Shown: positions 1 through 64,000 of the stretch, in pieces
Layout of the letters: every line of letters begins with the position of its first letter
How positions within the stretch are numbered: the stretch's first letter is position 1
Source: an uncultured Gammaproteobacteria bacterium
GTDB taxonomy: Bacteria > Patescibacteriota > Microgenomatia > Levybacterales > UBA12049
Length of the DNA stretch: 64,000 nt
Reading direction: 5' to 3'
Assembly: GCA_964490105.1 (NCBI GenBank)
Contig: CAZAZU010000001.1
Span: 710,245 to 774,244, forward strand
Position numbers and translations under genes: made by a program
The notes under the pieces: generated by a model
What the model was told of the DNA's origin: nothing
Databases searched by the model: none
The model's input: the letters and a program-made list of their open reading frames with translations, nothing else

Positions 1-1038
1 CTATCTACTGCCCTTATTACTCCTGTATCAATTTTAGTTTTAAAAAAATTAAAAATAGTAGATGATCCAAAAGTCAGAAAACACCCGGCTATAATTCACA
101 ATAAGCCTATTCCAAGAGGCGGTGGAATACCGCTTTTTATTGGAACCCTAATTGCTGGAATTATTTTTCTGCCAATCAATCAAATAACAATCGCAATTTA
201 TTTTGCTGCATTTATTTCACTCTTAGTAGGAGCTCTTGACGATAAATTTGATATCTCTCCTTACGTAAGATTTATAGTAAATATTTTCTGCGCAGTGATA
301 GTTGTAGCAGCTGGAGTCAGTGTAAACTTTATTACTAACCCACTCGGAGGAATTCTTTATCTAAACGAACTTCGTCTTCCTATAGAATTCTTAGGGATTG
401 GGATGGTAATTACGCTTTCTCATGTCGTCGCGGTTCTTTGGATAGTTTGGGTGATGAACATGCTTAACTGGAGTAAGGGAGTTGATGGACAAATGCCTGG
501 AATTGTCGCAATCTCTGCAATTTTTATAGGAATTTTAAGCTTAAGGTTTGGTACCGGAGATAGCCTTACGCAGACAACAACTTCTCTTTCATTTATCATT
601 TCAGGAGCGGCTATTGGATTTTTAATCTACAATTTTCATCCTGCAAGAATTTTTCCAGGATATGGTGCTACCGCCATCTATCTTCTTTTAGCTGTAGTTT
701 CAATTTTATCAAGCGCAAAATTAGCGACTGCAATTTTAGTTATGGGAGTTCCTTTAGCAGACGGTGCATTTACAATTGGAAGAAGAATCTTAACTGGTCA
801 TTCTCCATTTTGGCATGATAAAAAACATCTTCACCATCTCCTACTTTCGTCAGGTCTTGGACAAAGACGAATCGCGTTGTTTTACTGGGTAATTTCTGCT
901 ATATTTGGTTCACTTTCCCTAGTTCTTTCAAGTCGCGGCAAAATCTTTGCCATAATAATGCTTGTAATTATCGTAGGAGGAACTTTACTATTTTTAAATT
1001 ATTTAATCAGAAAGAAAAATGGGACGCAAAGCATATAA
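1..1038 (+). CDS. 5'-truncated glycosyltransferase family 4 (WecA/TagO/MraY-like polyprenyl-phosphate HexNAc-1-phosphate transferase)
   Basis: Frame 1 is open from base 1 and in frame with the 295..1038 ORF. The translation has HNKPIPRGGGIPLF and VGALDDKFD motifs typical of GT4 WecA/MraY enzymes, and is polytopic. Confidence 0.7.
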   Translation, partial: LSTALITPVSILVLKKLKIVDDPKVRKHPAIIHNKPIPRGGGIPLFIGTLIAGIIFLPINQITIAIYFAAFISLLVGALDDKFDISPYVRFIVNIFCAVIVVAAGVSVNFITNPLGGILYLNELRLPIEFLGIGMVITLSHVVAVLWIVWVMNMLNWSKGVDGQMPGIVAISAIFIGILSLRFGTGDSLTQTTTSLSFIISGAAIGFLIYNFHPARIFPGYGATAIYLLLAVVSILSSAKLATAILVMGVPLADGAFTIGRRILTGHSPFWHDKKHLHHLLLSSGLGQRRIALFYWVISAIFGSLSLVLSSRGKIFAIIMLVIIVGGTLLFLNYLIRKKNGTQSI

Positions 1039-1966
1039 CATTTTAAGGTTACTTAGGCCTCGTCAGTGGGTTAAAAACTTCGCTATTTTTGCTGCTGTTA
1101 CTTTTACCGGAGAATTATTTAATCCTGTAGCAGTACTCCCTGTAATAGTTGGATTCTTTATTTTCTGTGCTGTTTCATCAGCAACTTACATCATCAATGA
1201 TATTTTTGACATTAAAAATGACAAGATGCATCCTTTTAAAAGATTCAGGCCTCTTGCCCACGGAGATGTAAATGTAAAATTTGCCGGAATACTAGCAGCA
1301 TTTTTAATTGTCGTGTCTCTATCTTTATCGATTTTAGTAAACCCAACCTTCTTCCTATTTATAATAGTATATCTACTCCTTCAAGTTCTTTATTCAAGTG
1401 TCCTAAAAACAATAACAGTAATCGACATTCTTGCAATTGCTGCAGGATACATTCTTAGAGTTTTAGGCGGAGAATTTGCAAGCGGATATCACATTTCAGT
1501 ATGGCTTTTATTAACTACAATTTCTATTTCACTATTCTTAGCTATTGGAAAAAGAAGGTCAGAGCTTACTCTTCTTGCATCTAGTAAAATCGATAATTTA
1601 GCGTCCACCAGAAGAACCTTATCGCACTATTCTGAAAGATTACTTGATGTTTATGCGTCAATCTTTGCGACCAGCACATTTATAGCGTATTCATTATTTA
1701 CATTTCTAGAAAATCCTGAAGGCATACATCTTCCAATTTTCGGAGTTTTTCTGGAAGACATCTTACCGAATTTTTTCCAGAGAAAATGGCTCATGCTTAC
1801 AATCATTCCGGTAGTTTATGGGCTCATGAGATATCTACAGGATATTTATGAAAAACATGAAGGGGAAAGTCCGGAAAAAGTACTGTTTTCAGACAAGCCA
1901 CTTTTAATTACAGTTAGCATTTGGGCTTTAATGGTAATATTCATTATCTACTTTATCGGCACTTAA
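1019..1966 (+). CDS. UbiA-family prenyltransferase, resembling decaprenyl-phosphate phosphoribosyltransferase (DPPR synthase)
   Basis: N-terminal RPRQWVKN motif followed by NDIFDIKNDK (Asp-rich UbiA motif); multi-TM. Overlaps the upstream GT4 gene by 20 nt. Confidence 0.65.
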   Translation: MGRKAYNILRLLRPRQWVKNFAIFAAVTFTGELFNPVAVLPVIVGFFIFCAVSSATYIINDIFDIKNDKMHPFKRFRPLAHGDVNVKFAGILAAFLIVVSLSLSILVNPTFFLFIIVYLLLQVLYSSVLKTITVIDILAIAAGYILRVLGGEFASGYHISVWLLLTTISISLFLAIGKRRSELTLLASSKIDNLASTRRTLSHYSERLLDVYASIFATSTFIAYSLFTFLENPEGIHLPIFGVFLEDILPNFFQRKWLMLTIIPVVYGLMRYLQDIYEKHEGESPEKVLFSDKPLLITVSIWALMVIFIIYFIGT

Positions 1967-2787
1967 TCTTTTGAGGCATAGGTAGCGCTTATCCATCCCA
2001 TTTTTCCGTCTTTAAGTTTTACTTGATACCACCCGTCTTCTTCTCCAATTAAATCCACTTTATCTCCTGGTGAAAGTGTCCCAATTAAATCTGATCCAGC
2101 TGAATTTTGAGATCTTACATTTAATTCTCCCGTCGGTGTATCCAAAACTGTAACCTGAGGAGTAGTGACAGCCGATGCGCTTGCTCTTTGCTCTACTTCT
2201 TTTGCATTAAGCTTTATTCCAAGATTCATAGTTACCTCTAGTCTCTTTCCCAGTACTCCTTTAACTTTTATAACTTTTTCTTTATATCCATCCTTGAGAA
2301 GTTTTATCTCATGATCTGATGCGGTTAGATTAATTAAATATGGAGTCTCTCCTACCGGATTACTATCTAAAATCACACGAGCCTTACTGGGAAATGACAC
2401 CACCATTAATTCAGCTATCTCTTCATCATCAATTGGAGAAAGAGTGATTATACTTCCGCTAGAGGCAGATATATCTTTATCATGAGTTCTATCAACTACT
2501 GTTAAAACACCTTTATAAAGGGTGATTTTCTGCTCAAAGTTTTTAAAGCCTGATTCTACCGGAACTAATTTAATAGTATATTCTCCAACCCTTAAAAGAT
2601 CTTTTAATTCACAAAGACAAAGAGGTGTTTTGCCTACGTAATTTCCATCTAAAAACACTTGGCTTACAGGAACTGATGTTACCTGAAGTGCACCTTTCCC
2701 GGCATCCCTATTTATAACTAGGACTATGAGCAGAAAAAGAATTGTTAAGATAAGAAGAGGAGTCGTAAAAAGAATTAACTTTCGCAT
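1963..2787 (-). CDS. Secreted or membrane-anchored protein with two PEGA-like domains and a C-terminal SH3b-like domain
   Basis: N-terminal hydrophobic segment. Has VPVSQVFLDGNYVGKTPL and ARVILDSNPVGETPYLI (PEGA pattern) and a C-terminal GDKVDLIGEEDGWYQVKLKDGKMGWI (SH3b-like). Confidence 0.55.
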   Translation of the reverse strand: MRKLILFTTPLLILTILFLLIVLVINRDAGKGALQVTSVPVSQVFLDGNYVGKTPLCLCELKDLLRVGEYTIKLVPVESGFKNFEQKITLYKGVLTVVDRTHDKDISASSGSIITLSPIDDEEIAELMVVSFPSKARVILDSNPVGETPYLINLTASDHEIKLLKDGYKEKVIKVKGVLGKRLEVTMNLGIKLNAKEVEQRASASAVTTPQVTVLDTPTGELNVRSQNSAGSDLIGTLSPGDKVDLIGEEDGWYQVKLKDGKMGWISATYASKD

Positions 2788-2839
2788 ATAGAAATTAAAT
2801 ATAACACAGCACAGGTTGATAGAAAAGTAAAATCGATTA

Positions 2840-2867
2840 TTGACTTATGCTTTTCTCTAACTATAAT
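2840..2867 (+). promoter_or_regulatory. Sigma-70-like promoter for pyrF-pyrE (TTGACT, 16 nt spacer, TATAAT)
   Basis: Consensus -35 at 2840-2845 and -10 at 2862-2867. The ORF-track ATG at 2847 lies inside the spacer, so the real start is probably the ATG at 2886. Confidence 0.45.
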
Positions 2868-2885
2868 GATTTTATTGCCCGCTAT

Positions 2886-3737
2886 ATGGCGAAAAAAATA
2901 TCTACCTCTAAATTCGTCAAAAAACTTGAAAATAAATGGAATGAAAATAAGTTTGTTTCTGTAGGACTTGACCCCATAAGAGAAAAGCTACCCCCACATA
3001 TTACAAAGAAATATAAAACAATTGATGAACAATTTTTTCAATTCAATAAAACGCTTATCGACGAAACGTATGATCTAGTTGCGGCTTACAAACCTCAAAT
3101 TGCACACTATGAAGAACAGGGACTAGCTGGTTGGAAAGCACTGGAAAAAACTATTAATTATCTCCATAAAAAACATCCGGATATCTTAACAATCATCGAT
3201 GCGAAAAGAGCAGATATAGGAAGCACTAATGATTCATATGCCAAAGCATTTTTTGATAATTTAGGCTTTGATGCGATAACGGTAAATCCTTATTTTGGGA
3301 AAGAAGCCTTAAGAAGTTTTTTAAATTATGAAAATAAAGGAATAATAATTTTAGTGAGAACTTCAAACCCTGGATCAGGAGAATTTCAAGATATTAAGAA
3401 TAAAAGCGGCGAACCACTTTACATGTCTGTTGCAAAAAATGTTTCTAAAACTTGGAATACAAACGGCAATTGCGCAATTGTAGTTGGCGCTACATATCCA
3501 AAGGAACTAGCAAGTATTAGAAAAGCGGTTGGAGACATACCAATTCTTATTCCTGGGATTGGTGCCCAAGGTGGAGATGTGGAAAAAACTGTAAGAGCTG
3601 GAAAAAATTCTAAAAACCAGGGGATGATAATTCACTCCTCCCGTGCTATTATATTTGCGAGCAATGGCACTGATTTCGCTATAGTAGCGCGACAAAAAAC
3701 GATTGAACTAAATACAGAAATTATTAAATATCTATGA
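2886..3737 (+). CDS. pyrF: Orotidine 5'-phosphate decarboxylase (type 2)
   Basis: VGLDP, DAKRADIGST and TVNPYFG motifs. Start moved to MAKKIS downstream of the promoter. Adjacent to pyrE. Confidence 0.8.
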   Translation: MAKKISTSKFVKKLENKWNENKFVSVGLDPIREKLPPHITKKYKTIDEQFFQFNKTLIDETYDLVAAYKPQIAHYEEQGLAGWKALEKTINYLHKKHPDILTIIDAKRADIGSTNDSYAKAFFDNLGFDAITVNPYFGKEALRSFLNYENKGIIILVRTSNPGSGEFQDIKNKSGEPLYMSVAKNVSKTWNTNGNCAIVVGATYPKELASIRKAVGDIPILIPGIGAQGGDVEKTVRAGKNSKNQGMIIHSSRAIIFASNGTDFAIVARQKTIELNTEIIKYL

Positions 3738-4369
3738 AAAGAGAAGAAAAAGTAAAAAAGATTTTAGCTAAAGCAAATGCAGTTTTAACTGACGGACATT
3801 TTGTTTATGTATCTGCAAAACACGGTGACAAATATATAAATAAAGACGCCATATATCCTCACACAAAATTAGTTAGAGAACTTGCAAGAATGTGGGCTGA
3901 AGATTTTAAAAAGTCAGAAGTAGAGGTAGTAGTAGGACCTGCAATGGGTGGAGTTATTTTATCTCATGATGCAGCTGATGAACTATCTAAGCTTCTTAAA
4001 AAAGATATTCCTGGAGTTTATGCAGAAAAAGACGGTGAGGGAGGTTTTACTTTTACCAGAGGATATGACGCTTTTGTAAAAGGGAAAAAAGTTTTAGTTG
4101 TTGAGGATATTTTAACAACTGGCGGAAGTGTGAAAAAAGTTATAGAGATGACTAAAAAAGCAGGAGGAAAAGTAGTGGGCCTTGGAGTAATCGCAAATAG
4201 AGGAAACGTAAAAGCACGTGACGTAGGAGTTAAAAAAATTAACGCACTTATTAATTTAGAATTTAATGCAATGGATCCAAAAGACTGTACGCTTTGTAAA
4301 AATAAAGTCCCAGTAAATACGAATGTGGGCAAAGGTAAACTCTTCCTCGCAGGTAAAAAAATCACCTAA
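3734..4369 (+). CDS. pyrE: Orotate phosphoribosyltransferase
   Basis: PRTase motif VLVVEDILTTGGS; 4-nt overlap with pyrF. Confidence 0.8.
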   Translation: MKREEKVKKILAKANAVLTDGHFVYVSAKHGDKYINKDAIYPHTKLVRELARMWAEDFKKSEVEVVVGPAMGGVILSHDAADELSKLLKKDIPGVYAEKDGEGGFTFTRGYDAFVKGKKVLVVEDILTTGGSVKKVIEMTKKAGGKVVGLGVIANRGNVKARDVGVKKINALINLEFNAMDPKDCTLCKNKVPVNTNVGKGKLFLAGKKIT

Positions 4370-4374
4370 TTATT

Positions 4375-4596
4375 TTATAAGGTTGTTGTTGAAGTTGAAA
4401 CTCCAGATGCCGTACCGCTAGAAATAGTCACCACGGTAAGCATATTACTATTGTAGTTTTTCTCAGGAAGATCATCATGGCTCTTTCCTAAAATTGCCAA
4501 ACAAACTTCGCATGCAACCATAATTGTCATAATTGCGTTTACTCGGGATATCAATATTGTATTTAGAGGCTTATTACAATGAAGGCAGAATTTCAT
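4375..4596 (-). CDS. Hypothetical small protein with CxxC...CxxC (zinc-ribbon-like) spacing
   Basis: ATG lies 1 nt after the groEL stop (TAAAATG). Contains CLHC and CEVC pairs. Low-complexity S/T tail; no family recognised. Confidence 0.3.
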   Translation of the reverse strand: MKFCLHCNKPLNTILISRVNAIMTIMVACEVCLAILGKSHDDLPEKNYNSNMLTVVTISSGTASGVSTSTTTL

Positions 4597-4597
4597 T

Positions 4598-6536
<1,939 letters not shown>

Positions 6537-6576
6537 AAACAAAACAAAAATATCAGTCGGATATTTTGTCTGCTAA

Positions 6577-6605
6577 TTTATACAACAAAATTTTTAGTCT
6601 GTCAA
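6577..6605 (-). promoter_or_regulatory. groESL promoter (TTGACA, 17 nt spacer, TATAAA) on the minus strand
   Basis: Reverse complement reads ttgacagactaaaaattttgttgtataaat; no CIRCE inverted repeat is present. Confidence 0.45.
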
Positions 6606-6620
6606 TACCCCACAGGGTAT
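6605..6620. promoter_or_regulatory. Perfect 16-bp palindrome ATACCCCACAGGGTAT abutting the groES -35
   Basis: Read directly; relatively GC-rich in an AT-rich intergenic region. Candidate operator. Confidence 0.4.
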
Positions 6621-6687
6621 AAAAAATTTTATTCCAGCCTCCTTAGGGTTGACACATAATTCTCTCTTGATATACGATTAAGTTACA

Positions 6688-7866
6688 TTGCCAAGTATAG
6701 GTCTAAGTAAACCAACATTCTCGAAAAAGAAACTCCTTTTGCTAGGATTTTTACTGGTGATCCTCTTGGTAATACCAGTAACTGTATTTTTAGTACAACA
6801 GCAGCAGAATTTACAGAGCCAAGCTAACCCAAACACCACTCTTTCATTTGTGCCCCCTGATAAAACAGCATCCGTTGGAGAAAAAATAGATTTTGACATA
6901 TGGATTTCTCCGGGGAATAATCAAGTAAACTTCGTAAAGCTTGTTATAAAGTTTGATGCTACGAAACTCTCAACCAAAAAAGAATACTTCGAGCTAAATC
7001 GTGCATCCAATTTATCCGTAATTGAAGGACCAATAATAGGTGACGACGGAGACAGCATATCGGTAATTCTTTCTGTGGAAAATGACCCGACTAAAGTAAT
7101 TCGAGCAGATACAAAAATTGGAACTATAAGCTTTGATACTTTGGAAGCTGCTGATCCGCCAACTCAGATAGCTTTTGATGATCAGCAGGTGCAAATCCGC
7201 TCTATTAATGGAGCAAATCAGGATGCATTTAATGAAAATGTATTCCTAAATGGAACTCCAGCGACTGTTACTATACAAGGAGACGCTGATGTGACTCCAG
7301 ACCCAGATGCGACATTAACTCCCAGAGCTACGTTAACGCCAACAATTACTCTCGCTGCTACTTTCACACCTACCCCTACCTCAACTAACTCCGGTGAAGG
7401 ATCTTCTCCTGCAACCAATCAAGCTCCGGTTTGCGAAAGCCTGATTACAGACAGAAGCACAGATGGCACAGCTCCTCTATCGCTTACTTTTACAGCTGCT
7501 GGATCTGATACTGATGGAACTATAAGTAAAGTCACGTTTAGTTTTGGTGATGGAACAGTTGAAGACGTAACTACAGGTGGCGGAATCGGCACTGACACTG
7601 TAAACGTTCAAAAATCATTCACATATAATAATGCAAATAGTTTCACTGCATCTGCTCTTATGACTGACGACAGCGGAGAAGTAAGTAGCGATAGTACTTC
7701 TTGTGCGGTAACTGTAACTGTGTCTGATGGGGACGGATCTGGATCAACAGTAGATAGCGGCGGCGCTACGGTAGCACCAACTGGACCAACTGAAACGATA
7801 TTTGGAATTGGAGCAATCGGTGGACTACTATTCATAGTCGGAGCTCTCCTCTTCTTCGCCCTATAA
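6688..7866 (+). CDS. Cell-surface protein with N-terminal TM/signal, Thr/Pro-rich linker, PKD-like module and C-terminal hydrophobic anchor
   Basis: TTG start about 12 nt after a TTGACA/TATACG promoter. Has TPTITLAATFTPTPTSTN linker, FSFGDGTVEDVTT (PKD-like) and a C-terminal VAPTGPTETIFGIGAIGGLLFIVGALLFFAL. Confidence 0.6.
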   Translation: MPSIGLSKPTFSKKKLLLLGFLLVILLVIPVTVFLVQQQQNLQSQANPNTTLSFVPPDKTASVGEKIDFDIWISPGNNQVNFVKLVIKFDATKLSTKKEYFELNRASNLSVIEGPIIGDDGDSISVILSVENDPTKVIRADTKIGTISFDTLEAADPPTQIAFDDQQVQIRSINGANQDAFNENVFLNGTPATVTIQGDADVTPDPDATLTPRATLTPTITLAATFTPTPTSTNSGEGSSPATNQAPVCESLITDRSTDGTAPLSLTFTAAGSDTDGTISKVTFSFGDGTVEDVTTGGGIGTDTVNVQKSFTYNNANSFTASALMTDDSGEVSSDSTSCAVTVTVSDGDGSGSTVDSGGATVAPTGPTETIFGIGAIGGLLFIVGALLFFAL

Positions 7867-7900
7867 AAAGGTCATGATATTCCCGTGCACTTAAGACAAA

Positions 7901-9637
7901 CTATTTTTCAATGAGGGAAAAGAGGACTTCTTGAGGGATGCTAACTTTTCCGGTTTCTGTCATTCTTTCTTTTCCCCTCTTCTGCGCTTCCAAAAGTTTT
8001 TTCTTTCGAGTGACATCTCCTCCGCCAACAACCTTGCTACCATGCATCAAAACATCTTTTTTGTAAGCAGAAATTTCTTCTCGGGCAATAATATTTCCAC
8101 CAATTATAGCTTGGATGACTTGTCTAAATTGCTGACGAGGAAGCTTTTCTTTTAATTTTTCTGCTTTTTCCCTAGCTATGTAAGGCGCCTCATCACGATA
8201 AGCATATTCACTTAAAACATCCACCGGGACATCGTTAATTCTTATTTCTATATTTACTAAATCTGCTGGTCTATAATCTGAAATTTCATAATCTATACTC
8301 GCATACCCCGAAGTGGTGGATTTAAGATCTGAAGATAACCCGCGAACTAACATAGAGTAAGGCATGTCATATTTTAGAATTGCACTACTTTGGAAATAAG
8401 TAACATCTAACATATTTCCTTTTCTCTGCTGACAAACTGAAATAACACTACCCACATAACTAGAAGGCACAAAAATAGTTAAATTCATATAAGGCTCAAG
8501 CATATCCCCGTTTTCTTTTTTCTCATATAAAACCTGGGGTGAAGTTAAAAACAAATCTACATTTTCTTCTTCCTTAAGTCTTTGTCTAACTATATCTGCA
8601 TGCAAAAGTCCCAAAAATCCTACTCTAAATCCATTTCCCAAAAATGAAGAATACTCAGTAGCGATAGTAATAGAAGTATCATTAAGTGCATATTTATTTA
8701 AACCTTCTTTTAGATTTACTAACTCATCAGTTGTTTTTGGATAAACTCCAAAAAAAACCATAGGCTGAGGTTTTTTATATCCGGGAAGAGGCTCAACTCC
8801 CGCAGAAACTAAACAAATCGTATCTCCCACTTGAGTCTCGTGGATATCTTTAATTCCCGTCACGATGTAGCCGATCTCCCCAGCGATTAATTCATTTCGA
8901 GGAGTCATAAGAGGCGTAAAGCATCCTATTTCTGAAGCGCCAGTTGTTTTTTCACTTTGGAAAAAAGTAATTTTTCCATTCTTAGGAAGCGTACCATCAA
9001 CAACACGAACATAAACAATAACCCCCCGATGCTCATCATATAAAGCATCAAATATTAAAGCTCTAAGCGGAGAATCCGTTAAACCTTTGGGTGGTGGAAT
9101 TTTCTCAACAACCGCTTTTAAAAGCTCTGGAACATTTTGACCTGTCTTTGCTGATATATAAATTATCTCGTCTTTGTTTATTCCAAAAATTTCCTCAAGT
9201 TCTTTTACAACTTCTTCAGTTTTTGAACTTTGAAGATCAATTTTATTTATTACTGGAATAATAGTTAACCCTTCTTTTTGTGCTGCAAAAAAATGTGCTA
9301 CAGTTTGGGCTTGTACACCTTGCGTTGCATCAACCAATAATATCGCGCCTTCACATGCAGCTAAAGTACGACTTACTTCATAGGAAAAATCTACGTGACC
9401 AGGTGTGTCAATAAGATTTAAAACATAATCTTTTCCGTCAAGATTATAGTTCATCCTAACTGGAGCGAGTTTTATAGTTATACCGCGGGCTTTCTCAATT
9501 GGATTTGTATCAAGATACTGCTCGCCGATTTTACTTAGAGTCATAGTTTTTGTTAACTCCAAAAATCTATCAGCAAGAGTCGATTTGCCATGATCGACAT
9601 GAGCGATGATTGCGAAATTTCTAATGTTTGAATTCAT
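7901..9637 (-). CDS. lepA: Elongation factor 4 (LepA)
   Basis: NIRNFAIIAHVDHGKSTLADR G1 motif and full-length GTPase; start placed at the ATG (MNSNIRNF), where the ORF track uses an upstream TTG. Confidence 0.93.
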   Translation of the reverse strand: MNSNIRNFAIIAHVDHGKSTLADRFLELTKTMTLSKIGEQYLDTNPIEKARGITIKLAPVRMNYNLDGKDYVLNLIDTPGHVDFSYEVSRTLAACEGAILLVDATQGVQAQTVAHFFAAQKEGLTIIPVINKIDLQSSKTEEVVKELEEIFGINKDEIIYISAKTGQNVPELLKAVVEKIPPPKGLTDSPLRALIFDALYDEHRGVIVYVRVVDGTLPKNGKITFFQSEKTTGASEIGCFTPLMTPRNELIAGEIGYIVTGIKDIHETQVGDTICLVSAGVEPLPGYKKPQPMVFFGVYPKTTDELVNLKEGLNKYALNDTSITIATEYSSFLGNGFRVGFLGLLHADIVRQRLKEEENVDLFLTSPQVLYEKKENGDMLEPYMNLTIFVPSSYVGSVISVCQQRKGNMLDVTYFQSSAILKYDMPYSMLVRGLSSDLKSTTSGYASIDYEISDYRPADLVNIEIRINDVPVDVLSEYAYRDEAPYIAREKAEKLKEKLPRQQFRQVIQAIIGGNIIAREEISAYKKDVLMHGSKVVGGGDVTRKKKLLEAQKRGKERMTETGKVSIPQEVLFSLIEK

Positions 9638-9674
9638 AGTCTGCAAGTATAAACGGCCTACGAGGCAAAAGCAA

Positions 9675-11387
9675 TTATTGACTAGCCTTCACGTCAATAA
9701 TTTTTTCACTTTTATCTACTAACTCCTTATAACCACTAAGCCTTCTAAACATATATAAAAATGTTTCTGCTTCTTTTACATTTAGTAGCCACGTTAAGAA
9801 TAGGTAAATTGAAAGACCAGCAATACTTGAAATTCCGGTTAGAGCAATTAGATTTACAGTTTTTGTGGTATCGAAAACTAATTGGTCTAAAAGTTTTATG
9901 GGTATATATAGAGCAAAACCCATAAATATTACTGCCAGAAATATTTTTACCTGTGGGATCCAAAAATCTTTCAAATTAAATATTTTTATTCTTCTATTTA
10001 AAAGATAAAGAAGTACGCTTAGATTAATAAATCCTCCGATTGATATCGCAAATGCAATTCCCTCTACACCAAATGGAATTATTTTAAATCTTCCGTATGA
10101 ATCAGCGAGACTTACTAAATTCGTATTCCAATATGTTACAAAAAAGAAGCTTAAAATAAGCATTATGACAGTAGAAATAGCTCCGACAATTAAGGGACTT
10201 TTCGTATCGTGAAGTGCATAAAAAGCACGGGATACTAAATATATTAAAGCTTGCGCAAAAATAGCGAATGCAAAAAAAGCGAGTGTTCTTCCAGTTAGAA
10301 CTGTTGCTTCCCAGTCAAATCTTGCAGCTCCAAAAATAAGTCTTACGATTGGAATTCTTAGCACTATAAACAAAACTGAAACAGGAAGCACAAGATATAG
10401 CATTTGATTATAGCTTGTTAAAAAAGTAGTTCTAAAAATATCTAATCTATCTTTTTCGCGCGAAAGAACCGGAAAAGCGGCCTGAGCGATTGACTGACCA
10501 AACAAAACGATTGGCGCAAATGCCAAAGTCTGAGCAAAGTCTAAAATAACATAATTTCTTCCAGCTGACGGAAGAAATGAAATTAATGAAACTGTTATCA
10601 GAGTCCCAATTTGAAAAATAAATAACGACAAGCTTCTCGGCCAAATAAGTTTTAAGACATCTTTTACACCAACAGTATTTAATGAAAATGTAGGACGGAA
10701 TGAAAAATGGACTCTTCTTATTAAGGGTATTTGAAAAAGTGCGTAAGAAAGTGCACCTATTATAACTCCAACAGCTGGAGCATAAATTCCAATTTTATCT
10801 GAAAATAAAATAATTCCGATAATTATTCCTAAGTTGTATAGAGCTGCTGCAATTCCTGGGATAAAAAAATGATTATGAGACTGAAGAATTGCTGAGAAGA
10901 AAGTAGCTACTAAAAAAATAATTTGTCCGAAAATAATTACCCTCATCAAATTTGTCATGAGTGTCATTTGGTCCGGTGGATATCCGGATCCTAAATTAAA
11001 TAGCTGAAGAAATATTGGAGCAAATATAAATAATATTACCGAGACGACACCAAAAAACGTAAATCCCAATAGCATTAATGTGGATGCCATTTTATTTGCA
11101 TCCGTTTCTTTTCCTTTATGAAGCAGGTCTGCAAAGACTGGGATAAATGCTGAAGAAAGTGCACCTGCAATTATGAGCTGGAACAAGAAATCTGGAAGCT
11201 TTGATGAGACCAAATAGACTCCTAAAGTATCTGATGCACCAAAAATTCCAGCTAGTAAGCGCTGCCTGAAAAGACCTAATACCTGAGAAAGAATCACAGT
11301 CGCCATCAAAACAAGCGCAGCTGAGAGAATGTTTGTCTGTTTTTTTAAAAGAAGAGAAAGACCTTTTTGGAAAAAACGTAAAGGCAT
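9675..11387 (-). CDS. murJ: Lipid II flippase MurJ/MviN
   Basis: About 14 TM segments; N-terminal LLAGIFGASDTLGVYLVSSKLPDFLFQL matches MurJ. Confidence 0.85.
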   Translation of the reverse strand: MPLRFFQKGLSLLLKKQTNILSAALVLMATVILSQVLGLFRQRLLAGIFGASDTLGVYLVSSKLPDFLFQLIIAGALSSAFIPVFADLLHKGKETDANKMASTLMLLGFTFFGVVSVILFIFAPIFLQLFNLGSGYPPDQMTLMTNLMRVIIFGQIIFLVATFFSAILQSHNHFFIPGIAAALYNLGIIIGIILFSDKIGIYAPAVGVIIGALSYALFQIPLIRRVHFSFRPTFSLNTVGVKDVLKLIWPRSLSLFIFQIGTLITVSLISFLPSAGRNYVILDFAQTLAFAPIVLFGQSIAQAAFPVLSREKDRLDIFRTTFLTSYNQMLYLVLPVSVLFIVLRIPIVRLIFGAARFDWEATVLTGRTLAFFAFAIFAQALIYLVSRAFYALHDTKSPLIVGAISTVIMLILSFFFVTYWNTNLVSLADSYGRFKIIPFGVEGIAFAISIGGFINLSVLLYLLNRRIKIFNLKDFWIPQVKIFLAVIFMGFALYIPIKLLDQLVFDTTKTVNLIALTGISSIAGLSIYLFLTWLLNVKEAETFLYMFRRLSGYKELVDKSEKIIDVKASQ

Positions 11388-11439
11388 AAAAAGAGCAAAT
11401 TAGCTTGCGAATATCAGTATATCATGCTAAAATGCGTGC

Positions 11440-11715
11440 ATGCCAGTAACAAAACAAGCCAGAAAAAAACTTAGACAGGACTTAAAAAGAGAAATAAAGA
11501 ATAGAGATTTAAAGTCAAAATTCAAAAAAACTCTTAAAGATACGAGAACAAGTCCTACAGCAAAAAAGCTTTCAGAAGCCTCAAAGGTGATCGATAAAGC
11601 TGCAAAGAAAAATGTAATCCATAAAAACAAAGCGGCTAGACTTAAATCCAGACTTGCTAAACTATCAGGCTCAAAAGGAACCAGCACGCAGGCTCCAGCT
11701 AAAAAGAAAAAATAA
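11440..11715 (+). CDS. rpsT: 30S ribosomal protein S20
   Basis: Basic 91-aa protein containing IHKNKAARLKSRLAKL, as in bS20. Confidence 0.85.
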   Translation: MPVTKQARKKLRQDLKREIKNRDLKSKFKKTLKDTRTSPTAKKLSEASKVIDKAAKKNVIHKNKAARLKSRLAKLSGSKGTSTQAPAKKKK

Positions 11716-11774
11716 CCTTAGTTAACCTCATTTTACTTTACAAAATCCTAAAAAACCCATAGACTAAAATTGGC

Positions 11775-12314
11775 ATGCAATCTTCTGCCTCTATCAATCT
11801 AATCAAGAGTAAATCTAATCTTATTGATGAAATTTTAAGATGGGCTTTAAGCGTCGGGAGGCTTTTAATTATTCTTACAGAAATTGTGGCTTTCTCCACA
11901 TTTATCTATAGATTCACACTTGATAGAACCCTAATCGATTTACACGATAAAATAAAACAAGAACAAGCAATTGTCGCAAGTCTTAAGGACAGAGAGGCAA
12001 GTTATAGAAATTTACAAGGTAGGCTTAACGATGCCGCTAGCATTACGACAAACGGAAACAAAAATGTAAAAATTTTAAATGATCTTATTACTGCAACTCC
12101 ATCTGAAATTACATATAATTCTTTTGAAATTGGAGAAGGCGTCGTCTCCATCGATTCAAATATTCAATCTATTTCTTCATTAACAAACTTCCTTGCAATA
12201 ATTAGAGACTATCCCGAGACCAGCTCTGTAACAATAGATAGAATTGACAACCAATCTCTAACTAATTCAGTGAATGTCCTGATAACAATTAAACTAAAAG
12301 GAGCACCCATCTAA
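11775..12314 (+). CDS. PilN-like type IV pilus assembly protein
   Basis: N-terminal INLI(K) motif (compare PilN INLLP), a single TM, then a coiled-coil and a periplasmic domain of about 100 aa. Confidence 0.5.
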   Translation: MQSSASINLIKSKSNLIDEILRWALSVGRLLIILTEIVAFSTFIYRFTLDRTLIDLHDKIKQEQAIVASLKDREASYRNLQGRLNDAASITTNGNKNVKILNDLITATPSEITYNSFEIGEGVVSIDSNIQSISSLTNFLAIIRDYPETSSVTIDRIDNQSLTNSVNVLITIKLKGAPI

Positions 12315-12916
12315 TGAAAAAAGTATTTAAAGGTATAAAATATGAAAAATATTACAAAGATATTCTTCCGTATTTAAAAAAACAGAAGAATCAGGAATAT
12401 TTTGCAATTATACTAACTCTTGGAGCTACTATATTTTTCGCTCTTTTTGCGATAAATCCTACTATCTCTACAATAGTTAAGCTTAGAAAAGAAATAGAAG
12501 ACAGCAAATTCGTAGAGTCTGCGCTTACCAAAAAAATTAATAATTTGTCTAGTCTTTCCACTGAATATTCTGTGATTCAATCGGATATTCCAGTCGTCCT
12601 TGATGCTATTCCGGAACAACCACAAGCCCCTACGCTTGTTGGACAAATTCAAACAATTGCGCAAGGCTCTAATGTTGTAATTGAAAAGCTGGATGTATCA
12701 GAAGTCGGACTAAATGAAGCAGGCGCATCTACCAGTTCTAAATTTAGCTTTGAATTAACAGGAACATCAAATTATGAAAGTCTTGACAGCTTCATTTCAG
12801 AACTTATTACTATGCAAAGAATAGTTTCTCTGGAAAAAATTTCTTTAACCAAGAATTCAGATTCTGAAACTTTGCAATTAGACATAAAAGGCTCAGCATA
12901 TTACAAGAAAGAATGA
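12314..12916 (+). CDS. PilO-like membrane protein
   Basis: Short cytoplasmic N-terminus, single TM (FAIILTLGATIFFALFAI), coiled-coil and periplasmic domain; coupled to the PilN-like gene. Confidence 0.45.
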   Translation: MKKVFKGIKYEKYYKDILPYLKKQKNQEYFAIILTLGATIFFALFAINPTISTIVKLRKEIEDSKFVESALTKKINNLSSLSTEYSVIQSDIPVVLDAIPEQPQAPTLVGQIQTIAQGSNVVIEKLDVSEVGLNEAGASTSSKFSFELTGTSNYESLDSFISELITMQRIVSLEKISLTKNSDSETLQLDIKGSAYYKKE

Positions 12917-13230
12917 AACAAAAAGATTTACTCATCCTGCTAATTCCGATGTTTTTAATAACTGTTCTCTGGGTGATATTTAATATTTATCATAATCACA
13001 TTAGCTCAACTATCACTGATCCATTAACAGTGCAAATTATTCCCATTGATGGAAAATTTAACAGAGCTTCACTCGAAAGCATAAAAGACCGAAAAAGAGT
13101 AGAACCTTTATTCATCGCGCCTGTAATTGAAGTTGATGATGCGCCGCCTACGATTTCACCTACCCCCATAGCGCAAATAACTGGAACAGCAAGTCCATCT
13201 GCTGCGCCAACAAACCAGCAAGATCTTTAA
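12913..13230 (+). CDS. Small single-TM protein with Pro/Thr/Ser-rich C-terminal tail
   Basis: 4-nt overlap with the upstream gene; TM at residues 6-25; tail APPTISPTPIAQITGTASPSAAPT. Confidence 0.4.
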   Translation: MKQKDLLILLIPMFLITVLWVIFNIYHNHISSTITDPLTVQIIPIDGKFNRASLESIKDRKRVEPLFIAPVIEVDDAPPTISPTPIAQITGTASPSAAPTNQQDL

Positions 13231-13235
13231 TTTTT

Positions 13236-14330
13236 ATGAAGAATTTATGGACTAAAAAAATTCCAACACTAATAGGACTTCTGCTAATTAGCGTAGGAAC
13301 CATATTAACGACATTTTTAGTAAGGGGCGACACAATTTTTCAAATTAGAGCAGGCCCAGGCGAAGATCCAAAGAACATAAAAATAACTAATGTGTCCGAT
13401 AGCGCCTTTACTGTTACCTATCTAACTGACGACAAAGTAATAGGTACCGTTAACCATGGAATTGATCCAAATAATTTAGACGGAATTTCGCTTGATGACA
13501 GAGATCAACTATCTCAGCAAATAAATAAATATAATTCTCACTCAATTACTGTAAGAAACTTAGACCCTAATACTAAATACTATTATAGTATTAACTCCGG
13601 ATCCAAAAAATATCAGGATACAGGATTTAAATTTGAAGTAACAACGCATGGAGAAATTTCAGAAAACCCCTCTTCCCAGATTCCGGTGAGCGGAAGGGTA
13701 GTTCTCCCGGATGGAACGGGCCCGAACGATGGCATAGTGTATGTAAAAATTAAAGATGCTGAAACAATCTCATCTCTTTTAAAAGAACGCGGATCGTATA
13801 CAGTTCCCCTTAATGCTTTAAGAAAATTAGACTTAGATGAATATTTAGAAATTAACGAGAATACAATTATCAATATTGATATTTTTTCTGGAGGATTATA
13901 TTCTTCAGTAAGTGTCACACCGAACGAAATTAATCCAGTTCCTCTAGTTACGCTTTCCGGAAATTATGATTTCTCAAAAACAAACGAAAATAATAAAGAA
14001 AACAATAATCAAGAGAGTTCATTTCCAAAGTTTGGTCAGTTAAACCAACAGGGAGGGGTAAATAGAATGATTTCACAAACACCAACACCTAGCCCAACTC
14101 CAACCCCAAACCCTTCGCCGACTACTGTAAGAATAAGTCCTAGCGCTAGCCCTACTCCAACCATTTTTACCCCGACTCCTACCCCGTCAACAATAACACA
14201 GATAAGCCCTTTACCAACCCTCCCCCCAACTGGAAATCCTTCTGTTATAATTGCTAGTATTGTCGGATTTGTAGCCACAATTTCTGGAATAATTGCATTA
14301 TTTTTCACCAGGATAAAGGACACAATATGA
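13236..14330 (+). CDS. LPXTG-type sortase-substrate surface protein with FN3-like domain and long Thr/Pro-rich linker
   Basis: N-terminal signal/TM. NIKITNVSDSAFTVTYL...KYYY resembles FN3. The linker is TPTPSPTPTPNPSPTT...TPTPTPST. C-terminus is LPPTGN + hydrophobic segment + RIKDTI. Confidence 0.6.
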   Translation: MKNLWTKKIPTLIGLLLISVGTILTTFLVRGDTIFQIRAGPGEDPKNIKITNVSDSAFTVTYLTDDKVIGTVNHGIDPNNLDGISLDDRDQLSQQINKYNSHSITVRNLDPNTKYYYSINSGSKKYQDTGFKFEVTTHGEISENPSSQIPVSGRVVLPDGTGPNDGIVYVKIKDAETISSLLKERGSYTVPLNALRKLDLDEYLEINENTIINIDIFSGGLYSSVSVTPNEINPVPLVTLSGNYDFSKTNENNKENNNQESSFPKFGQLNQQGGVNRMISQTPTPSPTPTPNPSPTTVRISPSASPTPTIFTPTPTPSTITQISPLPTLPPTGNPSVIIASIVGFVATISGIIALFFTRIKDTI

Positions 14331-15595
14331 AAATTGGAATTATTGGAGCTGGTTTTACCGGATTATCAGCAGCATACTATTTACAAAAAGATGGACACGA
14401 GGTTACAGTTTTTGAAAAAGACGAAATTCCTGGTGGACTCGCTCTTGGATTTAAAGAAAATGTTTGGGACTGGACCCTTGAAAAGCACTATCATCACTGG
14501 TTCACGAACGATAAAAGTGTTTTGGATTTAGCAAAGGAGATAAACCATGATGTTCTAATTAAAAGACCAATCACCTCTGTTTATTTGAATGACGGAAAAA
14601 TTTATCAGCTCGATTCGCCAATTGCAGTTCTGAAATTTGCAAAATTATCTATCCTTGAAAGATTACGAATGGCTGCAGTCTTAGGTTTATTTTTTAAATA
14701 TAATCCTATCTGGAAACCTCTTGAAAAAATAAATGCCGAGCCTTTTCTCAAATCATCGATGGGGAAAAAAACTTATGAATTAATTTGGGAACCTCAGCTT
14801 TTAAGTAAATTTGGAAAATATAAAAATGATGTTTCTCTTGCTTGGTTTTGGGCAAGAGTTCACAAGAGAACAACAAAGCTCGCATACCCCAACGGAGGTT
14901 TTTTAGATTTTGCTAACCATCTAGTTAAGGAGGTCGAGAAAAAAGGCGGGAAAGTACTATTTAAATCAGGGGTAGAAAAAATTGAAAGCAATAAAAAAGT
15001 AATCATAAAAGCTGATGGTAAAAAATTTGAATTCGATAAAGTCATTGTCACCCTCCCGTCCTTCTACTTCTCAAAGATTGCAGATCTTCCAGAAAGTTAC
15101 TTAAAAAAAATGTCGAACTTAAAAGGCCTAGGAGCGATCAACCTTGTTCTAAGACTGAAAGAGCCTTTCTTTAAAGATTCAACGTATTGGCTAAGCGTAT
15201 GCGATAAGGAAGCTCCAATCTTGGCAATTGTAGAACATACGAATTTTATGGATAAGAAAAACTATAACAATGAAAATTTACTTTATTTAGGAAATTATCT
15301 GCCTTCTGATCATCCATATTTCTCAATGGATAAAAAAGATATATTAAAAAAATATGATCCGTTTTTAAAAAAATTAAATCCTGATTATGGTAAGAGCATT
15401 ATCGATTTCGAGGCATTTAAGGCTCCTTTCGCTCAACCAATAATTCCTGTCAATTATTCAAAGATGATTCCACCAACTGAGACACCCCTAAAAAATGTGT
15501 ATTTAGCAAATATTCAGCAGGTCTATCCATGGGACCGAGGAACTAATTATGCAGTTGAACTGGGAAAAAAAGTAGCAGAACAAATAAGTAAATAA
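14327..15595 (+). CDS. FAD/NAD(P)-binding oxidoreductase (amine-oxidase/UGM-like Rossmann family)
   Basis: MKIGIIGAGFTGLSAAYYL...VFEKDEIPGG dinucleotide-binding motif; 4-nt ATGA overlap with the upstream gene. Confidence 0.65.
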   Translation: MKIGIIGAGFTGLSAAYYLQKDGHEVTVFEKDEIPGGLALGFKENVWDWTLEKHYHHWFTNDKSVLDLAKEINHDVLIKRPITSVYLNDGKIYQLDSPIAVLKFAKLSILERLRMAAVLGLFFKYNPIWKPLEKINAEPFLKSSMGKKTYELIWEPQLLSKFGKYKNDVSLAWFWARVHKRTTKLAYPNGGFLDFANHLVKEVEKKGGKVLFKSGVEKIESNKKVIIKADGKKFEFDKVIVTLPSFYFSKIADLPESYLKKMSNLKGLGAINLVLRLKEPFFKDSTYWLSVCDKEAPILAIVEHTNFMDKKNYNNENLLYLGNYLPSDHPYFSMDKKDILKKYDPFLKKLNPDYGKSIIDFEAFKAPFAQPIIPVNYSKMIPPTETPLKNVYLANIQQVYPWDRGTNYAVELGKKVAEQISK

Positions 15596-17232
15596 TGAGA
15601 TTCAAAAATCTTATTAATAAATATGCCTCAGAAATTATAGTGCTCTTTATTGGATCCTCCTTCGGTTTTATTTTATTTTTTTCTACTTTTTTTAAAGATG
15701 GAGATAAAATTTATATTGCATCAAAAGCATGGAGCGACTTCGCAAGTCACATACCCCTAATTAGGTCTTTTTCTTTAGGTTTTAATTTTCCCCCACAGTT
15801 CCCATTATTTCCAGGGGAACCAATTAAATATCATTTTATTTTTTATTACCTTGTGGGAATCTTAGAGAAAATTGGATTAAACATCGTACTTGCTCTAAAC
15901 ATCCCATCATTCTTAGGTTTTGTTTTTCTAATATTTATGATTTATTTTTTCGCTAAAGAACTATTCAAATCAAAATCTGTAGGAATTTTAAGCGTAATAT
16001 TTTTTCTATTTAATTCATCTCTTACTTATATTTATTTTTTTAAGAAATATCCGCCTTCAATTGATTCAATAAGTCAAATAATTAAGAACGCCGATTTCCT
16101 TTCTTTTGCTCCTTACGGAGATGGGATTATTTCTGCCTTCTGGAATCTTAATATCTACACAAATCAAAGACACTTAGCAGTTTCCTTTGGACTATCTCTT
16201 TTAATAATTTATTTGTCTATAAAGCCACTCATCAAAAATGAAAATCCAAAAATCCGGACATACGTAATACTGGGAAGCATTTTAGGATTAAGCTTTTATT
16301 TACATACCGCTGTATTTTTAATGACAATAATTATTATGGGAGCACTTTTAATCCAGCTTAAAGGATTAAGAAAAAATATTTTCGTCCTAATGTTAGCCGC
16401 TGCAGCAATTTCCCTGCCTCAGTACTTCTACTTGACCTCATCTCCTGGATTTTCTCCACATCTTCAAGCAGGATATTTGATTTCAGGAGATCTAAACCCT
16501 AAAAATATTATAGAGTTTTGGGTCTATAATTTAGGAATTTGCTTATTTCTTATTCCCCTAGGATTTATATTTGCAAATAAATTTCAAAGAAATATTCTTT
16601 TTTCATTTTTTATGCTATTTATTGTTGGGAACACAATTCAGTTTTCTCCGGAAATTGCAGCAAACCATAAATTCTTTAATTTCTTTTTAATCTTAGGAAA
16701 TATGTTTTCTGCTTTTATAATTATTAAGATATTTAAAAAGAAAGTTATTTCCGCTTTGGCAATTATATTAGTTATTTTTATGACATTGGGAGGAATCATA
16801 GATTTATTCCCGATTGTTAATGATAGAAAGTATGAATTGAATGATCATAAAACAAATGCTGATGCGAAATGGATTCTAGAAAACACTGAAAAAGATTCCA
16901 TTTTTCTAAATACAATATTTCTCTATAACCCAGCTTCGATTGCAGGAAGAAAGATATTTTTAGGTTGGCCATATTTTGCCTGGTCCCAAGGATATGACAC
17001 CTATAAAAGAGGTGACGTTATTAAATCCATACTAAGCTCTACTAATAAATCTGAAGCATGTAGTCTGCTTTTAGAAAGTAGTATTGATTATGTTGAGATA
17101 AAAATTCAAGACCCTCCTGATCCAAATGTACCCACCATTTCGAGTCTTTATGAAGAAGAATTTACCAAATCTTATGAAAATATAAATAATAATTATTCAA
17201 TTTATAGTGTTCACAAAAACTGCGGATTGTAA
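15595..17232 (+). CDS. Polytopic membrane protein, putative GT-C-fold glycosyltransferase
   Basis: About 12 predicted TM segments; N-terminal architecture (TM, loop with DGDK, further TMs) resembles ArnT/PMT-like enzymes. Family not assigned. Confidence 0.5.
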   Translation: MRFKNLINKYASEIIVLFIGSSFGFILFFSTFFKDGDKIYIASKAWSDFASHIPLIRSFSLGFNFPPQFPLFPGEPIKYHFIFYYLVGILEKIGLNIVLALNIPSFLGFVFLIFMIYFFAKELFKSKSVGILSVIFFLFNSSLTYIYFFKKYPPSIDSISQIIKNADFLSFAPYGDGIISAFWNLNIYTNQRHLAVSFGLSLLIIYLSIKPLIKNENPKIRTYVILGSILGLSFYLHTAVFLMTIIIMGALLIQLKGLRKNIFVLMLAAAAISLPQYFYLTSSPGFSPHLQAGYLISGDLNPKNIIEFWVYNLGICLFLIPLGFIFANKFQRNILFSFFMLFIVGNTIQFSPEIAANHKFFNFFLILGNMFSAFIIIKIFKKKVISALAIILVIFMTLGGIIDLFPIVNDRKYELNDHKTNADAKWILENTEKDSIFLNTIFLYNPASIAGRKIFLGWPYFAWSQGYDTYKRGDVIKSILSSTNKSEACSLLLESSIDYVEIKIQDPPDPNVPTISSLYEEEFTKSYENINNNYSIYSVHKNCGL

Positions 17233-18495
17233 ATGACGGAAGTAAAAAAATTTTTAATTCATATTCTTGGAAGCAAATTATTAATCTTGGGATTCTTAAT
17301 ATACTTTCTGTTTAATCTATCTGCATTAAAAACAAACTGGCTAGATTACTTCTTCTTCGGAAGCTCTCTTCACTACTGCTGCCAAGGAATTGATTTCTAT
17401 GGAATACCAAATGGCGTTTATTCATTTATCAACGGGGGCGAACTAAGCGGAGGAGGCTTACCCGAAAACATTAAGCCTTTTTCAAGAAATATTACGAGCA
17501 ATCCAAATGATTATCATCCTATCACTGCTTTTGTCATGGGCAGTCTAATTATTGTTTTTAATTATCAGAATGTTTTCTATTATTGGATGGTTGCTAAAAT
17601 ATTAATCACGATTTTTATTGCGTACTATATATACAAAAACTTCCCTGATAATAAATTTCTAAATCTTTCAATTTTTGTTTTTTTAACAAATTTTGCTCAA
17701 TATAGTGAAATTCGAATTTCTCAATATCAATTTCTATTTAATACTTTCCTTTTACTATTTTCGATTAGCTTAGTAAAGAAAAAGGAAGAACTCGAAAGGG
17801 GGATTTTATTTTTTCTTACATTGATTGCAAAACCAATTAGCCTCCTTTTCTTACCTGTTTTATTTATTAAAAATAATTACAAACCAGCATTAATCGGAGG
17901 AAGTATTTTTATCGCTTCAACTCTTACTTTTAACATATTGGGAATTGGAAATTACTTTACGGACAACCTAATTTATCATCTTTTAAATCCTAAGGAGGGA
18001 AAATCCATTGACTACATGTCTCTAGAGGCATTTTTAAGATACACTTTTAATCTATCTCCGGAATTTATTAAATACCTTAAGTATCTTGTGCTCGTATCAA
18101 TATATTTAATTACATTGAACAAAAGAACTCATATTCTAACTATTATTTTCTTTTTAATCTCATATTTCCTATTCTTTTATGATCATCTTTTCCAATATCA
18201 CTTTAGCGTTTTGGGTCCACTCCTAGCAATTTGCCTCCTAACACTTCCAAACTTTCAAACAAAATTTGCAAAATTACTCATTTTCGCAATCTGTCTACCG
18301 ACGGTTTTCTTTATCCTGAGAGTATTTAATTTTGAATTTATTATGGATCCTGTCTATGGTCCAAATCCTACCACGAAAGGCTGGCAAATAACATCATTCT
18401 TTCAATTGTTGCCGTTAACAATTTTATTCGTAATAATATTTATAAAAGAGATCCCCATGATAAAACCTGAAAAATTAAAATTTATAAAAAAATGA
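17233..18495 (+). CDS. Polytopic membrane protein (putative glycosyltransferase or flippase-like)
   Basis: Hydrophobic throughout with 10 or more TM segments; directly coupled to flanking genes. Confidence 0.45.
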   Translation: MTEVKKFLIHILGSKLLILGFLIYFLFNLSALKTNWLDYFFFGSSLHYCCQGIDFYGIPNGVYSFINGGELSGGGLPENIKPFSRNITSNPNDYHPITAFVMGSLIIVFNYQNVFYYWMVAKILITIFIAYYIYKNFPDNKFLNLSIFVFLTNFAQYSEIRISQYQFLFNTFLLLFSISLVKKKEELERGILFFLTLIAKPISLLFLPVLFIKNNYKPALIGGSIFIASTLTFNILGIGNYFTDNLIYHLLNPKEGKSIDYMSLEAFLRYTFNLSPEFIKYLKYLVLVSIYLITLNKRTHILTIIFFLISYFLFFYDHLFQYHFSVLGPLLAICLLTLPNFQTKFAKLLIFAICLPTVFFILRVFNFEFIMDPVYGPNPTTKGWQITSFFQLLPLTILFVIIFIKEIPMIKPEKLKFIKK

Positions 18496-19880
18496 AAAAA
18501 CTAAAAGAACAAATCAGAGAACATGTTTTTGTTTTAATTTCAATTGTCTTTTTTCTTATATTAACTATTCCCTTCATAAACACACTTCCATATATGGATG
18601 GTAATATCGACTTTGTTCAGACTCTAGATTTTTATCAGGGAGGCATGAGTCAATATTTCTCAAATTGGAACACGGTACATCCTCCATTAAAACTATTACT
18701 TACGACGCCTCTTTATTTAATTTTTGGAGTATCACCAATAAGCTATTCTGCGCTTGGAATTATTTTTGGAATTATTGGGATTACTTCTATATATTTTTTA
18801 ACTAAGGAACTTTTTGGAAAATTTTCAGGGAATTTAGCAGCTTTGTTTTTTTCGATTTATCCATTATTTATCGCAAATTCAATATTTTCGATGCGAGACG
18901 CAATAGTGACTTCTTTAATTATCTGTTCACTTCTATTTTATAAAAGAAAAAATTTAATTCTCTATGGCTTAATATCTTCACTTGCAGTCCTTACAAAAGA
19001 AACAGCTCTACTTCTACCCTTAATTATTATTTTTATTGAGGTTATCTTTTTCTTTAAATCCAGAAAACTAAACATTAAATCATCTATAAATTATTTACTT
19101 CTATTTATACCTTTAGGCGTTTACTACATTTGGAAACTTATACTAAGCTCATACGGTAAAGATTCCTGGAGCGAATGGATATTTACAGAAACAGGAGAAA
19201 AAGGTGCAATCTTTACTATCATAAATAACTTAACTACCCTTGGATTCATAAATGCTTATTCGCAGTGGCATTGGAAGCAAGTTATATTTCTTAACTTTAA
19301 CTGGCTATATATTTTAATTATTATTTCCGCGGTTATTTTATATATATTTAATTTCAAAAAAATAAAATTTCATAAAAATATAGAAAACCTTAAAGTATTA
19401 CTAGCAATTATTTTATTTGTCACATCATATTTTCTAACTGTTCTTTCTCTTCAAACCTATACAATCCCTAGGTATGCGCTGCCTGTTATTCCGTTTTTAA
19501 TTATTGGGCTTTCAAAAAGTATTACTGCTCTAAAAAATGACATTGCGGTAAAATCTGCAGGAATCTTATTATATTTAATTATTTTAATTTCTCTTTTTAG
19601 CTCAGTTGATCCAGTTGCTAAAAAAATATGGGGGAACATAAATATTTTTGATAATAATATTTATGCTTTAAATGATCATATGGCAGGAAACGATGGCATA
19701 ACATATAATATTCAATATCTTTTTATTGCAAAAGAAAGATCAGAAATGATAAAAAAAGCAAAAGACATTGAACTAGTAAGCGGATACTGCAGATGGATAT
19801 TACCAGATCCTAATAACGAAGTGAAAATGCTAAAAGAACTTAATCTTAATCCTGCTCTGTATTGTATTCAAATTAGATAA
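18492..19880 (+). CDS. Glycosyltransferase family 39/83 (ArnT / protein O-mannosyltransferase-like, PMT_2)
   Basis: HPPLKLLLTTPLY, SMRDAIV, KETALLLP and SYFLTVLSLQTYTIPRYALP are typical of ArnT/PMT GT-C enzymes. Confidence 0.65.
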   Translation: MKKLKEQIREHVFVLISIVFFLILTIPFINTLPYMDGNIDFVQTLDFYQGGMSQYFSNWNTVHPPLKLLLTTPLYLIFGVSPISYSALGIIFGIIGITSIYFLTKELFGKFSGNLAALFFSIYPLFIANSIFSMRDAIVTSLIICSLLFYKRKNLILYGLISSLAVLTKETALLLPLIIIFIEVIFFFKSRKLNIKSSINYLLLFIPLGVYYIWKLILSSYGKDSWSEWIFTETGEKGAIFTIINNLTTLGFINAYSQWHWKQVIFLNFNWLYILIIISAVILYIFNFKKIKFHKNIENLKVLLAIILFVTSYFLTVLSLQTYTIPRYALPVIPFLIIGLSKSITALKNDIAVKSAGILLYLIILISLFSSVDPVAKKIWGNINIFDNNIYALNDHMAGNDGITYNIQYLFIAKERSEMIKKAKDIELVSGYCRWILPDPNNEVKMLKELNLNPALYCIQIR

Positions 19881-22009
19881 TGCCAATACTGGATCTCTTA
19901 TATATATTCAAATGGTGGGCAGTTTTTTTCTTTATAGGAATATCTTTTCTGCCGCTATCCTCAAAAATATTTGGCTCTTTCATAGATAAAGGCTACATTT
20001 TTTCTAAAGTTCTAGGACTGGTATTAGTTTCATACATCATTTATGTATTAGGAACATTTCATTTACTAAAGTTCACTACACAAAACATATTTATCGTCTG
20101 GATTCTAATCGCAACTACGTCCATATTCTTTTTAAGAAAAGAAAATTTTAATTTAAAGAAAAATTTAAAGATATTTCTATTTGAAGAAATAATATTTCTA
20201 ACTACACTCATAGCCTGGTCCTTTGTTAGGGCTCATCAGCCTGACATTCATGATTTAGAAAAATTCATGGATTATGGTTTTATTAATTCTATTCTAAGAT
20301 CTGAATATTTCCCCCCTCGCGATATGTGGCTTACGCCTCTATCAATAAACTACTACTATTTCGGTCATCTTTTTACAGCTGTTGCGACAAAAGCATCAGG
20401 TATCCCTTCTTTTATAACATTCAACTTAATGATTGCTACGATTTTTGCATTTACATTCACTCTTTCATTTTCAATCGGAATTAATTTGATTCAGCAAATC
20501 AAAAAAATTTCACTTAAGAAAACTTTTATTCTAGGTTTTATTTTTGCTTACGTTGTTTCGTTGTCAGGAAATTTGCAAACTATTTTTTCGCTTTTTAAAA
20601 ATTATAACGGAGAGACGCCGGTTCCATTCTGGGAACTACCCTTATCTATTTTTACATTTCCCAACGGATACTGGTATCCAAATGCCACCAGATTTATTTA
20701 CCACACTATTCATGAATTCCCTTCATATTCATTTGTCGTAGCAGACCTGCACGGACACGTCCTCGATATTCCGATTGTAATTACCCTAATTGCATTTGCA
20801 CTTTTAATGTTTTTAGAAAACAAAATTAGAATTTCGCTAGTTATATTAACATCATTTTTTATTTCCATTGCCTACATGACCAACGCATGGGACGGACTTA
20901 TATACATAGGGTTATTCATAAATATTCTATTCGTTTTAGAATTTATAAATAATAAAAATAAAAAAATTACTAATAGATTTATAAATTCCTTTTTGAAATC
21001 TTTAAGATTCATACCAATAATTGGCGCTTTATTTTTTATTTTCACCTTTGTATTCAGCCAGAACTTCGCGCCATTTGCTTCTGAAATAGGAATTAACTGT
21101 TCACCAAAGCTTTTGTTGGAAATGAAAAGCTTCGGACCGTTCGTTTTCGAAGAAGGTCAGTGTCAACGCTCACCACTTTGGCAACTTGGAATACTATACG
21201 GATTTTTTATATTTATGCTGACGGGATTTTTTATATTCATAAAAAATAGAAAAATAATTCCTACTGATATTTTTGTAGGAGTAATATCTCTATTCTCAAT
21301 TCTTTTATTAATTGCTCCTGAGATAATTTACTTAAAAGATATTTATACTGGACATTTCAGAGCAAATACAATGTTTAAATTGGCATATCAAGCCTTCATA
21401 ATGCTCTCTTTTTCAAGCATTTACATATTTTTTAGAATTCTCTCATCATTCAAGACTGAATTTAAATCTAAATTCTCAAAAGTATCAGTTATAATATTTT
21501 CAATTATTGGTTTTACCCTGCTATTTATTGTTTCCATCTATCCCTACTTTTCAGTTCCTTCGGGTTACGGAGATTTAAAAACATATAAAGGCCTGAATGG
21601 AACAAATTATCTTAAAACCCTAAAACCCGGAGACCATGATGCCATAATCTGGATAAATCAAAACATAAAAGGCCAACCGGTAATCCTGGAGGCTCAAGGA
21701 GATTCATATACTGACTTTGCAAGAATCTCAGCAAACACAGGTCTTCCTACAGTGCTTGGATGGACGGTTCATGAATGGCTTTGGCGAGGAACATATGACG
21801 TACCATCTGCTAGATTTTCTGACATTCAAAATCTCTATGAATCAAAAGATCAGAACTTAACTAAAAGTATAATAAAAAAATATGATATTTCATATGTCTA
21901 TATCGGAGGCATGGAAAGAGAAAAATATAAAATATCTGAAGAAAAATTTTCTGAATTAGGATTCCTAATTTACGCTAAAGGAACATCTAGGATATATAAG
22001 ATCCGTTAA
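19880..22009 (+). CDS. YYY-motif membrane protein (DUF2298 / Chlor_Arch_YYY family), putative oligosaccharyl/glycosyl transferase
   Basis: PPRDMWLTPLSINYYYFGH motif; 709 aa with many TM segments and a C-terminal soluble domain. Confidence 0.6.
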   Translation: MPILDLLYIFKWWAVFFFIGISFLPLSSKIFGSFIDKGYIFSKVLGLVLVSYIIYVLGTFHLLKFTTQNIFIVWILIATTSIFFLRKENFNLKKNLKIFLFEEIIFLTTLIAWSFVRAHQPDIHDLEKFMDYGFINSILRSEYFPPRDMWLTPLSINYYYFGHLFTAVATKASGIPSFITFNLMIATIFAFTFTLSFSIGINLIQQIKKISLKKTFILGFIFAYVVSLSGNLQTIFSLFKNYNGETPVPFWELPLSIFTFPNGYWYPNATRFIYHTIHEFPSYSFVVADLHGHVLDIPIVITLIAFALLMFLENKIRISLVILTSFFISIAYMTNAWDGLIYIGLFINILFVLEFINNKNKKITNRFINSFLKSLRFIPIIGALFFIFTFVFSQNFAPFASEIGINCSPKLLLEMKSFGPFVFEEGQCQRSPLWQLGILYGFFIFMLTGFFIFIKNRKIIPTDIFVGVISLFSILLLIAPEIIYLKDIYTGHFRANTMFKLAYQAFIMLSFSSIYIFFRILSSFKTEFKSKFSKVSVIIFSIIGFTLLFIVSIYPYFSVPSGYGDLKTYKGLNGTNYLKTLKPGDHDAIIWINQNIKGQPVILEAQGDSYTDFARISANTGLPTVLGWTVHEWLWRGTYDVPSARFSDIQNLYESKDQNLTKSIIKKYDISYVYIGGMEREKYKISEEKFSELGFLIYAKGTSRIYKIR

Positions 22010-23100
22010 GGAATTTGTGAAACGATGCACTCTTCTTGAGTTAATCTACATCTTATAAATTCGTGAATTTCTGAATAATCTCTTTCTCCAATTCTAGGTA
22101 CCAAAGTCCATTCAAAATTATATTTTTCACTAATAGGTGGATGCGTTAAAAGTCCGCCCCTATCATTCTCCTGATCTCCATAATCAATCACAACACTCTG
22201 TATTTTTGCATTTTGGAATTTTTGCGCAAGCTTTACAAAATCATCTAATTCAGTGTCTTTAATATCAGTGTCAACACTTTGCCCCACAGCATTATATAGA
22301 CCAACAATTTTTGTAGGATTAAATATTATCTCAAGGGAAAATATTTTATCCATAAATGCTTTAATAACTTTTTCCTGTCTTTGGGACCTAGCAAAATCAG
22401 TTCCTTCCTCTCCTTTTGCATGTCGCGACCTAACAAATTTAAGAGCAGTTTCTCCATCCATATGATTAATTCCTTTATCAAAATGCAAATGCTCGTAGCG
22501 ACATGGGAAAACTTCTAACTGAGAAGAAACGGTTGCTAACTTATCAAGATCTTCCTCCTTATTATCACACGGATCATCTTCTCTTCCTGTAATAGGGTAT
22601 TCATAATCGTCAAATGTTCTTTCGACTTCAATATCAAGCCCCCCTACTAAATCCACTGCTTTTACAAATCCTGAAAAATCAATTACAACTCCATAGTCTA
22701 TATTTTGTCCCGTAATTTTACTTGCAACAGATTTTGCTAGAACTAATCCTCCACCTTCTTTCCTAAGCTCTCCTTTAGCATAAGCTGTATTTATTTTCCC
22801 ATCAACATCAAACGACCAAACATCCCTTGGCAAAGAAACTAAGGTTACTTTAGATTCCTTTATGTTCAGACTTGCAAAAATAAGAGTATCTGAAAGGTTC
22901 GGCCCTTCATGTTTTCCGCCTCCTATTCCAAGAAGTAAAATATTTATCGTGTGCTGATCAGTTTTCTTAAGATCTATATTTTTATTAAAAATAATTTGAA
23001 AAATAAGAGGAGATAAATTTCCGCCTTTTATAATAACCTCCATACCGAGCACCACTACAAAGAATAGAAAAATGAAAAGTTTTTTAAACAGCATTTCCAA
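22006..23100 (-). CDS. LytR-CpsA-Psr (LCP) family cell-wall polymer ligase
   Basis: N-terminal TM; LSDTLIFASLN...LVSLPRDVW and FSGFVKAVDLVGGLDIEVE match the LCP catalytic domain. Confidence 0.8.
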   Translation of the reverse strand: MEMLFKKLFIFLFFVVVLGMEVIIKGGNLSPLIFQIIFNKNIDLKKTDQHTINILLLGIGGGKHEGPNLSDTLIFASLNIKESKVTLVSLPRDVWSFDVDGKINTAYAKGELRKEGGGLVLAKSVASKITGQNIDYGVVIDFSGFVKAVDLVGGLDIEVERTFDDYEYPITGREDDPCDNKEEDLDKLATVSSQLEVFPCRYEHLHFDKGINHMDGETALKFVRSRHAKGEEGTDFARSQRQEKVIKAFMDKIFSLEIIFNPTKIVGLYNAVGQSVDTDIKDTELDDFVKLAQKFQNAKIQSVVIDYGDQENDRGGLLTHPPISEKYNFEWTLVPRIGERDYSEIHEFIRCRLTQEECIVSQIP

Positions 23101-23770
23101 TGATATTAATAAAAGATTTTGGATCTAAACTCTCTCCACCAACTAAAACTCCGTCGACCAAAGAAAGACCCAGGAAAGTTTTAATATTTTCAGAATTAAC
23201 ACTTCCTCCGTAAATTACATCTTTAAATCCCATGTCTTTAATTTTTTTTGACATTTCCTCTACTTCTTTAGGACTAGACGCATTTCCGGTTCCAATTGCC
23301 CCAATCGGTTCATATGCTATCACTAGCCCCTCAGGCTTAAGCTCTAAAAGCTCATCTAAGCTTGAGATGCAGACAATTATCTTTAGTTTTTGAGAAAGTG
23401 CCTGGTCTACTTTTTTAGATATCATATTAGCGTCTTCTTTAAGATTAATTCTTCTTTCTGAATGACCAATCAGAACATACTCTGAAAACTCCTTAATCTG
23501 CTCTGCTGAAACTTCACCTGTATATGCCCCTTTGCCATACGGAGACACATCCTGAGCGCCAATTGAGAAAGGCAAACTATTAACCCTTACATAACCATTC
23601 ATAACATCAAGTAAGGTAAACGGAGGAAAAACAACGACTTTAATTCCTTCCGGAACTTCTACGCTCGAGGCGTCAACTAACCAATCTTTAGCCTCAATTT
23701 TGGTCTTATTTGACTTCCAGTTAAAGGCTAAGAGTTTATTTTTCATGTGATACAATGGGCCAAGACTCAT
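23084..23770 (-). CDS. tpiA: Triosephosphate isomerase
   Basis: LLAFNWKSN, IGHSERR and YEPIGAIGTG motifs. The start may be the internal ATG at 23746 (MKNKLLAFNWK). Confidence 0.85.
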   Translation of the reverse strand: MSLGPLYHMKNKLLAFNWKSNKTKIEAKDWLVDASSVEVPEGIKVVVFPPFTLLDVMNGYVRVNSLPFSIGAQDVSPYGKGAYTGEVSAEQIKEFSEYVLIGHSERRINLKEDANMISKKVDQALSQKLKIIVCISSLDELLELKPEGLVIAYEPIGAIGTGNASSPKEVEEMSKKIKDMGFKDVIYGGSVNSENIKTFLGLSLVDGVLVGGESLDPKSFINIIGNAV

Positions 23771-23778
23771 TATAAAGT

Positions 23779-25593
23779 ATGGACAATCTGATTCTCAAGG
23801 ATCTAAATGAAGAGCAAAAAAAAGCTGTTCTAAATAGCGATGGACCAATGATAATTCTTGCCGGAGCAGGAAGCGGAAAGACTCGAGTACTTACTTATAA
23901 AGTTATCTATTTAATTCAGGAAAAAAAAATTAACCCCCAAAATATCCTGATGGTAACTTTCACAAATAAAGCGGCAACTGAGATGAAAGAAAGAATCCAG
24001 AAATTATCTGACAACCCTGATAAACCTTTAATCGGGACATTTCATTCTCTTTGCGCAAGAATATTAAGAATTGAAGGAAAATATATCGGGTTTTCTGAAA
24101 AGTTTACGATTTATGATTCATCAGATAGCGTGGACGCAATTAAAGAAGCCATGAAACGCGCAAACATTTCAACGAAAGATTTTAAGCCATATTCAGTTCA
24201 GTCCACAATTTCTCAAGCAAAAAATCAATTGATCAATCAGCTCGAATATTTAAACTTAGCTAGAGGATATTTCCAGGAGAATGTCGCAAAAATTTATCCC
24301 TTCTATCAAATAATCCTTAAGGAAAATAATGCTTTGGATTTTGATGATTTGATTCTAAAAACTATTGAACTTTTTAACAAAAATCCGGAGGTTCTAAAAA
24401 AATATCAAGATAAATTTCAATATATTTTAGTTGATGAGTATCAAGACACTAATCAAGCGCAATACATGCTAACTAAAATGCTTTCAAAAAAATGGAAAAA
24501 TATTTGTGTTGTCGGAGATTTTTCCCAAAGCATCTATAGCTTTAGAGGAGCAAATTTTCAAAACTTAATTACATTTAATAAAGACTTTGCAAACGTAAAA
24601 ACATTTCATCTTTCTCAAAATTATAGATCGACTCAGACAATTTTAGACAGCGCATATGGGGTCATTTCAAAAAACACCTCTCATCCGGTTTTAAAACTAT
24701 GGACAGAAAATAAAGGTGGAGAAAAAATAATTTTATATGAAGCAAATAATGAACATAACGAAGCAGAATATATAATTTCCCAAATCATTAATTTGGGAAT
24801 TAATCCATCTGAAGTAGCTGTTTTATATAGAACTAACGCTCAATCTCGCGTAGTTGAAGAGGTATTTCTTCATCACGGAGTTCCATATTCTTTAGTTGGC
24901 GGAACAAGATTTTATGAAAGAAAAGAGGTTAAAGATATTTTGGCATACTTAAGAGTAATTGATAATGAAAAAGACAACGTTTCATTTAGAAGAATTGAAA
25001 AAATTGGAAAAACGAGACTTAAAAAATTCATGGAGTTCACGGAAAACTTAGATAAAGAAAACATGCAAACAATTGAAATCATGGATAAGGTAATTGAAGC
25101 CGTAGATTATCTTTCTCTTTACGATCCTAAAGATGAACAAGATATGGGACGGCTTGAAAACATAAAGGAACTTAGATCAGTGGCAATTGAATTTCCGGAT
25201 CTTTCAACATTTCTTGAAAACGTTTCACTTGTTGAACAAGAACAGCTTTCAGAACTCGCAAAAAAAGATAAAAAAAATGCTGTAACCCTTATGACTCTTC
25301 ACTCTGCTAAAGGCTTGGAATTCCCTCATGTATTTATGATTGGCATGGAAGAGGGAATTTTTCCGCACTCCCGCTCTCTTATGGAAAAAGATGAGCTTGA
25401 GGAAGAAAGAAGACTTTGCTATGTAGGAATAACTAGGGCTAAGGAAAGACTTTTTATGACTTATTCAAAAAATCGTCTTATTTATGGACAGCGATCGTCA
25501 AACACTTTATCTCGCTTTATTTTAGACATCCCAAAAGATACAATTATCATGAACGCTTCTTTTGAAAGTGAGGAAGCTCCTGAATATCTATGA
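23779..25593 (+). CDS. ATP-dependent DNA helicase UvrD/PcrA family
   Basis: AGAGSGKTRVLT Walker A, TFTNKAATEM, DEYQDTN and later helicase motifs. Confidence 0.9.
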   Translation: MDNLILKDLNEEQKKAVLNSDGPMIILAGAGSGKTRVLTYKVIYLIQEKKINPQNILMVTFTNKAATEMKERIQKLSDNPDKPLIGTFHSLCARILRIEGKYIGFSEKFTIYDSSDSVDAIKEAMKRANISTKDFKPYSVQSTISQAKNQLINQLEYLNLARGYFQENVAKIYPFYQIILKENNALDFDDLILKTIELFNKNPEVLKKYQDKFQYILVDEYQDTNQAQYMLTKMLSKKWKNICVVGDFSQSIYSFRGANFQNLITFNKDFANVKTFHLSQNYRSTQTILDSAYGVISKNTSHPVLKLWTENKGGEKIILYEANNEHNEAEYIISQIINLGINPSEVAVLYRTNAQSRVVEEVFLHHGVPYSLVGGTRFYERKEVKDILAYLRVIDNEKDNVSFRRIEKIGKTRLKKFMEFTENLDKENMQTIEIMDKVIEAVDYLSLYDPKDEQDMGRLENIKELRSVAIEFPDLSTFLENVSLVEQEQLSELAKKDKKNAVTLMTLHSAKGLEFPHVFMIGMEEGIFPHSRSLMEKDELEEERRLCYVGITRAKERLFMTYSKNRLIYGQRSSNTLSRFILDIPKDTIIMNASFESEEAPEYL

Positions 25594-26618
25594 CCTTCTC
25601 AGACATCGGAGAAAATCTAGCAGATTCATTTAATCAAGGCGCACATCATCCGCTTCAATCTTTTGAGTGGGGAGAGTTTAGAAAAAAAACAGGTGTTGGA
25701 ATTATAAGACGAGGCGTTGTAAATGGAGATAAAGTAAGTAATCCATATCAAATCTCAGTGCATAAAACTCCAAATTTTCCATATCTCATTGGTTATTTCC
25801 CAAAAGGAAAACTTCCGTCTGAAGAAGAAATTTTAGAACTTCAAAAGACAGGAATTGAAAATAATTTAAGCTTTATTCAACTAGAACCAAATGTCACAGC
25901 CGAGCAAAAAACAGGAGTCAGTAAAAATCTAAGATCGTCTTTTCATCCTCTTTTTACAAAGTATACCTTCATTCTGGATCTTACTCTCCCAGAAGAAGAG
26001 TTGCTTAAAAAAATGCATCAGAAAACTAGATACAACATTAGACTCTCTCAGAGACACGAAGTAAATGTAAAAATTAATAACAGCGAAAAAGCTTTTAAAG
26101 AATATTTAAAATTAACAAATGAAACAACGAAAAGACAAAAGTTTTATGCACACGATGAAAAATATCATAAATTAATGTGGGAAACTTTAGGAAACAAAAA
26201 AAACGAGGAGTTTAAACCGAATAGACTTCAAGCACATCTTCTTACAGCAGAATATAAAAATAAAACACTCGTCACGTATATTTTATTTACTTTTAAAGAT
26301 ACACTTTATTATCCATATGGCGCATCCAGTGATGAGCATCGAGAAGTAATGGCGTCCCCTCTAACAATGTGGGAAGCGATAAAATTTGGAAAAAGTCTAG
26401 GCTTATCTAAATTTGATATGTGGGGAGCCGCAAATGTACCTGACCCAAAACCCGATAATCCATATTATGGCTTTCATAGATTTAAAGAAGGTTTTGGAGC
26501 AAATCTTACTGAATTTGTAGGAAGTTATGATTTAGTAATTAATCCTTTAAATTACAGACTATTAACTGTAGCAGATAAAATAAGATGGGCCTATCTAAAA
26601 GGAAAAAAGCTCAAATAA
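25590..26618 (+). CDS. FemAB-family peptidoglycan interpeptide-bridge aminoacyltransferase
   Basis: N-terminal LQSFEWGEFRKK and overall size fit FemX/FemAB. Confidence 0.7.
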   Translation: MTFSDIGENLADSFNQGAHHPLQSFEWGEFRKKTGVGIIRRGVVNGDKVSNPYQISVHKTPNFPYLIGYFPKGKLPSEEEILELQKTGIENNLSFIQLEPNVTAEQKTGVSKNLRSSFHPLFTKYTFILDLTLPEEELLKKMHQKTRYNIRLSQRHEVNVKINNSEKAFKEYLKLTNETTKRQKFYAHDEKYHKLMWETLGNKKNEEFKPNRLQAHLLTAEYKNKTLVTYILFTFKDTLYYPYGASSDEHREVMASPLTMWEAIKFGKSLGLSKFDMWGAANVPDPKPDNPYYGFHRFKEGFGANLTEFVGSYDLVINPLNYRLLTVADKIRWAYLKGKKLK

Positions 26619-27126
26619 TATAAAGCCGCAATTCGTTCTCCTTATCAATTTTCTTTAGAGGCAATTTCATTTCATATTTATAACTTACAATTCTAGTTCC
26701 TTTTTTTAATTCTTTTCTAAATTTTGGAATTAATCTATTTAAAGTTTGCGGAACCAAATATACATATAAAACTGTAGCATTATTTAAATCCTCTTTGTAA
26801 AAATTTCCTCTAACAAGTTTTATGTTTTTATTTTGACCGATTCTCCAAACGGTAAATTTAGAAATTAAAAACCTAAACGGTTCTATCTCAATTCCAACAC
26901 CCTTTGCTCCAAAATCTTTAGCTGCGACAACTAAAGCAGTTGCGCCCCCAGAACCCAATTCATATACAACATCTTTTTTGGAAAGATTCGCTAACTTAAA
27001 TGCAGCTCTTGCTGTTTTTTTATGAGTTCTCCACCTAGGTGACCATGGTGAATCAGGAGGCCAAATCCATGATAATAGAATTAAAGATAGAAGTATTAGT
27101 ATTAAAAAGATTAAATTAATAATCAC
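26611..27126 (-). CDS. Membrane-anchored class I SAM-dependent methyltransferase
   Basis: N-terminal TM; VYELGSGGATAL (motif I); coupled 1 nt downstream of sodX. Confidence 0.6.
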   Translation of the reverse strand: MIINLIFLILILLSLILLSWIWPPDSPWSPRWRTHKKTARAAFKLANLSKKDVVYELGSGGATALVVAAKDFGAKGVGIEIEPFRFLISKFTVWRIGQNKNIKLVRGNFYKEDLNNATVLYVYLVPQTLNRLIPKFRKELKKGTRIVSYKYEMKLPLKKIDKENELRLYII

Positions 27127-27411
27127 TTAGATTTTAAGAATTACCTTGGCTTTTATTTGATTCCTTTTAACAGATCCGAACCGACGACTATCAAAACTGT
27201 CTTTTTTATTGTCTCCTACCAAGAAGTATTTTCCCTTTTCTATCTTAGCAATTCTCTTAATATAAAATCTGTTGAATTTTTCAAAAACCACTACATCTCT
27301 TTTTTTTGGACGAGCAAAAATTAAAGGCAGGGAACTTACCAAAACATTATCTCCTTCTGAATAAGTTGGGGCCATCGAGTGGCCAGATATTTTAAAACGA
27401 GAAAGAAGCAT
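27127..27411 (-). CDS. sodX: Ni-SOD maturation protease SodX (S26 signal-peptidase-like, TM-less)
   Basis: Has SGHSMAPT (catalytic Ser) and GDNKKDSFDSRRFG, the SPase I box. Only 94 aa with no TM. Its start overlaps the sodN stop. Confidence 0.65.
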   Translation of the reverse strand: MLLSRFKISGHSMAPTYSEGDNVLVSSLPLIFARPKKRDVVVFEKFNRFYIKRIAKIEKGKYFLVGDNKKDSFDSRRFGSVKRNQIKAKVILKI

Positions 27412-27911
27412 TAACTTTGTACCACAATTTCTAGGCCGGTAGGGAATGGGGCTTTTACCCTATGGGATTCAAGTCCTTTTGATTTATAAAATATTTCAGC
27501 GATCAACATTACTTTTTCCAAAAGCTCTTTTGCGCTTTCCATATCTATTCCGGTTCTTGCTTTTGCTCCTAACTTTTTAGCATCTTCAAACAACGCTTCT
27601 AGTTCTGGAAATTTTGAGAAATTATTTTTAAAATAATCATCCTCAAGAGTTGAAAGCTCGTGCTCTAAAATATTTGAATGTTCTTCCTTTACATGAGTTA
27701 CCCGACTAACATCATGCTCTGCTTTTAACTCATCATCGCGCTTAATCAAACTTAAAAGCTCGGTCATTCTTATAATAGTATGTGCGGCGACTTGAGCTTG
27801 ATGCGGATCATAAATCCCGCAAGGAATATCACAATGCGCATAAGCGGTTCTGGAAGGCAAAATATTTAATAAAAAACTAAGCTTCATGTGGAATGATAAT
27901 AGAAAACTCAC
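27411..27911 (-). CDS. sodN: Nickel-containing superoxide dismutase precursor
   Basis: After a propeptide of about 25 aa comes HCDIPCGIYDPHQAQ, the Ni-hook motif of Ni-SOD. Confidence 0.85.
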   Translation of the reverse strand: MSFLLSFHMKLSFLLNILPSRTAYAHCDIPCGIYDPHQAQVAAHTIIRMTELLSLIKRDDELKAEHDVSRVTHVKEEHSNILEHELSTLEDDYFKNNFSKFPELEALFEDAKKLGAKARTGIDMESAKELLEKVMLIAEIFYKSKGLESHRVKAPFPTGLEIVVQS

Positions 27912-27928
27912 TAAAAAATGTCAAGGAA

Positions 27929-28477
27929 TTAGGCAGCTCTCTGTTCGTCAAAACCTTCCGCAACAAAAACATCCTGAGGTGGCCTAGTTTCATCTCTAGC
28001 ATCTTGTGCTTCAAGTGTTCGATTGCGTTCATCAGCAAGCTTTCGATCACGAGCGGCAATTTCCATAGCCCAAATTTCTTCTTGCCTTTGCTTTCCAAGA
28101 ACTATTTCTTCCTCTTCTATAGCAATTCTTCTTGCAACTACGGGATCTTGGGTCAATTCTAATCTATATTGCCTTACCAGTAGAGCAAACTCTTGTGGAT
28201 TTGCAAATACCCTACGTGGATCCAGAACTTGAGTATCCCAAGTGGCATATGGATTAGTAGATTCAGCTACACTTGCACTCATAGGAATATCATTTCCTAT
28301 CTCATTACTATATGGATCGCGCCTTAATTTCAACCCGGTAACCGTTGGATCTCCAAGTGGACCAAGCGCAAATTGCCGTGCAATATTATGCTTTATCCTG
28401 TCTTCACGAGTCAGATTCTCTCTTTCTGGAGAAAGAGCAGTGTGCTCAACTTGGGGAGCCGAGTCAGGACTTGACAT
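27929..28477 (-). CDS. ORFan, compositionally atypical (about 45% GC), Glu/Arg-rich coiled-coil C-terminus
   Basis: Long ORF in a region whose GC is far above the window background; no recognisable domain. Confidence 0.4.
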   Translation of the reverse strand: MSSPDSAPQVEHTALSPERENLTREDRIKHNIARQFALGPLGDPTVTGLKLRRDPYSNEIGNDIPMSASVAESTNPYATWDTQVLDPRRVFANPQEFALLVRQYRLELTQDPVVARRIAIEEEEIVLGKQRQEEIWAMEIAARDRKLADERNRTLEAQDARDETRPPQDVFVAEGFDEQRAA

Positions 28478-28571
28478 AAAACAATATTCGCTCGTTTAGC
28501 CCGAATTGTCAATATATAGTTTAATTTCTTATTGATTAATAGTTAATTTTTGTGTAAATATTATTAGTTAG

Positions 28572-29183
28572 ATGGCAAATCCAGCCGAACTAGCCAGATT
28601 TAAAAATTTAACTCCCGATCGAGCTCATGCGCTTTCTCCCTTAAGAATCCCCCCAGAGATAAAAAGATTTCCCAGAGGAATTGACTTAGTTAACGGGATT
28701 AATGTCCAACATGATAATAACAATGGAGTAATTTACGAAGAGCAATGCTTCGAAGACTATACGATGCGACTCCCAAATAACCAGGTTGCAATAGGACCGC
28801 ATTTACTCGATAGGGCTATTGCACTTGGAGGAACACCATTAATACAATTTGCAAGACCTGATGCTTTAAAATTCCAATTTACACATGGAAACTTAGAGCT
28901 GGTAGAAATGGCAGAATTTAAAAGTAGGAAAAAAAATGGTATCACTGCATTAAAAGAAAAAATTTCCGCTTTTCCTGATTTGCTTGATTATTTAAGACTC
29001 AGACCTAGACTATTAGCTCGACTACTTAATGATGCTGCAGATAACGAGATTGATATTGGTAAAATTATAATTCCTCCTAATGTTGACATAAAAGTCCTGG
29101 TAATTAGCGCTCACTTATATCCGATAACGCCATCCGTCCTTCCATTTGAAACTAGATTTGAATATGCTCGATTAAAAACCTAA
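28572..29183 (+). CDS. ORFan, compositionally atypical, divergent from 27929..28477
   Basis: 203-aa ORF with non-local amino-acid usage (R/L/P-rich); no recognisable domain. Confidence 0.4.
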   Translation: MANPAELARFKNLTPDRAHALSPLRIPPEIKRFPRGIDLVNGINVQHDNNNGVIYEEQCFEDYTMRLPNNQVAIGPHLLDRAIALGGTPLIQFARPDALKFQFTHGNLELVEMAEFKSRKKNGITALKEKISAFPDLLDYLRLRPRLLARLLNDAADNEIDIGKIIIPPNVDIKVLVISAHLYPITPSVLPFETRFEYARLKT

Positions 29184-29228
29184 GCACCCTTTCCCTAGCC
29201 ACGAATTTATGATAAAATCTTTTGACAT

Positions 29229-29300
29229 TCCGTGATAGCTCAATGGTAGAGCAATTCGCTGTTAACGAAAAGGTTCTAGGTTCGAGTCCTAGTCACGGAG
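29229..29300 (+). tRNA. tRNA-Asn (anticodon GTT)
   Basis: Cloverleaf: acceptor TCCGTGA/TCACGGA, D-arm GCTC..GAGC, anticodon loop CTGTTAA, T-arm CTAGGTTCGAGTCCTAG, discriminator G. CCA is not encoded. Confidence 0.9.
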
Positions 29301-29359
29301 CAGAGTTTTAAATATTATAAACGCGTGATTTTCTTTTAATCTGTGGTAGAATAAATAAA

Positions 29360-29860
29360 ATGAGTAAACTAATTAATTGTCTCTGGTTCGCTAACAATAA
29401 CGGAGAAGAGGCTGCAAATTACTACATAGATACTTTTAATTCAGCTCCAGGTGAACACTCTGCAAAACTTGGAGACATCACAAAAGCTCCAAAAGGAGTA
29501 GAGGAAGTTGGAGGAATATCGGAAGGATCTGTTTTAACTGCTGAATGTGAAATTGATGGAATAAGCTTTATGTTTCTTAATGGTGGACCTGTTGAACAGT
29601 TCAAACTAAATGGCGCCACTTCATATATTATCGAGTGCGAAACACAAGAAGAAATTGATTTCTTTTGGGAAAAGTTATCTGCAGTTCCAGAAGCTGAACA
29701 ATGCGGATGGTGCACAGATAAGTTTGGCGTCACATGGCAAATAACACCAAGGATTTTAGATGAAATGATGCGCGACCCTGAAAAAGCAGAAGCTGTAACA
29801 AAAGTCTTTATGCCAATGAAAAAACTTGACCTCGAAGCGATCCGAAAAGCCGGAGAATAA
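29360..29860 (+). CDS. PhnB/YjdN-like VOC-superfamily protein
   Basis: N-terminal INCLWFANNNGEEAANYY, characteristic of the PhnB-like family; GC mildly elevated. Confidence 0.65.
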   Translation: MSKLINCLWFANNNGEEAANYYIDTFNSAPGEHSAKLGDITKAPKGVEEVGGISEGSVLTAECEIDGISFMFLNGGPVEQFKLNGATSYIIECETQEEIDFFWEKLSAVPEAEQCGWCTDKFGVTWQITPRILDEMMRDPEKAEAVTKVFMPMKKLDLEAIRKAGE

Positions 29861-29866
29861 AATATC

Positions 29867-30151
29867 CTATAAACCAAACATCTCGGCGAGATCTCCTACC
29901 CCTAAGGTTCCCCACATAATTACAAATCCTAAAACCATTCTTAATTTAGTGGGTATCGTAAATCCAAACTTTTTCTTTAAAAGCGTATTGACTTGAGGAA
30001 AATAAATTAATGAAATAATTAGATAAAGGATTCCCGGAACAGGATGTACTAAAAACACATTGAGGATTCCAATTATGATAAATAATATTCCAAATATGTA
30101 ACTTATTATTTTAAGTATTTCTACGTTTGAGCTAGCGCTAGCATTTTTCAT
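29867..30151 (-). CDS. Small two/three-TM membrane protein
   Basis: Hydrophobic 94-aa ORF at the 3' end of the XRE-containing cluster. Confidence 0.45.
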   Translation of the reverse strand: MKNASASSNVEILKIISYIFGILFIIIGILNVFLVHPVPGILYLIISLIYFPQVNTLLKKKFGFTIPTKLRMVLGFVIMWGTLGVGDLAEMFGL

Positions 30152-30157
30152 ATTTTT

Positions 30158-30280
30158 CTAACTTCCTGCCAATGGCCAAGTGTCGACAATTCCAACTGCT
30201 AAGTGCACATAACCTAATAATAGAGCCAGAATTATCAGAGCTGCAACTATAATAATAGGTTTTTTGTTTTTTATTTTCAT
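30158..30280 (-). CDS. Unlisted 40-aa single-TM peptide (MKIKNKKPIIIVAALIILALLLGYVHLAVGIVDTWPLAGS)
   Basis: Strong Shine-Dalgarno GGAGGTGA 5 nt upstream of the ATG; below the 60-aa cutoff of the ORF track. Confidence 0.4.
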   Translation of the reverse strand: MKIKNKKPIIIVAALIILALLLGYVHLAVGIVDTWPLAGS

Positions 30281-30307
30281 TTACTCACCTCCTTTAACTC
30301 AATGAAT

Positions 30308-30520
30308 TTATTCTTTGTCGTTTTTATATTCCAGAATATCTCCGGGCTGACAATCAAGAGCTTTACAGATTGCTTCAAGTGTAGAAAAACGAATAGCTCT
30401 CGCCTTTCCATTTTTTAGAATTGAAAGATTAGCCATGGTAATACCCACTTTTTCCGAAAGCTCTGTAACGCTCATCTTGCGACGAGCTAACATAACATCA
30501 ATATTAATAACTATTCCCAT
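30308..30520 (-). CDS. XRE-family HTH transcriptional regulator (YozG-like)
   Basis: MSVTELSEKVGITMANLSILKNGKARAIRFSTLEAICKALDCQPGDIL matches short Cro/C1-type regulators that pair with DUF2975 membrane proteins. Confidence 0.8.
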   Translation of the reverse strand: MGIVINIDVMLARRKMSVTELSEKVGITMANLSILKNGKARAIRFSTLEAICKALDCQPGDILEYKNDKE

Positions 30521-30531
30521 ATCCTGCCTTT

Positions 30532-31008
30532 CTAAACTGTAAGATCGTTCTCTGACTTTAAATCCACTGCGTTTTGGAAAAGTTTTTGAAAAAGAGTAGC
30601 AGCTGTTCCAATAACACTAACTGCAAATAGTGCAATAATTCCAAGCATTGTTGGACCAGCTGGATCATCACCACTTGCTGCGAGGCGAATAAAAATTATT
30701 GCTATTAAAATGAAACCAATAAGACTTAGAGATGCGAACTTCATATTTCTAAGTGTATTAACTGCCGCTTGGGAAAAAGCTTTATCGGCGTCAATTAAAT
30801 TTAATAATTTGAAAGCTTGATATAACCCGATAAAAAATGGGGTAGAGGCTATATACGTATAGATAATTAGAGGATCTTTATAAATATTTATTAAATCTAG
30901 CCCTTCAGCTCTTCCCTCGAGTTGAGGAAACCAAATCATACCGATAAGAGCACCCGCTGCGAGAAGACAAATAACAAATCTAAGGAACAAAGTGGAACTT
31001 CTTTTCAT
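30532..31008 (-). CDS. DUF2975-like four-TM membrane protein
   Basis: Four hydrophobic helices, immediately upstream of the YozG-like regulator. Confidence 0.55.
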   Translation of the reverse strand: MKRSSTLFLRFVICLLAAGALIGMIWFPQLEGRAEGLDLINIYKDPLIIYTYIASTPFFIGLYQAFKLLNLIDADKAFSQAAVNTLRNMKFASLSLIGFILIAIIFIRLAASGDDPAGPTMLGIIALFAVSVIGTAATLFQKLFQNAVDLKSENDLTV

Positions 31009-31066
31009 ATATCTAATTCTAACCTGCTATTTATCGTTTGTCAATATATTATTATCGTTATTCAAG

Positions 31067-31336
31067 CTATTTTAAGTATCTTAAAACCATGAAGCCTGAG
31101 AGACCCAGCAAGAATGGATAAATAATAAACAAAAATAATTTAGACACTAGTGTGATTTCTTTAAATGCTTTTACGAATCCATTCTTACTTATACTTTCTG
31201 TAAATGGATACCAGGTGGAAATATCTAATTTTACTGCAAGAAAATTTAGAAAAATTGCAATTAGTAAAATTACCCACCCAGCTAAAAATATTTTTAAAAT
31301 CACCATAATATGATTATACATCACCCTTAAATACAA
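31067..31336 (-). CDS. Small membrane protein, hypothetical
   Basis: Two or three TM helices; first gene of the minus-strand membrane cluster. Confidence 0.4.
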   Translation of the reverse strand: MYLRVMYNHIMVILKIFLAGWVILLIAIFLNFLAVKLDISTWYPFTESISKNGFVKAFKEITLVSKLFLFIIYPFLLGLSGFMVLRYLK

Positions 31337-31404
31337 AATCTTTTATCAATTTCTTACATTTTTACTATTTTTCTCACATAAAAAATCTCTAGCATATTAA
31401 GTAT

Positions 31405-31485
31405 ATGAAGTATTTACTTGGATGGATTTTAGGAATTCCCGTTGGAATATTAGTTCTTATTTGGATAGTTTCGCAAATATTTTAA
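31405..31485 (+). CDS. 26-aa hydrophobic micro-ORF (MKYLLGWILGIPVGILVLIWIVSQIF)
   Basis: Ends 1 nt before the YggT-like gene start; single TM; no obvious SD. Confidence 0.3.
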   Translation: MKYLLGWILGIPVGILVLIWIVSQIF

Positions 31486-31486
31486 T

Positions 31487-31828
31487 ATGAGTGCATCAAG
31501 AATTTTACTTAATTTTATTAATTTAGTTTTTGCACTAATAGAAGGGGTAATCGCTCTTAGAATTATTTTAAGATTTCTAAACGCAAATCCATCGACCCCA
31601 TTTGTTAGATGGGTTAACGATGCAAGTTCTTCTTTAATCTATCCATTCCAAAATATATTTCCCTCTCCGGTTCTTACAGGCGGATTTGTTTTAGAAATGT
31701 CAGCTGTCATCGCCTTAGTGGTTTACGCAATAATTGCATACATAATTAGCGGTTTAATTTCATTCGTAAGTTATAAAACAGTTTATTACACAAGAGATGG
31801 AAGAAAAAAAGTTGTAGAAGAAGAATAA
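31487..31828 (+). CDS. YggT/Ycf19-family membrane protein
   Basis: ALRIILRFL (compare YggT RILLSW) and two TM helices. Confidence 0.55.
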   Translation: MSASRILLNFINLVFALIEGVIALRIILRFLNANPSTPFVRWVNDASSSLIYPFQNIFPSPVLTGGFVLEMSAVIALVVYAIIAYIISGLISFVSYKTVYYTRDGRKKVVEEE

Positions 31829-32019
31829 ATATATGGATGATCCAAAACAGCAAATAGATCAAATAGACGAAGAGGCAAAGCGCCAGAAAGAAGAAGTAGC
31901 TGAGCAAGAAGCACAAAGAATTCAGGAAGAAGCAGACCGACAAAAAGAAGAAATAAGAAACGAAGCTGAAGAATAAACCTCAAATTGACATCAAATTCTC
32001 CACCTGAGATTATAGTATA

Positions 32020-32475
32020 GTGAGAGATTTATTAAGACTTATTGGATTTATTTTTATATGTCAGGCTGCGGGATTAATCGGATCCATCTTCACGTTCAAT
32101 TCAGTCAACACCTGGTACTTAACCTTAGAAAAACCATTCTTTAATCCTCCATCTTTTGTGTTTGGGCCAGTCTGGACAACTCTATACTTCTTAATGGGTG
32201 TATCATTATATTTAGTATGGGGAAAGAAAAAAACCGATTTAAAATGGTTCTGGATCCAACTTTCACTAAATACTGTTTGGTCAATTATATTTTTTGGATT
32301 AAAAAATCCGCTATTTGCTTTTATAATAATAGTTCTTCTTTGGATAAGTATTTTTCAGACGATCAAATCATTTAAAAAAGTAAATAAAAATGCTTCATAT
32401 CTTTTATATCCATATCTTTTTTGGGTAAGCTTTGCCTCTGTTCTAAATCTATCAATAGTAATTCTAAACAAGTAA
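32020..32475 (+). CDS. tspO: TspO/MBR tryptophan-rich sensory protein
   Basis: Five TM helices; GPVWTTLYFLMG and a Trp-rich sequence. Confidence 0.8.
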   Translation: MRDLLRLIGFIFICQAAGLIGSIFTFNSVNTWYLTLEKPFFNPPSFVFGPVWTTLYFLMGVSLYLVWGKKKTDLKWFWIQLSLNTVWSIIFFGLKNPLFAFIIIVLLWISIFQTIKSFKKVNKNASYLLYPYLFWVSFASVLNLSIVILNK

Positions 32476-32494
32476 TTCATGGTATAATCACGCG

Positions 32495-33127
32495 ATGAAA
32501 AAAGTAATTAAGAAAAATTCCCATGTAGTACTTAGGGAAAATGAATATGACGGCGTGTCTTATGTAAGTCCCACCTGGGAACAAATGGGAGAATACACTT
32601 TTAAGCTAGCCGAAGAAATTCTAGAAACCGGTGAGAAATATGATAGAGTGGTGGCACTTGCAAAAGGCGGATGGACCTGGGCGAGAACCCTAATGGATTA
32701 TTTAGGAATTGATGAAATTTCATCGGTTAGATTTAAATCCTACCAAGGCATAAATGAAGCAATTGAACCACAATTAATTCAGCCTTTAACGGACTCTATT
32801 CATGGACAAAAAGTTTTATTATTTGATGAGGTAATCGACACTGGGGAAACTGTTAGAAAGGCTTCCGAATATTTAAAGGTGATGGGAGCAAAGAATATTA
32901 AAATCGCCTCTCTTTGCTATAAGCCCCACTCATGCATTACTCCTGACTACTTCGCTTTCGAAACTACAGCATGGGTAGTTTTCCCTCATGAAATCAGAGA
33001 ATTTATAGAGGCTTCAACAAAAAAATGGAGAAAATCAAAAGTAGCAGAGAGCGAAATCATAAAACGTCTTGATAAAATCGGAATCCCTGATGAACAGGTA
33101 AAATATTTTTTAAAGAAAATTAAATAA
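32495..33127 (+). CDS. Type I phosphoribosyltransferase-domain protein
   Basis: VLLFDEVIDTGETV PRPP-binding motif. Confidence 0.6.
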   Translation: MKKVIKKNSHVVLRENEYDGVSYVSPTWEQMGEYTFKLAEEILETGEKYDRVVALAKGGWTWARTLMDYLGIDEISSVRFKSYQGINEAIEPQLIQPLTDSIHGQKVLLFDEVIDTGETVRKASEYLKVMGAKNIKIASLCYKPHSCITPDYFAFETTAWVVFPHEIREFIEASTKKWRKSKVAESEIIKRLDKIGIPDEQVKYFLKKIK

Positions 33128-33477
33128 TGAGTAATACCCCAATTGACGATTATATAAATAGTTTTCCCGAAAATATTTCTGATAAATTAAAAATTATTAA
33201 AAGAACAATCAAAGAAATTGCTCCTGATGCAGAGGAAGTAATAAGTTATAAAATCGCTTGTTTTAAAATAAATGGAAAATATTTAATTTATTTTGCAGGA
33301 TGGAAAAACCATATTTCCATGTATCCAATTCCTAAAGGAGATAAAAAATTTCAAAAAGAAATTGAACGATTTATTTCTGGAAAAGGCACCTTAAAATTTC
33401 CAATCGATAGAGAATTACCTACAGAATTAATTAAAAAGGTTGCGGAATTTAGAATAGAAGAAAACCCTAAATCATAA
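33127..33477 (+). CDS. DUF1801 (YdhG-like) domain protein
   Basis: Size and a YKIACFKINGKYLIYFAGWKNHISMYP core. Confidence 0.55.
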   Translation: MSNTPIDDYINSFPENISDKLKIIKRTIKEIAPDAEEVISYKIACFKINGKYLIYFAGWKNHISMYPIPKGDKKFQKEIERFISGKGTLKFPIDRELPTELIKKVAEFRIEENPKS

Positions 33478-33552
33478 TAAAATCCTCTTTCAGGATTCAT
33501 ACACTTCTTTAATTGCTTTCTCAAGCAATTCAGCTACGATTAAAGCATAATT

Positions 33553-34083
33553 ATGGCTATTAAGCGCACGATTATAGAAGAAGATGAAGCGGATCCGACT
33601 GTTATTCGAAATACTAAAACTATTGTTAATCCTGATATCCATACTAAAGTCGTTGACGCGAAAGAAGAAGTTGTAAATTCTCCGGATTCATCTACTGTAA
33701 AACAAACTAAAATAGTTCATGAACCTCTGGTGGAAGCTGACCATCCCCAAGCAGTTTATGAGACTAAAAAAACTATTTTTAGGTCCTGGCAAATTATTTG
33801 GTATATATTAGCTGTGATTGAAGTAATATTAGGTCTTAGAGTTACATTTAAAGCGATAGGCGCAAATCCATTTTCAGGTTTTGTAAATCTTATATATTCT
33901 ATTTCAGATGTTTTAGTTCTTCCATTTACAGGAATTATTAGATCCACCGTTTCAGGAAATTCAGTGATAGAATGGTCTACTATTTTTGCAGCAGTAATCT
34001 ATGCACTAATCGCATGGGGAATTGTAAGCCTTATCCACATGGCCCGCCCCATAACCCCTGAGGAAGTAGATCACGCAGTTTAA
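33553..34083 (+). CDS. YggT-like membrane protein paralog with an N-terminal extension of about 75 aa
   Basis: IEVILGLRVTFKAIGANP...DVLVLPF aligns with 31487..31828 (IEGVIALRIILRFLNANP...SLIYPF). Confidence 0.5.
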   Translation: MAIKRTIIEEDEADPTVIRNTKTIVNPDIHTKVVDAKEEVVNSPDSSTVKQTKIVHEPLVEADHPQAVYETKKTIFRSWQIIWYILAVIEVILGLRVTFKAIGANPFSGFVNLIYSISDVLVLPFTGIIRSTVSGNSVIEWSTIFAAVIYALIAWGIVSLIHMARPITPEEVDHAV

Positions 34084-34101
34084 TCTGATATAATTAATGG
34101 T

Positions 34102-34479
34102 ATGCTTAAAAATTCTCATGCGTTCTCAAGTTTTTCTGTTGATGATTTAAATAAAGCCAAAGAATTTTATGGAAAAACCCTTGGACTAGATGTTAAATTT
34201 ATCGATGACATAGGAATATTAAATATCAAATTCACTGGCGGAATGGAGCTAATGATATATCCAAAAGATAATCATAAACCTGCTACATTTACAGTCCTAA
34301 ATTTTCCAGTAGAAAACGTCGAAAAAACTGTTGACGATCTAATTTCTAAAGGAATAGCCTTTGAGCAATACAAGGAATTTAAAACTGATGGAAAAGGAAT
34401 TTCCCGTGAATGGGGAATGGAAATCGCTTGGTTTAAAGACCCCGCAGGAAATATAATTTCAGTAATGAAAACATCCTAA
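34102..34479 (+). CDS. VOC/glyoxalase-fold protein
   Basis: 125 aa with a glyoxalase/bleomycin-resistance-like pattern ([19 protein letters not shown]). Confidence 0.6.
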
Positions 34480-34940
34480 TTAAATAGAATCCAAGCTCTC
34501 CAGGATGTAATAATTAGCGCTGATAATAGGATCATTCCTCCCCAAAGCGTGTAAACTCTAAATTGTAAAAACGGAAGAAGCTTCTTCCTGCTTTTTGATA
34601 AATTGCGAGTTATCTTTAGGTAACTTTCTTCCTTTCCAAATAAGGAATCTTCTATCTTTTCTGAAGCCTCGATGATCACAGTTACACTATTATTAAACAT
34701 AAATACTATAAACTCTATACAAAAACACGCTAATAAAAGTACGAAGCAAAGAAAGAATGTAACTAAATCCCCTAGTTTTTCTGAGTTAATTAAAATGATT
34801 CCATAAGCCGATGCCACTAGCGCAGAGCCAGCTGTTAAAAGAGAGAGACATACTGCTTCCCAAACTCCAAGTGTTGAACGAAATGACATCCAGACATTTA
34901 CTTTTACTGACTCTGACAGTTCTCTCTTTTTCATGGCCAT
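34476..34940 (-). CDS. Hypothetical membrane protein
   Basis: Three to four TM helices; no family recognised. Confidence 0.4.
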
Positions 34941-34975
34941 GATTATAGCATAACAATTTCTGATATAATCTCCGA

Positions 34976-35251
34976 ATGCAAAAGAGCGAATTAGGACGAA
35001 GAGTTATGGATTTGGCATTTGGGAAAAGGGTTGAAGGGACTGTTGCTGCTGTACTCAGAAGCCCTGACTCTGTCTCACAAAGATACATAATTAATACTGG
35101 AGAAAATCTCATAGACGCTAAGGTCAGATCATATTTTATGATGGCTCCCCTATTTCCGGTATATTTTCCTCGACCTCCCCTTCAACGCGGAGATGTTTTT
35201 GACGCGAGAACCTTAAGCGCAAGCCCCTGGGTAGACGGACAAACTATCTAG
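34976..35251 (+). CDS. Hypothetical small protein, possibly S1/OB-fold-like, in a GC-elevated segment
   Basis: GKRVEGTVAAVLRSPDSVSQRYIINTGENLIDAKV resembles the IF1/eIF1A OB-fold pattern; Pro-rich tail; about 46% GC. Confidence 0.35.
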   Translation: MQKSELGRRVMDLAFGKRVEGTVAAVLRSPDSVSQRYIINTGENLIDAKVRSYFMMAPLFPVYFPRPPLQRGDVFDARTLSASPWVDGQTI

Positions 35252-35272
35252 CCTCTGCTATAATGGCAACTT

Positions 35273-36190
35273 ATGCCAAAAGAATTACTACAAGCATTTG
35301 TTTTTCCAGGTCAAGGAGTACAAAGAACTGGAATGGGAGCAGATCTTCTTTTTCATGAAAACCCAGATATCGCTAGGTCTGCAACAAGAACTTACGAAGA
35401 AGCAGATGACACTCTTAAATTGAGAATTAAAAAATTAAGTCTTTATGGAGAGCAAGAAAGATTAAATCATCCAGGCCTAACTGAACCTGTCATTCTTACT
35501 GCAAGCATCGCAGCTTTAAGAATCTTAAGAGAAAGAGGGATGCAGGCAGATGTGGTAGCTGGACATAGCTTGGGAGAATACTCTGCATTAGTTGCTGCAG
35601 AAGCGCTTAGCTTTGAACAGGCATTAAAACTTGTTAGATCTAGAGGGTTACTCATGGAACAAGCGGGAAAAATAAATCCAGGGAAAATGGGTGCAATACT
35701 AGGCAATTTAACTCTTGAGGATGTTGAAAGAATTTGCCGGGAATCTGGAGCTGAGATTGCAAATATAAATGCTCCTGACCAAATTGTTATTGCAGGACGA
35801 CATGAATCTCTAGATAAAGCTGGAGAAATCGTAAAAAAAGAAAAAGGGAAATTAGTAGTTTTAAAAGTGAACGTTGCTTCTCATTCTTCCCTGATGGAAC
35901 CAGCCAGAGAGGGAATGAGAGAAATGATAAAAGATGAACCTATCTCTGATCCAACTCTACCAATCGTTATGAATCTTACCGCAGATTATGCATCCGATAT
36001 AGGTAGCATAAAGCGAGAATTAGTGGACCAACTCACTGGAAGAGTTCTTTGGCTAGATACAATTAGACAAATTCATAGAGATGGAGCAGGTACTTTTATA
36101 GACATAGGCCCTGGTCAAGTTTTGGCTAACATGATAAAAAAAATTGAACCTTCTGCTACTACCAAAACCGCAGAAGAAATAATTAGATAA
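35273..36190 (+). CDS. FabD-family acyltransferase (malonyl-CoA:ACP transacylase-like)
   Basis: FPGQGVQ, GHSLGEYSAL (active-site Ser) and VASHSSLM (His) motifs. No ACP/KAS/KR neighbours. TATAAT 14 nt upstream of the ATG. Confidence 0.8.
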   Translation: MPKELLQAFVFPGQGVQRTGMGADLLFHENPDIARSATRTYEEADDTLKLRIKKLSLYGEQERLNHPGLTEPVILTASIAALRILRERGMQADVVAGHSLGEYSALVAAEALSFEQALKLVRSRGLLMEQAGKINPGKMGAILGNLTLEDVERICRESGAEIANINAPDQIVIAGRHESLDKAGEIVKKEKGKLVVLKVNVASHSSLMEPAREGMREMIKDEPISDPTLPIVMNLTADYASDIGSIKRELVDQLTGRVLWLDTIRQIHRDGAGTFIDIGPGQVLANMIKKIEPSATTKTAEEIIR

Positions 36191-36231
36191 ATGCTTTAAT
36201 TATTTTAAAAAATAATTTACAATTCATTTAA

Positions 36232-37524
36232 TTGAAAACTTTCTATAAACTTCTCGTTGTAGCTTTAATAGTAACCGCCACAAATAATTTCGTGTGGTTT
36301 GCTCTTACTTTTTTTGCCTACCTTGAAACAAAGTCTGTAATTTCTACCGGCTTCGTAGGTGGAATTTATTTAGTAGCTACCGCTGTATCAGCTTTTTGGT
36401 TTGGGTCACTTGTGGATCATCATAAGAAGAAACTTGTGATGCTTTTATCAAGTTTTTTCACTTTAATACTTTTCTCATTAGGATTTCTTATTTCCTCAAT
36501 AAGTCCAGAAAATCTTTTTACGTATGTAGAAAGTCCTGTTCTTTGGATTTTTGCACTTACTCTTATGGCTGGTGTTGTGTCTGGAAATATTTATGGAATC
36601 GCAATCCCAACCCTTGTCACAGTTCTTGTTCCTGAAAAAATAAGAGATAAAGCAAATGGATTATTTGGAACAGTCATGGGGATCTCTTTTGCGATCACTT
36701 CAGTGGGAAGTGGATTCACTCTAGCATTCGGAGGAATGACTGCAGTTATGGCAATTGCAGTAATCCTAACTACATTAGCAATTGGAATTTTAATGTTAAT
36801 AAAAATTCCTGAAAAAACAATAGCTCATGTTGGAGATATGAAGCCTAAGAAAATTGATCTCAGAGGCACATTTAAAGTTATTAGAAATATTCCGGGCCTT
36901 CTGCCTTTAATTCTTTTTACTACTTTTAATAATCTTCTAGGCGGAGTCTTCATGGCGCTGATGGATGCTTACGGCCTTTCATTAGTAAACGTTCAGACAT
37001 GGGGAACTCTGTGGGGATTTTTAAGTTTCGGATTTATAGCTGGAGGATTACTAATAGCAAAATTTGGTCTAGGTAAAAATCCTCTAAAAACATTATTCCG
37101 CGCAAATATAATAATCTGGATCGGATGCATATTTTTTACAATTCAGCCTTCAATAATTCTTCTAACAATTGGTGCATTAATTTGGATGATTTTATTTCCC
37201 TTTATAGAAGCTACTGAGCAAACTATTATTCAGAAAGTGGTACCCGATGAGAGACAAGGAAGAGTTTTTGGATTTGCCCAAAGCATAGAACAAGCTGGAT
37301 CACCTCTTACAGCATTTATGATAGGCCCAATCGCTCAATTATTATTTATCCCCTTTATGACCACAGGGCGCGGAGTTGATTTAATCGGTAACTGGTTTGG
37401 AACAGGAGCAGGAAGAGGAATAGCATTAGTATTTATTATTTCAGGATTAATTGGATTAGTTATTACATTATTAGCAATGGGATCTAAATCATATAAATTA
37501 CTTGGAAAAGCTTATCAAAAATAA
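36232..37524 (+). CDS. MFS transporter
   Basis: 12-TM topology with a central loop, typical MFS organisation. Confidence 0.8.
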   Translation: MKTFYKLLVVALIVTATNNFVWFALTFFAYLETKSVISTGFVGGIYLVATAVSAFWFGSLVDHHKKKLVMLLSSFFTLILFSLGFLISSISPENLFTYVESPVLWIFALTLMAGVVSGNIYGIAIPTLVTVLVPEKIRDKANGLFGTVMGISFAITSVGSGFTLAFGGMTAVMAIAVILTTLAIGILMLIKIPEKTIAHVGDMKPKKIDLRGTFKVIRNIPGLLPLILFTTFNNLLGGVFMALMDAYGLSLVNVQTWGTLWGFLSFGFIAGGLLIAKFGLGKNPLKTLFRANIIIWIGCIFFTIQPSIILLTIGALIWMILFPFIEATEQTIIQKVVPDERQGRVFGFAQSIEQAGSPLTAFMIGPIAQLLFIPFMTTGRGVDLIGNWFGTGAGRGIALVFIISGLIGLVITLLAMGSKSYKLLGKAYQK

Positions 37525-38279
37525 CTAATACAATCTTCTTTTTCAAATTTTCCAACTTTTATTCTTTTTATAGAAAACGCAAAAGCACCAACCTCCATCT
37601 TCTCTCCTAAATCAGAAGCGATCCTTCTAATGTAAGTTCCCGTTGAGCAAGCGACTCTTATTTTTATCTTTATTAATTCTAGTTCTTTATTTTTCTTTTC
37701 AAATTCTACCCAATTCTTAATAATTTCGTCTTGTCTAAAATCTCCTTCAATCATTTTTACTTTTTCAATGATATTTTTAGCCAAATACGATGCGTCAATT
37801 TTTTCTAAATTCAAAAGCTTTGTAGAGTAAATTTCAATATCTCTCTTAGGAATTTCTATTTCATCTAATTTTTTATTTTTTGCCCACCAATATAGAGATT
37901 TTCCATTTACAGCTTTTGAGGAATATGGAGGATAAATTTGTTTCTGCTTTCCCAAAAAAGATTTCAAACATTTATTTATTTCCTCACTTGAAACATCTTT
38001 TAATTTTATACTTTCAATAACTCCTAAACCATCATATGAGTCAGTTGAAATTCCTAAAATAATTTCTGACTCATATGTTTTCTCTAAGTCTTCATACTCA
38101 TGTCTTTTTTTATTTTCGTCATCAACCAAAAGAAGTAAAACTCCCTCTGCCATTGGGTCAAGACGGCCCGCATAAGAAATTACATTATTTCTTAGTTCAG
38201 GTATATTTTTTTTAAATTCTAAAACAGCTTCTAAAGGGGTCCAGCTAACTGGTTTCCAAACCGGAATTATTTTTTTCAT
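37515..38279 (-). CDS. truB: tRNA pseudouridine(55) synthase TruB
   Basis: YAGRLDPMAEGVLLLLV (catalytic Asp motif). Confidence 0.85.
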   Translation of the reverse strand: MKKIIPVWKPVSWTPLEAVLEFKKNIPELRNNVISYAGRLDPMAEGVLLLLVDDENKKRHEYEDLEKTYESEIILGISTDSYDGLGVIESIKLKDVSSEEINKCLKSFLGKQKQIYPPYSSKAVNGKSLYWWAKNKKLDEIEIPKRDIEIYSTKLLNLEKIDASYLAKNIIEKVKMIEGDFRQDEIIKNWVEFEKKNKELELIKIKIRVACSTGTYIRRIASDLGEKMEVGAFAFSIKRIKVGKFEKEDCISYF

Positions 38280-38591
38280 AATGATCTATCATGAGTAGTA
38301 TTTCTTCTTACCGGATAAACAAACTTAGGCCTAGTTAACCTAGGACTTTCATATAATATTGCTGCGGGGGATGCAGCATGCGGATCAATAGCATTTGATG
38401 TGGACGCTGCAATCATTGCGATATCATCCCCGGGGCACATCATCAATGCACCAATACGAAGAACGGTACTTAGAGCCCACGCTTTTGGACCTGCTATCCT
38501 TTTTTCAGGAGCAGGATTAAAAAAGATGTCAGAATTCTTCAAGAGTGTTTCTTTTGGTCGCACCTGCGGATTATATCATAGCAATTTATAA

Positions 38592-39773
38592 ATGCTTTGT
38601 TATACTAAATTAATGCAAAGGAAAACATTTGCATTCATTGCTTTATCTTTTATAATTTGGCGGTTTATTTTATTTATCCCAGTTTTTGCTGCAGAAAAAA
38701 AATTAGATTATAGACCGGGGTACGAATACACAAGTATCACTGACGCAAGGAATTCTAAAGATAAAAATATTACAGATAAATTACTCCTATCCCCTTGGGC
38801 AAACTTTGATGGACTTCACTATATAACAATCGCCTCAAGTGGATATACGAATAACTATGGCTTTTTCCCTTTATTTCCAAGTTTAATAAATCTTGTATCA
38901 AAATTTTTAGGGGGGTCTGAAACTTTTGATTATGCATATTTTTTTAGCGGATTTTTAATATCTAATTTAGCTTTTTTATTATCACTTTTGGTTTTCTACA
39001 AACTGCTTTCTCTTGATTATTCAGACAAACAAGTTAAAACTTCAATATTAGCATTGCTCCTTTTTCCTGCCTCATTTTTCTTTGGATCAATTTACAGCGA
39101 GAGTTTATTTTTACTACTTCTTCTTGTATCATTTTATTTTGCCAGAAAAAAACAATGGCTCCTGGCAAGCTTCTTTGGATCTCTCTTAACATTAACTCGC
39201 TTTGTAGGAATTTGCATTTTCCCGATTTTAATTTACGAATTTTATAAAAGTAAGGATTGGTCTATAAAAAATTTTATAAAAAGCGGAATATGGGCAACAC
39301 CTGCTGGCCTAGTACTTTATTCGATTTATAATCAGTTGGAAGAAGGTAATTTTTTATATTTCATAAAAGTTCAGGGTAATTTTTTAAACAATAGATCTGT
39401 TGATAGTTTTATTTTTTTTGGACAAACAATTTACAGATATATAAAAATTATTATTACTACTTCTTCAAGTCATTTTGAATGGTGGATCGCACTTCTTGAG
39501 ATAGTTAGTTTTATTTTTATTGCCTTAGTAATAATCTATGCATTAAAAAAAAGAGTTCGCTTTTCGTACATTCTTTTTTCTTTTTTAGCGGTTCTAATTC
39601 CAGCATCATCAGGAACTTTTAGCGCACTCCCTAGATATATTCTCGTTGCATTTATAACATATATTGTAATTGGGGTAACGAATAAAAAAATAAAAATTCT
39701 GTATTTTTCTATTTCCGCAGTGCTACTATTTATTCTTACATTCTTTTTCTCAAGAGGTTATTTTATATCCTAA
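38592..39773 (+). CDS. Polytopic membrane protein, putative glycosyltransferase (GT-C/PIG-V-like)
   Basis: About 10 TM segments; family uncertain. Confidence 0.5.
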   Translation: MLCYTKLMQRKTFAFIALSFIIWRFILFIPVFAAEKKLDYRPGYEYTSITDARNSKDKNITDKLLLSPWANFDGLHYITIASSGYTNNYGFFPLFPSLINLVSKFLGGSETFDYAYFFSGFLISNLAFLLSLLVFYKLLSLDYSDKQVKTSILALLLFPASFFFGSIYSESLFLLLLLVSFYFARKKQWLLASFFGSLLTLTRFVGICIFPILIYEFYKSKDWSIKNFIKSGIWATPAGLVLYSIYNQLEEGNFLYFIKVQGNFLNNRSVDSFIFFGQTIYRYIKIIITTSSSHFEWWIALLEIVSFIFIALVIIYALKKRVRFSYILFSFLAVLIPASSGTFSALPRYILVAFITYIVIGVTNKKIKILYFSISAVLLFILTFFFSRGYFIS

Positions 39774-39800
39774 TTAAAATAACTGGTATAATAGGTCTCC

Positions 39801-40766
39801 ATGAAAATAGTATTAATTCTTATTTTTGTTTTTGCTTTGTTAATTGGAGGATTTATTTATTTAAACCCGTTTGCAGCGCCCGGAAAAAGTATCAAAACTG
39901 AAATTATTACATTAGATTCTGAGAAAAAAGAGGTAGCAGGCCTAAAGCTTGAAGAGGCGGGTTTTATAAAATCTATGACAGCTTTTGAAATAGCTATGAC
40001 TTTAAAAGGAAAAAACAAGATTCAAAGTGGCGGATATTATCTGTCTAAAAACATGAACACATGGGAAATAATTGACGCACTTTCTGATGGTCCGGATTTA
40101 AAATGGGTCACAGTTCTTCCTGGAATGAGAAAAGAACAAATAGGGGAAAGACTTAAGGAAACTTTTAACTGGAGTGAAGATGAGTTAATAAAGTGGAACA
40201 CGGTATATACCACTCAAAAAGAAGAATATACCGAGGGAGTTTATTTTCCTGATACTTATTTAATTCCTGTTAAAGAAAGTGGTCAGCTAATTGCAGCACG
40301 GATGATAAATAATTTTAACGATAAATTTTCTGATTATTATGATGATTTTGCAGAGAAAAATATTCGATGGACTACAGCAATTAAAATCGCATCTCTAATC
40401 CAAAGAGAAGCTGGTGGACCAAGCGATATGCCATTAATCGCGGGGGTGATGTGGAATAGACTTAATAATAATCAAAAGCTTGATATTGATGCCACCGTTC
40501 AATATGCGAAAGGTAAGACTGATGGAGTCTGGTGGTCCATTGTAACTGGATCTGATATCAGAAATATTGATTCACCTTATAATACGTATAAATATTCTGG
40601 CCTTCCGCCATTTCCAATTTCTAATCCAAGTATTGATGCAATAGATGCTGTACTAAATCCTGAAGATACAGATTGCATATTTTATCTCCATGATAAAAAC
40701 AGGGAAATACACTGTTCCGTAACTTATGAGGAGCACCTTGAATACATCGAAAAATATCTTAAATAA
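39801..40766 (+). CDS. mltG: Endolytic murein transglycosylase MltG/YceG
   Basis: N-terminal TM; SGGYYLSKNMNTWEIIDAL and IASLIQREAG motifs. Confidence 0.8.
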   Translation: MKIVLILIFVFALLIGGFIYLNPFAAPGKSIKTEIITLDSEKKEVAGLKLEEAGFIKSMTAFEIAMTLKGKNKIQSGGYYLSKNMNTWEIIDALSDGPDLKWVTVLPGMRKEQIGERLKETFNWSEDELIKWNTVYTTQKEEYTEGVYFPDTYLIPVKESGQLIAARMINNFNDKFSDYYDDFAEKNIRWTTAIKIASLIQREAGGPSDMPLIAGVMWNRLNNNQKLDIDATVQYAKGKTDGVWWSIVTGSDIRNIDSPYNTYKYSGLPPFPISNPSIDAIDAVLNPEDTDCIFYLHDKNREIHCSVTYEEHLEYIEKYLK

Positions 40767-42377
40767 TTAGTGCCAGAATTTTCGCTGTCCGGTGAATACC
40801 ATTGGAATTCCTGCTTTATTTGCCTCATCTATTGAAGCCTGATCATTTACGCTTCCTCCTTGTTGAACTATTGCAGAAATTCCAGATTTTACAGCAAGCT
40901 TTACACTATCATCAAATGGGAAAAAACTATCGCTCGCTAATATTCCACCTTTAACATTTTTCCCAGCCTGCTCTAGTGCAATTTTTGTAGCTCTCACTCG
41001 GGAGGTTTGACCCGAACCAATTCCTCTTGTCATTGGAAAATTTTTATCAACTACTAAAATTGTGTTTGATCTAATTCTTCCTATGAAACTCCATGCAGTT
41101 TTCATTTGCTTCATTTGCGAAGCAGTTGGCCTTGCTCTTGTAACAACTTTCCAGTCTTTAAAATTCAAATCATCATCCCACTCCTGCATTACAAATCCGC
41201 CATCAAAAAATCTTAAGTGCTTATTATTAGATCTTTTCTTTGGAATTTTTCCAAACACATATACTCCTGTACTTTTTCTGATTTGTTTTATAAACTCTAC
41301 TGCATCATCTTTAACACTTGGCGCTGCAATAATATCAATTAGGACTCCGTTTTCCTCTTTAAAACCTGCAAATGTTTTAGCAGTTTTCAAATCAATTGGC
41401 TCGTTAAGAACTATAACTCCTCCAAATGCAGATTCCGGATCTGCAGCCACTGCTCTTTTTAGTGCCTCTGAAGAAGAATTTGCCAATGCAATTCCCGATG
41501 GACTATTATGTTTAATTACAACTGCTGCTGCCTCCTTAAAAATTCTTACAGATTCTAGACCTGAAGAAATATCGGTAAAATTAGTTGCAGATAAATCTCT
41601 TCCTGTAATCTTTTCAAGTTTTGAAAGAGGACTGTTTGTAGCGGGTGTTATGTAAACTGCTGCTTTTTGATGAGGATTATCACCGTATCTTAGGTCAGTT
41701 ATTTTTCTGCCTGGGATCGCTATTTCGTTAACAAATTTTCCTTTACCAAATTCAAGATAATCTGCTATCTGAGAATCATAAAAAGATAAATGCCTAAATG
41801 CTTTTGCAGAGAGATTTAATCTCGTATTTTCACTAATTTTATTTGCAATTAATAACTCAGTAATATTTTGATAATCTAACGGGTCAGTTATTACTAAAAC
41901 GTTTTTATTATTTTTTGCAGCTGCTCTAATCATGGTAGGGCCTCCTACATCGATATTTTCGATTGCCTCCTTAAGACTTACTTTTGGATCTGAAACAGTT
42001 TTCTCAAATGGATAAAGATTACATACTACAATATCAATAGATTTTATTTTTAATTTTTTTGCTTCTTTTATATGTTTTGAATTTTTTCTATCAAATAATA
42101 TTCCGCTTTCTATTTGAAAACTAATCGTCTTCATTCTTCCATCAAAGCTTTCAGGATTTCCTGTAATATCTTGGATTGGAATAACTTTTATTCCCTCACT
42201 TAATAAAACCTTTGCAGTTCCTCCTGTAGAGATTACTTTATAATTTAATTTTGATAAGGTTTTTGCAAATTCAACTATTCCTGTTTTATCAAAAACACTA
42301 ATCAATGCATATTTTTCTGTAGTTTTCTTACCTGAAGATTTAGCAGATTTTGAAGACTTCTTATTTTTTACTGCCAT
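40767..42377 (-). CDS. purH: Bifunctional AICAR transformylase/IMP cyclohydrolase
   Basis: MGS-like N-terminal domain (ALISVFDKTGIVEFAK...STGGTAK) and AICARFT C-terminal domain. ATG chosen at MAVKNKK; the ORF-track start is an upstream TTG. Confidence 0.9.
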   Translation of the reverse strand: MAVKNKKSSKSAKSSGKKTTEKYALISVFDKTGIVEFAKTLSKLNYKVISTGGTAKVLLSEGIKVIPIQDITGNPESFDGRMKTISFQIESGILFDRKNSKHIKEAKKLKIKSIDIVVCNLYPFEKTVSDPKVSLKEAIENIDVGGPTMIRAAAKNNKNVLVITDPLDYQNITELLIANKISENTRLNLSAKAFRHLSFYDSQIADYLEFGKGKFVNEIAIPGRKITDLRYGDNPHQKAAVYITPATNSPLSKLEKITGRDLSATNFTDISSGLESVRIFKEAAAVVIKHNSPSGIALANSSSEALKRAVAADPESAFGGVIVLNEPIDLKTAKTFAGFKEENGVLIDIIAAPSVKDDAVEFIKQIRKSTGVYVFGKIPKKRSNNKHLRFFDGGFVMQEWDDDLNFKDWKVVTRARPTASQMKQMKTAWSFIGRIRSNTILVVDKNFPMTRGIGSGQTSRVRATKIALEQAGKNVKGGILASDSFFPFDDSVKLAVKSGISAIVQQGGSVNDQASIDEANKAGIPMVFTGQRKFWH

Positions 42378-42464
42378 AAATATATATTTCTTATATATGA
42401 AAATAGATTGCCAAGTCAAGTAGAAAAAGGTTTGAAGTAATTTTAATTTGATATAATTAAGCGC

Positions 42465-43043
42465 ATGGCAATAAAAAAAGTAATAAAAGCAGGGGACTCT
42501 CGTTTAAAATCTAAAAATAAAATAGTGAAAAATGTTACATCATTAGAAATTAAAAAACTAATAAGAGATTTAACATCAACCATGTATAAAGTTGACTTAA
42601 TTGGAATTGCCGCTCCACAAATTGGAGAAAATTATATGGTTTTTATAACCCATCCAAGATCTACAAGAGCTAGAAAACTTGGAAAGACTGATAAATTAAG
42701 GGTGTACATAAATCCTAAAATTACATTTAAATCTCGGGATGAAAGCCTTATATATGAAGGCTGTGGAAGCGTTTCAGACTTCGGACCGGTTTTAAGACCA
42801 AGAGAGATTGAAATTTCTGCTACCGATGAAAATGGGAATAGATTTAAGATGCGAGCTGACGGAATATTAGCCCGTGTAATCCAACATGAAATGGATCATC
42901 TAGAAGGAATTGAATTTATACAAAAAGTCAGTGATTATTCAAAAATAATTGTCCAAGAGCATTATAGAAAGCAGATACGAAATTCTCCATTACAACGAAA
43001 AAATTCTCTAATAACGAAAATTGAATATCAGGAATTCAATTAG
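42465..43043 (+). CDS. def: Peptide deformylase
   Basis: GIAAPQIGE, EGCGSV and QHEMDHLEG motifs. Confidence 0.9.
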   Translation: MAIKKVIKAGDSRLKSKNKIVKNVTSLEIKKLIRDLTSTMYKVDLIGIAAPQIGENYMVFITHPRSTRARKLGKTDKLRVYINPKITFKSRDESLIYEGCGSVSDFGPVLRPREIEISATDENGNRFKMRADGILARVIQHEMDHLEGIEFIQKVSDYSKIIVQEHYRKQIRNSPLQRKNSLITKIEYQEFN

Positions 43044-43998
43044 ATTTAGAATCAAAATATTCGTAAATTTCTTCTGAATATTTTGCAATATTCTCCGCAG
43101 CTTTCTTATAATCTTTAGTTTCCGACAACACTACTATTATATAGTCTACATTACGAGAATAAACTATCCCAGCATCATGCTTTGAACCAAATAATTCACC
43201 CGTCTTGTGAGCTACCTGAACTTCATCTTCTAAATACTTAGGGATTCTATCGTTTAATGTTTGCTTTTTCAATAAATCAATCATTTTTTCAGAATATTCA
43301 TTGTCAATTATTTTTCCTTTGTATAACATTTCAAAAAACAAACTCATATCATGCGCCGTCGTCTGGGGAGGTTGTTTATAATTGGAACTTGTAAATCCAG
43401 AGTCCTTTATAAAATTTGCAATTTTTTTACTACCAACTTTTGATGAAAGAAGAATTGCTGCATAATTATCAGAAATCGTAATCATTTTTTCTAAAGCCTC
43501 TCCAACCGTCATGCTTATTTTTTCCGGCTCTCCAGTTACAGTAGGTGCGCTAAATCCTTCAGGCGTCGGAGTTGGAGTAACAGTTGAAAGTGCATCGTTT
43601 AATTTACCCACCTCTGCGCTTAGTAAATCGTCTTCTTTCAGTTTTCCGTCTTTGATTTCCTGATAAACGACAGCCATGACCCAAAGCTTATAAAGACTTG
43701 CGCTATCATATTTTTTGTTTTCATTTAATAAGTATTCCTCACCAGTCTGTAAATTTTTAACAACAACTGAGTAACTCCCTTCCCCTGATGGAATATGCGC
43801 ACTAGTTATCTCATTAAGCCTACTATCTATTTTTATTTCTGCTGGAACTACAGAAGGGCGAATCGAATCCTTAGCAGCAAGTACTTTTTTGCCTTGGATT
43901 TCTTTATTCTGTGAAGATGCCAACATATAAATTGACACAGGAATAAGAACCAATAGTAAGCCTAGGTAAAGTAATTCGTAATGCACTCTATTTTTCAC
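43036..43998 (-). CDS. Class-A beta-lactamase-fold serine hydrolase (PBP-like), secreted
   Basis: SASLYK (SxxK), SDN and KTG motifs; N-terminal TM or signal sequence. Confidence 0.65.
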   Translation of the reverse strand: MKNRVHYELLYLGLLLVLIPVSIYMLASSQNKEIQGKKVLAAKDSIRPSVVPAEIKIDSRLNEITSAHIPSGEGSYSVVVKNLQTGEEYLLNENKKYDSASLYKLWVMAVVYQEIKDGKLKEDDLLSAEVGKLNDALSTVTPTPTPEGFSAPTVTGEPEKISMTVGEALEKMITISDNYAAILLSSKVGSKKIANFIKDSGFTSSNYKQPPQTTAHDMSLFFEMLYKGKIIDNEYSEKMIDLLKKQTLNDRIPKYLEDEVQVAHKTGELFGSKHDAGIVYSRNVDYIIVVLSETKDYKKAAENIAKYSEEIYEYFDSKSN

Positions 43999-44064
43999 TC
44001 TACAAATTTAAACACACTTAGATAATCTAAACAAGTAGAGATAAGTTGCTCTTTTTATCTGTTA

Positions 44065-44508
44065 TTAATCACCATCTGGGGAAAATCGGATGGCTAAAAG
44101 TCTTACGAAAATAAGTGTCAAAATAATAATCACAAGTATTACTATGCTCGCTAGAGTCGGACCTTTAAACCACAAGGATATAACCTCATTTAGCATTACT
44201 ATTAAAACTGTGTCTACAATAAATGTTACCTTGACCCTTCCTTCGCTTAAATAACTCATTACAGTTCTTATTACCTCTACCACAGCAAGGAGTGTTATTA
44301 CATTTAAAATTAATTCTCTCATTGCTTCCTCCACATTGTGATCAAATAATAACTGCAGGCCGGCTAAAGTTTTTACAATTCCCCCTAAAAAACCGAGAAG
44401 CGCTACTACAACAAGAAGCCTTAAGGAAAATGTAATCAGAACAGGAAGAAGAGCTTTTGAAAAAAGAAAGTTGTTTATTCTCTTAATTGATTTTCTTTTT
44501 TTCGCCAT
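44065..44508 (-). CDS. Four-TM membrane protein, PsiE-like
   Basis: Topology and size resemble the phosphate-starvation-inducible PsiE family; weak. Confidence 0.4.
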   Translation of the reverse strand: MAKKRKSIKRINNFLFSKALLPVLITFSLRLLVVVALLGFLGGIVKTLAGLQLLFDHNVEEAMRELILNVITLLAVVEVIRTVMSYLSEGRVKVTFIVDTVLIVMLNEVISLWFKGPTLASIVILVIIILTLIFVRLLAIRFSPDGD

Positions 44509-44555
44509 CTGTTAGCAGGCAATTGAATAATAGCATATTTTGATACAATTTAAAT

Positions 44556-45065
44556 ATGTTTAAAAAAATAGGAATTTTATTAATCGTTTTATTTTTTGCA
44601 GGGATTATTTCCCTCACACTTTCATCCAGATCAAATAAAAAACCTGATGAAACATTAATTAACAAATCAGGCGCTAGAACTCAAACAGAGAAAAGGGCCT
44701 CCTTTGCAATTTATACAAATGGCACACTTAGGATTTTTACGGATTCTAAATATCATAATCAGTCAGATGAAGTTTTTATAAATCCGGATTTACCAAATCA
44801 AGTTACTGTTCTTAAAAGTGGCACCACTTGGAGAGATTTTTTCACAACACTCCCTATGAAACTTGAAGAAGATTGTCTTACAACAGGAACGGGGCAAACT
44901 TTTTGCAATAACGAAAAGTACTCACTTCAGTTCTACATTAACGGAGTAAAAAATCAAAAAGCGCTAGATGAAGAAATAAAAGACAATGATAAATTATTGA
45001 TTACTTACGAGTCAGAAGACTCATTGGAGATTCAAAAACAGATTAATTCAATTTCTGATTTATAA
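44556..45065 (+). CDS. Hypothetical secreted/anchored protein
   Basis: N-terminal TM or signal sequence; no domain recognised. Confidence 0.4.
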   Translation: MFKKIGILLIVLFFAGIISLTLSSRSNKKPDETLINKSGARTQTEKRASFAIYTNGTLRIFTDSKYHNQSDEVFINPDLPNQVTVLKSGTTWRDFFTTLPMKLEEDCLTTGTGQTFCNNEKYSLQFYINGVKNQKALDEEIKDNDKLLITYESEDSLEIQKQINSISDL

Positions 45066-45066
45066 T

Positions 45067-45150
45067 CTATCTTCCAGTTCCGCGTCTTATACCTCTTTTT
45101 CTTTTAGCAAAGGGTCCTTTACCAAGAGTTTTTCTTTTAGATTTTGCCAT
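45067..45150 (-). CDS. Unlisted 27-aa highly basic peptide (MAKSKRKTLGKGPFAKRKRGIRRGTGR)
   Basis: Consensus SD GGAGGAAATT immediately upstream of the ATG; directly downstream of msrA. Ribosomal-protein-like composition (bTHX-like?). Confidence 0.4.
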   Translation of the reverse strand: MAKSKRKTLGKGPFAKRKRGIRRGTGR

Positions 45151-45176
45151 AATTTCCTCCTAGCTATATTTTACCA

Positions 45177-45722
45177 TTAATTTTCTTGATATTCATCTTT
45201 AATATCTTTTCCATATTTTTCAATTAATTTGTGGACTTTCGGACCAATTACATAACTACAATACATAGCGTCCTTATTTCTTTCATAATAATTTTTATGA
45301 TAGTCGTCCGCTTCATAAAAGTTTTTAAAGGAAACAACCTCTGTAACTATTGGACGATCAAACACTTTCTCTTCAGTTAACTCTTGAATAAACTCTTCTG
45401 AAACAGACTTCTGCTCTTCAGAATGATAAAAAATAGCTGATCTATACTGTGGACCCATGTCATTTCCCTGCTGGTTTGGAGTCGTTGGGTCATGAGTATA
45501 GAAAAAAACTTCAAGTAACTTTCTAAAGGGAATTAAGTTGGGATCGAATTCAATCTGAACTGCTTCAGCATGTCCCGTACCACCTTCAGATACTTCTTCA
45601 TATGACGGATTTTGTAAATCTCCTCCTGAGTAACCAGGAATTACCGATATAACCCCTTTAAGTCTTTGAAATATTGCTTCTGTGCACCAAAAACATCCTC
45701 CTCCGAACGTAGCTTTTTGCAT
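45177..45722 (-). CDS. msrA: Peptide methionine sulfoxide reductase MsrA
   Basis: ATFGGGCFWCTEA active-site motif. Confidence 0.9.
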   Translation of the reverse strand: MQKATFGGGCFWCTEAIFQRLKGVISVIPGYSGGDLQNPSYEEVSEGGTGHAEAVQIEFDPNLIPFRKLLEVFFYTHDPTTPNQQGNDMGPQYRSAIFYHSEEQKSVSEEFIQELTEEKVFDRPIVTEVVSFKNFYEADDYHKNYYERNKDAMYCSYVIGPKVHKLIEKYGKDIKDEYQEN

Positions 45723-45763
45723 AAAATCATTATAACACCCTTTTTTATGTTATAATTTAGCCT

Positions 45764-46369
45764 GTGAATCACACATTTAGTCCTGATTTCTTTTTTGACG
45801 TTTCCAGCTTCGAGCACAAAGATTTATTTCAAGTAGAAAACGTCTGGGAAGTTCTTTCAAAAATTTCAAGTTTTATAAAAAATAAATCCTCCCAAAGCAT
45901 CACGTTAGGAGAGGGGACTGTTGTTGAAGAAGGCGCGCTTATTAAAGGCCCGGCAGTAATTGGGAAAAATTGCTATATAGCTCATGGAGCATACATAAGG
46001 GAAAATGTAATCCTAGGTGATAATGTGCACATTGGGCACAGCGTAGAATTAAAAAATTCAATTGTTCTAAACGATACGCATATAGCTCACTTTAACTACG
46101 TAGGGGACAGCATAATCGGCAGAGATGTAAATTTCTCAGCTGGCGCAATCACCGCAAATTTTAGACTCGATGGGGCAACCATAAAAATAAAAAACGAAGA
46201 TGAAGAAATCGAAACAGGACTCAACAAGCTTGGTGCTATTATAGGTGACAAATCAAGAATTGGTGTGAACTCTGTCTTAAATCCAGGAACTATACTTTCA
46301 AAAAATTCCAAAGTCTTTCCTTTAACCAATGTATTCGGAGTTCATTTAAAAGAAGAAACTATTAAATGA
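45764..46369 (+). CDS. Left-handed beta-helix (hexapeptide-repeat) acyltransferase, GlmU C-terminal-like
   Basis: Tandem [LIV]GxxxxI hexapeptide repeats throughout the C-terminal 150 aa. Confidence 0.6.
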   Translation: MNHTFSPDFFFDVSSFEHKDLFQVENVWEVLSKISSFIKNKSSQSITLGEGTVVEEGALIKGPAVIGKNCYIAHGAYIRENVILGDNVHIGHSVELKNSIVLNDTHIAHFNYVGDSIIGRDVNFSAGAITANFRLDGATIKIKNEDEEIETGLNKLGAIIGDKSRIGVNSVLNPGTILSKNSKVFPLTNVFGVHLKEETIK

Positions 46370-46989
46370 AAGGTAAAATTCTCCTCTTTGATATTGACGA
46401 AACCATATTTGATCCTCAGTCTTTTCTTAATGATTTTTATAGTAATTTAATTTCTATCTTAAAACTTAGTGAATCTGATATTAAAAGGGTCGAAAATATT
46501 TATACAGATATAAAAAATGAATATGGATATTTCTCTCCAGCTCCATTTTTAGACAAAATAATTGAAACTTTTCCGAATATAGATAAAGTCTCTCTAGAAA
46601 AAATCTTCTGGAATATTGATTTATTTACAAAAAACGTGTATAAAGACGCTTCAGTCATTAAGGACTTAGGCCGAATTGGAAATATCGGGATTTTTTCAAA
46701 AGGAGAAGAGAGTTTTCAAAAACAAAAAATTTCATTTCTCTCAGATCTAATCGAAACAGACGATATTCATATTTTCAAAAATAAAATCGATAGAATTAAT
46801 GATGTATTAGATAATTATCAAGATTTAAATATTTATATTATTGATAATGAACCTGATGTTCTGGAATCAGTAAGAAAAATAAATTCAGAAGCATATTTAA
46901 TTTTAATTGATAGAAAAAATAAATATGAGAATTCGGATATAATTAAAATTAAAGATTTAACCGAATTAAAAAGTTTAATATATGACTAA
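46366..46989 (+). CDS. HAD-superfamily hydrolase
   Basis: LLFDIDETIFD (DxDxT motif I). Confidence 0.55.
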   Translation: MKGKILLFDIDETIFDPQSFLNDFYSNLISILKLSESDIKRVENIYTDIKNEYGYFSPAPFLDKIIETFPNIDKVSLEKIFWNIDLFTKNVYKDASVIKDLGRIGNIGIFSKGEESFQKQKISFLSDLIETDDIHIFKNKIDRINDVLDNYQDLNIYIIDNEPDVLESVRKINSEAYLILIDRKNKYENSDIIKIKDLTELKSLIYD

Positions 46990-47980
46990 AATACCAAAAG
47001 TTGTAACAATAGGCGGAGGAACGGGAAGCTACGTAGCACTTGAAGGACTTAAGAGGTATAACTTCAAGCTAACAGCTATTGTTACCATGATGGATAGTGG
47101 TGGATCTAGCGGAAAACTTCGAGATGAACTAGGTGTTCTTCCTCCTGGGGACATTAGACAATGCTTGGTCGCTCTCTCTGAATCCTCTAAATTAATGCGC
47201 GATATGTTTAATTATAGGTTTGAAGAAGGAGGACTAAAGGGACATAGTTTTGGAAATATTTTTCTTTCTACTTTAGAAAAGAATACAGGGAGCATGAAAA
47301 AGGCAATTTCTGAAGTTGGAAAAATACTAAGAATTAAAGGAAATGTGGTGCCAATAACTTTCACAAAAAACACAAATCTCTGCGTAGACCTTGAAGACGG
47401 AACCACTATTGTTGGGGAAACTCATATCGATGTATTAGAAAAGATGAAAAAAAGAGCCGGAATAGTAAAAGCTTATTTAAAACCAGAAGCCGAATTAAAC
47501 TTAGACGCGAAAAAAGCAATTGAAAAAGCTGATTTCATTTTAATAGGTCCTGGAGATCTCTATACAAGTATAATTCCGAATTTATTAGTAAGTGGAGTAT
47601 CCGAAGTATTAAAAAATTCAAAAGCTAAAAAAATTTTCGTAATGAATCTTATGACCAAATATGGCCAGACAACCAACTACACAGCGACTGACCACGTTAG
47701 AAATCTTGAAAAATATTTAGGAACTGGGGTAATAGATTTTATTCTAATGAATTCTAAAACGCCAAGAGAGGCTACCTTAGAATGGTATGAAGAGTTTGGG
47801 GAAAATCCTGTAAAAGACGATATCGAGGATACCAAATATACAGTAATTAGAAAAAATTTAATTAAAGATGTAATCATCCCTGCTGATAAAAATGACGTAC
47901 TAAGACGTGGAATAATAAGACATGATCCTGAAAAATTGTCAAAAGAAATTATAGAAATTATCCATGGACAAAAAAACTGA
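46982..47980 (+). CDS. yvcK: YvcK/CofD-family (UPF0052) gluconeogenesis-factor-like protein
   Basis: VVTIGGGTGS, MMDSGGSSGKLR and PGDIRQCL motifs. Confidence 0.8.
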   Translation: MTKIPKVVTIGGGTGSYVALEGLKRYNFKLTAIVTMMDSGGSSGKLRDELGVLPPGDIRQCLVALSESSKLMRDMFNYRFEEGGLKGHSFGNIFLSTLEKNTGSMKKAISEVGKILRIKGNVVPITFTKNTNLCVDLEDGTTIVGETHIDVLEKMKKRAGIVKAYLKPEAELNLDAKKAIEKADFILIGPGDLYTSIIPNLLVSGVSEVLKNSKAKKIFVMNLMTKYGQTTNYTATDHVRNLEKYLGTGVIDFILMNSKTPREATLEWYEEFGENPVKDDIEDTKYTVIRKNLIKDVIIPADKNDVLRRGIIRHDPEKLSKEIIEIIHGQKN

Positions 47981-48067
47981 ATTAAGTTGGGTTAAGAATC
48001 TTTCTCTTGGTTTCACTATTGTCTCAATTGGAATCTCAATAGCGGTAATTTTATTTTTACTTTTTAA

Positions 48068-48568
48068 TTAGACTTTAAAATATTTCCCAACCAGAAGCCC
48101 CATTAATGTTGCAGCGCCGCCAAGAATCAAAATCTCAATTGCACTTTTTAAAGGATTTACTTTTACGATATGTGCTTTAAATAACCCGAGTACAAAAAGA
48201 CCTACCATTGCGGCTGCTATACTAATTGAAGCAGATAGGGGTAACTTTAATAAAACAATGGGCGCTAGAGAAACTAGTCCCCCTAGAAAATATGAAAGAG
48301 CCATTAATCCTCCCCCAACCACCAGGCTATCTGTATGCTTTCCGGTTTTATCCATCTGATGTACTGACTTCTCGCTCATGTATTGACCAGCTCCCATAGA
48401 AAGTGACTCAACAGTTATAGTTACTAACCCTGCCAAAATAACAAGCTCTTTATTCTGGGTTCCTGCAGCAACCCCCGCTATCACTCCAGTAGTAGAAACC
48501 AGAGAATCCTGGAAGCCAAAAATAATACTTCTCAAATAATCCTCGTGGATATCAGAAAGCTTTATCAT
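48068..48568 (-). CDS. VIT1/CCC1-family Fe/Mn transporter
   Basis: FGFQDSLVSTTGVIAGVAAG motif and TM-rich C-terminal half. Confidence 0.75.
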   Translation of the reverse strand: MIKLSDIHEDYLRSIIFGFQDSLVSTTGVIAGVAAGTQNKELVILAGLVTITVESLSMGAGQYMSEKSVHQMDKTGKHTDSLVVGGGLMALSYFLGGLVSLAPIVLLKLPLSASISIAAAMVGLFVLGLFKAHIVKVNPLKSAIEILILGGAATLMGLLVGKYFKV

Positions 48569-48620
48569 AATTATATTCTATCAAATTGACAATAATTCCA
48601 TATTACATCATAATTTCACT

Positions 48621-48806
48621 ATGGCAAAACCAAGAAAAACATACGGCAAAAGACCAGTATGGCAATGGCTCGTTTTTTATTTAGCTGTAGGTTTTATAAT
48701 TTATGGACTATTGTATTTTTCAGGAGTTATTAATTTTGGAAAAAATGATTCGAAGTATGACAAGGATTATTCAACTAATGCTTCCGAATATAACTATCTA
48801 GAATAA
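48621..48806 (+). CDS. Small single-TM protein, hypothetical
   Basis: 61-aa ORF, TM at residues 14-34, upstream of the dsbB-like gene. Confidence 0.3.
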   Translation: MAKPRKTYGKRPVWQWLVFYLAVGFIIYGLLYFSGVINFGKNDSKYDKDYSTNASEYNYLE

Positions 48807-48858
48807 CCCTAGAAACTCTTTCCATAAATTAAAAAAGGAAGTATAATCATCTATACAA

Positions 48859-49281
48859 ATGTCTTTTTTGAAAAAAAACTTTTTGCAATTTTCTTTAGTG
48901 ATTTCCCTAACATCAACTCTGGGTAGCTTATACTTTAGTGAGATTCTAAAGCTCCCTCCTTGTCTTCTGTGCTGGTATCAAAGAATCTTCATGTATCCGC
49001 TTGTTGTAATATTTGCTGTCGGAATTTGGAAAAAGGATAAAAATATTCCCTACTTTGCCCTCCCGCTTAGCATCATCGGAACTATTGTTGCCTCATATCA
49101 CAATCTTCTTTACTATAAAATAGTTCCTGAAAGCTTGGCCCCATGCACTCTTGGCATATCCTGCACAACAAAACAAATCGAATGGTTTGGTTTTATCACG
49201 ATTCCATTCCTTTCTCTTTTAGCTTTTGTTTCAATAACAATTCTCGTGCTTCTTCACAAAAAATATTCTACTGCCAAATAA
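48859..49281 (+). CDS. Disulfide bond formation protein B (DsbB/BdbC family)
   Basis: Four TM segments with periplasmic Cys pairs (PPCLLCWYQR and PCTLGISC). Confidence 0.65.
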   Translation: MSFLKKNFLQFSLVISLTSTLGSLYFSEILKLPPCLLCWYQRIFMYPLVVIFAVGIWKKDKNIPYFALPLSIIGTIVASYHNLLYYKIVPESLAPCTLGISCTTKQIEWFGFITIPFLSLLAFVSITILVLLHKKYSTAK

Positions 49282-49291
49282 TACATTTTAA

Positions 49292-50953
49292 ATGAAATTT
49301 GATAAGGGGCTAATATTCGTTTTCTTAATTTCCTTAATTCCCCTGTTTGATTTATTTACACTGGGATTATTAGTTACTCATGACGCTTGGCTTCATGGAG
49401 GAAGACTCGCCAGTTTTTATCAAAGTCTAAGCGAGGGAATTCTTATCCCTAGGTGGGCTGGAAATCTTAATCTTGGATTTGGACACCCGATACTCATGTT
49501 TGTTTATCCGCTTCCCTCATACATCGGATCTATCCTTCATTTCCTAGGGCTTACCTACACCGATGCAATAAAAATAATGTTGGGCGGATCTTATATCTTA
49601 AGCGGAATTTTTATGTATATCTGGGTGAAAGAATTTTTAGGAAAAAATGCAGGAATAATTGCAGCAATTTTATATTTATATGCGCCATACAGATTCATAG
49701 ATCTATATGTTCGTGGGGCTTTAGGTGAACATATGGCTTTTGTTTTTCTGCCTCTTATTTTGTATGCGCTTCTTAAGCTAAATAAAATAAAAGGTAACTT
49801 AAATATTAAAGGTTATTATTTATCCTTTGTTTTCTCGGCAATCTCATTCATGCTTTTAATCCTAACCCATAATGCCGTCAGTCTTATATTTATACCTTTT
49901 ATTGTTTTTTATGCTTTATATTTATTTCTTGAAAATAAATCAAAGCTTAAATTATTCATAACATTCTCATCACTTGGATACGGAGTTTTATTGAGTTTTT
50001 TCTTTTGGTTTCCTGCGTTTATGGAAGGGAAGTATACCTTAAGAGACATAATAACTGCCGGCGAATATTCAAAGCATTTCGTAAATCCAATTTCTTTAAT
50101 TTACGGACCATGGAGCTTTGGGGGGTCAGGTATATTTACCGTTCAGATAGGAATTGTTCACATTGCATTAGTAATAGTTTCAATAATATTTTTCAAAAAA
50201 TTATTTAAAAAATCAAAGAATGAAAAAATATTTTACCTGGGGACATTAGGCTTTCTTCTGGTTAGCGTTTTTCTGATGTTAAAAGAGTCAAACTTTATTT
50301 GGCAAATTTTAACAACACTTCCGAAAATACAATTCCCGTGGAGATTTTTAACAATGATAGTATTCTCTACTTCAGTTATCGGCGCTTTATTTGTATCTAA
50401 ATTTAATAATAAATTATTAATCTTAATTATTTCGCTCGCTGCGATCATTCCCACATATTCATATTGGCATGCAAAAGAATATGATACGTCTTTTACAGAT
50501 AACTATTTTGAAAAAGTTTTTAAGGGAACCACAGATACGGGTGAGGTTTCCCCAATTTGGTCAATTAGATTCATGGAGGAGGAGGCAAAAGATGATATTG
50601 AAATAATCGATGGAGATGCCGATCTCATTAAAGTTGAGAAAAAATCAAATTATCATGAATATGTAATTAACGCAAATAAAAGAACCAGAATTCGAGAGAA
50701 TACTTTATATTTTCCGGGATGGAAAGCATATGATAACGAAATTGAAATTACAAATATAGAGTTTCAAGATCCAAAAAACAGAGGCCTTATTACATTTTAC
50801 GTAGATCCAGGACTACACAATATAGTTCTTAGATTTGAAGACACGAAGCTTAGAAAATTTGCAAATTATGTTACTGCAATTTCATTTATCGGATTAATCT
50901 TTGTACCAATACTAATCGCTAATAGCATTAGAAAAAGATTAAAGAATAAATGA
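49292..50953 (+). CDS. Polytopic membrane protein, putative GT-C-like glycosyltransferase
   Basis: 12 or more TM segments plus a C-terminal soluble domain; coupled to the downstream YfhO-like gene. Confidence 0.5.
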   Translation: MKFDKGLIFVFLISLIPLFDLFTLGLLVTHDAWLHGGRLASFYQSLSEGILIPRWAGNLNLGFGHPILMFVYPLPSYIGSILHFLGLTYTDAIKIMLGGSYILSGIFMYIWVKEFLGKNAGIIAAILYLYAPYRFIDLYVRGALGEHMAFVFLPLILYALLKLNKIKGNLNIKGYYLSFVFSAISFMLLILTHNAVSLIFIPFIVFYALYLFLENKSKLKLFITFSSLGYGVLLSFFFWFPAFMEGKYTLRDIITAGEYSKHFVNPISLIYGPWSFGGSGIFTVQIGIVHIALVIVSIIFFKKLFKKSKNEKIFYLGTLGFLLVSVFLMLKESNFIWQILTTLPKIQFPWRFLTMIVFSTSVIGALFVSKFNNKLLILIISLAAIIPTYSYWHAKEYDTSFTDNYFEKVFKGTTDTGEVSPIWSIRFMEEEAKDDIEIIDGDADLIKVEKKSNYHEYVINANKRTRIRENTLYFPGWKAYDNEIEITNIEFQDPKNRGLITFYVDPGLHNIVLRFEDTKLRKFANYVTAISFIGLIFVPILIANSIRKRLKNK

Positions 50954-53343
50954 TAAAAAGAATATTTCCAATTTTTATAATTTTTTTTGTATGGCTTATT
51001 TTTTCAAAGCCATTTTTTTTAGAGAATAAAATTCCTTACCCCACTTCTTATCAATTAAATTCGCTTTCGCTTTGGAACAATAACGAAAGCTACCTAGGTC
51101 CTATAAAAAATCCAGCTATGCCAGATGTCGTTACCCAAATTATGCCATGGCGCTATTTAACAATTGAGTCATGGAAAAATCTAACAATACCACTATGGAA
51201 TCCATACAGCTTTTCAGGAACACCACACTTAGCCAATTATCAATCTGCTGCATTTTCTATTACTAATTTATTCTTCTTCATATTTAATTTTAATAATGCA
51301 TGGGGATTAGCCGTTCTAATCCAACCGCTTCTTGCTGGAATTTTTATGTACCTTTTTATAAGAAGCTTAAAGCTTAGTCAAGCTGCTGGCATAGTTGCTT
51401 CGATATCGTTTATGTTTTCCGGTTTTATAACGACATGGATGAGCTGGACAACGCTATCGCTTGCAATTTCTTTTCTTCCACTTGCGCTTTACTCCTTAGA
51501 AAAATATTTCGAAATAAAAAAAGCAGCTTACCTCTTGATCTTATTTATTTCAATTCCGCTTTCCTTTTTTAGTGGACATTTTCAGATTAGCTTATATTTT
51601 TTAATTTTCGTAATTTTATTTTTATTCTTTAAACTAATAGAAACAAAAAACAAAAGTGCTTTTATTGGTTCACTTATATTTTTAATATTAGGTACTTTAT
51701 CTGCGAGCATACAGCTGATTCCCTCAATTGAACTTTACCAAAACGCCTCTAGAAGCTTAATATTTGAAAAAATAAACGCTATCCCTTTTTATCATCTCTC
51801 AACAATTATCTCTCCTGATTTTTACGGAAATCCAGTCACTCGAAATAATCTTTTCGGTCATTACATAGAATGGAACATGTTCACCGGAGTAGTTACTTTT
51901 TTCCTTTCACTTTATGCAATATCCATAAGATCGAAAAAAATAATATTTTTTATTTTTATGGCTATTCTATCCCTAAGCTTTTCACTTAATACACCTATTC
52001 TCGACGCATTAATAAATCTAAAAATTCCAGTTCTTTCAACATCATCACTCAGTAGAATTCTATGCATTTTTAGCTTTTCAATCTCAATTCTCGCAGCATA
52101 TGGAATAGATAAAATAAAAAAAGATTTAGAATATAAGAAATATAAATTAATAATATTTTGGATAATTTCAATTTTAGTTTTAATATCTATATTATGGATA
52201 TACATATTAGGAAAGTTTATTAACCCAGACTTCACGTTAATAGCAAAAAGAAATTTAATCCTACCCTCAATCCTATCATTTGGCCTAATATTTTCAGTTT
52301 TAATTGGAATAAAAAAAGAATTAATTAAGATCGGCATCTTAATAGTAATTTTTATTACTATATTTGACATGCTGAGATTTTCTACCAAATGGCAACCGTT
52401 TGAATCCAAGGAACTAGCTTATGCAGAAACACCAATTATTGAGGAGATTGGTAAATTAGATAAAAATTATAGAATTTTTACTCCATTCGGAGAAGAGGGA
52501 AGTGTTTATTTTAATTTTCAATCAACTGGAGGATACGATCCGCTCTACATAAAACGATATGGTGAATTCTCAAAGTCACTTAGCGAAGGCACGCTTATTA
52601 ACGCTGATCGACTTGGAGCATATTTACCAAGGGAAGGAAAATATTTTCCAAAAATAATTGACGTATTAGGTATTAAATATGTACTTCAGAAAAAATCAGA
52701 CATTGGAAAATCTTGGGCATTTAATTTTAACAACTACCCAAAAAATAAATTTAAATTAATTTATGAAGACAATGATTTTCAAATCTACAAAAACCTTGAA
52801 GCACTGCCTAAAGCTTACCTAGTAGGGGATTATACAGTTGAAGACAATAATCAGGAAATATTAAATAAAATTTATTCTGATGAATTTGATTTAAAGAACT
52901 CTGTAGTTGTAGAAAAAGATCCTGGAATAAAAATAGGGGGAGGGGATACGGGAGACATAAAAAATATTAATTATTCATCAAATAAAATTTCACTGATCAC
53001 TAACTCTTCTAATAATTCACTATTAATTATTCCTGATAATTATTATCCCGGATGGATCGCGAAAATTAACGGAAAAGAGTCAGAAATTATTAGGGCAAAT
53101 TATACTTTCAGAGCAATAGCAATTCCAGCTGGAAAAAATAATATAGAGATAATTTATGCGCCTTTATCATTTAAGGTAGGTGCTCTTATTTCTTTTGCAT
53201 CCATTTCTACAGCAATCTTAATATTAATAATTAAGTGGTATAATCTACATGCATGGATCCTAGACAAATTAAAGACTGCGAAGCTTGCTACAAAATCATC
53301 TGTAAAAAATGTAAGTGGGAAGCAGATAAAGAGGAAACGCTAA
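50950..53343 (+). CDS. YfhO-family membrane protein (putative glycosyltransferase for wall-polymer/protein glycosylation)
   Basis: 797 aa, TM-rich N-terminal two-thirds and a C-terminal globular domain. The N-terminal region (WNPYSFSGTPHLANYQSA) resembles YfhO. Confidence 0.55.
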   Translation: MIKRIFPIFIIFFVWLIFSKPFFLENKIPYPTSYQLNSLSLWNNNESYLGPIKNPAMPDVVTQIMPWRYLTIESWKNLTIPLWNPYSFSGTPHLANYQSAAFSITNLFFFIFNFNNAWGLAVLIQPLLAGIFMYLFIRSLKLSQAAGIVASISFMFSGFITTWMSWTTLSLAISFLPLALYSLEKYFEIKKAAYLLILFISIPLSFFSGHFQISLYFLIFVILFLFFKLIETKNKSAFIGSLIFLILGTLSASIQLIPSIELYQNASRSLIFEKINAIPFYHLSTIISPDFYGNPVTRNNLFGHYIEWNMFTGVVTFFLSLYAISIRSKKIIFFIFMAILSLSFSLNTPILDALINLKIPVLSTSSLSRILCIFSFSISILAAYGIDKIKKDLEYKKYKLIIFWIISILVLISILWIYILGKFINPDFTLIAKRNLILPSILSFGLIFSVLIGIKKELIKIGILIVIFITIFDMLRFSTKWQPFESKELAYAETPIIEEIGKLDKNYRIFTPFGEEGSVYFNFQSTGGYDPLYIKRYGEFSKSLSEGTLINADRLGAYLPREGKYFPKIIDVLGIKYVLQKKSDIGKSWAFNFNNYPKNKFKLIYEDNDFQIYKNLEALPKAYLVGDYTVEDNNQEILNKIYSDEFDLKNSVVVEKDPGIKIGGGDTGDIKNINYSSNKISLITNSSNNSLLIIPDNYYPGWIAKINGKESEIIRANYTFRAIAIPAGKNNIEIIYAPLSFKVGALISFASISTAILILIIKWYNLHAWILDKLKTAKLATKSSVKNVSGKQIKRKR

Positions 53344-53403
53344 AAATTAAAAAAGGAGTTTTAAAAAATTGCCCAGAATGCTACTGGAGTCCAAATAATT
53401 AAT

Positions 53404-53979
53404 ATGAGTAAAGCACGTGAAAGAGGAAGCATGCATGTTCCATCTTCGGAGACTCCGAAAGAACATCAGGGCGCACATTATTCCCCGAAAAAAAAAGCAT
53501 TAACTACTCTAAGCGATGCCCAAGTTGAACAAGAATTATTAGCCTCATTTGGCATTACACCACCGATAGACTCACCCAATTTAGCGAATGGAGACAGCTT
53601 TCCAAATAAACCAACCCCTCCTGTTTTTGGAGTTGACAGAGAGCCGCAAACAGAACAGCCTAGATATCTAACCGTTGGCATTGGAACATGGCTCTACGAT
53701 TCACCTCGCTGGGATAAAAGAAGAATCAGACTGGGAAGAGCAGACAAACCAACGCCTGGGATAGTCGTCCAAGAAGTTGAGGACCCAAGAGATTCTCACA
53801 GACCAGAAGGTCACAGACGTAAATCAATACAAATGGAGCACTCATGGATCGGTCAAGATAAACAAAGACATACTAATAGATTCTGGGTTAATGTAAAAAG
53901 AGGGGGCTTCGAAGGAATGCCCGCAAAGGGAATTTCTCGGCCTACACTTGGTCTCACCAAACAAACGAAAACTCCTTAA
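53404..53979 (+). CDS. ORFan in a sharply GC-elevated (about 50%) segment; coding status doubtful
   Basis: 191-aa ORF rich in P/R/G/Q and predicted disordered; composition unlike all neighbours. Confidence 0.3.
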   Translation: MSKARERGSMHVPSSETPKEHQGAHYSPKKKALTTLSDAQVEQELLASFGITPPIDSPNLANGDSFPNKPTPPVFGVDREPQTEQPRYLTVGIGTWLYDSPRWDKRRIRLGRADKPTPGIVVQEVEDPRDSHRPEGHRRKSIQMEHSWIGQDKQRHTNRFWVNVKRGGFEGMPAKGISRPTLGLTKQTKTP

Positions 53980-54322
53980 ACCTAAAAATCCACTTAGACC
54001 ATCGGGAAGCTGTAAAGCTTAATTCACACAAAAATTTATTAAAATTTAGAAAATTTAATTGAAATTTCGTAAACCTCACAACATCACACCTCTTCTCCGG
54101 AATATCATTGTGCGACGTGATATATTTGTGAAAATAACCCGTGAAATTTTATTAATTTTAAAATTCTTTTTAGGTAAATTAAATTATCTTGACACATAAC
54201 CCGCCAGTATCCCCTGCTCTAAATCACAAAATTAAGATCTAATAAAAGCCTGGATTCCCTACTAACTCACTGAATATGCTTAGAGGCCTATAAAAATTTA
54301 AGTTCATGAGAGGATTTTGATT

Positions 54323-55423
54323 TTAACCAAGGTAGTCTTTTAATTTATTCCCTCGAGAAGGATGTCGGAGTTTTCTCAAGGATTTTGCTTCGATTTGTCT
54401 AATTCTCTCTCGTGTTACAGCAAACATTTTTCCAACTTCTTCAAGAGTTTTTGGTCTTCCATCTTTAAGCCCAAATCTTTCTTCAAGAACTCTTCTTTCT
54501 CTGTCTGACAAAGTACCCAGAACCTGATCAACCTGCTCCTTCAAGAGCTCACGACTTGCTGAATCAAATAGAGTTGGTGCAGCTGAGTCATGAATGAAAT
54601 CTCCAAGACGTGAATCCTCTTCATCACTAACCGGGGACTCAAGGCTTGCTGGCTCTTGGGAAATTTTTATTATTTCAAGTGCTTTTTCAGGATCAATGTC
54701 GAGTACTTTTGCAACTTCCTCTGGCGTTGGTTCACGTCCTAATTCTTGCATTAATTTTCTAGAAGCTCTTAAAAATCTGTTTATGTTTTCAACCATGTGA
54801 ACCGGAATCCTAATGGTTCTTGCTTGATCTGCAATAGCGCGAGTTATTGATTGACGAATCCACCAGGTTGCATATGTCGAAAATTTAAATCCTCTTCTCC
54901 AATCATATTTTTCTACTGCACGAATTAGTCCCTGATTTCCCTCCTGAATTAAATCAAGAAGAGTGAGTCCTCGACCTACATATTTTTTTGCAATTGAAAC
55001 AACTAGACGAAGATTTGAATTAACTAATATTTTTTTTGCCTCTTCATCCCCCTTCTCTACCCTTTTAGCTAAAACTATTTCCTGATCAAAATTTAAAAGC
55101 GGAATTCTGCCGATTTCCTTCAAATACATTCTGACTGGATCACTCACTGTCCCCTCTGTTAAAACGGTTAACGCCTCTAGTTCCTTTTCAAGATCTTCAA
55201 TTGGCTTTTCACCATCTTGAGTTTCCGCAACTGATTCAAAAACATCGATATCAGCTTTTATCAATTTGTCATAAAGAGAGTCCAAATCTTCTATGTGCTC
55301 CTCCGGTTTTGGGAACATAGAAAGGATCTCTTCTTGCGTTATGTATCCGCGTTTTTTTGCAGAATCAACTATATCAGCTAAGATGTTGGGGGCGGTTTTT
55401 GCCATACTACTATATTCTACCAC
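54323..55423 (-). CDS. rpoD: RNA polymerase primary sigma factor (sigma-70)
   Basis: Regions 1.2-4 present; [17 protein letters not shown] (region 2) and a region 4 HTH. Confidence 0.93.
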
Positions 55424-55443
55424 AAATTGAGCTCAATTTAAAC

Positions 55444-57192
55444 CTAAGAGGAAACAATTTGAGATGTAATACTTGCGATTTCTTCTTTAATTTTTTCAAT
55501 TTCATCTTCGTTCTCTTCTTTTCCTTTCAAATCACGGCTAATCTGCTTTATTCTTTCCTTAAGTTGAATAAGTTTTAATTCTTTTGAAACCCTAACTATC
55601 TCTTCCTCATATTTAACATTATCTTCAAATTTCGGAAGCGGCATCAAGAAACATTTATCAAAAACTGGAAGCAATTCATTTGATAAATTTTTTGACGCAG
55701 ATTTTAAATCAAAATCTTTTACATTTATGACTGATAAAATTTCAGCAAATATTTTTCCAACTGCAGGAAGATAAAATTCATATTTATTTAAAATATCTTT
55801 AACTTTAATTAACATTTGTTTAGGCTCCAAACTCTGAACAACAAGTCCTAAAAGATATTCTTCAAGTAATTCATGTCTGTCCTGTTTTTGGTTTTTTTGA
55901 ATTATTTTTTCGTCTTTATCGGGAGCTTTATTTTCAATTTGTTTTAACAAAGAATCATAAGAAGTACTGATCGCTTCGCTTAATTTTTTCAAATAATGTT
56001 CTTTTATAATTTCATTTTGAATTTTTGAAATCAAGGGAAGCATTTCATCTCCAATTTTTTTCTTACCTATTGCAGAATCAGGATCATTTTCTGAAACAAA
56101 TTTATTGAGTAAGAAATCATAAATTTCCCTATCTTCCCTAACTGCCTTTTTAAATCCTATTGGATTATTTTTAAGCGCCTCATCTGGATCTTTTTCATCC
56201 GGAATAATTACGGTTATCGATAATCCTCTTTTTTCTAAAACCGGAATACTTCTTTTCATGGCCTCGATTCCCGCACTATCCTGATCAAGACAAAGAGAAA
56301 CTTTAGGCGCAAATCTTGAAAGAAGTATTGCCTGATCTTCAGTTAAAGCAGTTCCTTTTAGGGCGACAGCATTGGTAATTCCTTCTTTGTATGCAGTTAT
56401 TACATCAAACTCCCCCTCCATTACAATTGTAAATTCCTCTTTTTTTATTGAATCTTTTGCCAGATTAAATCCAAAAAACATACTTCCTTTGTGGTAAACC
56501 AGGGTATCCCTAGTATTTATGTATTTGGGCCCAAAATCTGAGTCTAAAATTTTTCTTCCGGAAAAACCGGAAATATTTCCCCTATGATCAATTAACGGAA
56601 AAATAATTCTACCTCTAAAAAAATCAATCACCCTATTCCCTTTTTGAATTCCCAACCCTGCCTCTACTAAGTCTGCAATTTTATATTTTTTTTTATTTAG
56701 TAAATATTTCGAAAGGTCCTCCCCCCTACCGGGCGCAAATCCAATGTTAAATGTTTTAATTAGTTTTTCATTCATTCCTCTTTTTTTTATCAGGTATTCA
56801 AGCGCTCTCTCTCCCGCAGGGTGCTTTGTTAAAACGAAATGATAATAATCTGCTGCAATCTTATTCAATGAATAAATTGCTTCTTTTCTTGATGAAGCAA
56901 ATGAATTTCCAGTTATTTTTAAAGTAACTCCTGCTTTTTTTGCAAGAATTCTAAGAGACTCAACAAATTCTAAATTTTCATAATCCATTAAAAATGAAAA
57001 TGCATCTCCCCCTTTTCCACATCCAAAACAATGCCAGATTTGTCTCTCTGGACTAACTACAAATGAAGATGAATTTTCAGTGTGAAAAGGACAGACTGTT
57101 GTAAAATTTCTCCCCATTTTTTTAAGAGGAAGATACTCGGAAATAAGCGACACTATATCAATTTTTTCTTTTACTTGAGAGGCTTGGTCCAT
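55444..57192 (-). CDS. dnaG: DNA primase
   Basis: CPFHTENSSSFVVSPERQIWHCFGCGKGGD zinc finger, then TOPRIM domain. Confidence 0.92.
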   Translation of the reverse strand: MDQASQVKEKIDIVSLISEYLPLKKMGRNFTTVCPFHTENSSSFVVSPERQIWHCFGCGKGGDAFSFLMDYENLEFVESLRILAKKAGVTLKITGNSFASSRKEAIYSLNKIAADYYHFVLTKHPAGERALEYLIKKRGMNEKLIKTFNIGFAPGRGEDLSKYLLNKKKYKIADLVEAGLGIQKGNRVIDFFRGRIIFPLIDHRGNISGFSGRKILDSDFGPKYINTRDTLVYHKGSMFFGFNLAKDSIKKEEFTIVMEGEFDVITAYKEGITNAVALKGTALTEDQAILLSRFAPKVSLCLDQDSAGIEAMKRSIPVLEKRGLSITVIIPDEKDPDEALKNNPIGFKKAVREDREIYDFLLNKFVSENDPDSAIGKKKIGDEMLPLISKIQNEIIKEHYLKKLSEAISTSYDSLLKQIENKAPDKDEKIIQKNQKQDRHELLEEYLLGLVVQSLEPKQMLIKVKDILNKYEFYLPAVGKIFAEILSVINVKDFDLKSASKNLSNELLPVFDKCFLMPLPKFEDNVKYEEEIVRVSKELKLIQLKERIKQISRDLKGKEENEDEIEKIKEEIASITSQIVSS

Positions 57193-57244
57193 AGGACCTC
57201 AATTGTACCACTTGATCCTTGCAAGTGCGAGGTATCTGTATTAA

Positions 57245-59858
<2,614 letters not shown>

Positions 59859-59875
59859 AGTGTTATTATAATTGT

Positions 59876-61402
59876 ATGCTTGCCAAGGTTAATTCCGCAG
59901 CATTAATTGGCCTAAATGCAGTTCCTGTTGAAGTGGAAGTGGATATCGCTTCCCAAGGTCTCCCCTCTTTTACAATCGTAGGGCTTCCTGATAAAGCAGT
60001 AGAGGAAGCAAAAGAAAGAGTCAGAAGTGCATTAAAAAACACAGGAGCTGAATTTCCCGCAAAGAGAATTACGGTTAATCTTGCCCCAGCTGATCTTCCA
60101 AAAGAAGGTCCTACTTATGATCTACCTATTGCGCTCGGAATACTACTGGCAAGCGAACAAGTTAAAACTGACATTTCAAATTTTCTATTCATGGGAGAAT
60201 TATCCCTTGAAGGAAAACTAAGACATACTGGAGGAGCCTTACCAAAAGCAATTCTCGCAAAAGAAAAAAAATATTCCGCGCTTTTCCTGCCATTTGAAAA
60301 CGCGAGAGAAGCAGCCATCATAAAAGGGCTCGATGTAATCCCCTTGAGCTCCCTACATGAACTTCTTAATCATTTAACTCAAGCAATTATTATTAAAAAA
60401 CAAAAACCTACACTTATTGATCAGATATCCGAAGACGATTTTGAATTCGACATGAAAGATATTAAAGGCCAGGAGCAAGCAAAGAGAGCTATGGAAATTT
60501 CAGCTGCTGGCGGACACAATATCTTACTTAAGGGACCACCTGGCGCAGGGAAAACATTACTTGCCAGAACTATGCCATCGATTTTGCCAAAACCCACTTT
60601 TGATGAAGCAATAGAAATCACAAAAATTTATAGTATTTCAGGTTTACTCGATAAAGAATCTTTAGTGATCAAGCGTCCTTTTCGCTCTCCCCATCACACA
60701 ACTTCACATATTGGTCTCATTGGAGGGGGTAATATTCCAAAACCGGGTGAAATTTCCCTGGCACACCGAGGAGTTTTATTTCTGGATGAATTTCCAGAAT
60801 TTCCTCGTCATGTTTTGGAGGCGCTAAGACAACCCATGGAAGATGGCTTCGTTACTATTTCAAGAGCATCAGGAAGAATCACCTTCCCTGCAAAATTTAT
60901 GATGGTAGCTGCCCAAAATCCTTGTCCATGCGGATACTTAGGAGACCCAAGTCACGAATGCAAATGCGGGGCTTCTGAAATATTAAGGTACCAGAAAAAG
61001 ATTTCAGGCCCTATGTTAGACCGAATTGATGTACATTTAGATGTACCAGCCGTAAAAGTAGAAAAATTAACTGAGCAAAAAATGGGCACTGGACATACAT
61101 CCAAAGAAATTAGGAAAAAAGTACAAATGGCCCGCGATATTCAAACAAGAAGATTTAAAAAAGATAAAATTATCTCAAATTCTGAGATGAACAGTAAGTT
61201 AATAAAAAAATATTGCGAACTTTCCAGCGAGTCATTGGAAATTTTAAAAATGGCAGTAAATAAATTAAATCTTTCAGCAAGGTCTTATAATAAAATTCTT
61301 AAAGTTTCTCGTACAATAGCAGACCTTGAAAAAGAAACAAAAATAAAACCAAACCATATTGCAGAGGCTCTCCAATATAGACCAAAAACTGATAATATAT
61401 AA
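59876..61402 (+). CDS. YifB/ComM Mg-chelatase-like AAA+ ATPase
   Basis: N-terminal Lon-SSD-like domain, GPPGAGKT Walker A, then C-terminal ChlI-like domain. Confidence 0.85.
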   Translation: MLAKVNSAALIGLNAVPVEVEVDIASQGLPSFTIVGLPDKAVEEAKERVRSALKNTGAEFPAKRITVNLAPADLPKEGPTYDLPIALGILLASEQVKTDISNFLFMGELSLEGKLRHTGGALPKAILAKEKKYSALFLPFENAREAAIIKGLDVIPLSSLHELLNHLTQAIIIKKQKPTLIDQISEDDFEFDMKDIKGQEQAKRAMEISAAGGHNILLKGPPGAGKTLLARTMPSILPKPTFDEAIEITKIYSISGLLDKESLVIKRPFRSPHHTTSHIGLIGGGNIPKPGEISLAHRGVLFLDEFPEFPRHVLEALRQPMEDGFVTISRASGRITFPAKFMMVAAQNPCPCGYLGDPSHECKCGASEILRYQKKISGPMLDRIDVHLDVPAVKVEKLTEQKMGTGHTSKEIRKKVQMARDIQTRRFKKDKIISNSEMNSKLIKKYCELSSESLEILKMAVNKLNLSARSYNKILKVSRTIADLEKETKIKPNHIAEALQYRPKTDNI

Positions 61403-62297
61403 AGTATTGGAAAATCAATTTTCGGCAAATCAAAGCTCAAGTTACTTTAAGAGACGCATTGCTGCAATTTTAGTTTTTGCGGTATTTTTTATAATGCTTG
61501 GCCGCCATCTCACTTTTCTTCCTGTTATAAATTTATCTAGAGAGACTAAGGAAACTGATCTAAAAAAAGAAATTGCGCAAATTACAAAAGACAAAAAAGG
61601 ATTTTATTCATATTATTTTAAAGATTTAAAAAGCGACAATTCACTTGGCGTTTCTCAGGACCAAATAGAAACAGGGGCGTCAGTCAATAAGCTCCCGATA
61701 ATTGCGGCGCTATATTATTTAGATAATCAAGGAAAGATTGACCTAGATGACCGAGTCACAATTCAAAAAGATGATGTTCAAGATTATGGAACAGGATCCA
61801 TCCGCTATCAAGAAATGCCGCAAACCTATTCCTTGAAAAATCTTGCAAAACTCGCTCTTAAAAACTCAGATAATACGGCTGCTCACGTAATTTCCATCAC
61901 AGTTGGCGAAGATAAAGTCCAGGATTTAGTTGACTCATGGGAAATGACGCAAACAGATATGGTGAATAATAAAACAACAGCATATGACATGGGCCTTTTA
62001 TTTCAAAGAATTTATGATGGAAAAATTACCACTCCGGCAAAAACCAAAGAACTTTTAGGATTTATGACAGACACAGACTTTGAGGATAGACTTACAAAAG
62101 GACTAACAAAGGACGCAAAAATCTATCACAAAACCGGAGATGGAGAGGGGTTTGTTCATGATGTAGGAATAATTGAAACTGAAAAAAACGCTTACTATTT
62201 AGGAGTTATGACCTCAGATATAGGAGAGGATGAACAAGAAACTAAAAATACAATTGCCGAAATCTCAAAGAAAATTTTTGAGAGCGTAAATAATTAA
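61359..62297 (+). CDS. Class-A beta-lactamase-fold serine hydrolase, second paralog, membrane-anchored
   Basis: SVNK (SxxK), SDN and KTG motifs; N-terminal TM ([14 protein letters not shown]). Overlaps yifB by 44 nt, so the start is uncertain. Confidence 0.6.
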
Positions 62298-63331
62298 AGA
62301 AGTTTTTGTTGGGACTTTGTTTTCCCCTGATCATCAAATGGCAAACCTAAATGCTCGTAGGCAATTTTTGTCGCCATTCTTCCCCGAGGACTTCTTTTTA
62401 TAAAACCTATTTGCATTAAATATGGCTCCACTACATCTTCAATTGTCGAAATATCTTCAGAAATAGTTGAGGCCATGGTTTCAACCCCAACTGGTCCCCC
62501 GCTATGTTTTTCAATTAACGCTTTTAAATATCTTATGTCATTATTATCAAGTCCTAACGAATCAACTTCTAACATCTTTAATGATTCACGTGTAATATCT
62601 TTATTTATTTTTCCATCTCCGTGGACCTCTGCATAATCTCTAACTCTTTTTAAAAGCTTTAAAGCGATCCTGGGTGTTCCCCTGGCTCTTACTGAAATTT
62701 CCTTTATAGAGTCAAGATCTACTTCAGTTTTTAACTTTTCAGCACCTCGTCTAATAATTTCTTCAAGTTCAACTGGCGTATAAAAGTTAAGACGATGCAC
62801 AACTCCAAACCTATCCCTTAAAGGTGCGCTTAACAAACCAATTCTTGTAGTTGCGCCAATTATCGTAAACTGAGGCAAATCTAACCTAAGTGTTCTCGCG
62901 CTAGGCCCCTTGCCAATCACTATATCTAAGGCATAATCTTCCATAGCTGGATATAATGTTTCTTCAACCAATTTATTTAACCTATGAATTTCGTCTATAA
63001 ATAAAACATCTCCTTTTTCTAGATTTGTTAAAATTGAAGCCAGATCCCCAGCGCGCTCAATCGCCGGACCGCTTGTAACCTTAATGTTTACATTCATTTC
63101 TCTCGCAATCAAATGCGATATCGTGGTTTTTCCCAGCCCAGGTGGTCCGTACAAGAGCACATGTTCTATCGGCTCTTTCCTTTTTTTTGCTGCTGAAATT
63201 GCTATCTGAAGTGATTTTTTTAAATTGCTTTGTCCAAAAAACTCAGTCCATTCTTTTGCGCGTAGTGATACAAATAAAACCTCTTCTTCAGGACTAACTT
63301 TTTCTTCTTTTTCTTTTTTTTGCTTACTCAT
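62294..63331 (-). CDS. ruvB: Holliday junction branch-migration ATPase RuvB
   Basis: [12 protein letters not shown] Walker A and C-terminal winged helix. Confidence 0.95.
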
Positions 63332-63332
63332 G

Positions 63333-63902
63333 CTATTTTCCTAAATACTTCAATGCAAATTTTATTTTTTCCTCAGCGGTTTTTGCTTCTTTATCAATAT
63401 TTTTGAGCGCTTCCCCCGCCTCTTTGGTCGAAAAACCAAATGTCTTAAGAGCTAAAATTATTTCGTTATTTTCCGAAGAATCCGTATCGGACAAATCGAT
63501 AATGCTATCATCTCCAAGCTTATTCTTAAGCTCAATTATAATTTTCTGAGCATTTTTCTTACCCAAACGTGGCACTTGTGTAAAAAACTCCACGTCCCCC
63601 TTTAGAACTGCTTCAACCACCCCACTCCTGTCTGCAAATGAGAAAATTGACATCGCGGTTTTTGGTCCAACACCCGAAACGCTAATTAAAAGCTCAAATA
63701 ATTTAAGGTCTGCAATTTCAGAGAATCCAAAAAGATCTAATGCATCTTCTCTAACATGAGTATATATAAAAAGCATAACTTCATTTTTGTTTTCTGACAA
63801 AACCTTTGAAGACACTAAAACCCTATATCCCACGCCACCCGCTTCTACCAATAAATAATTTCCGTCTTTTAAGATAACTTTTCCTCTAACTGAACCGATC
63901 AT
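63333..63902 (-). CDS. ruvA: Holliday junction DNA helicase RuvA
   Basis: MIGSVRGKV...GVGYRV N-terminal OB domain and HhH motifs. Confidence 0.9.
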
Positions 63903-64000
63903 AATTTTGTTTGTGAATTCATTTTATTTGAAAGCGCATGTGAAACAGCAACCGCTAGCGCATCAGAAGTATCGTCTAATTTAGGGATTTTATCAAGCTT
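63899..64000 (-). CDS. ruvC: 3' end of Holliday-junction resolvase RuvC (extends beyond the window)
   Basis: Translation DTSDALAVAVSHAL matches the RuvC C-terminus; ATGA overlap with the ruvA start. Confidence 0.7.
   Translation of the reverse strand, partial: KLDKIPKLDDTSDALAVAVSHALSNKMNSQTKL

Follow-up and report, generated by a model that had tools for sequence, protein, structure and literature searches.

In mycobacteria and corynebacteria, arabinogalactan and LAM are assembled on a WecA primer, with Rv3806c (the DPPR synthase), Rv3807c and DprE1/DprE2 as further components. GT-C enzymes (AftA-D, EmbA-C and the GT87 mannosyltransferases) carry out the assembly, and Lcp1 ligates the product to peptidoglycan. 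In general, GT-C enzymes transfer polyprenyl-phosphate-bound sugars at the outer face of the membrane. GT-C-mediated O-glycosylation of pilins is also known, and the arabinose-type donor logic together with this pilin precedent has been described (10.1101/2020.04.19.049825). Pilin glycosylation was suggested for Saccharibacteria as well (PMC11623550). In Actinomyces oris, the LPXTG protein GspA is glycosylated in an LCP-dependent manner by LcpA and then anchored by sortase (PMC6381275). We compared these systems with a chain of genes in a 64 kb stretch of Levybacteria DNA (the window).

The coordinates and junctions of every open reading frame in the chain were recomputed from the sequence. 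They agreed at all positions with an earlier note, which had described a continuous series of overlapping or abutting genes from 11775 to 22009. Nine plus-strand genes (g1 to g9), all with an ATG start codon, are joined by TAATG at 12314 (g1/g2), ATGA at 12913-12916 (g2/g3), a gap of 5 nt (g3/g4), ATGA at 14327-14330 (g4/g5), TAATG at 15595 (g5/g6), TAA directly followed by ATG at 17232/17233 (g6/g7), ATGA at 18492-18495 (g7/g8) and TAATG at 19880 (g8/g9). The stop of g9 overlaps the minus-strand LCP gene by 4 nt (22006-22009). One overlap by itself is weak evidence that two genes share a function. The genome is compact; outside the region, 16 of 35 pairs of neighbours on the same strand were tightly joined (≤5 nt), and functionally unrelated pairs in the window were also tight (UvrD/FemAB, -4; LCP/TIM, -17). 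The eight successive tight junctions formed the longest run in the window, and such a run is unusual, with a chance of about 0.46^8 = 0.002 if the junctions are naively treated as independent. In 80 related genomes, the median junctions were 1 nt for both g1/g2 and g2/g3 and -4 nt for g3/g4. The median S20/g1 gap was 58 nt, so the operon probably starts there. Promoter and terminator scans of the region gave nothing above shuffled sequence, and a search for RNA genes in the region found none.

The first four genes form module A. The product of g1 (11775..12314, 179 aa) is a PilN-like bitopic protein with a cytoplasmic N-terminus, a SINLI motif and a single TM (residues 20-38). Its match to PF05137 was under the cut-off (E=0.098, Pfam profile search) and PilN was flagged as weak or faint in its homologues in the collection, yet the orthologues kept the one TM and the canonical N-terminal SINLL(P)/INLLP motif. 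The g2 product (12314..12916, 200 aa) is a bitopic PilO (PF04350, 52.3 bits against a cut-off of 22, E=8.8e-14; TM at residues 29-47). The small bitopic protein g3 (12913..13230, 105 aa), which has a TM and a Ser/Thr/Pro-rich tail, had no match in Pfam or NCBIfam. Its place is invariably between PilO and g4. It was found in about 66 of the 80 genome loci and in almost every metagenome locus, and it has an extracytoplasmic segment of ~40 aa (TSTI..L.vQI.PI..FD...lk.R) that is conserved in the orthologue alignment. The surface stalk protein g4 (13236..14330, 364 aa) starts with a TM or signal at its N-terminus, followed by two beta-sandwich domains of FnIII-like type, a Thr/Pro linker (residues 281-337, 72% S+T+P) and a sorting-type C-terminus with LPPTG (329-333), a TM (337-355) and the basic tail TRIKDTI. 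It matched PF16656 (E=5.6e-8) and fn3, and the structural matches of its AlphaFold model (pLDDT 86) were FnIII tandems. A [LIV]Px[TSA]G-like motif plus TM ended most of the 77 g4 orthologues and 134 of 148 family representatives. The earlier note's reading of these genes as PilN-like, PilO-like, a Pro/Thr-tailed small TM protein and an LPXTG-type protein with a Thr/Pro linker thus stands, as does its description of the FAD oxidoreductase that follows and of the LCP gene converging on the 3' end.

The PilO domain, the PilN topology and the tight pilN-pilO coupling resemble the type IV pilus PilM-PilN-PilO(-PilP-PilQ) system, and g1 carries the INLL(P)-type motif that in known systems binds PilM. 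Unlike in those systems, no pilM, pilB/C or pilin gene is adjacent, module A adjoins rpsT, and the small bitopic protein and the wall-anchored FnIII stalk protein replace PilP/PilQ. Searches of the 64 kb window found no PilM, PilB/C, pilin or sortase gene and no prepilin motif or PilD. Judged by homology and one motif, module A probably forms the section between membrane and wall of a machine resembling a type IV pilus, in a cell that lacks an outer membrane. The alignment-type PilN/PilO pair would work there with the small bitopic protein g3 and with the tandem-FnIII stalk g4, whose Thr/Pro-rich linker ends in an LPXTG-like sorting signal.

Module B (g5 to g9) begins with an FAD-dependent oxidoreductase of the amine-oxidase/CrtI fold (g5, 14327..15595, 422 aa; NCBIfam PRK07233). 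It matched PF01593 (E=2.5e-25) and NF005560 (405 bits, cut-off 252). It lacks a TM and carries a GxGxxG motif at its N-terminus, and is therefore cytoplasmic. With more than 4500 homologues and 60-70% identity through the lineage, g5 is better conserved than any other gene of the locus; its PDB relatives are only generic flavin amine oxidases or desaturases.

The four genes that follow encode membrane proteins of the GT-C type by fold and family. As a single sequence, g6 (15595..17232, 545 aa, about 10 TM) had no match in Pfam. Its family profile matched PMT_2-type families (97%, E 1e-10 to 1e-11, hhalign) and the DUF2298 family (97% over 470 columns). The GT87-like g7 (17233..18495, 420 aa) fell just under the PF09594 cut-off (24.3 bits against 25, E=3.1e-5), and GT87 was matched by 8 of 9 orthologues (best E 1.5e-8). 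The g8 protein (18492..19880, 462 aa) matched PF13231 (40.4 bits, cut-off 26.1) and, below the curated cut-off of 150, the cell-surface glycopolymer formation family NF046093 (40.1 bits, E=2.3e-10). It had no match to PF02366 or MIR. The g8 protein thus belongs to the ArnT-like PMT_2 family and is not a GT39 PMT, which weakens the earlier GT39/83 assignment. Invariant aspartates are D48 after TM1 in g6, D38 and D54 in g7, and D36 and D40 in g8. The DUF2298/Chlor_Arch_YYY protein g9 (19880..22009, 709 aa) has a GT-C fold with about 14 TM and a C-terminal soluble domain, and its structure aligns with AftA, AftB and AftD. The invariant motifs TIHEFP and HEWLWRG lie in flexible loops, at positions that we take, with no alignment, to resemble TIXE and WWDYG of the STT3/AglB/PglB oligosaccharyltransferases. 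Unlike these enzymes, there is no sequence or Pfam STT3 match and WWDYG itself does not occur; for the membrane domain, ArnT and ALG12 reach equal or higher scores. That g6 to g9 are unrelated transporters or other non-glycosyltransferases in a chain made by mere genome compaction is effectively refuted and most improbable: unrelated genes are often tightly joined in this genome and g6 lacks a single-sequence match, but the g6 profile and the g7 orthologues match glycosyltransferase families.

We compared the locus across 80 genome loci and 80 metagenome loci. Both sets had the order LepA-MurJ-S20, PilN-PilO-g3-g4, a variable island and LCP-TIM-UvrD-FemAB, and the backbone LepA-MurJ-S20 ... 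LCP-TIM-UvrD was fixed over about 160 Microgenomates loci. PilN-PilO-g3-g4 is the invariant block, and the glycan island after g4 is the variable part. Of 21 diverse loci whose sequence extended 6 kb or more beyond g4, 20 had one or more GT-C genes between g4 and LCP, and in 15 of these a GT-C gene abutted LCP; usually g9 closes the island. FAD and DUF2298 genes were both present in 12 of the 21 loci and both absent in 7, with one locus having FAD only and one DUF2298 only. The islands of relatives contain PMT_2 paralogues, an extended SDR epimerase/dehydratase (in 23 Levybacteria islands), a HAD-like protein (in 28), GT4, GT2 and a methyltransferase. This turnover resembles that of a polysaccharide locus, and such variability is typical of glycan loci. 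The LCP ligase g10 (22006..23100, minus strand; PF03816, 108.9 bits; TIGR00350, 88 bits) belongs to the conserved backbone. In one relative (L081), which has g1-g4, holA and LCP, the FAD and GT-C genes are absent; LCP keeps its place there, and is thus not specific to the island.

Two further genes of this region bear on the product. Ten kb upstream of the chain lies a remote candidate partner, a UbiA-family polyprenyl-phosphate phosphoribosyltransferase of the DPPR synthase type (1019..1966, plus strand), which exceeded the cut-off of the decaprenyl-phosphate phosphoribosyltransferase equivalog NF008978 (220.8 bits against 207, E=2.2e-65). A WecA-like enzyme is also encoded 10 kb upstream. 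In a related island (L070), a phosphoribosyltransferase paralogue directly follows g5, in the order FAD - DPPRS-like - GT-C - GT-C - SDR - HAD-like - DUF2298 - LCP. Together, the upstream gene and its paralogue point to glycan assembly driven by mycobacterial-type polyprenyl-phosphate sugars.

On balance, we favour, at somewhat better than even confidence, the reading of the chain as one envelope operon of two separable modules, set at a fixed place in the Microgenomates backbone. Pilus-like module A would be followed by a variable glycan-assembly island, in which the cytoplasmic oxidoreductase precedes four GT-C glycosyltransferases. A lipid-linked primer would be made first, extended outside the membrane by the GT-C enzymes and ligated onto peptidoglycan by LCP; we infer the donor sugar, the acceptor and the lipid carrier alike. 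A wall-linked glycopolymer built like mycobacterial arabinogalactan is the likeliest product, because the phosphoribosyltransferase and the WecA-like enzyme lie upstream and LCP converges on the island. The likeness to arabinogalactan and LAM assembly extends to several consecutive GT-C enzymes, one of them GT87-like, a DPPR-synthase-type enzyme and a WecA-family member encoded in the same part of the genome, an adjacent LCP ligase, the FAD oxidoreductase, SDR and phosphatase-like gene added in some relatives' islands, and the structural alignment of g9. Unlike there, the phylum is another one (CPR, with a genome of about 0.8 Mb), the GT-C enzymes belong to PMT_2 or DUF2298 types rather than to Emb or Aft families, homologues of DprE1 or DprE2 did not turn up, the g5 flavoenzyme fold differs, and the island is co-transcribed with PilN/PilO. 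An additional or alternative outlet may be the glycosylation of surface proteins more generally, on stalks rich in Ser/Thr/Pro such as those of g3, g4 and a PKD-domain protein (6688..7866, plus strand; E=1.5e-4, 22.1 bits, under the 23.5-bit gathering cut-off).

The earlier note had proposed instead a dedicated O-glycosylation module for the surface protein. In such a model the substrate would be the g4 Thr/Pro linker, and perhaps the g3 tail, with the genes coupled for co-synthesis of enzyme and substrate. The observations support this only in part, and we regard it as unlikely. The tight g4/g5 junction (ATGA here; median 4 nt, ≤10 nt in 41 of 75 relatives) and the pre-anchor linkers (median 48% S+T+P in 134 representatives) would also be predicted by such a model. 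The linkers are on the outer side of the membrane, the side on which GT-C enzymes work, and the g4 of the sole island-less relative lacks the linker. Actinobacterial Pmt and A. oris LcpA-GspA provide precedents, and island paralogues of relatives carry a PMT-type DE motif (fam_A, D33-E34). The locus shares with the GT39 PMT enzymes of actinobacteria and eukaryotes the GT-C fold, the acidic first-loop motif and acceptor-like linkers encoded nearby; unlike them, it has PF13231 (PMT_2, common to ArnT-like enzymes), no MIR domains and four different GT-C enzymes instead of one. It shares with A. oris a monoderm envelope and an LPXTG-type protein near an LCP enzyme, but there the LCP enzyme itself transfers the glycan with no GT-C array, whereas here LCP is a backbone gene. 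Against dedication, three relatives (L006, L007 and L010) retain g5, g6, g7 and g9 although their g4 (278-286 aa) has neither linker nor anchor, and in another (L104), which has both, a GT-C gene could not be recognised within 9 kb. The modules are separable, as L081 shows, and the SDR, HAD-like, GT2, GT4 and methyltransferase genes exceed the needs of simple protein mannosylation. The unlinked PKD protein bears the same linker and anchor (VAPTG plus TM), which would make any glycosylation of linkers a general one, with this protein as a possible further substrate of it or of sorting. The housekeeping genes LepA, S20, TIM and UvrD are as syntenic as the modules, so that conserved order by itself is no proof of coupling.

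A second alternative, which we consider quite doubtful, takes the island as a decaprenyl-phospho-arabinose-like pathway of phosphoribosyl transfer, g5 oxidation, SDR reduction and GT-C polymerisation. Here g5 would be a non-homologous stand-in for DprE1, the SDR would yield an epimeric pentofuranose donor, and the GT-C enzymes would act like Aft/Emb or like TfpW on Pseudomonas pilins. The phosphoribosyltransferase score, the L070 order, the SDR and HAD-like counts and the published logic favour it. As with TfpW of P. aeruginosa Pa5196, a GT-C enzyme is genetically tied to pilus genes, the donor presumably comes from a pentose pathway starting with DPPR synthase, and Ser/Thr residues are the presumed targets. 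Unlike here, that system has one GT-C enzyme and true DprE1/DprE2 homologues. Moreover, g5 has an amine-oxidase/CrtI rather than a VAO fold, and the SDR is extended and GalE/HpnA-like rather than DprE2-like and could use nucleotide sugars. Neither an SDR nor a HAD-like gene is present in the island of the window itself. Three loci that lack g5 (L090, L091 and L159) also have the phosphoribosyltransferase, so g5 is not obligatorily tied to it.

Glycosylation of type IV pilins, as by TfpW and TfpO/PglL in Pseudomonas and Neisseria, is improbable. It would explain why PilN/PilO lie directly upstream in the same operon, and the pilin precedent and the Saccharibacteria proposal support it. However, the known transferases adjoin the pilin gene (tfpW adjoins pilA), not PilN/PilO; the window has no linked pilin gene, and PilN/PilO occur in L081 without the island.

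The wall-linked glycopolymer reading leaves the adjacency of the two modules as one that may be historical rather than functional, and the island cannot be demonstrated to be dedicated to the neighbouring g4. Most likely, it serves to attach sugars to the cell wall or to surface proteins of these Levybacteria (CPR).

The coordinates that the earlier note gave for this gene chain were all reproduced in our ORF list. Four plus-strand genes, g1 to g4 (module A; 11775-14330), encode a PilN-like protein, PilO, a small bitopic protein and an FnIII stalk protein. They are followed on the same strand by g5 to g9 (module B, or the island; 14327-22009), encoding an FAD oxidoreductase and four GT-C-type membrane proteins. 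The LCP ligase gene g10 (22006-23100, minus strand) is convergent and overlaps the g9 stop by 4 nt. The window has a G+C content of about 34%. As read from the sequence, the junctions are TAATG at g1/g2, g5/g6 and g8/g9, ATGA at g2/g3, g4/g5 and g7/g8, TAA directly followed by ATG at g6/g7, and a 5-nt gap at g3/g4. The start of g1 lies 59 nt after the end of rpsT (S20), and MurJ is divergent further upstream. Tight junctions are a general trait of this genome: junctions of at most 5 nt were found in 16 of 35 same-strand neighbours outside the region, including UvrD/FemAB and LCP/TIM. Overlap by itself is weak evidence of common function. The eight consecutive tight junctions of the chain are the longest unbroken run within the window, and this run supports one transcript. 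Promoter and terminator scans gave the same counts as in shuffled sequence, and Rfam and tRNA scans found no RNA element within the region.

The conservation of the locus was assessed with two scans. A genome scan with the g5 profile, taking one genome per species, returned 80 loci, and a metagenome scan with four divergent g4 sequences returned 80 further loci. The window proteins and the family HMMs were mapped onto both sets. The locus is real and widely conserved. Its common layout is LepA(-), MurJ(-) and S20, then PilN, PilO, g3 and g4, then a variable island, and finally LCP(-), TIM(-), UvrD and FemAB; S20 was directly upstream of g1 in all loci. The closest loci came from Candidatus Levyibacteriota MAGs, among them L001, with identical gene order and 94% identity in g5. 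One protein in the 90% identity cluster of g5 carries the name Candidatus Levybacteria, and the source is accordingly a Levybacterium (Microgenomates, CPR/Patescibacteria). In 80 related genomes, the median junctions were 1 nt for g1/g2 and g2/g3, -4 nt for g3/g4 and 4 nt for g4/g5 (10 nt or less in 41 of 75), and the median S20/g1 gap was 58 nt. Module A, with its PilN-PilO-g3-g4 order, is invariant across loci, whereas the island varies in content and is absent from locus L081. The housekeeping flanks show as much synteny, so conserved order alone cannot prove coupling.

We made several observations on the island. First, g6 occurs in many loci, and g7 and g8 are restricted to close relatives. 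Elsewhere, the island has an extended SDR epimerase/dehydratase in 23 loci and a HAD-like protein of 184 aa in 28 loci; other PMT_2 paralogues, GT4, GT2 and a methyltransferase also occur there. In addition, a GT-C gene preceded LCP in 20 of 21 diverse loci extending at least 6 kb after g4. In these 21 loci, g5 and DUF2298, the family of g9, were each present in 13; both occurred together in 12, the FAD gene only in one, DUF2298 only in one and neither in seven. Finally, several loci carried one module in altered form or alone. In L081, holA lies between g4 and LCP, and FAD and GT-C genes are missing; the g4 homologue (P0162, 5533-6465) has a dockerin-like end (weak PF00404) and neither a Thr/Pro linker nor a membrane anchor. 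L006, L007 and L010 keep g5, g6, g7 and g9, and their g4 proteins (278-286 aa) have no linker and no anchor. L104 has linker and anchor, and no GT-C gene could be recognised within 9 kb. These patterns indicate that the modules are separable and that linker and island do not consistently go together.

Among the profile matches anticipated in the earlier note, PilO, LCP and PMT_2 (PF13231, for g8) were recovered, but PilN was not. The g2 protein is PilO (PF04350, 52.3 bits against a cut-off of 22) and passes the gathering score. The g1 protein missed the gathering score of PF05137 (13.2 bits, cut-off 22.8, E=0.098). Its architecture is that of PilN, with a short cytoplasmic N-terminus carrying SINLI, one TM and a gene directly 5' of pilO; g1 is thus PilN by motif and not by HMM score. 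Its orthologues begin with SINLL, INLLPNKG or INLLPHKG, and we take this INLLP-type motif to be the PilM-binding motif of established PilM-PilN complexes. No family was found for the g3 protein, in which a TM is combined with a conserved extracytoplasmic stretch of 40 residues and a Ser/Thr/Pro tail. The 64-kb window has no gene for PilM, PilB/C or a prepilin. Judging by homology and position, module A probably forms the scaffold that connects membrane and wall in a type IV pilus-like machine of a monoderm cell, with g3 and g4 in the place of the diderm PilP and PilQ. The Pam pilus system of CPR was rejected as a counterpart, since Pam lacks PilN/PilO and works by chaperone-usher-like donor-strand exchange (10.64898/2026.03.03.709456).

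Two more conserved bitopic proteins directly follow g4 in L098, L103, L123, L132, L134, L151, L097 and L083, and the pair is frequent in FAD-less loci. The first has 320-520 aa, an MDDxGL start and a Pro-rich N-terminus; the second has 176-248 aa and a NKKWLLWGLIGF-type TM. Neither matched Pfam, and both may be additional components of module A. In L068 (5812-9999), a tandem array of four paralogues, each about 300 aa long (start MTFLEK...), lies between g4 and g5; the one that was scanned had no Pfam match.

The g4 model (pLDDT 86) consists of an N-terminal helix and two FnIII-like sandwiches, and the fold search returned generic FnIII tandems only, with no PilP/PilQ-like or enzymatic match. 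After an N-terminal TM (residues 11-29), the C-terminal part contains, in order, a linker of 72% S+T+P, LPPTG (329-333), a TM (337-355) and the basic tail TRIKDTI. By motif, this is the architecture of an LPXTG sortase substrate. The anchor motif differs between orthologues (LPPTG, LPATG, IPKSG, SPG, PAAG), and the charged tail is absent in some. A [LIV]Px[TSA]G-like motif with a TM was present in most of 77 g4 orthologues and in 134 of 148 representatives of the family, which comprises 1314 clusters (50% identity, E<=1e-30). No NCBIfam family matched g4 at E<=0.1, and thus no curated anchor model did; short models such as TIGR01167 (LPXTG anchor) often give low scores. No sortase is encoded within the 64-kb window, and the sortase family is reported to be near ubiquitous in Microgenomates (PMC6744442). 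The FnIII stalk family is expanded in some lineages, with three g4-like paralogues of 850-1000 aa in tandem in L155 (9989-18558) and three g4-like stretches in the 3947-aa protein P0329. Elsewhere in the window, the surface protein at 6688-7866 (weak PKD match, below cut-off) has a Thr/Pro linker and VAPTG followed by a TM (..LLFFAL). Its C-terminal signal is of the g4 type; signal and linker therefore also occur outside the operon.

The first gene of module B, g5, encodes a soluble cytoplasmic FAD enzyme of the Amino_oxidase family (NCBIfam PRK07233, 405 bits). The enzyme is 60-70% identical across the lineage, well above the neighbouring genes, and its homologues number more than 4500. A profile search against the PDB returned generic flavin amine oxidases and desaturases only, which gives no functional clue. 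The next four proteins have 10 (g6), 7 (g7), 9 (g8) and 14 (g9) TM-like segments, and each belongs to a recognised GT-C family or has a GT-C fold. The g8 protein is PMT_2 (PF13231, above cut-off). The g7 protein is GT87-like, borderline as a single sequence and matched in 8 of 9 orthologues. Alone, g6 had no Pfam match, and its family profile matched the DUF2298 family and two paralogue families of the PMT_2 type with 97% probability. The g9 protein (DUF2298/YYY) has a GT-C fold, and its all-helical model carries a C-terminal soluble domain that is a candidate OST-like domain. Among PDB chains, no sequence match was found for g6 or g9, even with the g9 family profile, and g9 did not match STT3 in Pfam; WWDYG is absent and the invariant motif is HEWLWRG. 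PF02366, MIR and PMT_4TMC had no match in g6-g9 at E<=0.1, and the proteins do not belong to the GT39 PMT family.

Acidic residues conserved to at least 90% were located in the first extracytoplasmic loop (g6 D48; g7 D38 and D54; g8 D36 and D40; g9 D36), and paralogue family A has an acidic pair, D33-E34, in this loop. These residues presumably have a catalytic role. Given the family matches (PMT_2-type, GT87) and the acidic residue a few positions after TM1, we rejected the possibility, raised in the earlier note, that g6-g9 are unrelated transporters. The LCP gene at the end of the locus scored above cut-off with both PF03816 (108.9 bits vs. 24.6) and TIGR00350 (88.2 vs. 62.3). Three further genes bring the GT-C-type genes in the window to seven: PIG-V-like (38592-39773), PTPS_related (49292-50953) and YfhO (50950-53343). 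PTPS_related and YfhO share 4 nt and come after a DsbB gene (48859-49281); the C-terminal part of YfhO weakly matches streptococcal PgfM1/2.

We also considered which sugar donor could serve these enzymes. A nearby UbiA-family gene (1019-1966) encodes a DPPR-synthase-type enzyme, as it scored 220.8 bits with NF008978 (decaprenyl-phosphate phosphoribosyltransferase) against an equivalog cut-off of 207. The WecA/MraY-family ORF at 295-1038 (247 aa) overlaps it by 20 nt, and its match to the WecA model is confined to the C-terminal two thirds of that model; this ORF may be truncated or its start misplaced. Locus L070 is the sole locus found with a UbiA gene within the island, directly after g5. 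This paralogue is 42% identical and has NF008978 as its best family (180.7 bits, below cut-off). The L070 island (1157-11672) comprises an FAD oxidoreductase, the DPPR-synthase-like UbiA, two GT-C-like proteins, an extended SDR (minus strand), a HAD-like protein of 181 aa, DUF2298 and LCP. Its reaction types are those of the mycobacterial decaprenyl-phospho-arabinose route and of Pseudomonas Pa5196 pilin arabinosylation (10.1101/2020.04.19.049825). However, neither DprE1 (a VAO-type FAD oxidase) nor DprE2 (a classical SDR) was found among the window ORFs scanned. Unlike DprE1, g5 has an amine-oxidase fold and is not homologous to it, and the island SDR of the relatives is of the extended GalE/HpnA-like type. 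Furthermore, the window's own island has no SDR and no HAD-like gene, and the phosphoribosyltransferase is also found upstream of loci lacking g5. For these reasons, g5 as a replacement of DprE1 is only a minority hypothesis. Our literature search on phosphoribosyltransferase and arabinofuranose in Patescibacteria found nothing relevant.

In the mechanism that we propose, polyprenyl-phosphate sugars would feed GT-C enzymes that lengthen a glycan at the outer face of the membrane. The resulting glycan would pass to peptidoglycan via LCP and/or to the Ser/Thr/Pro stalks of surface proteins, and g5 would provide or alter the donor for the co-occurring DUF2298 protein. The earlier note had instead proposed that the neighbouring GT-C enzymes are dedicated to O-glycosylation of g4. 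The coupling of g4 to g5, the Thr/Pro linkers and the island-less, linker-less L081 fit that proposal. However, three island-positive relatives have a linker-less g4, L104 does not fit, the turnover of the island resembles that of a polysaccharide locus, and the unlinked PKD protein carries the same linker and anchor. The linker-less relatives, the turnover and the PKD protein argue for a general rather than a g4-dedicated function. The gene identities in the earlier note were largely right, and the dedicated function is unproven, partly contradicted and, in our estimate, rather unlikely. Still more doubtful, at long odds, is an "ER-like" line at the outer face, in which a DPPR-synthase pentose donor is epimerised by g5 (PRK07233) as an unrelated DprE1 replacement, PMT_2/GT87 proteins extend a lipid-linked glycan, and g9, as a divergent STT3/AglB-like oligosaccharyltransferase, targets the Ser/Thr/Pro stalks of a sortase-anchored FnIII protein linking the PilN/PilO platform to the wall.

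The systems closest to this locus are mycobacterial arabinogalactan/LAM assembly, TfpW pilin arabinosylation, the LcpA-GspA system of A. oris (PMC6381275), actinobacterial Pmt and the PilMNO subcomplex. A search for literature on the locus, on DUF2298/Chlor_Arch_YYY and on GT-C proteins in Patescibacteria found none, its limited coverage being no proof of absence. We are not aware of experimental work on the envelope chemistry of CPR/Patescibacteria, and our full-text searches turned up none. Elsewhere in the window, a nickel superoxide dismutase, TspO/MBR and two Beta-lactamase2-family (PF13354) genes (27411-27911, 32020-32475, 43036-43998 and 61359-62297) seemed unexpected extras in a small CPR genome.

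The locus lies at the same place in well over 100 Microgenomates genomes and combines a fast-evolving GT-C set with the region's only recognisable pilus-platform genes. It provides first functional handles on two large families, DUF2298/YYY and the PRK07233 flavoenzyme that co-occurs with it. The most useful by-products are the fold assignment of DUF2298 and the possible polyprenyl-phosphate pentose chemistry, which suggests that donor chemistry of the mycobacterial type may exist far outside Actinobacteria. Tiny CPR cells use surface structures for host attachment. Should the island turn out to produce a wall glycopolymer or to glycosylate surface stalks, its variability would probably be one of the factors that set host, phage or immune specificity.

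Follow-up and report, generated by a model that had tools for sequence, protein, structure and literature searches.

The stretch of DNA analysed here, a window of 64,000 nucleotides, carries three consecutive open reading frames on the minus strand that encode a Ni superoxide dismutase (Ni-SOD) precursor, an S26 peptidase of 94 amino acids and a SAM methyltransferase. This three-gene arrangement had been proposed in a sequence-only reading of the same DNA, and all three ORFs were confirmed. The features of the locus, in order of position, are the following.

26611..27126, minus strand: class I SAM methyltransferase of the aKMT type, membrane-anchored, 171 amino acids, GTG start.
27067..27123, minus strand: transmembrane helix at the N terminus of the methyltransferase (residues 2-20); the juxtamembrane motif WIWPPDSPWSPRW, which is near-invariant, comes next.
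27127..27411, minus strand: sodX-like S26 serine peptidase, 94 amino acids, cytoplasmic, with Ser12 (GHSMAPT), Lys52 (YIKRI) and box E (GDNKKDSFDSR).
27411..27887, minus strand: sodN, Ni superoxide dismutase precursor, 158 amino acids (a 17 amino acid leader and a mature chain of 141 amino acids).
27804..27836, minus strand: Ni-hook HCDIPCGIYDP, with the ligands His1, Cys2 and Cys6, and Tyr9.
27837..27887, minus strand: leader peptide MKLSFLLNILPSRTAYA, ending in the predicted cleavage site Ala(-3)-Tyr-Ala(-1).
27896..27924, minus strand: sigma-70-type promoter TTGACA-17-TATTAT, 11 of 12 matches.

The genes are tightly packed. The sodN stop and the sodX start overlap in the sequence TAATG, as had been read, and the GTG of the methyltransferase abuts the TAA of sodX, so that the spacer is 0 nt and not the 1 nt originally given. 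At its 3' end the methyltransferase gene overlaps a convergent FemAB gene by 8 nt. Two ORFs that lie upstream of sodN (orf182 and orf203) had no Pfam or NCBIfam match; a suggestion that they are paralogues of the ORF at 53404..53979 was ruled out on comparison. When the window was scanned with Rfam at gathering thresholds, a tRNA-Asn alone was matched, with no riboswitch upstream of sodN. A contig of 784,859 bp encodes proteins with 100% identity to SodX and to the methyltransferase, and Candidatus Levybacteria MAGs are the closest relatives; this is consistent with the small genome that had been suspected.

The SodN protein scored 110.4 bits against PF09055 (Sod_Ni; cut-off 25) and 122.1 bits against TIGR02753 (cut-off 90), family matches that, taken as sequence assignments, are not due to chance. 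The Streptomyces NiSOD structures (PDB 1T6U and 1Q0D) align to SodN starting exactly at His1 (E value about 1e-17). The hook, translated from the minus strand at 27804-27836 as HCDIPCGIYDP, aligns residue for residue with HCDLPCGVYDP of 1T6U, and the body of the protein matches residues 1-115 of the 117 in the 1T6U chain (E value 5e-17, by sequence alignment), making it homologous to the solved helical bundle. Two claims of the sequence-only reading, namely a Ni-SOD precursor and a Ni-hook directly after the leader, thus held on alignment, the hook following Ala-Tyr-Ala with the ligands His1, Cys2 and Cys6 in place. Across 80 related sequences and 105 diverse representatives, His1, Cys2, Cys6 and Tyr9 were invariant, and Asp3, Pro5 and Gly7 of the hook were conserved. 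Homologues of SodN are 157-160 amino acids long. The nearest relatives (50-89% identity) belong to Levybacteria, to other Patescibacteria and to DPANN archaeal MAGs, and each has sodX downstream, and close relatives appear in GenBank as 'superoxide dismutase, Ni'. From these similarities SodN is predicted to bind nickel and to dismutate superoxide.

The enzymes of Streptomyces coelicolor and S. seoulensis (1T6U, 1Q0D) resemble SodN in fold family, as judged by sequence, and in the hook residues His1, Cys2, Cys6 and Tyr9, although the Streptomyces enzyme is only about 35-40% identical to it. Relative to the Streptomyces enzyme, SodN also carries 6 inserted residues after helix 1, is extended at its C terminus by about 21 residues, and has Ala17 and His47 together with a clade-conserved His19. 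Positions 17 and 47 form a second-sphere pair, which in the crystallised Streptomyces enzyme is Glu17/Arg47, the hydrogen-bond partners of His1. Two co-varying states of this pair were found among 105 diverse NiSODs, E17 with R47 in approximately 30 and A or S17 with H47 in approximately 57. Glu17/Arg47 marks a NiSOD subtype and not the family, and SodN falls outside that subtype. We considered Ala17/His47 as a possible novelty and rejected it, this being the commoner state in the family. The Ni-SODs can therefore be described as two co-varying second-sphere types, Glu17/Arg47 and Ala17/His47, with a solved structure for the Glu17/Arg47 type only.

The start codon of sodN required revision. 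A leader of about 25 residues had been proposed, which depended on a GTG start at 27911 and a product of 166 amino acids. This GTG sits inside the TTGACA-17-TATTAT promoter (27924..27896), after its -35 and before its -10 hexamer, and relatives keep the ATG at 27887 instead; the GTG start was rejected. Because this conserved ATG yields a protein of 158 amino acids, the usual length of the homologues, the leader is 17 amino acids long, and this ATG should be annotated as the true sodN start. The leader had also been described as longer than that of Streptomyces (about 14 amino acids), which is correct by three residues, but the length is not unusual, because leaders in the NiSOD family are most often about 15-24 amino acids and 17 is typical; a long leader as a novelty was accordingly rejected. 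The hook could be read in 79 related loci, and in 76 of them HCD is directly preceded by (A/V/I)-Y-A at the leader end. Among 140 diverse NiSOD representatives the -1 position is Ala in 138 and the -3 position is Ala or Val in 133. S26 peptidases obey an Ala-X-Ala rule, and the NiSOD leader ends fit it. The sodN ATG follows 8 nt after the end of the -10 hexamer, so the sodN mRNA is probably leaderless or nearly so. A promoter with at least 9 of 12 matches ending 3-12 nt before the sodN ATG was found in 58 of 91 related loci, compared with 2% of random positions.

The third gene had been read as a membrane-anchored SAM methyltransferase, and both parts of that description were recovered, as a hydrophobic N-terminal helix and an aKMT-type domain. 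The helix reaches a Kyte-Doolittle 19-residue maximum of 3.0 and occupies residues 2-20 in the AlphaFold model (pLDDT 91.6). The SAM motif E55-L-G57-S-G59 (E-x-G-x-G) is invariant, and the domain has a seven-beta-strand fold whose closest solved structure is aKMT (PDB 5FA8/5JWJ; E value 1.5e-22, 35% identity). When the model was used for a fold search, the best matches were aKMT and 5BXY, with TM-scores of 0.74-0.86 and E values of about 1e-15, while the next methyltransferases followed at about 1e-8. The Sulfolobus islandicus aKMT (5FA8/5FAD/5JWJ), which is nearest to the methyltransferase domain (TM-score 0.75-0.80), has no membrane anchor, unlike the protein described here. The protein is an aKMT relative that lies outside the archaeal equivalog, scoring 87.7 bits against NF041081, below the cut-off of 200. 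The same order of TM anchor, conserved pre-methyltransferase segment and methyltransferase domain is seen in the animal mitochondrial ATPSc-KMT and ANT-KMT (FAM173B/A), a likeness taken from their published domain description (PMC9006661). By its likeness to aKMT, the protein is a putative protein-lysine methyltransferase.

Throughout one lineage, that of Levybacteria, an aKMT-type membrane methyltransferase lies behind sodX. Its earlier placement in the sod operon stood as far as orientation and adjacency are concerned: it is co-oriented with sodX and abuts it, and since no promoter or terminator was found between them, the two genes would most likely be co-transcribed in this genome. One explanation is that the methyltransferase forms a dedicated third part of the Levybacterial Ni-SOD system, for example by methylating lysines of SodN or SodX or by tethering maturation to the membrane. 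In agreement with this, its GTG directly adjoins the sodX stop, and neither a promoter nor a terminator is predicted between them. Of 54 Levybacteria-type loci chosen via SodN, 50 have the methyltransferase next after sodX; in the reverse direction, sodX lies directly upstream in 18 of 20 assessable loci chosen via the methyltransferase (at least 46% identity). In 28 of 48 loci the gap between the two genes does not exceed 3 nt. The association is, however, restricted to the lineage. The methyltransferase was missing from all 21 assessable sodN-sodX loci outside it (among them other CPR bacteria and DPANN archaea), and neither sodN nor sodX lay near any of 59 more remote homologues (31-41% identity). 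There were exceptions in both directions: four loci (L003, L005, L057 and L061) have the FemAB marker and sodN-sodX without the methyltransferase at its position, orthologues with the WIWPPDSPW motif occur in unrelated contexts without sodN-sodX in two others (L099 and L101), and in L043 and L083 a gene on the opposite strand stands between sodX and the methyltransferase. Furthermore, the convergent FemAB gene, usually followed by a helicase gene, was kept in 44 of 50 methyltransferase-carrying loci, and because these neighbours are equally retained, the adjacency of sodX and the methyltransferase is not separable from plain conserved synteny; on this point the operon reading needed qualifying. 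No SodN lysine was specific to the methyltransferase-carrying lineages and, to our knowledge, Ni-SOD maturation as known from the Streptomyces system needs only SodX and nickel. Forward and reciprocal neighbourhood tests, which gave a lineage-restricted association with exceptions both ways, do not support the methyltransferase as part of the Ni-SOD system; a dedicated third component is unlikely, and a functional link to Ni-SOD is unproven. That an aKMT-type methyltransferase was recruited in Levybacteria as a Ni-SOD operon component, methylating SodN or SodX or coupling superoxide defence to a methylated membrane protein, we likewise consider doubtful; what probability it retains comes from the three genes abutting or overlapping and being kept together in about 90% of the loci of the lineage. 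Instead of taking part in Ni-SOD maturation, the methyltransferase would most likely have a different substrate, probably a membrane-associated protein.

The middle gene (27127..27411), which carries GHSMAPT and GDNKKDSFDSRRFG, is indeed the 94 amino acid, TM-less S26 peptidase with SMAPT and a second box that had been described. It lacks a hydrophobic segment, its Kyte-Doolittle maximum over 19 residues being 0.64, and it scored 68 bits against PF10502. Its boxes align to GESMDPT, YVKRV and GDNREVSKDSR of S. aureus SpsB, and Ser12, Lys52 and G66-D-N (GDN) were invariant in 78 orthologues. The further identification of this peptidase as SodX held in part. The Ser/Lys dyad is intact. Of 79 assessable related loci, drawn from Levybacteria, other Patescibacteria and DPANN archaea, 78 have the gene immediately after sodN, the gap typically lying between -4 and 0 nt (median -1 nt). 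Its score against the SodX equivalog TIGR02754, however, was 53.5 bits, under the cut-off of 63.25, with positions 2-88 of the 90 in the model matched; equivalog membership is therefore not established by score, and we have filed the protein as an S26 peptidase working like SodX. In this respect it stands apart from Streptomyces SodX, although the Streptomyces system likewise pairs a NiSOD, whose short, cleavable leader has Ala as its last residue, with an adjacent small TM-less S26 peptidase. Close relatives are named 'S26 family signal peptidase' at NCBI, while several orthologues are called Ni-SOD maturation protease at JGI. Since the equivalog score is below cut-off and the NCBI names are generic, the SodX assignment rests on context and architecture. 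Many SodX gene calls in the databases are 82 amino acids long, starting from Met13, so that the catalytic serine is lost.

The generic NCBI label and a score of 79.3 bits against the general signal peptidase I model TIGR02227 (sigpep_I_bact; cut-off 47), set beside the sub-threshold SodX score, are what would be expected if the protein were a general, LepB-like type I signal peptidase that lies beside sodN by chance, some other protease removing the leader. General SPase I enzymes, however, require a membrane anchor to reach exported substrates, and this peptidase has none; it is only 94 amino acids long and is without the large box D-E insertion of SpsB and LepB. It also matches the 90-position SodX model from end to end, its adjacency to sodN (78 of 79 assessable loci) extends over two domains of life, usually with overlapping stop and start codons, and the JGI names of several orthologues agree with a maturation role. 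We regard a general signal peptidase at this position as very improbable, and a SodX role for the peptidase beside the Ni-SOD precursor is supported. SodX would be expected to cleave the leader, given the A-Y-A that precedes the histidine and the Ala at -1 in nearly all NiSODs (138 of 140). Also very improbable is that the leader, acting as a Sec signal peptide, sends the Ni-SOD to the cell surface: MKLSFLLNILPSRTAYA does have an N-terminal Lys, a hydrophobic run and an A-X-A site, but the run is only about 8 residues (Kyte-Doolittle 19-residue maximum of the precursor 0.84), the adjacent peptidase is soluble and so on the wrong side of the membrane, similar leaders of 14-24 amino acids are found throughout the NiSOD family, and the Streptomyces Ni-SOD, which has a similar leader, is cytoplasmic.

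We are thus highly confident that the locus is a predicted functional two-gene Ni-SOD module in a Levybacteria (CPR/Patescibacteria) genome, a reading drawn from gene identities, ligand and catalytic residues, cleavage-site pattern, promoter conservation and gene order across approximately 100 loci. In this module a strong sigma-70 promoter abutting the ATG would drive sodN from a probably leaderless mRNA, and translation of sodX would be coupled through the overlapping TAATG. SodX, as a cytoplasmic S26 peptidase without an anchor, would then cut the 17-residue leader after Ala-Tyr-Ala, freeing the alpha-amine of His1 and allowing the hook to coordinate Ni by the amine and imidazole of His1, the amide and thiolate of Cys2 and the thiolate of Cys6. 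The product would be a cytoplasmic enzyme that clears superoxide during oxygen exposure. Counting against the module, besides the sub-threshold SodX score, the generic NCBI names and the Ala17/His47 pair in place of Glu17/Arg47, is the lack of a recognisable nickel transporter in the 64-kb window, in which all ORFs of at least 110 amino acids were read and the membrane candidates were searched with Pfam (giving MFS, VIT1, PsiE, DsbB and TspO). Cyanobacterial clusters often hold a putative nickel permease; in contrast, no transporter adjoins sodN-sodX here. The marine cyanobacterial sodN-sodX clusters show the same gene pairing, in small genomes dependent on Ni-SOD, although they come from another habitat and phylum than the Levybacteria locus. 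In that setting sodX is described as the maturation protease, and some marine small-genome strains are noted to have Ni-SOD only (PMC8346466).

The sodN-sodX arrangement in the Levybacteria group has been annotated and published before. Patescibacterial NiSOD clades have been described in which archaeal (Woesearchaea) sequences are nested as transfers (Sutherland et al., bioRxiv 10.1101/2021.01.12.426412), and SodN belongs to the Patescibacteria/DPANN clades of that study. The term sodX does not occur there (0 occurrences), and the gene order, methyltransferase and promoter data given here are additions that do not contradict it. This is an ordinary, intact NiSOD locus from a small, uncultured, groundwater-type bacterium (Levybacteria), and it adds little to what is understood, since Ni-SOD and SodX are well characterised and their occurrence in Patescibacteria and DPANN is published. 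SOD genes, in a screen that included sodN, are prevalent among Patescibacteria of oxic groundwater (10.1101/2021.07.28.454184). The significance of the locus lies in confirming that a superoxide defence, intact and probably strongly expressed, is present in an ultra-small lineage presumed to be anaerobic or fermentative, which agrees with reports of CPR bacteria tolerating oxic groundwater.

The product of sodN, the first of three abutting genes on the minus strand, scored 110 bits in a profile search with Pfam Sod_Ni and 122 bits with NCBIfam TIGR02753 (sodN), exceeding the cut-off of 90, and aligned with the mature Streptomyces NiSOD chains 1T6U and 1Q0D from exactly His1 (E ~1e-17). The sequence-only reading had called a nickel superoxide dismutase carrying the hook HCDIPCGIYDP, and the profile scores, the alignment and the translation bear this out; the call is genuine rather than a chance match. 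The features of the locus are as follows.

27411..27911 from GTG, or 27411..27887 from ATG, minus strand: ORF 1 (sodN), abutting ORF 2
27127..27411, minus strand: ORF 2 (sodX-like), between ORFs 1 and 3 and abutting both
26611..27126, minus strand: ORF 3 (methyltransferase), abutting ORF 2
27804..27836, minus strand: Ni-hook, from translation of the window
27924..27896, minus strand: sigma-70-type promoter TTGACA-17-TATTAT, 11/12 matches

A leader of about 25 residues had been proposed on the assumption that translation starts at the GTG at 27911. That codon lies between the two hexamers of the promoter, nearly all SodN homologues are 157-160 aa long, and a Met 17 residues ahead of His1 is retained in the closest relatives. 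The GTG start was therefore rejected in favor of the ATG at 27887, and the leader is MKLSFLLNILPSRTAYA, of 17 aa. Leaders are typically 15-22 aa across the related genome loci, and the commonest lengths among 105 diverse Ni-SOD representatives are about 15-24 aa, so that a 17-residue leader is ordinary for Ni-SODs. The -10 hexamer ends 8 nt from the ATG, and no Shine-Dalgarno sequence fits in the space between them. Since the promoter adjoins the start codon in this way, we infer that the sodN mRNA of the window is likely leaderless or nearly so. A promoter with at least 9/12 matches ends 3-12 nt ahead of the sodN ATG in 58 of 91 related loci, the rate at random positions of the same loci being 2%, and this conservation at the equivalent position in the compared loci (L001-L102) suggests that sodN transcripts lack a leader throughout the lineage.

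Of the 79 related loci whose hook is readable, 76 have (A/V/I)-Tyr-Ala at the end of the leader, before HCD; among diverse Ni-SODs, Ala occupies position -1 in 138/140 and Ala or Val position -3 in 133/140. S26 peptidases prefer Ala-X-Ala, and the SodN pattern agrees. The sodX product is a 94-aa S26 peptidase (PF10502, 68 bits) in which no hydrophobic segment was found. Its Ser12 (GHSMAPT), Lys52 (YIKRI) and G66-D-N are invariant across 78 orthologues and align with the catalytic boxes of S. aureus SpsB. The sodX ATG overlaps the sodN stop codon (TAATG), and the gaps between the two genes in relatives (typically -4 to 0 nt) suggest translational coupling. The SodX equivalog model TIGR02754 matched end to end but at 53.5 bits, below its cut-off of 63.25, and a generic signal peptidase I model scored higher (79.3 bits), which accounts for the name 'S26 family signal peptidase' given by NCBI to close relatives; some of these relatives carry the JGI name 'nickel-type superoxide dismutase maturation protease'. 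Thus, of the adjacent, anchor-free SodX protease originally described, the S26 family, the missing anchor, the overlap and the catalytic boxes hold, while the SodX model score falls short; the protein is filed as an S26 peptidase with a putative SodX-like role on its architecture and context rather than on an HMM score. Many public gene calls for SodX orthologues (P0397, P0398, P0406 and ~35 others) are 82 aa long, ~87% of the 94-aa query, a length that fits a start at Met13 (MAPT...). Because such a start would lose the catalytic Ser12, the start codon looks to have been miscalled systematically in these entries. Overlap of the real start with the sodN stop, together with the lack of a ribosome-binding site, is the probable cause.

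A locus scan using one genome per species returned 80 loci encoding relatives at 46-93% identity. Named records belonged to Candidatus Levybacteria/Levyibacteriota, other Patescibacteria and DPANN archaea (Aenigmatarchaeota, Micrarchaeota and Nanoarchaeota), with one record labeled Heimdallarchaeota, a non-DPANN group. In 78 of 79 assessable loci sodX lies directly 3' of sodN. The window is part of a 784,859-bp contig, which encodes proteins 100% identical to its SodX and methyltransferase. Among named relatives, the nearest to the window is a Levyibacteriota MAG with a helicase at 98% identity. The Levybacteria-type locus of sodN, sodX, methyltransferase, FemAB and helicase genes is present in many TPA MAG records (within L001-L080) that bear the title 'uncultured Gammaproteobacteria bacterium'; these titles are evidently placeholder mislabels, unfit for taxonomy. 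In one related genome a 2.8-kb cassette (L046, 6542..9289) is inserted between sodN and sodX; it encodes a 277-aa protein without known function, a bAvd-like four-helix protein (Pfam, 55 bits) and a reverse transcriptase (RVT_1, 89 bits), and looks like a candidate diversity-generating retroelement. A run of N interrupts sodN of a close relative (L010, ~1640..1743), which is an assembly gap or masking and not a real disruption.

In the methyltransferase, an N-terminal transmembrane helix is followed by a near-invariant WIWPPDSPWSPRW segment and then by a class I SAM methyltransferase domain. Among solved structures it is nearest to aKMT, the broad-specificity lysine methyltransferase of Sulfolobus (E 1.5e-22, 35% identity, TM-score 0.75-0.80), and to the Salinibacter protein 5BXY, although it scored 87.7 on the curated aKMT model, below the cut-off of 200. 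By published description, the mitochondrial aKMT homologues ATPSc-KMT and ANT-KMT have a similar layout of anchor, conserved pre-methyltransferase segment and domain, and they methylate membrane proteins (PMC9006661). The gene shares its last 8 nt (26611..26618) with the 3' end of a convergent FemAB-family gene (25590..26618), and no terminator-like site was found for either.

In the window the methyltransferase is probably co-transcribed with sodX: its GTG start abuts the sodX stop, with no predicted promoter or terminator between them. It lies directly 3' of sodX in 50 of 54 Levybacteria-type loci, and when metagenomes were scanned reciprocally, starting from the methyltransferase, 18 of 20 assessable close orthologues had sodX directly upstream. 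A genuine role in the Ni-SOD system is nevertheless improbable. Outside the lineage, none of the 21 assessable sodN-sodX loci has the gene, and four FemAB-marked loci lack it at this position. Opposite-strand genes come between it and sodX in L043 and L083, two orthologues (L099 and L101) lie in unrelated contexts, neither sodN nor sodX is found near any of 59 distant homologues, and no SodN lysines specific to methyltransferase-carrying lineages were found. Moreover, the convergent FemAB gene, usually followed by a UvrD-like helicase, is kept in 44 of the 50 methyltransferase-carrying loci. Synteny within the lineage is the best explanation of the association; the membrane anchor reported earlier stands, while a part in the function of the operon is putative and the association lineage-restricted. 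The orthologues at L099 737..1291 and L101 1952..2488 have the LSWIWPPDSPW motif without sodN-sodX; their neighbors are an RNase H-like gene at one and a gene without known function at the other. Both are followed by a convergent ORF, that of L101 encoding a long hydrophobic 464-aa protein, and the two ORFs share a conserved C-terminal region.

No recognizable nickel importer was found within the 64-kb window. Other features are listed here.

45177..45722, minus strand: MsrA, methionine sulfoxide reductase, 219 bits
48859..49281, plus strand: DsbB-family protein, redox-related
48068..48568, minus strand: VIT1-family transporter, metal-related
27929..28477, minus strand: 182-aa ORF, no Pfam or NCBIfam match
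28572..29183, plus strand: 203-aa ORF, no Pfam or NCBIfam match
29229..29301, plus strand: tRNA-Asn

The divergent 182- and 203-aa ORFs, between sodN and tRNA-Asn, are slightly above their surroundings in G+C. Only the closest relatives, L001, L002, L004 and L010, have clear homologues (67-90% identity), matches in L005, L011, L017 and L020 being weak (27-37%), and the stretch may represent a small insertion specific to the lineage. Very large, highly hydrophobic ORFs of 420-797 aa occur in runs (15595..22009 and 49292..53343, both plus strand) and resemble, by eye, GT39/ArnT-like or YfhO-like membrane glycosyltransferases. Two plus-strand ORFs (35273..36190 and 53404..53979) have a local G+C of ~0.39-0.41 against ~0.33; one encodes a FabD-like acyltransferase (Acyl_transf_1, 129 bits), surprising for a lineage that is believed to do without fatty-acid synthesis, and the other a 191-aa, Pro/Arg/Gln-rich protein without a family match.

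The mature SodN of the window differs from Streptomyces NiSOD in 6 residues inserted after helix 1 and in a C-terminus extended by ~21 residues. The Glu17/Arg47 pair, which holds His1 in the Streptomyces structure, is replaced by Ala17/His47 together with His19; position 17 corresponds to precursor residue 34, and a His aligns to Arg47. Searching 1.84 billion cluster representatives yielded 555 Ni-SOD clusters, and in 105 representatives with a full hook positions 17 and 47 co-vary between two states, E17/R47 (~30) and A/S17/H47 (~57). The window SodN and all 80 relatives are of the Ala or Ser17/His47 type, the commoner state, whereas the solved structure is of the Streptomyces type only.

Sutherland et al. 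(bioRxiv 10.1101/2021.01.12.426412) have described Patescibacterial Ni-SOD clusters inside which archaeal (Woesearchaeal) sequences are nested. In a screen that included sodN, Chaudhari et al. (10.1101/2021.07.28.454184) report SOD genes in the majority of the Patescibacteria MAGs that came from oxic groundwater, and GenBank labels close SodN relatives 'superoxide dismutase, Ni [Candidatus Levybacteria bacterium]'. Ni-SOD in Levybacteria and other Patescibacteria is therefore already known, and the locus is a correctly identified, ordinary example of an already described system.
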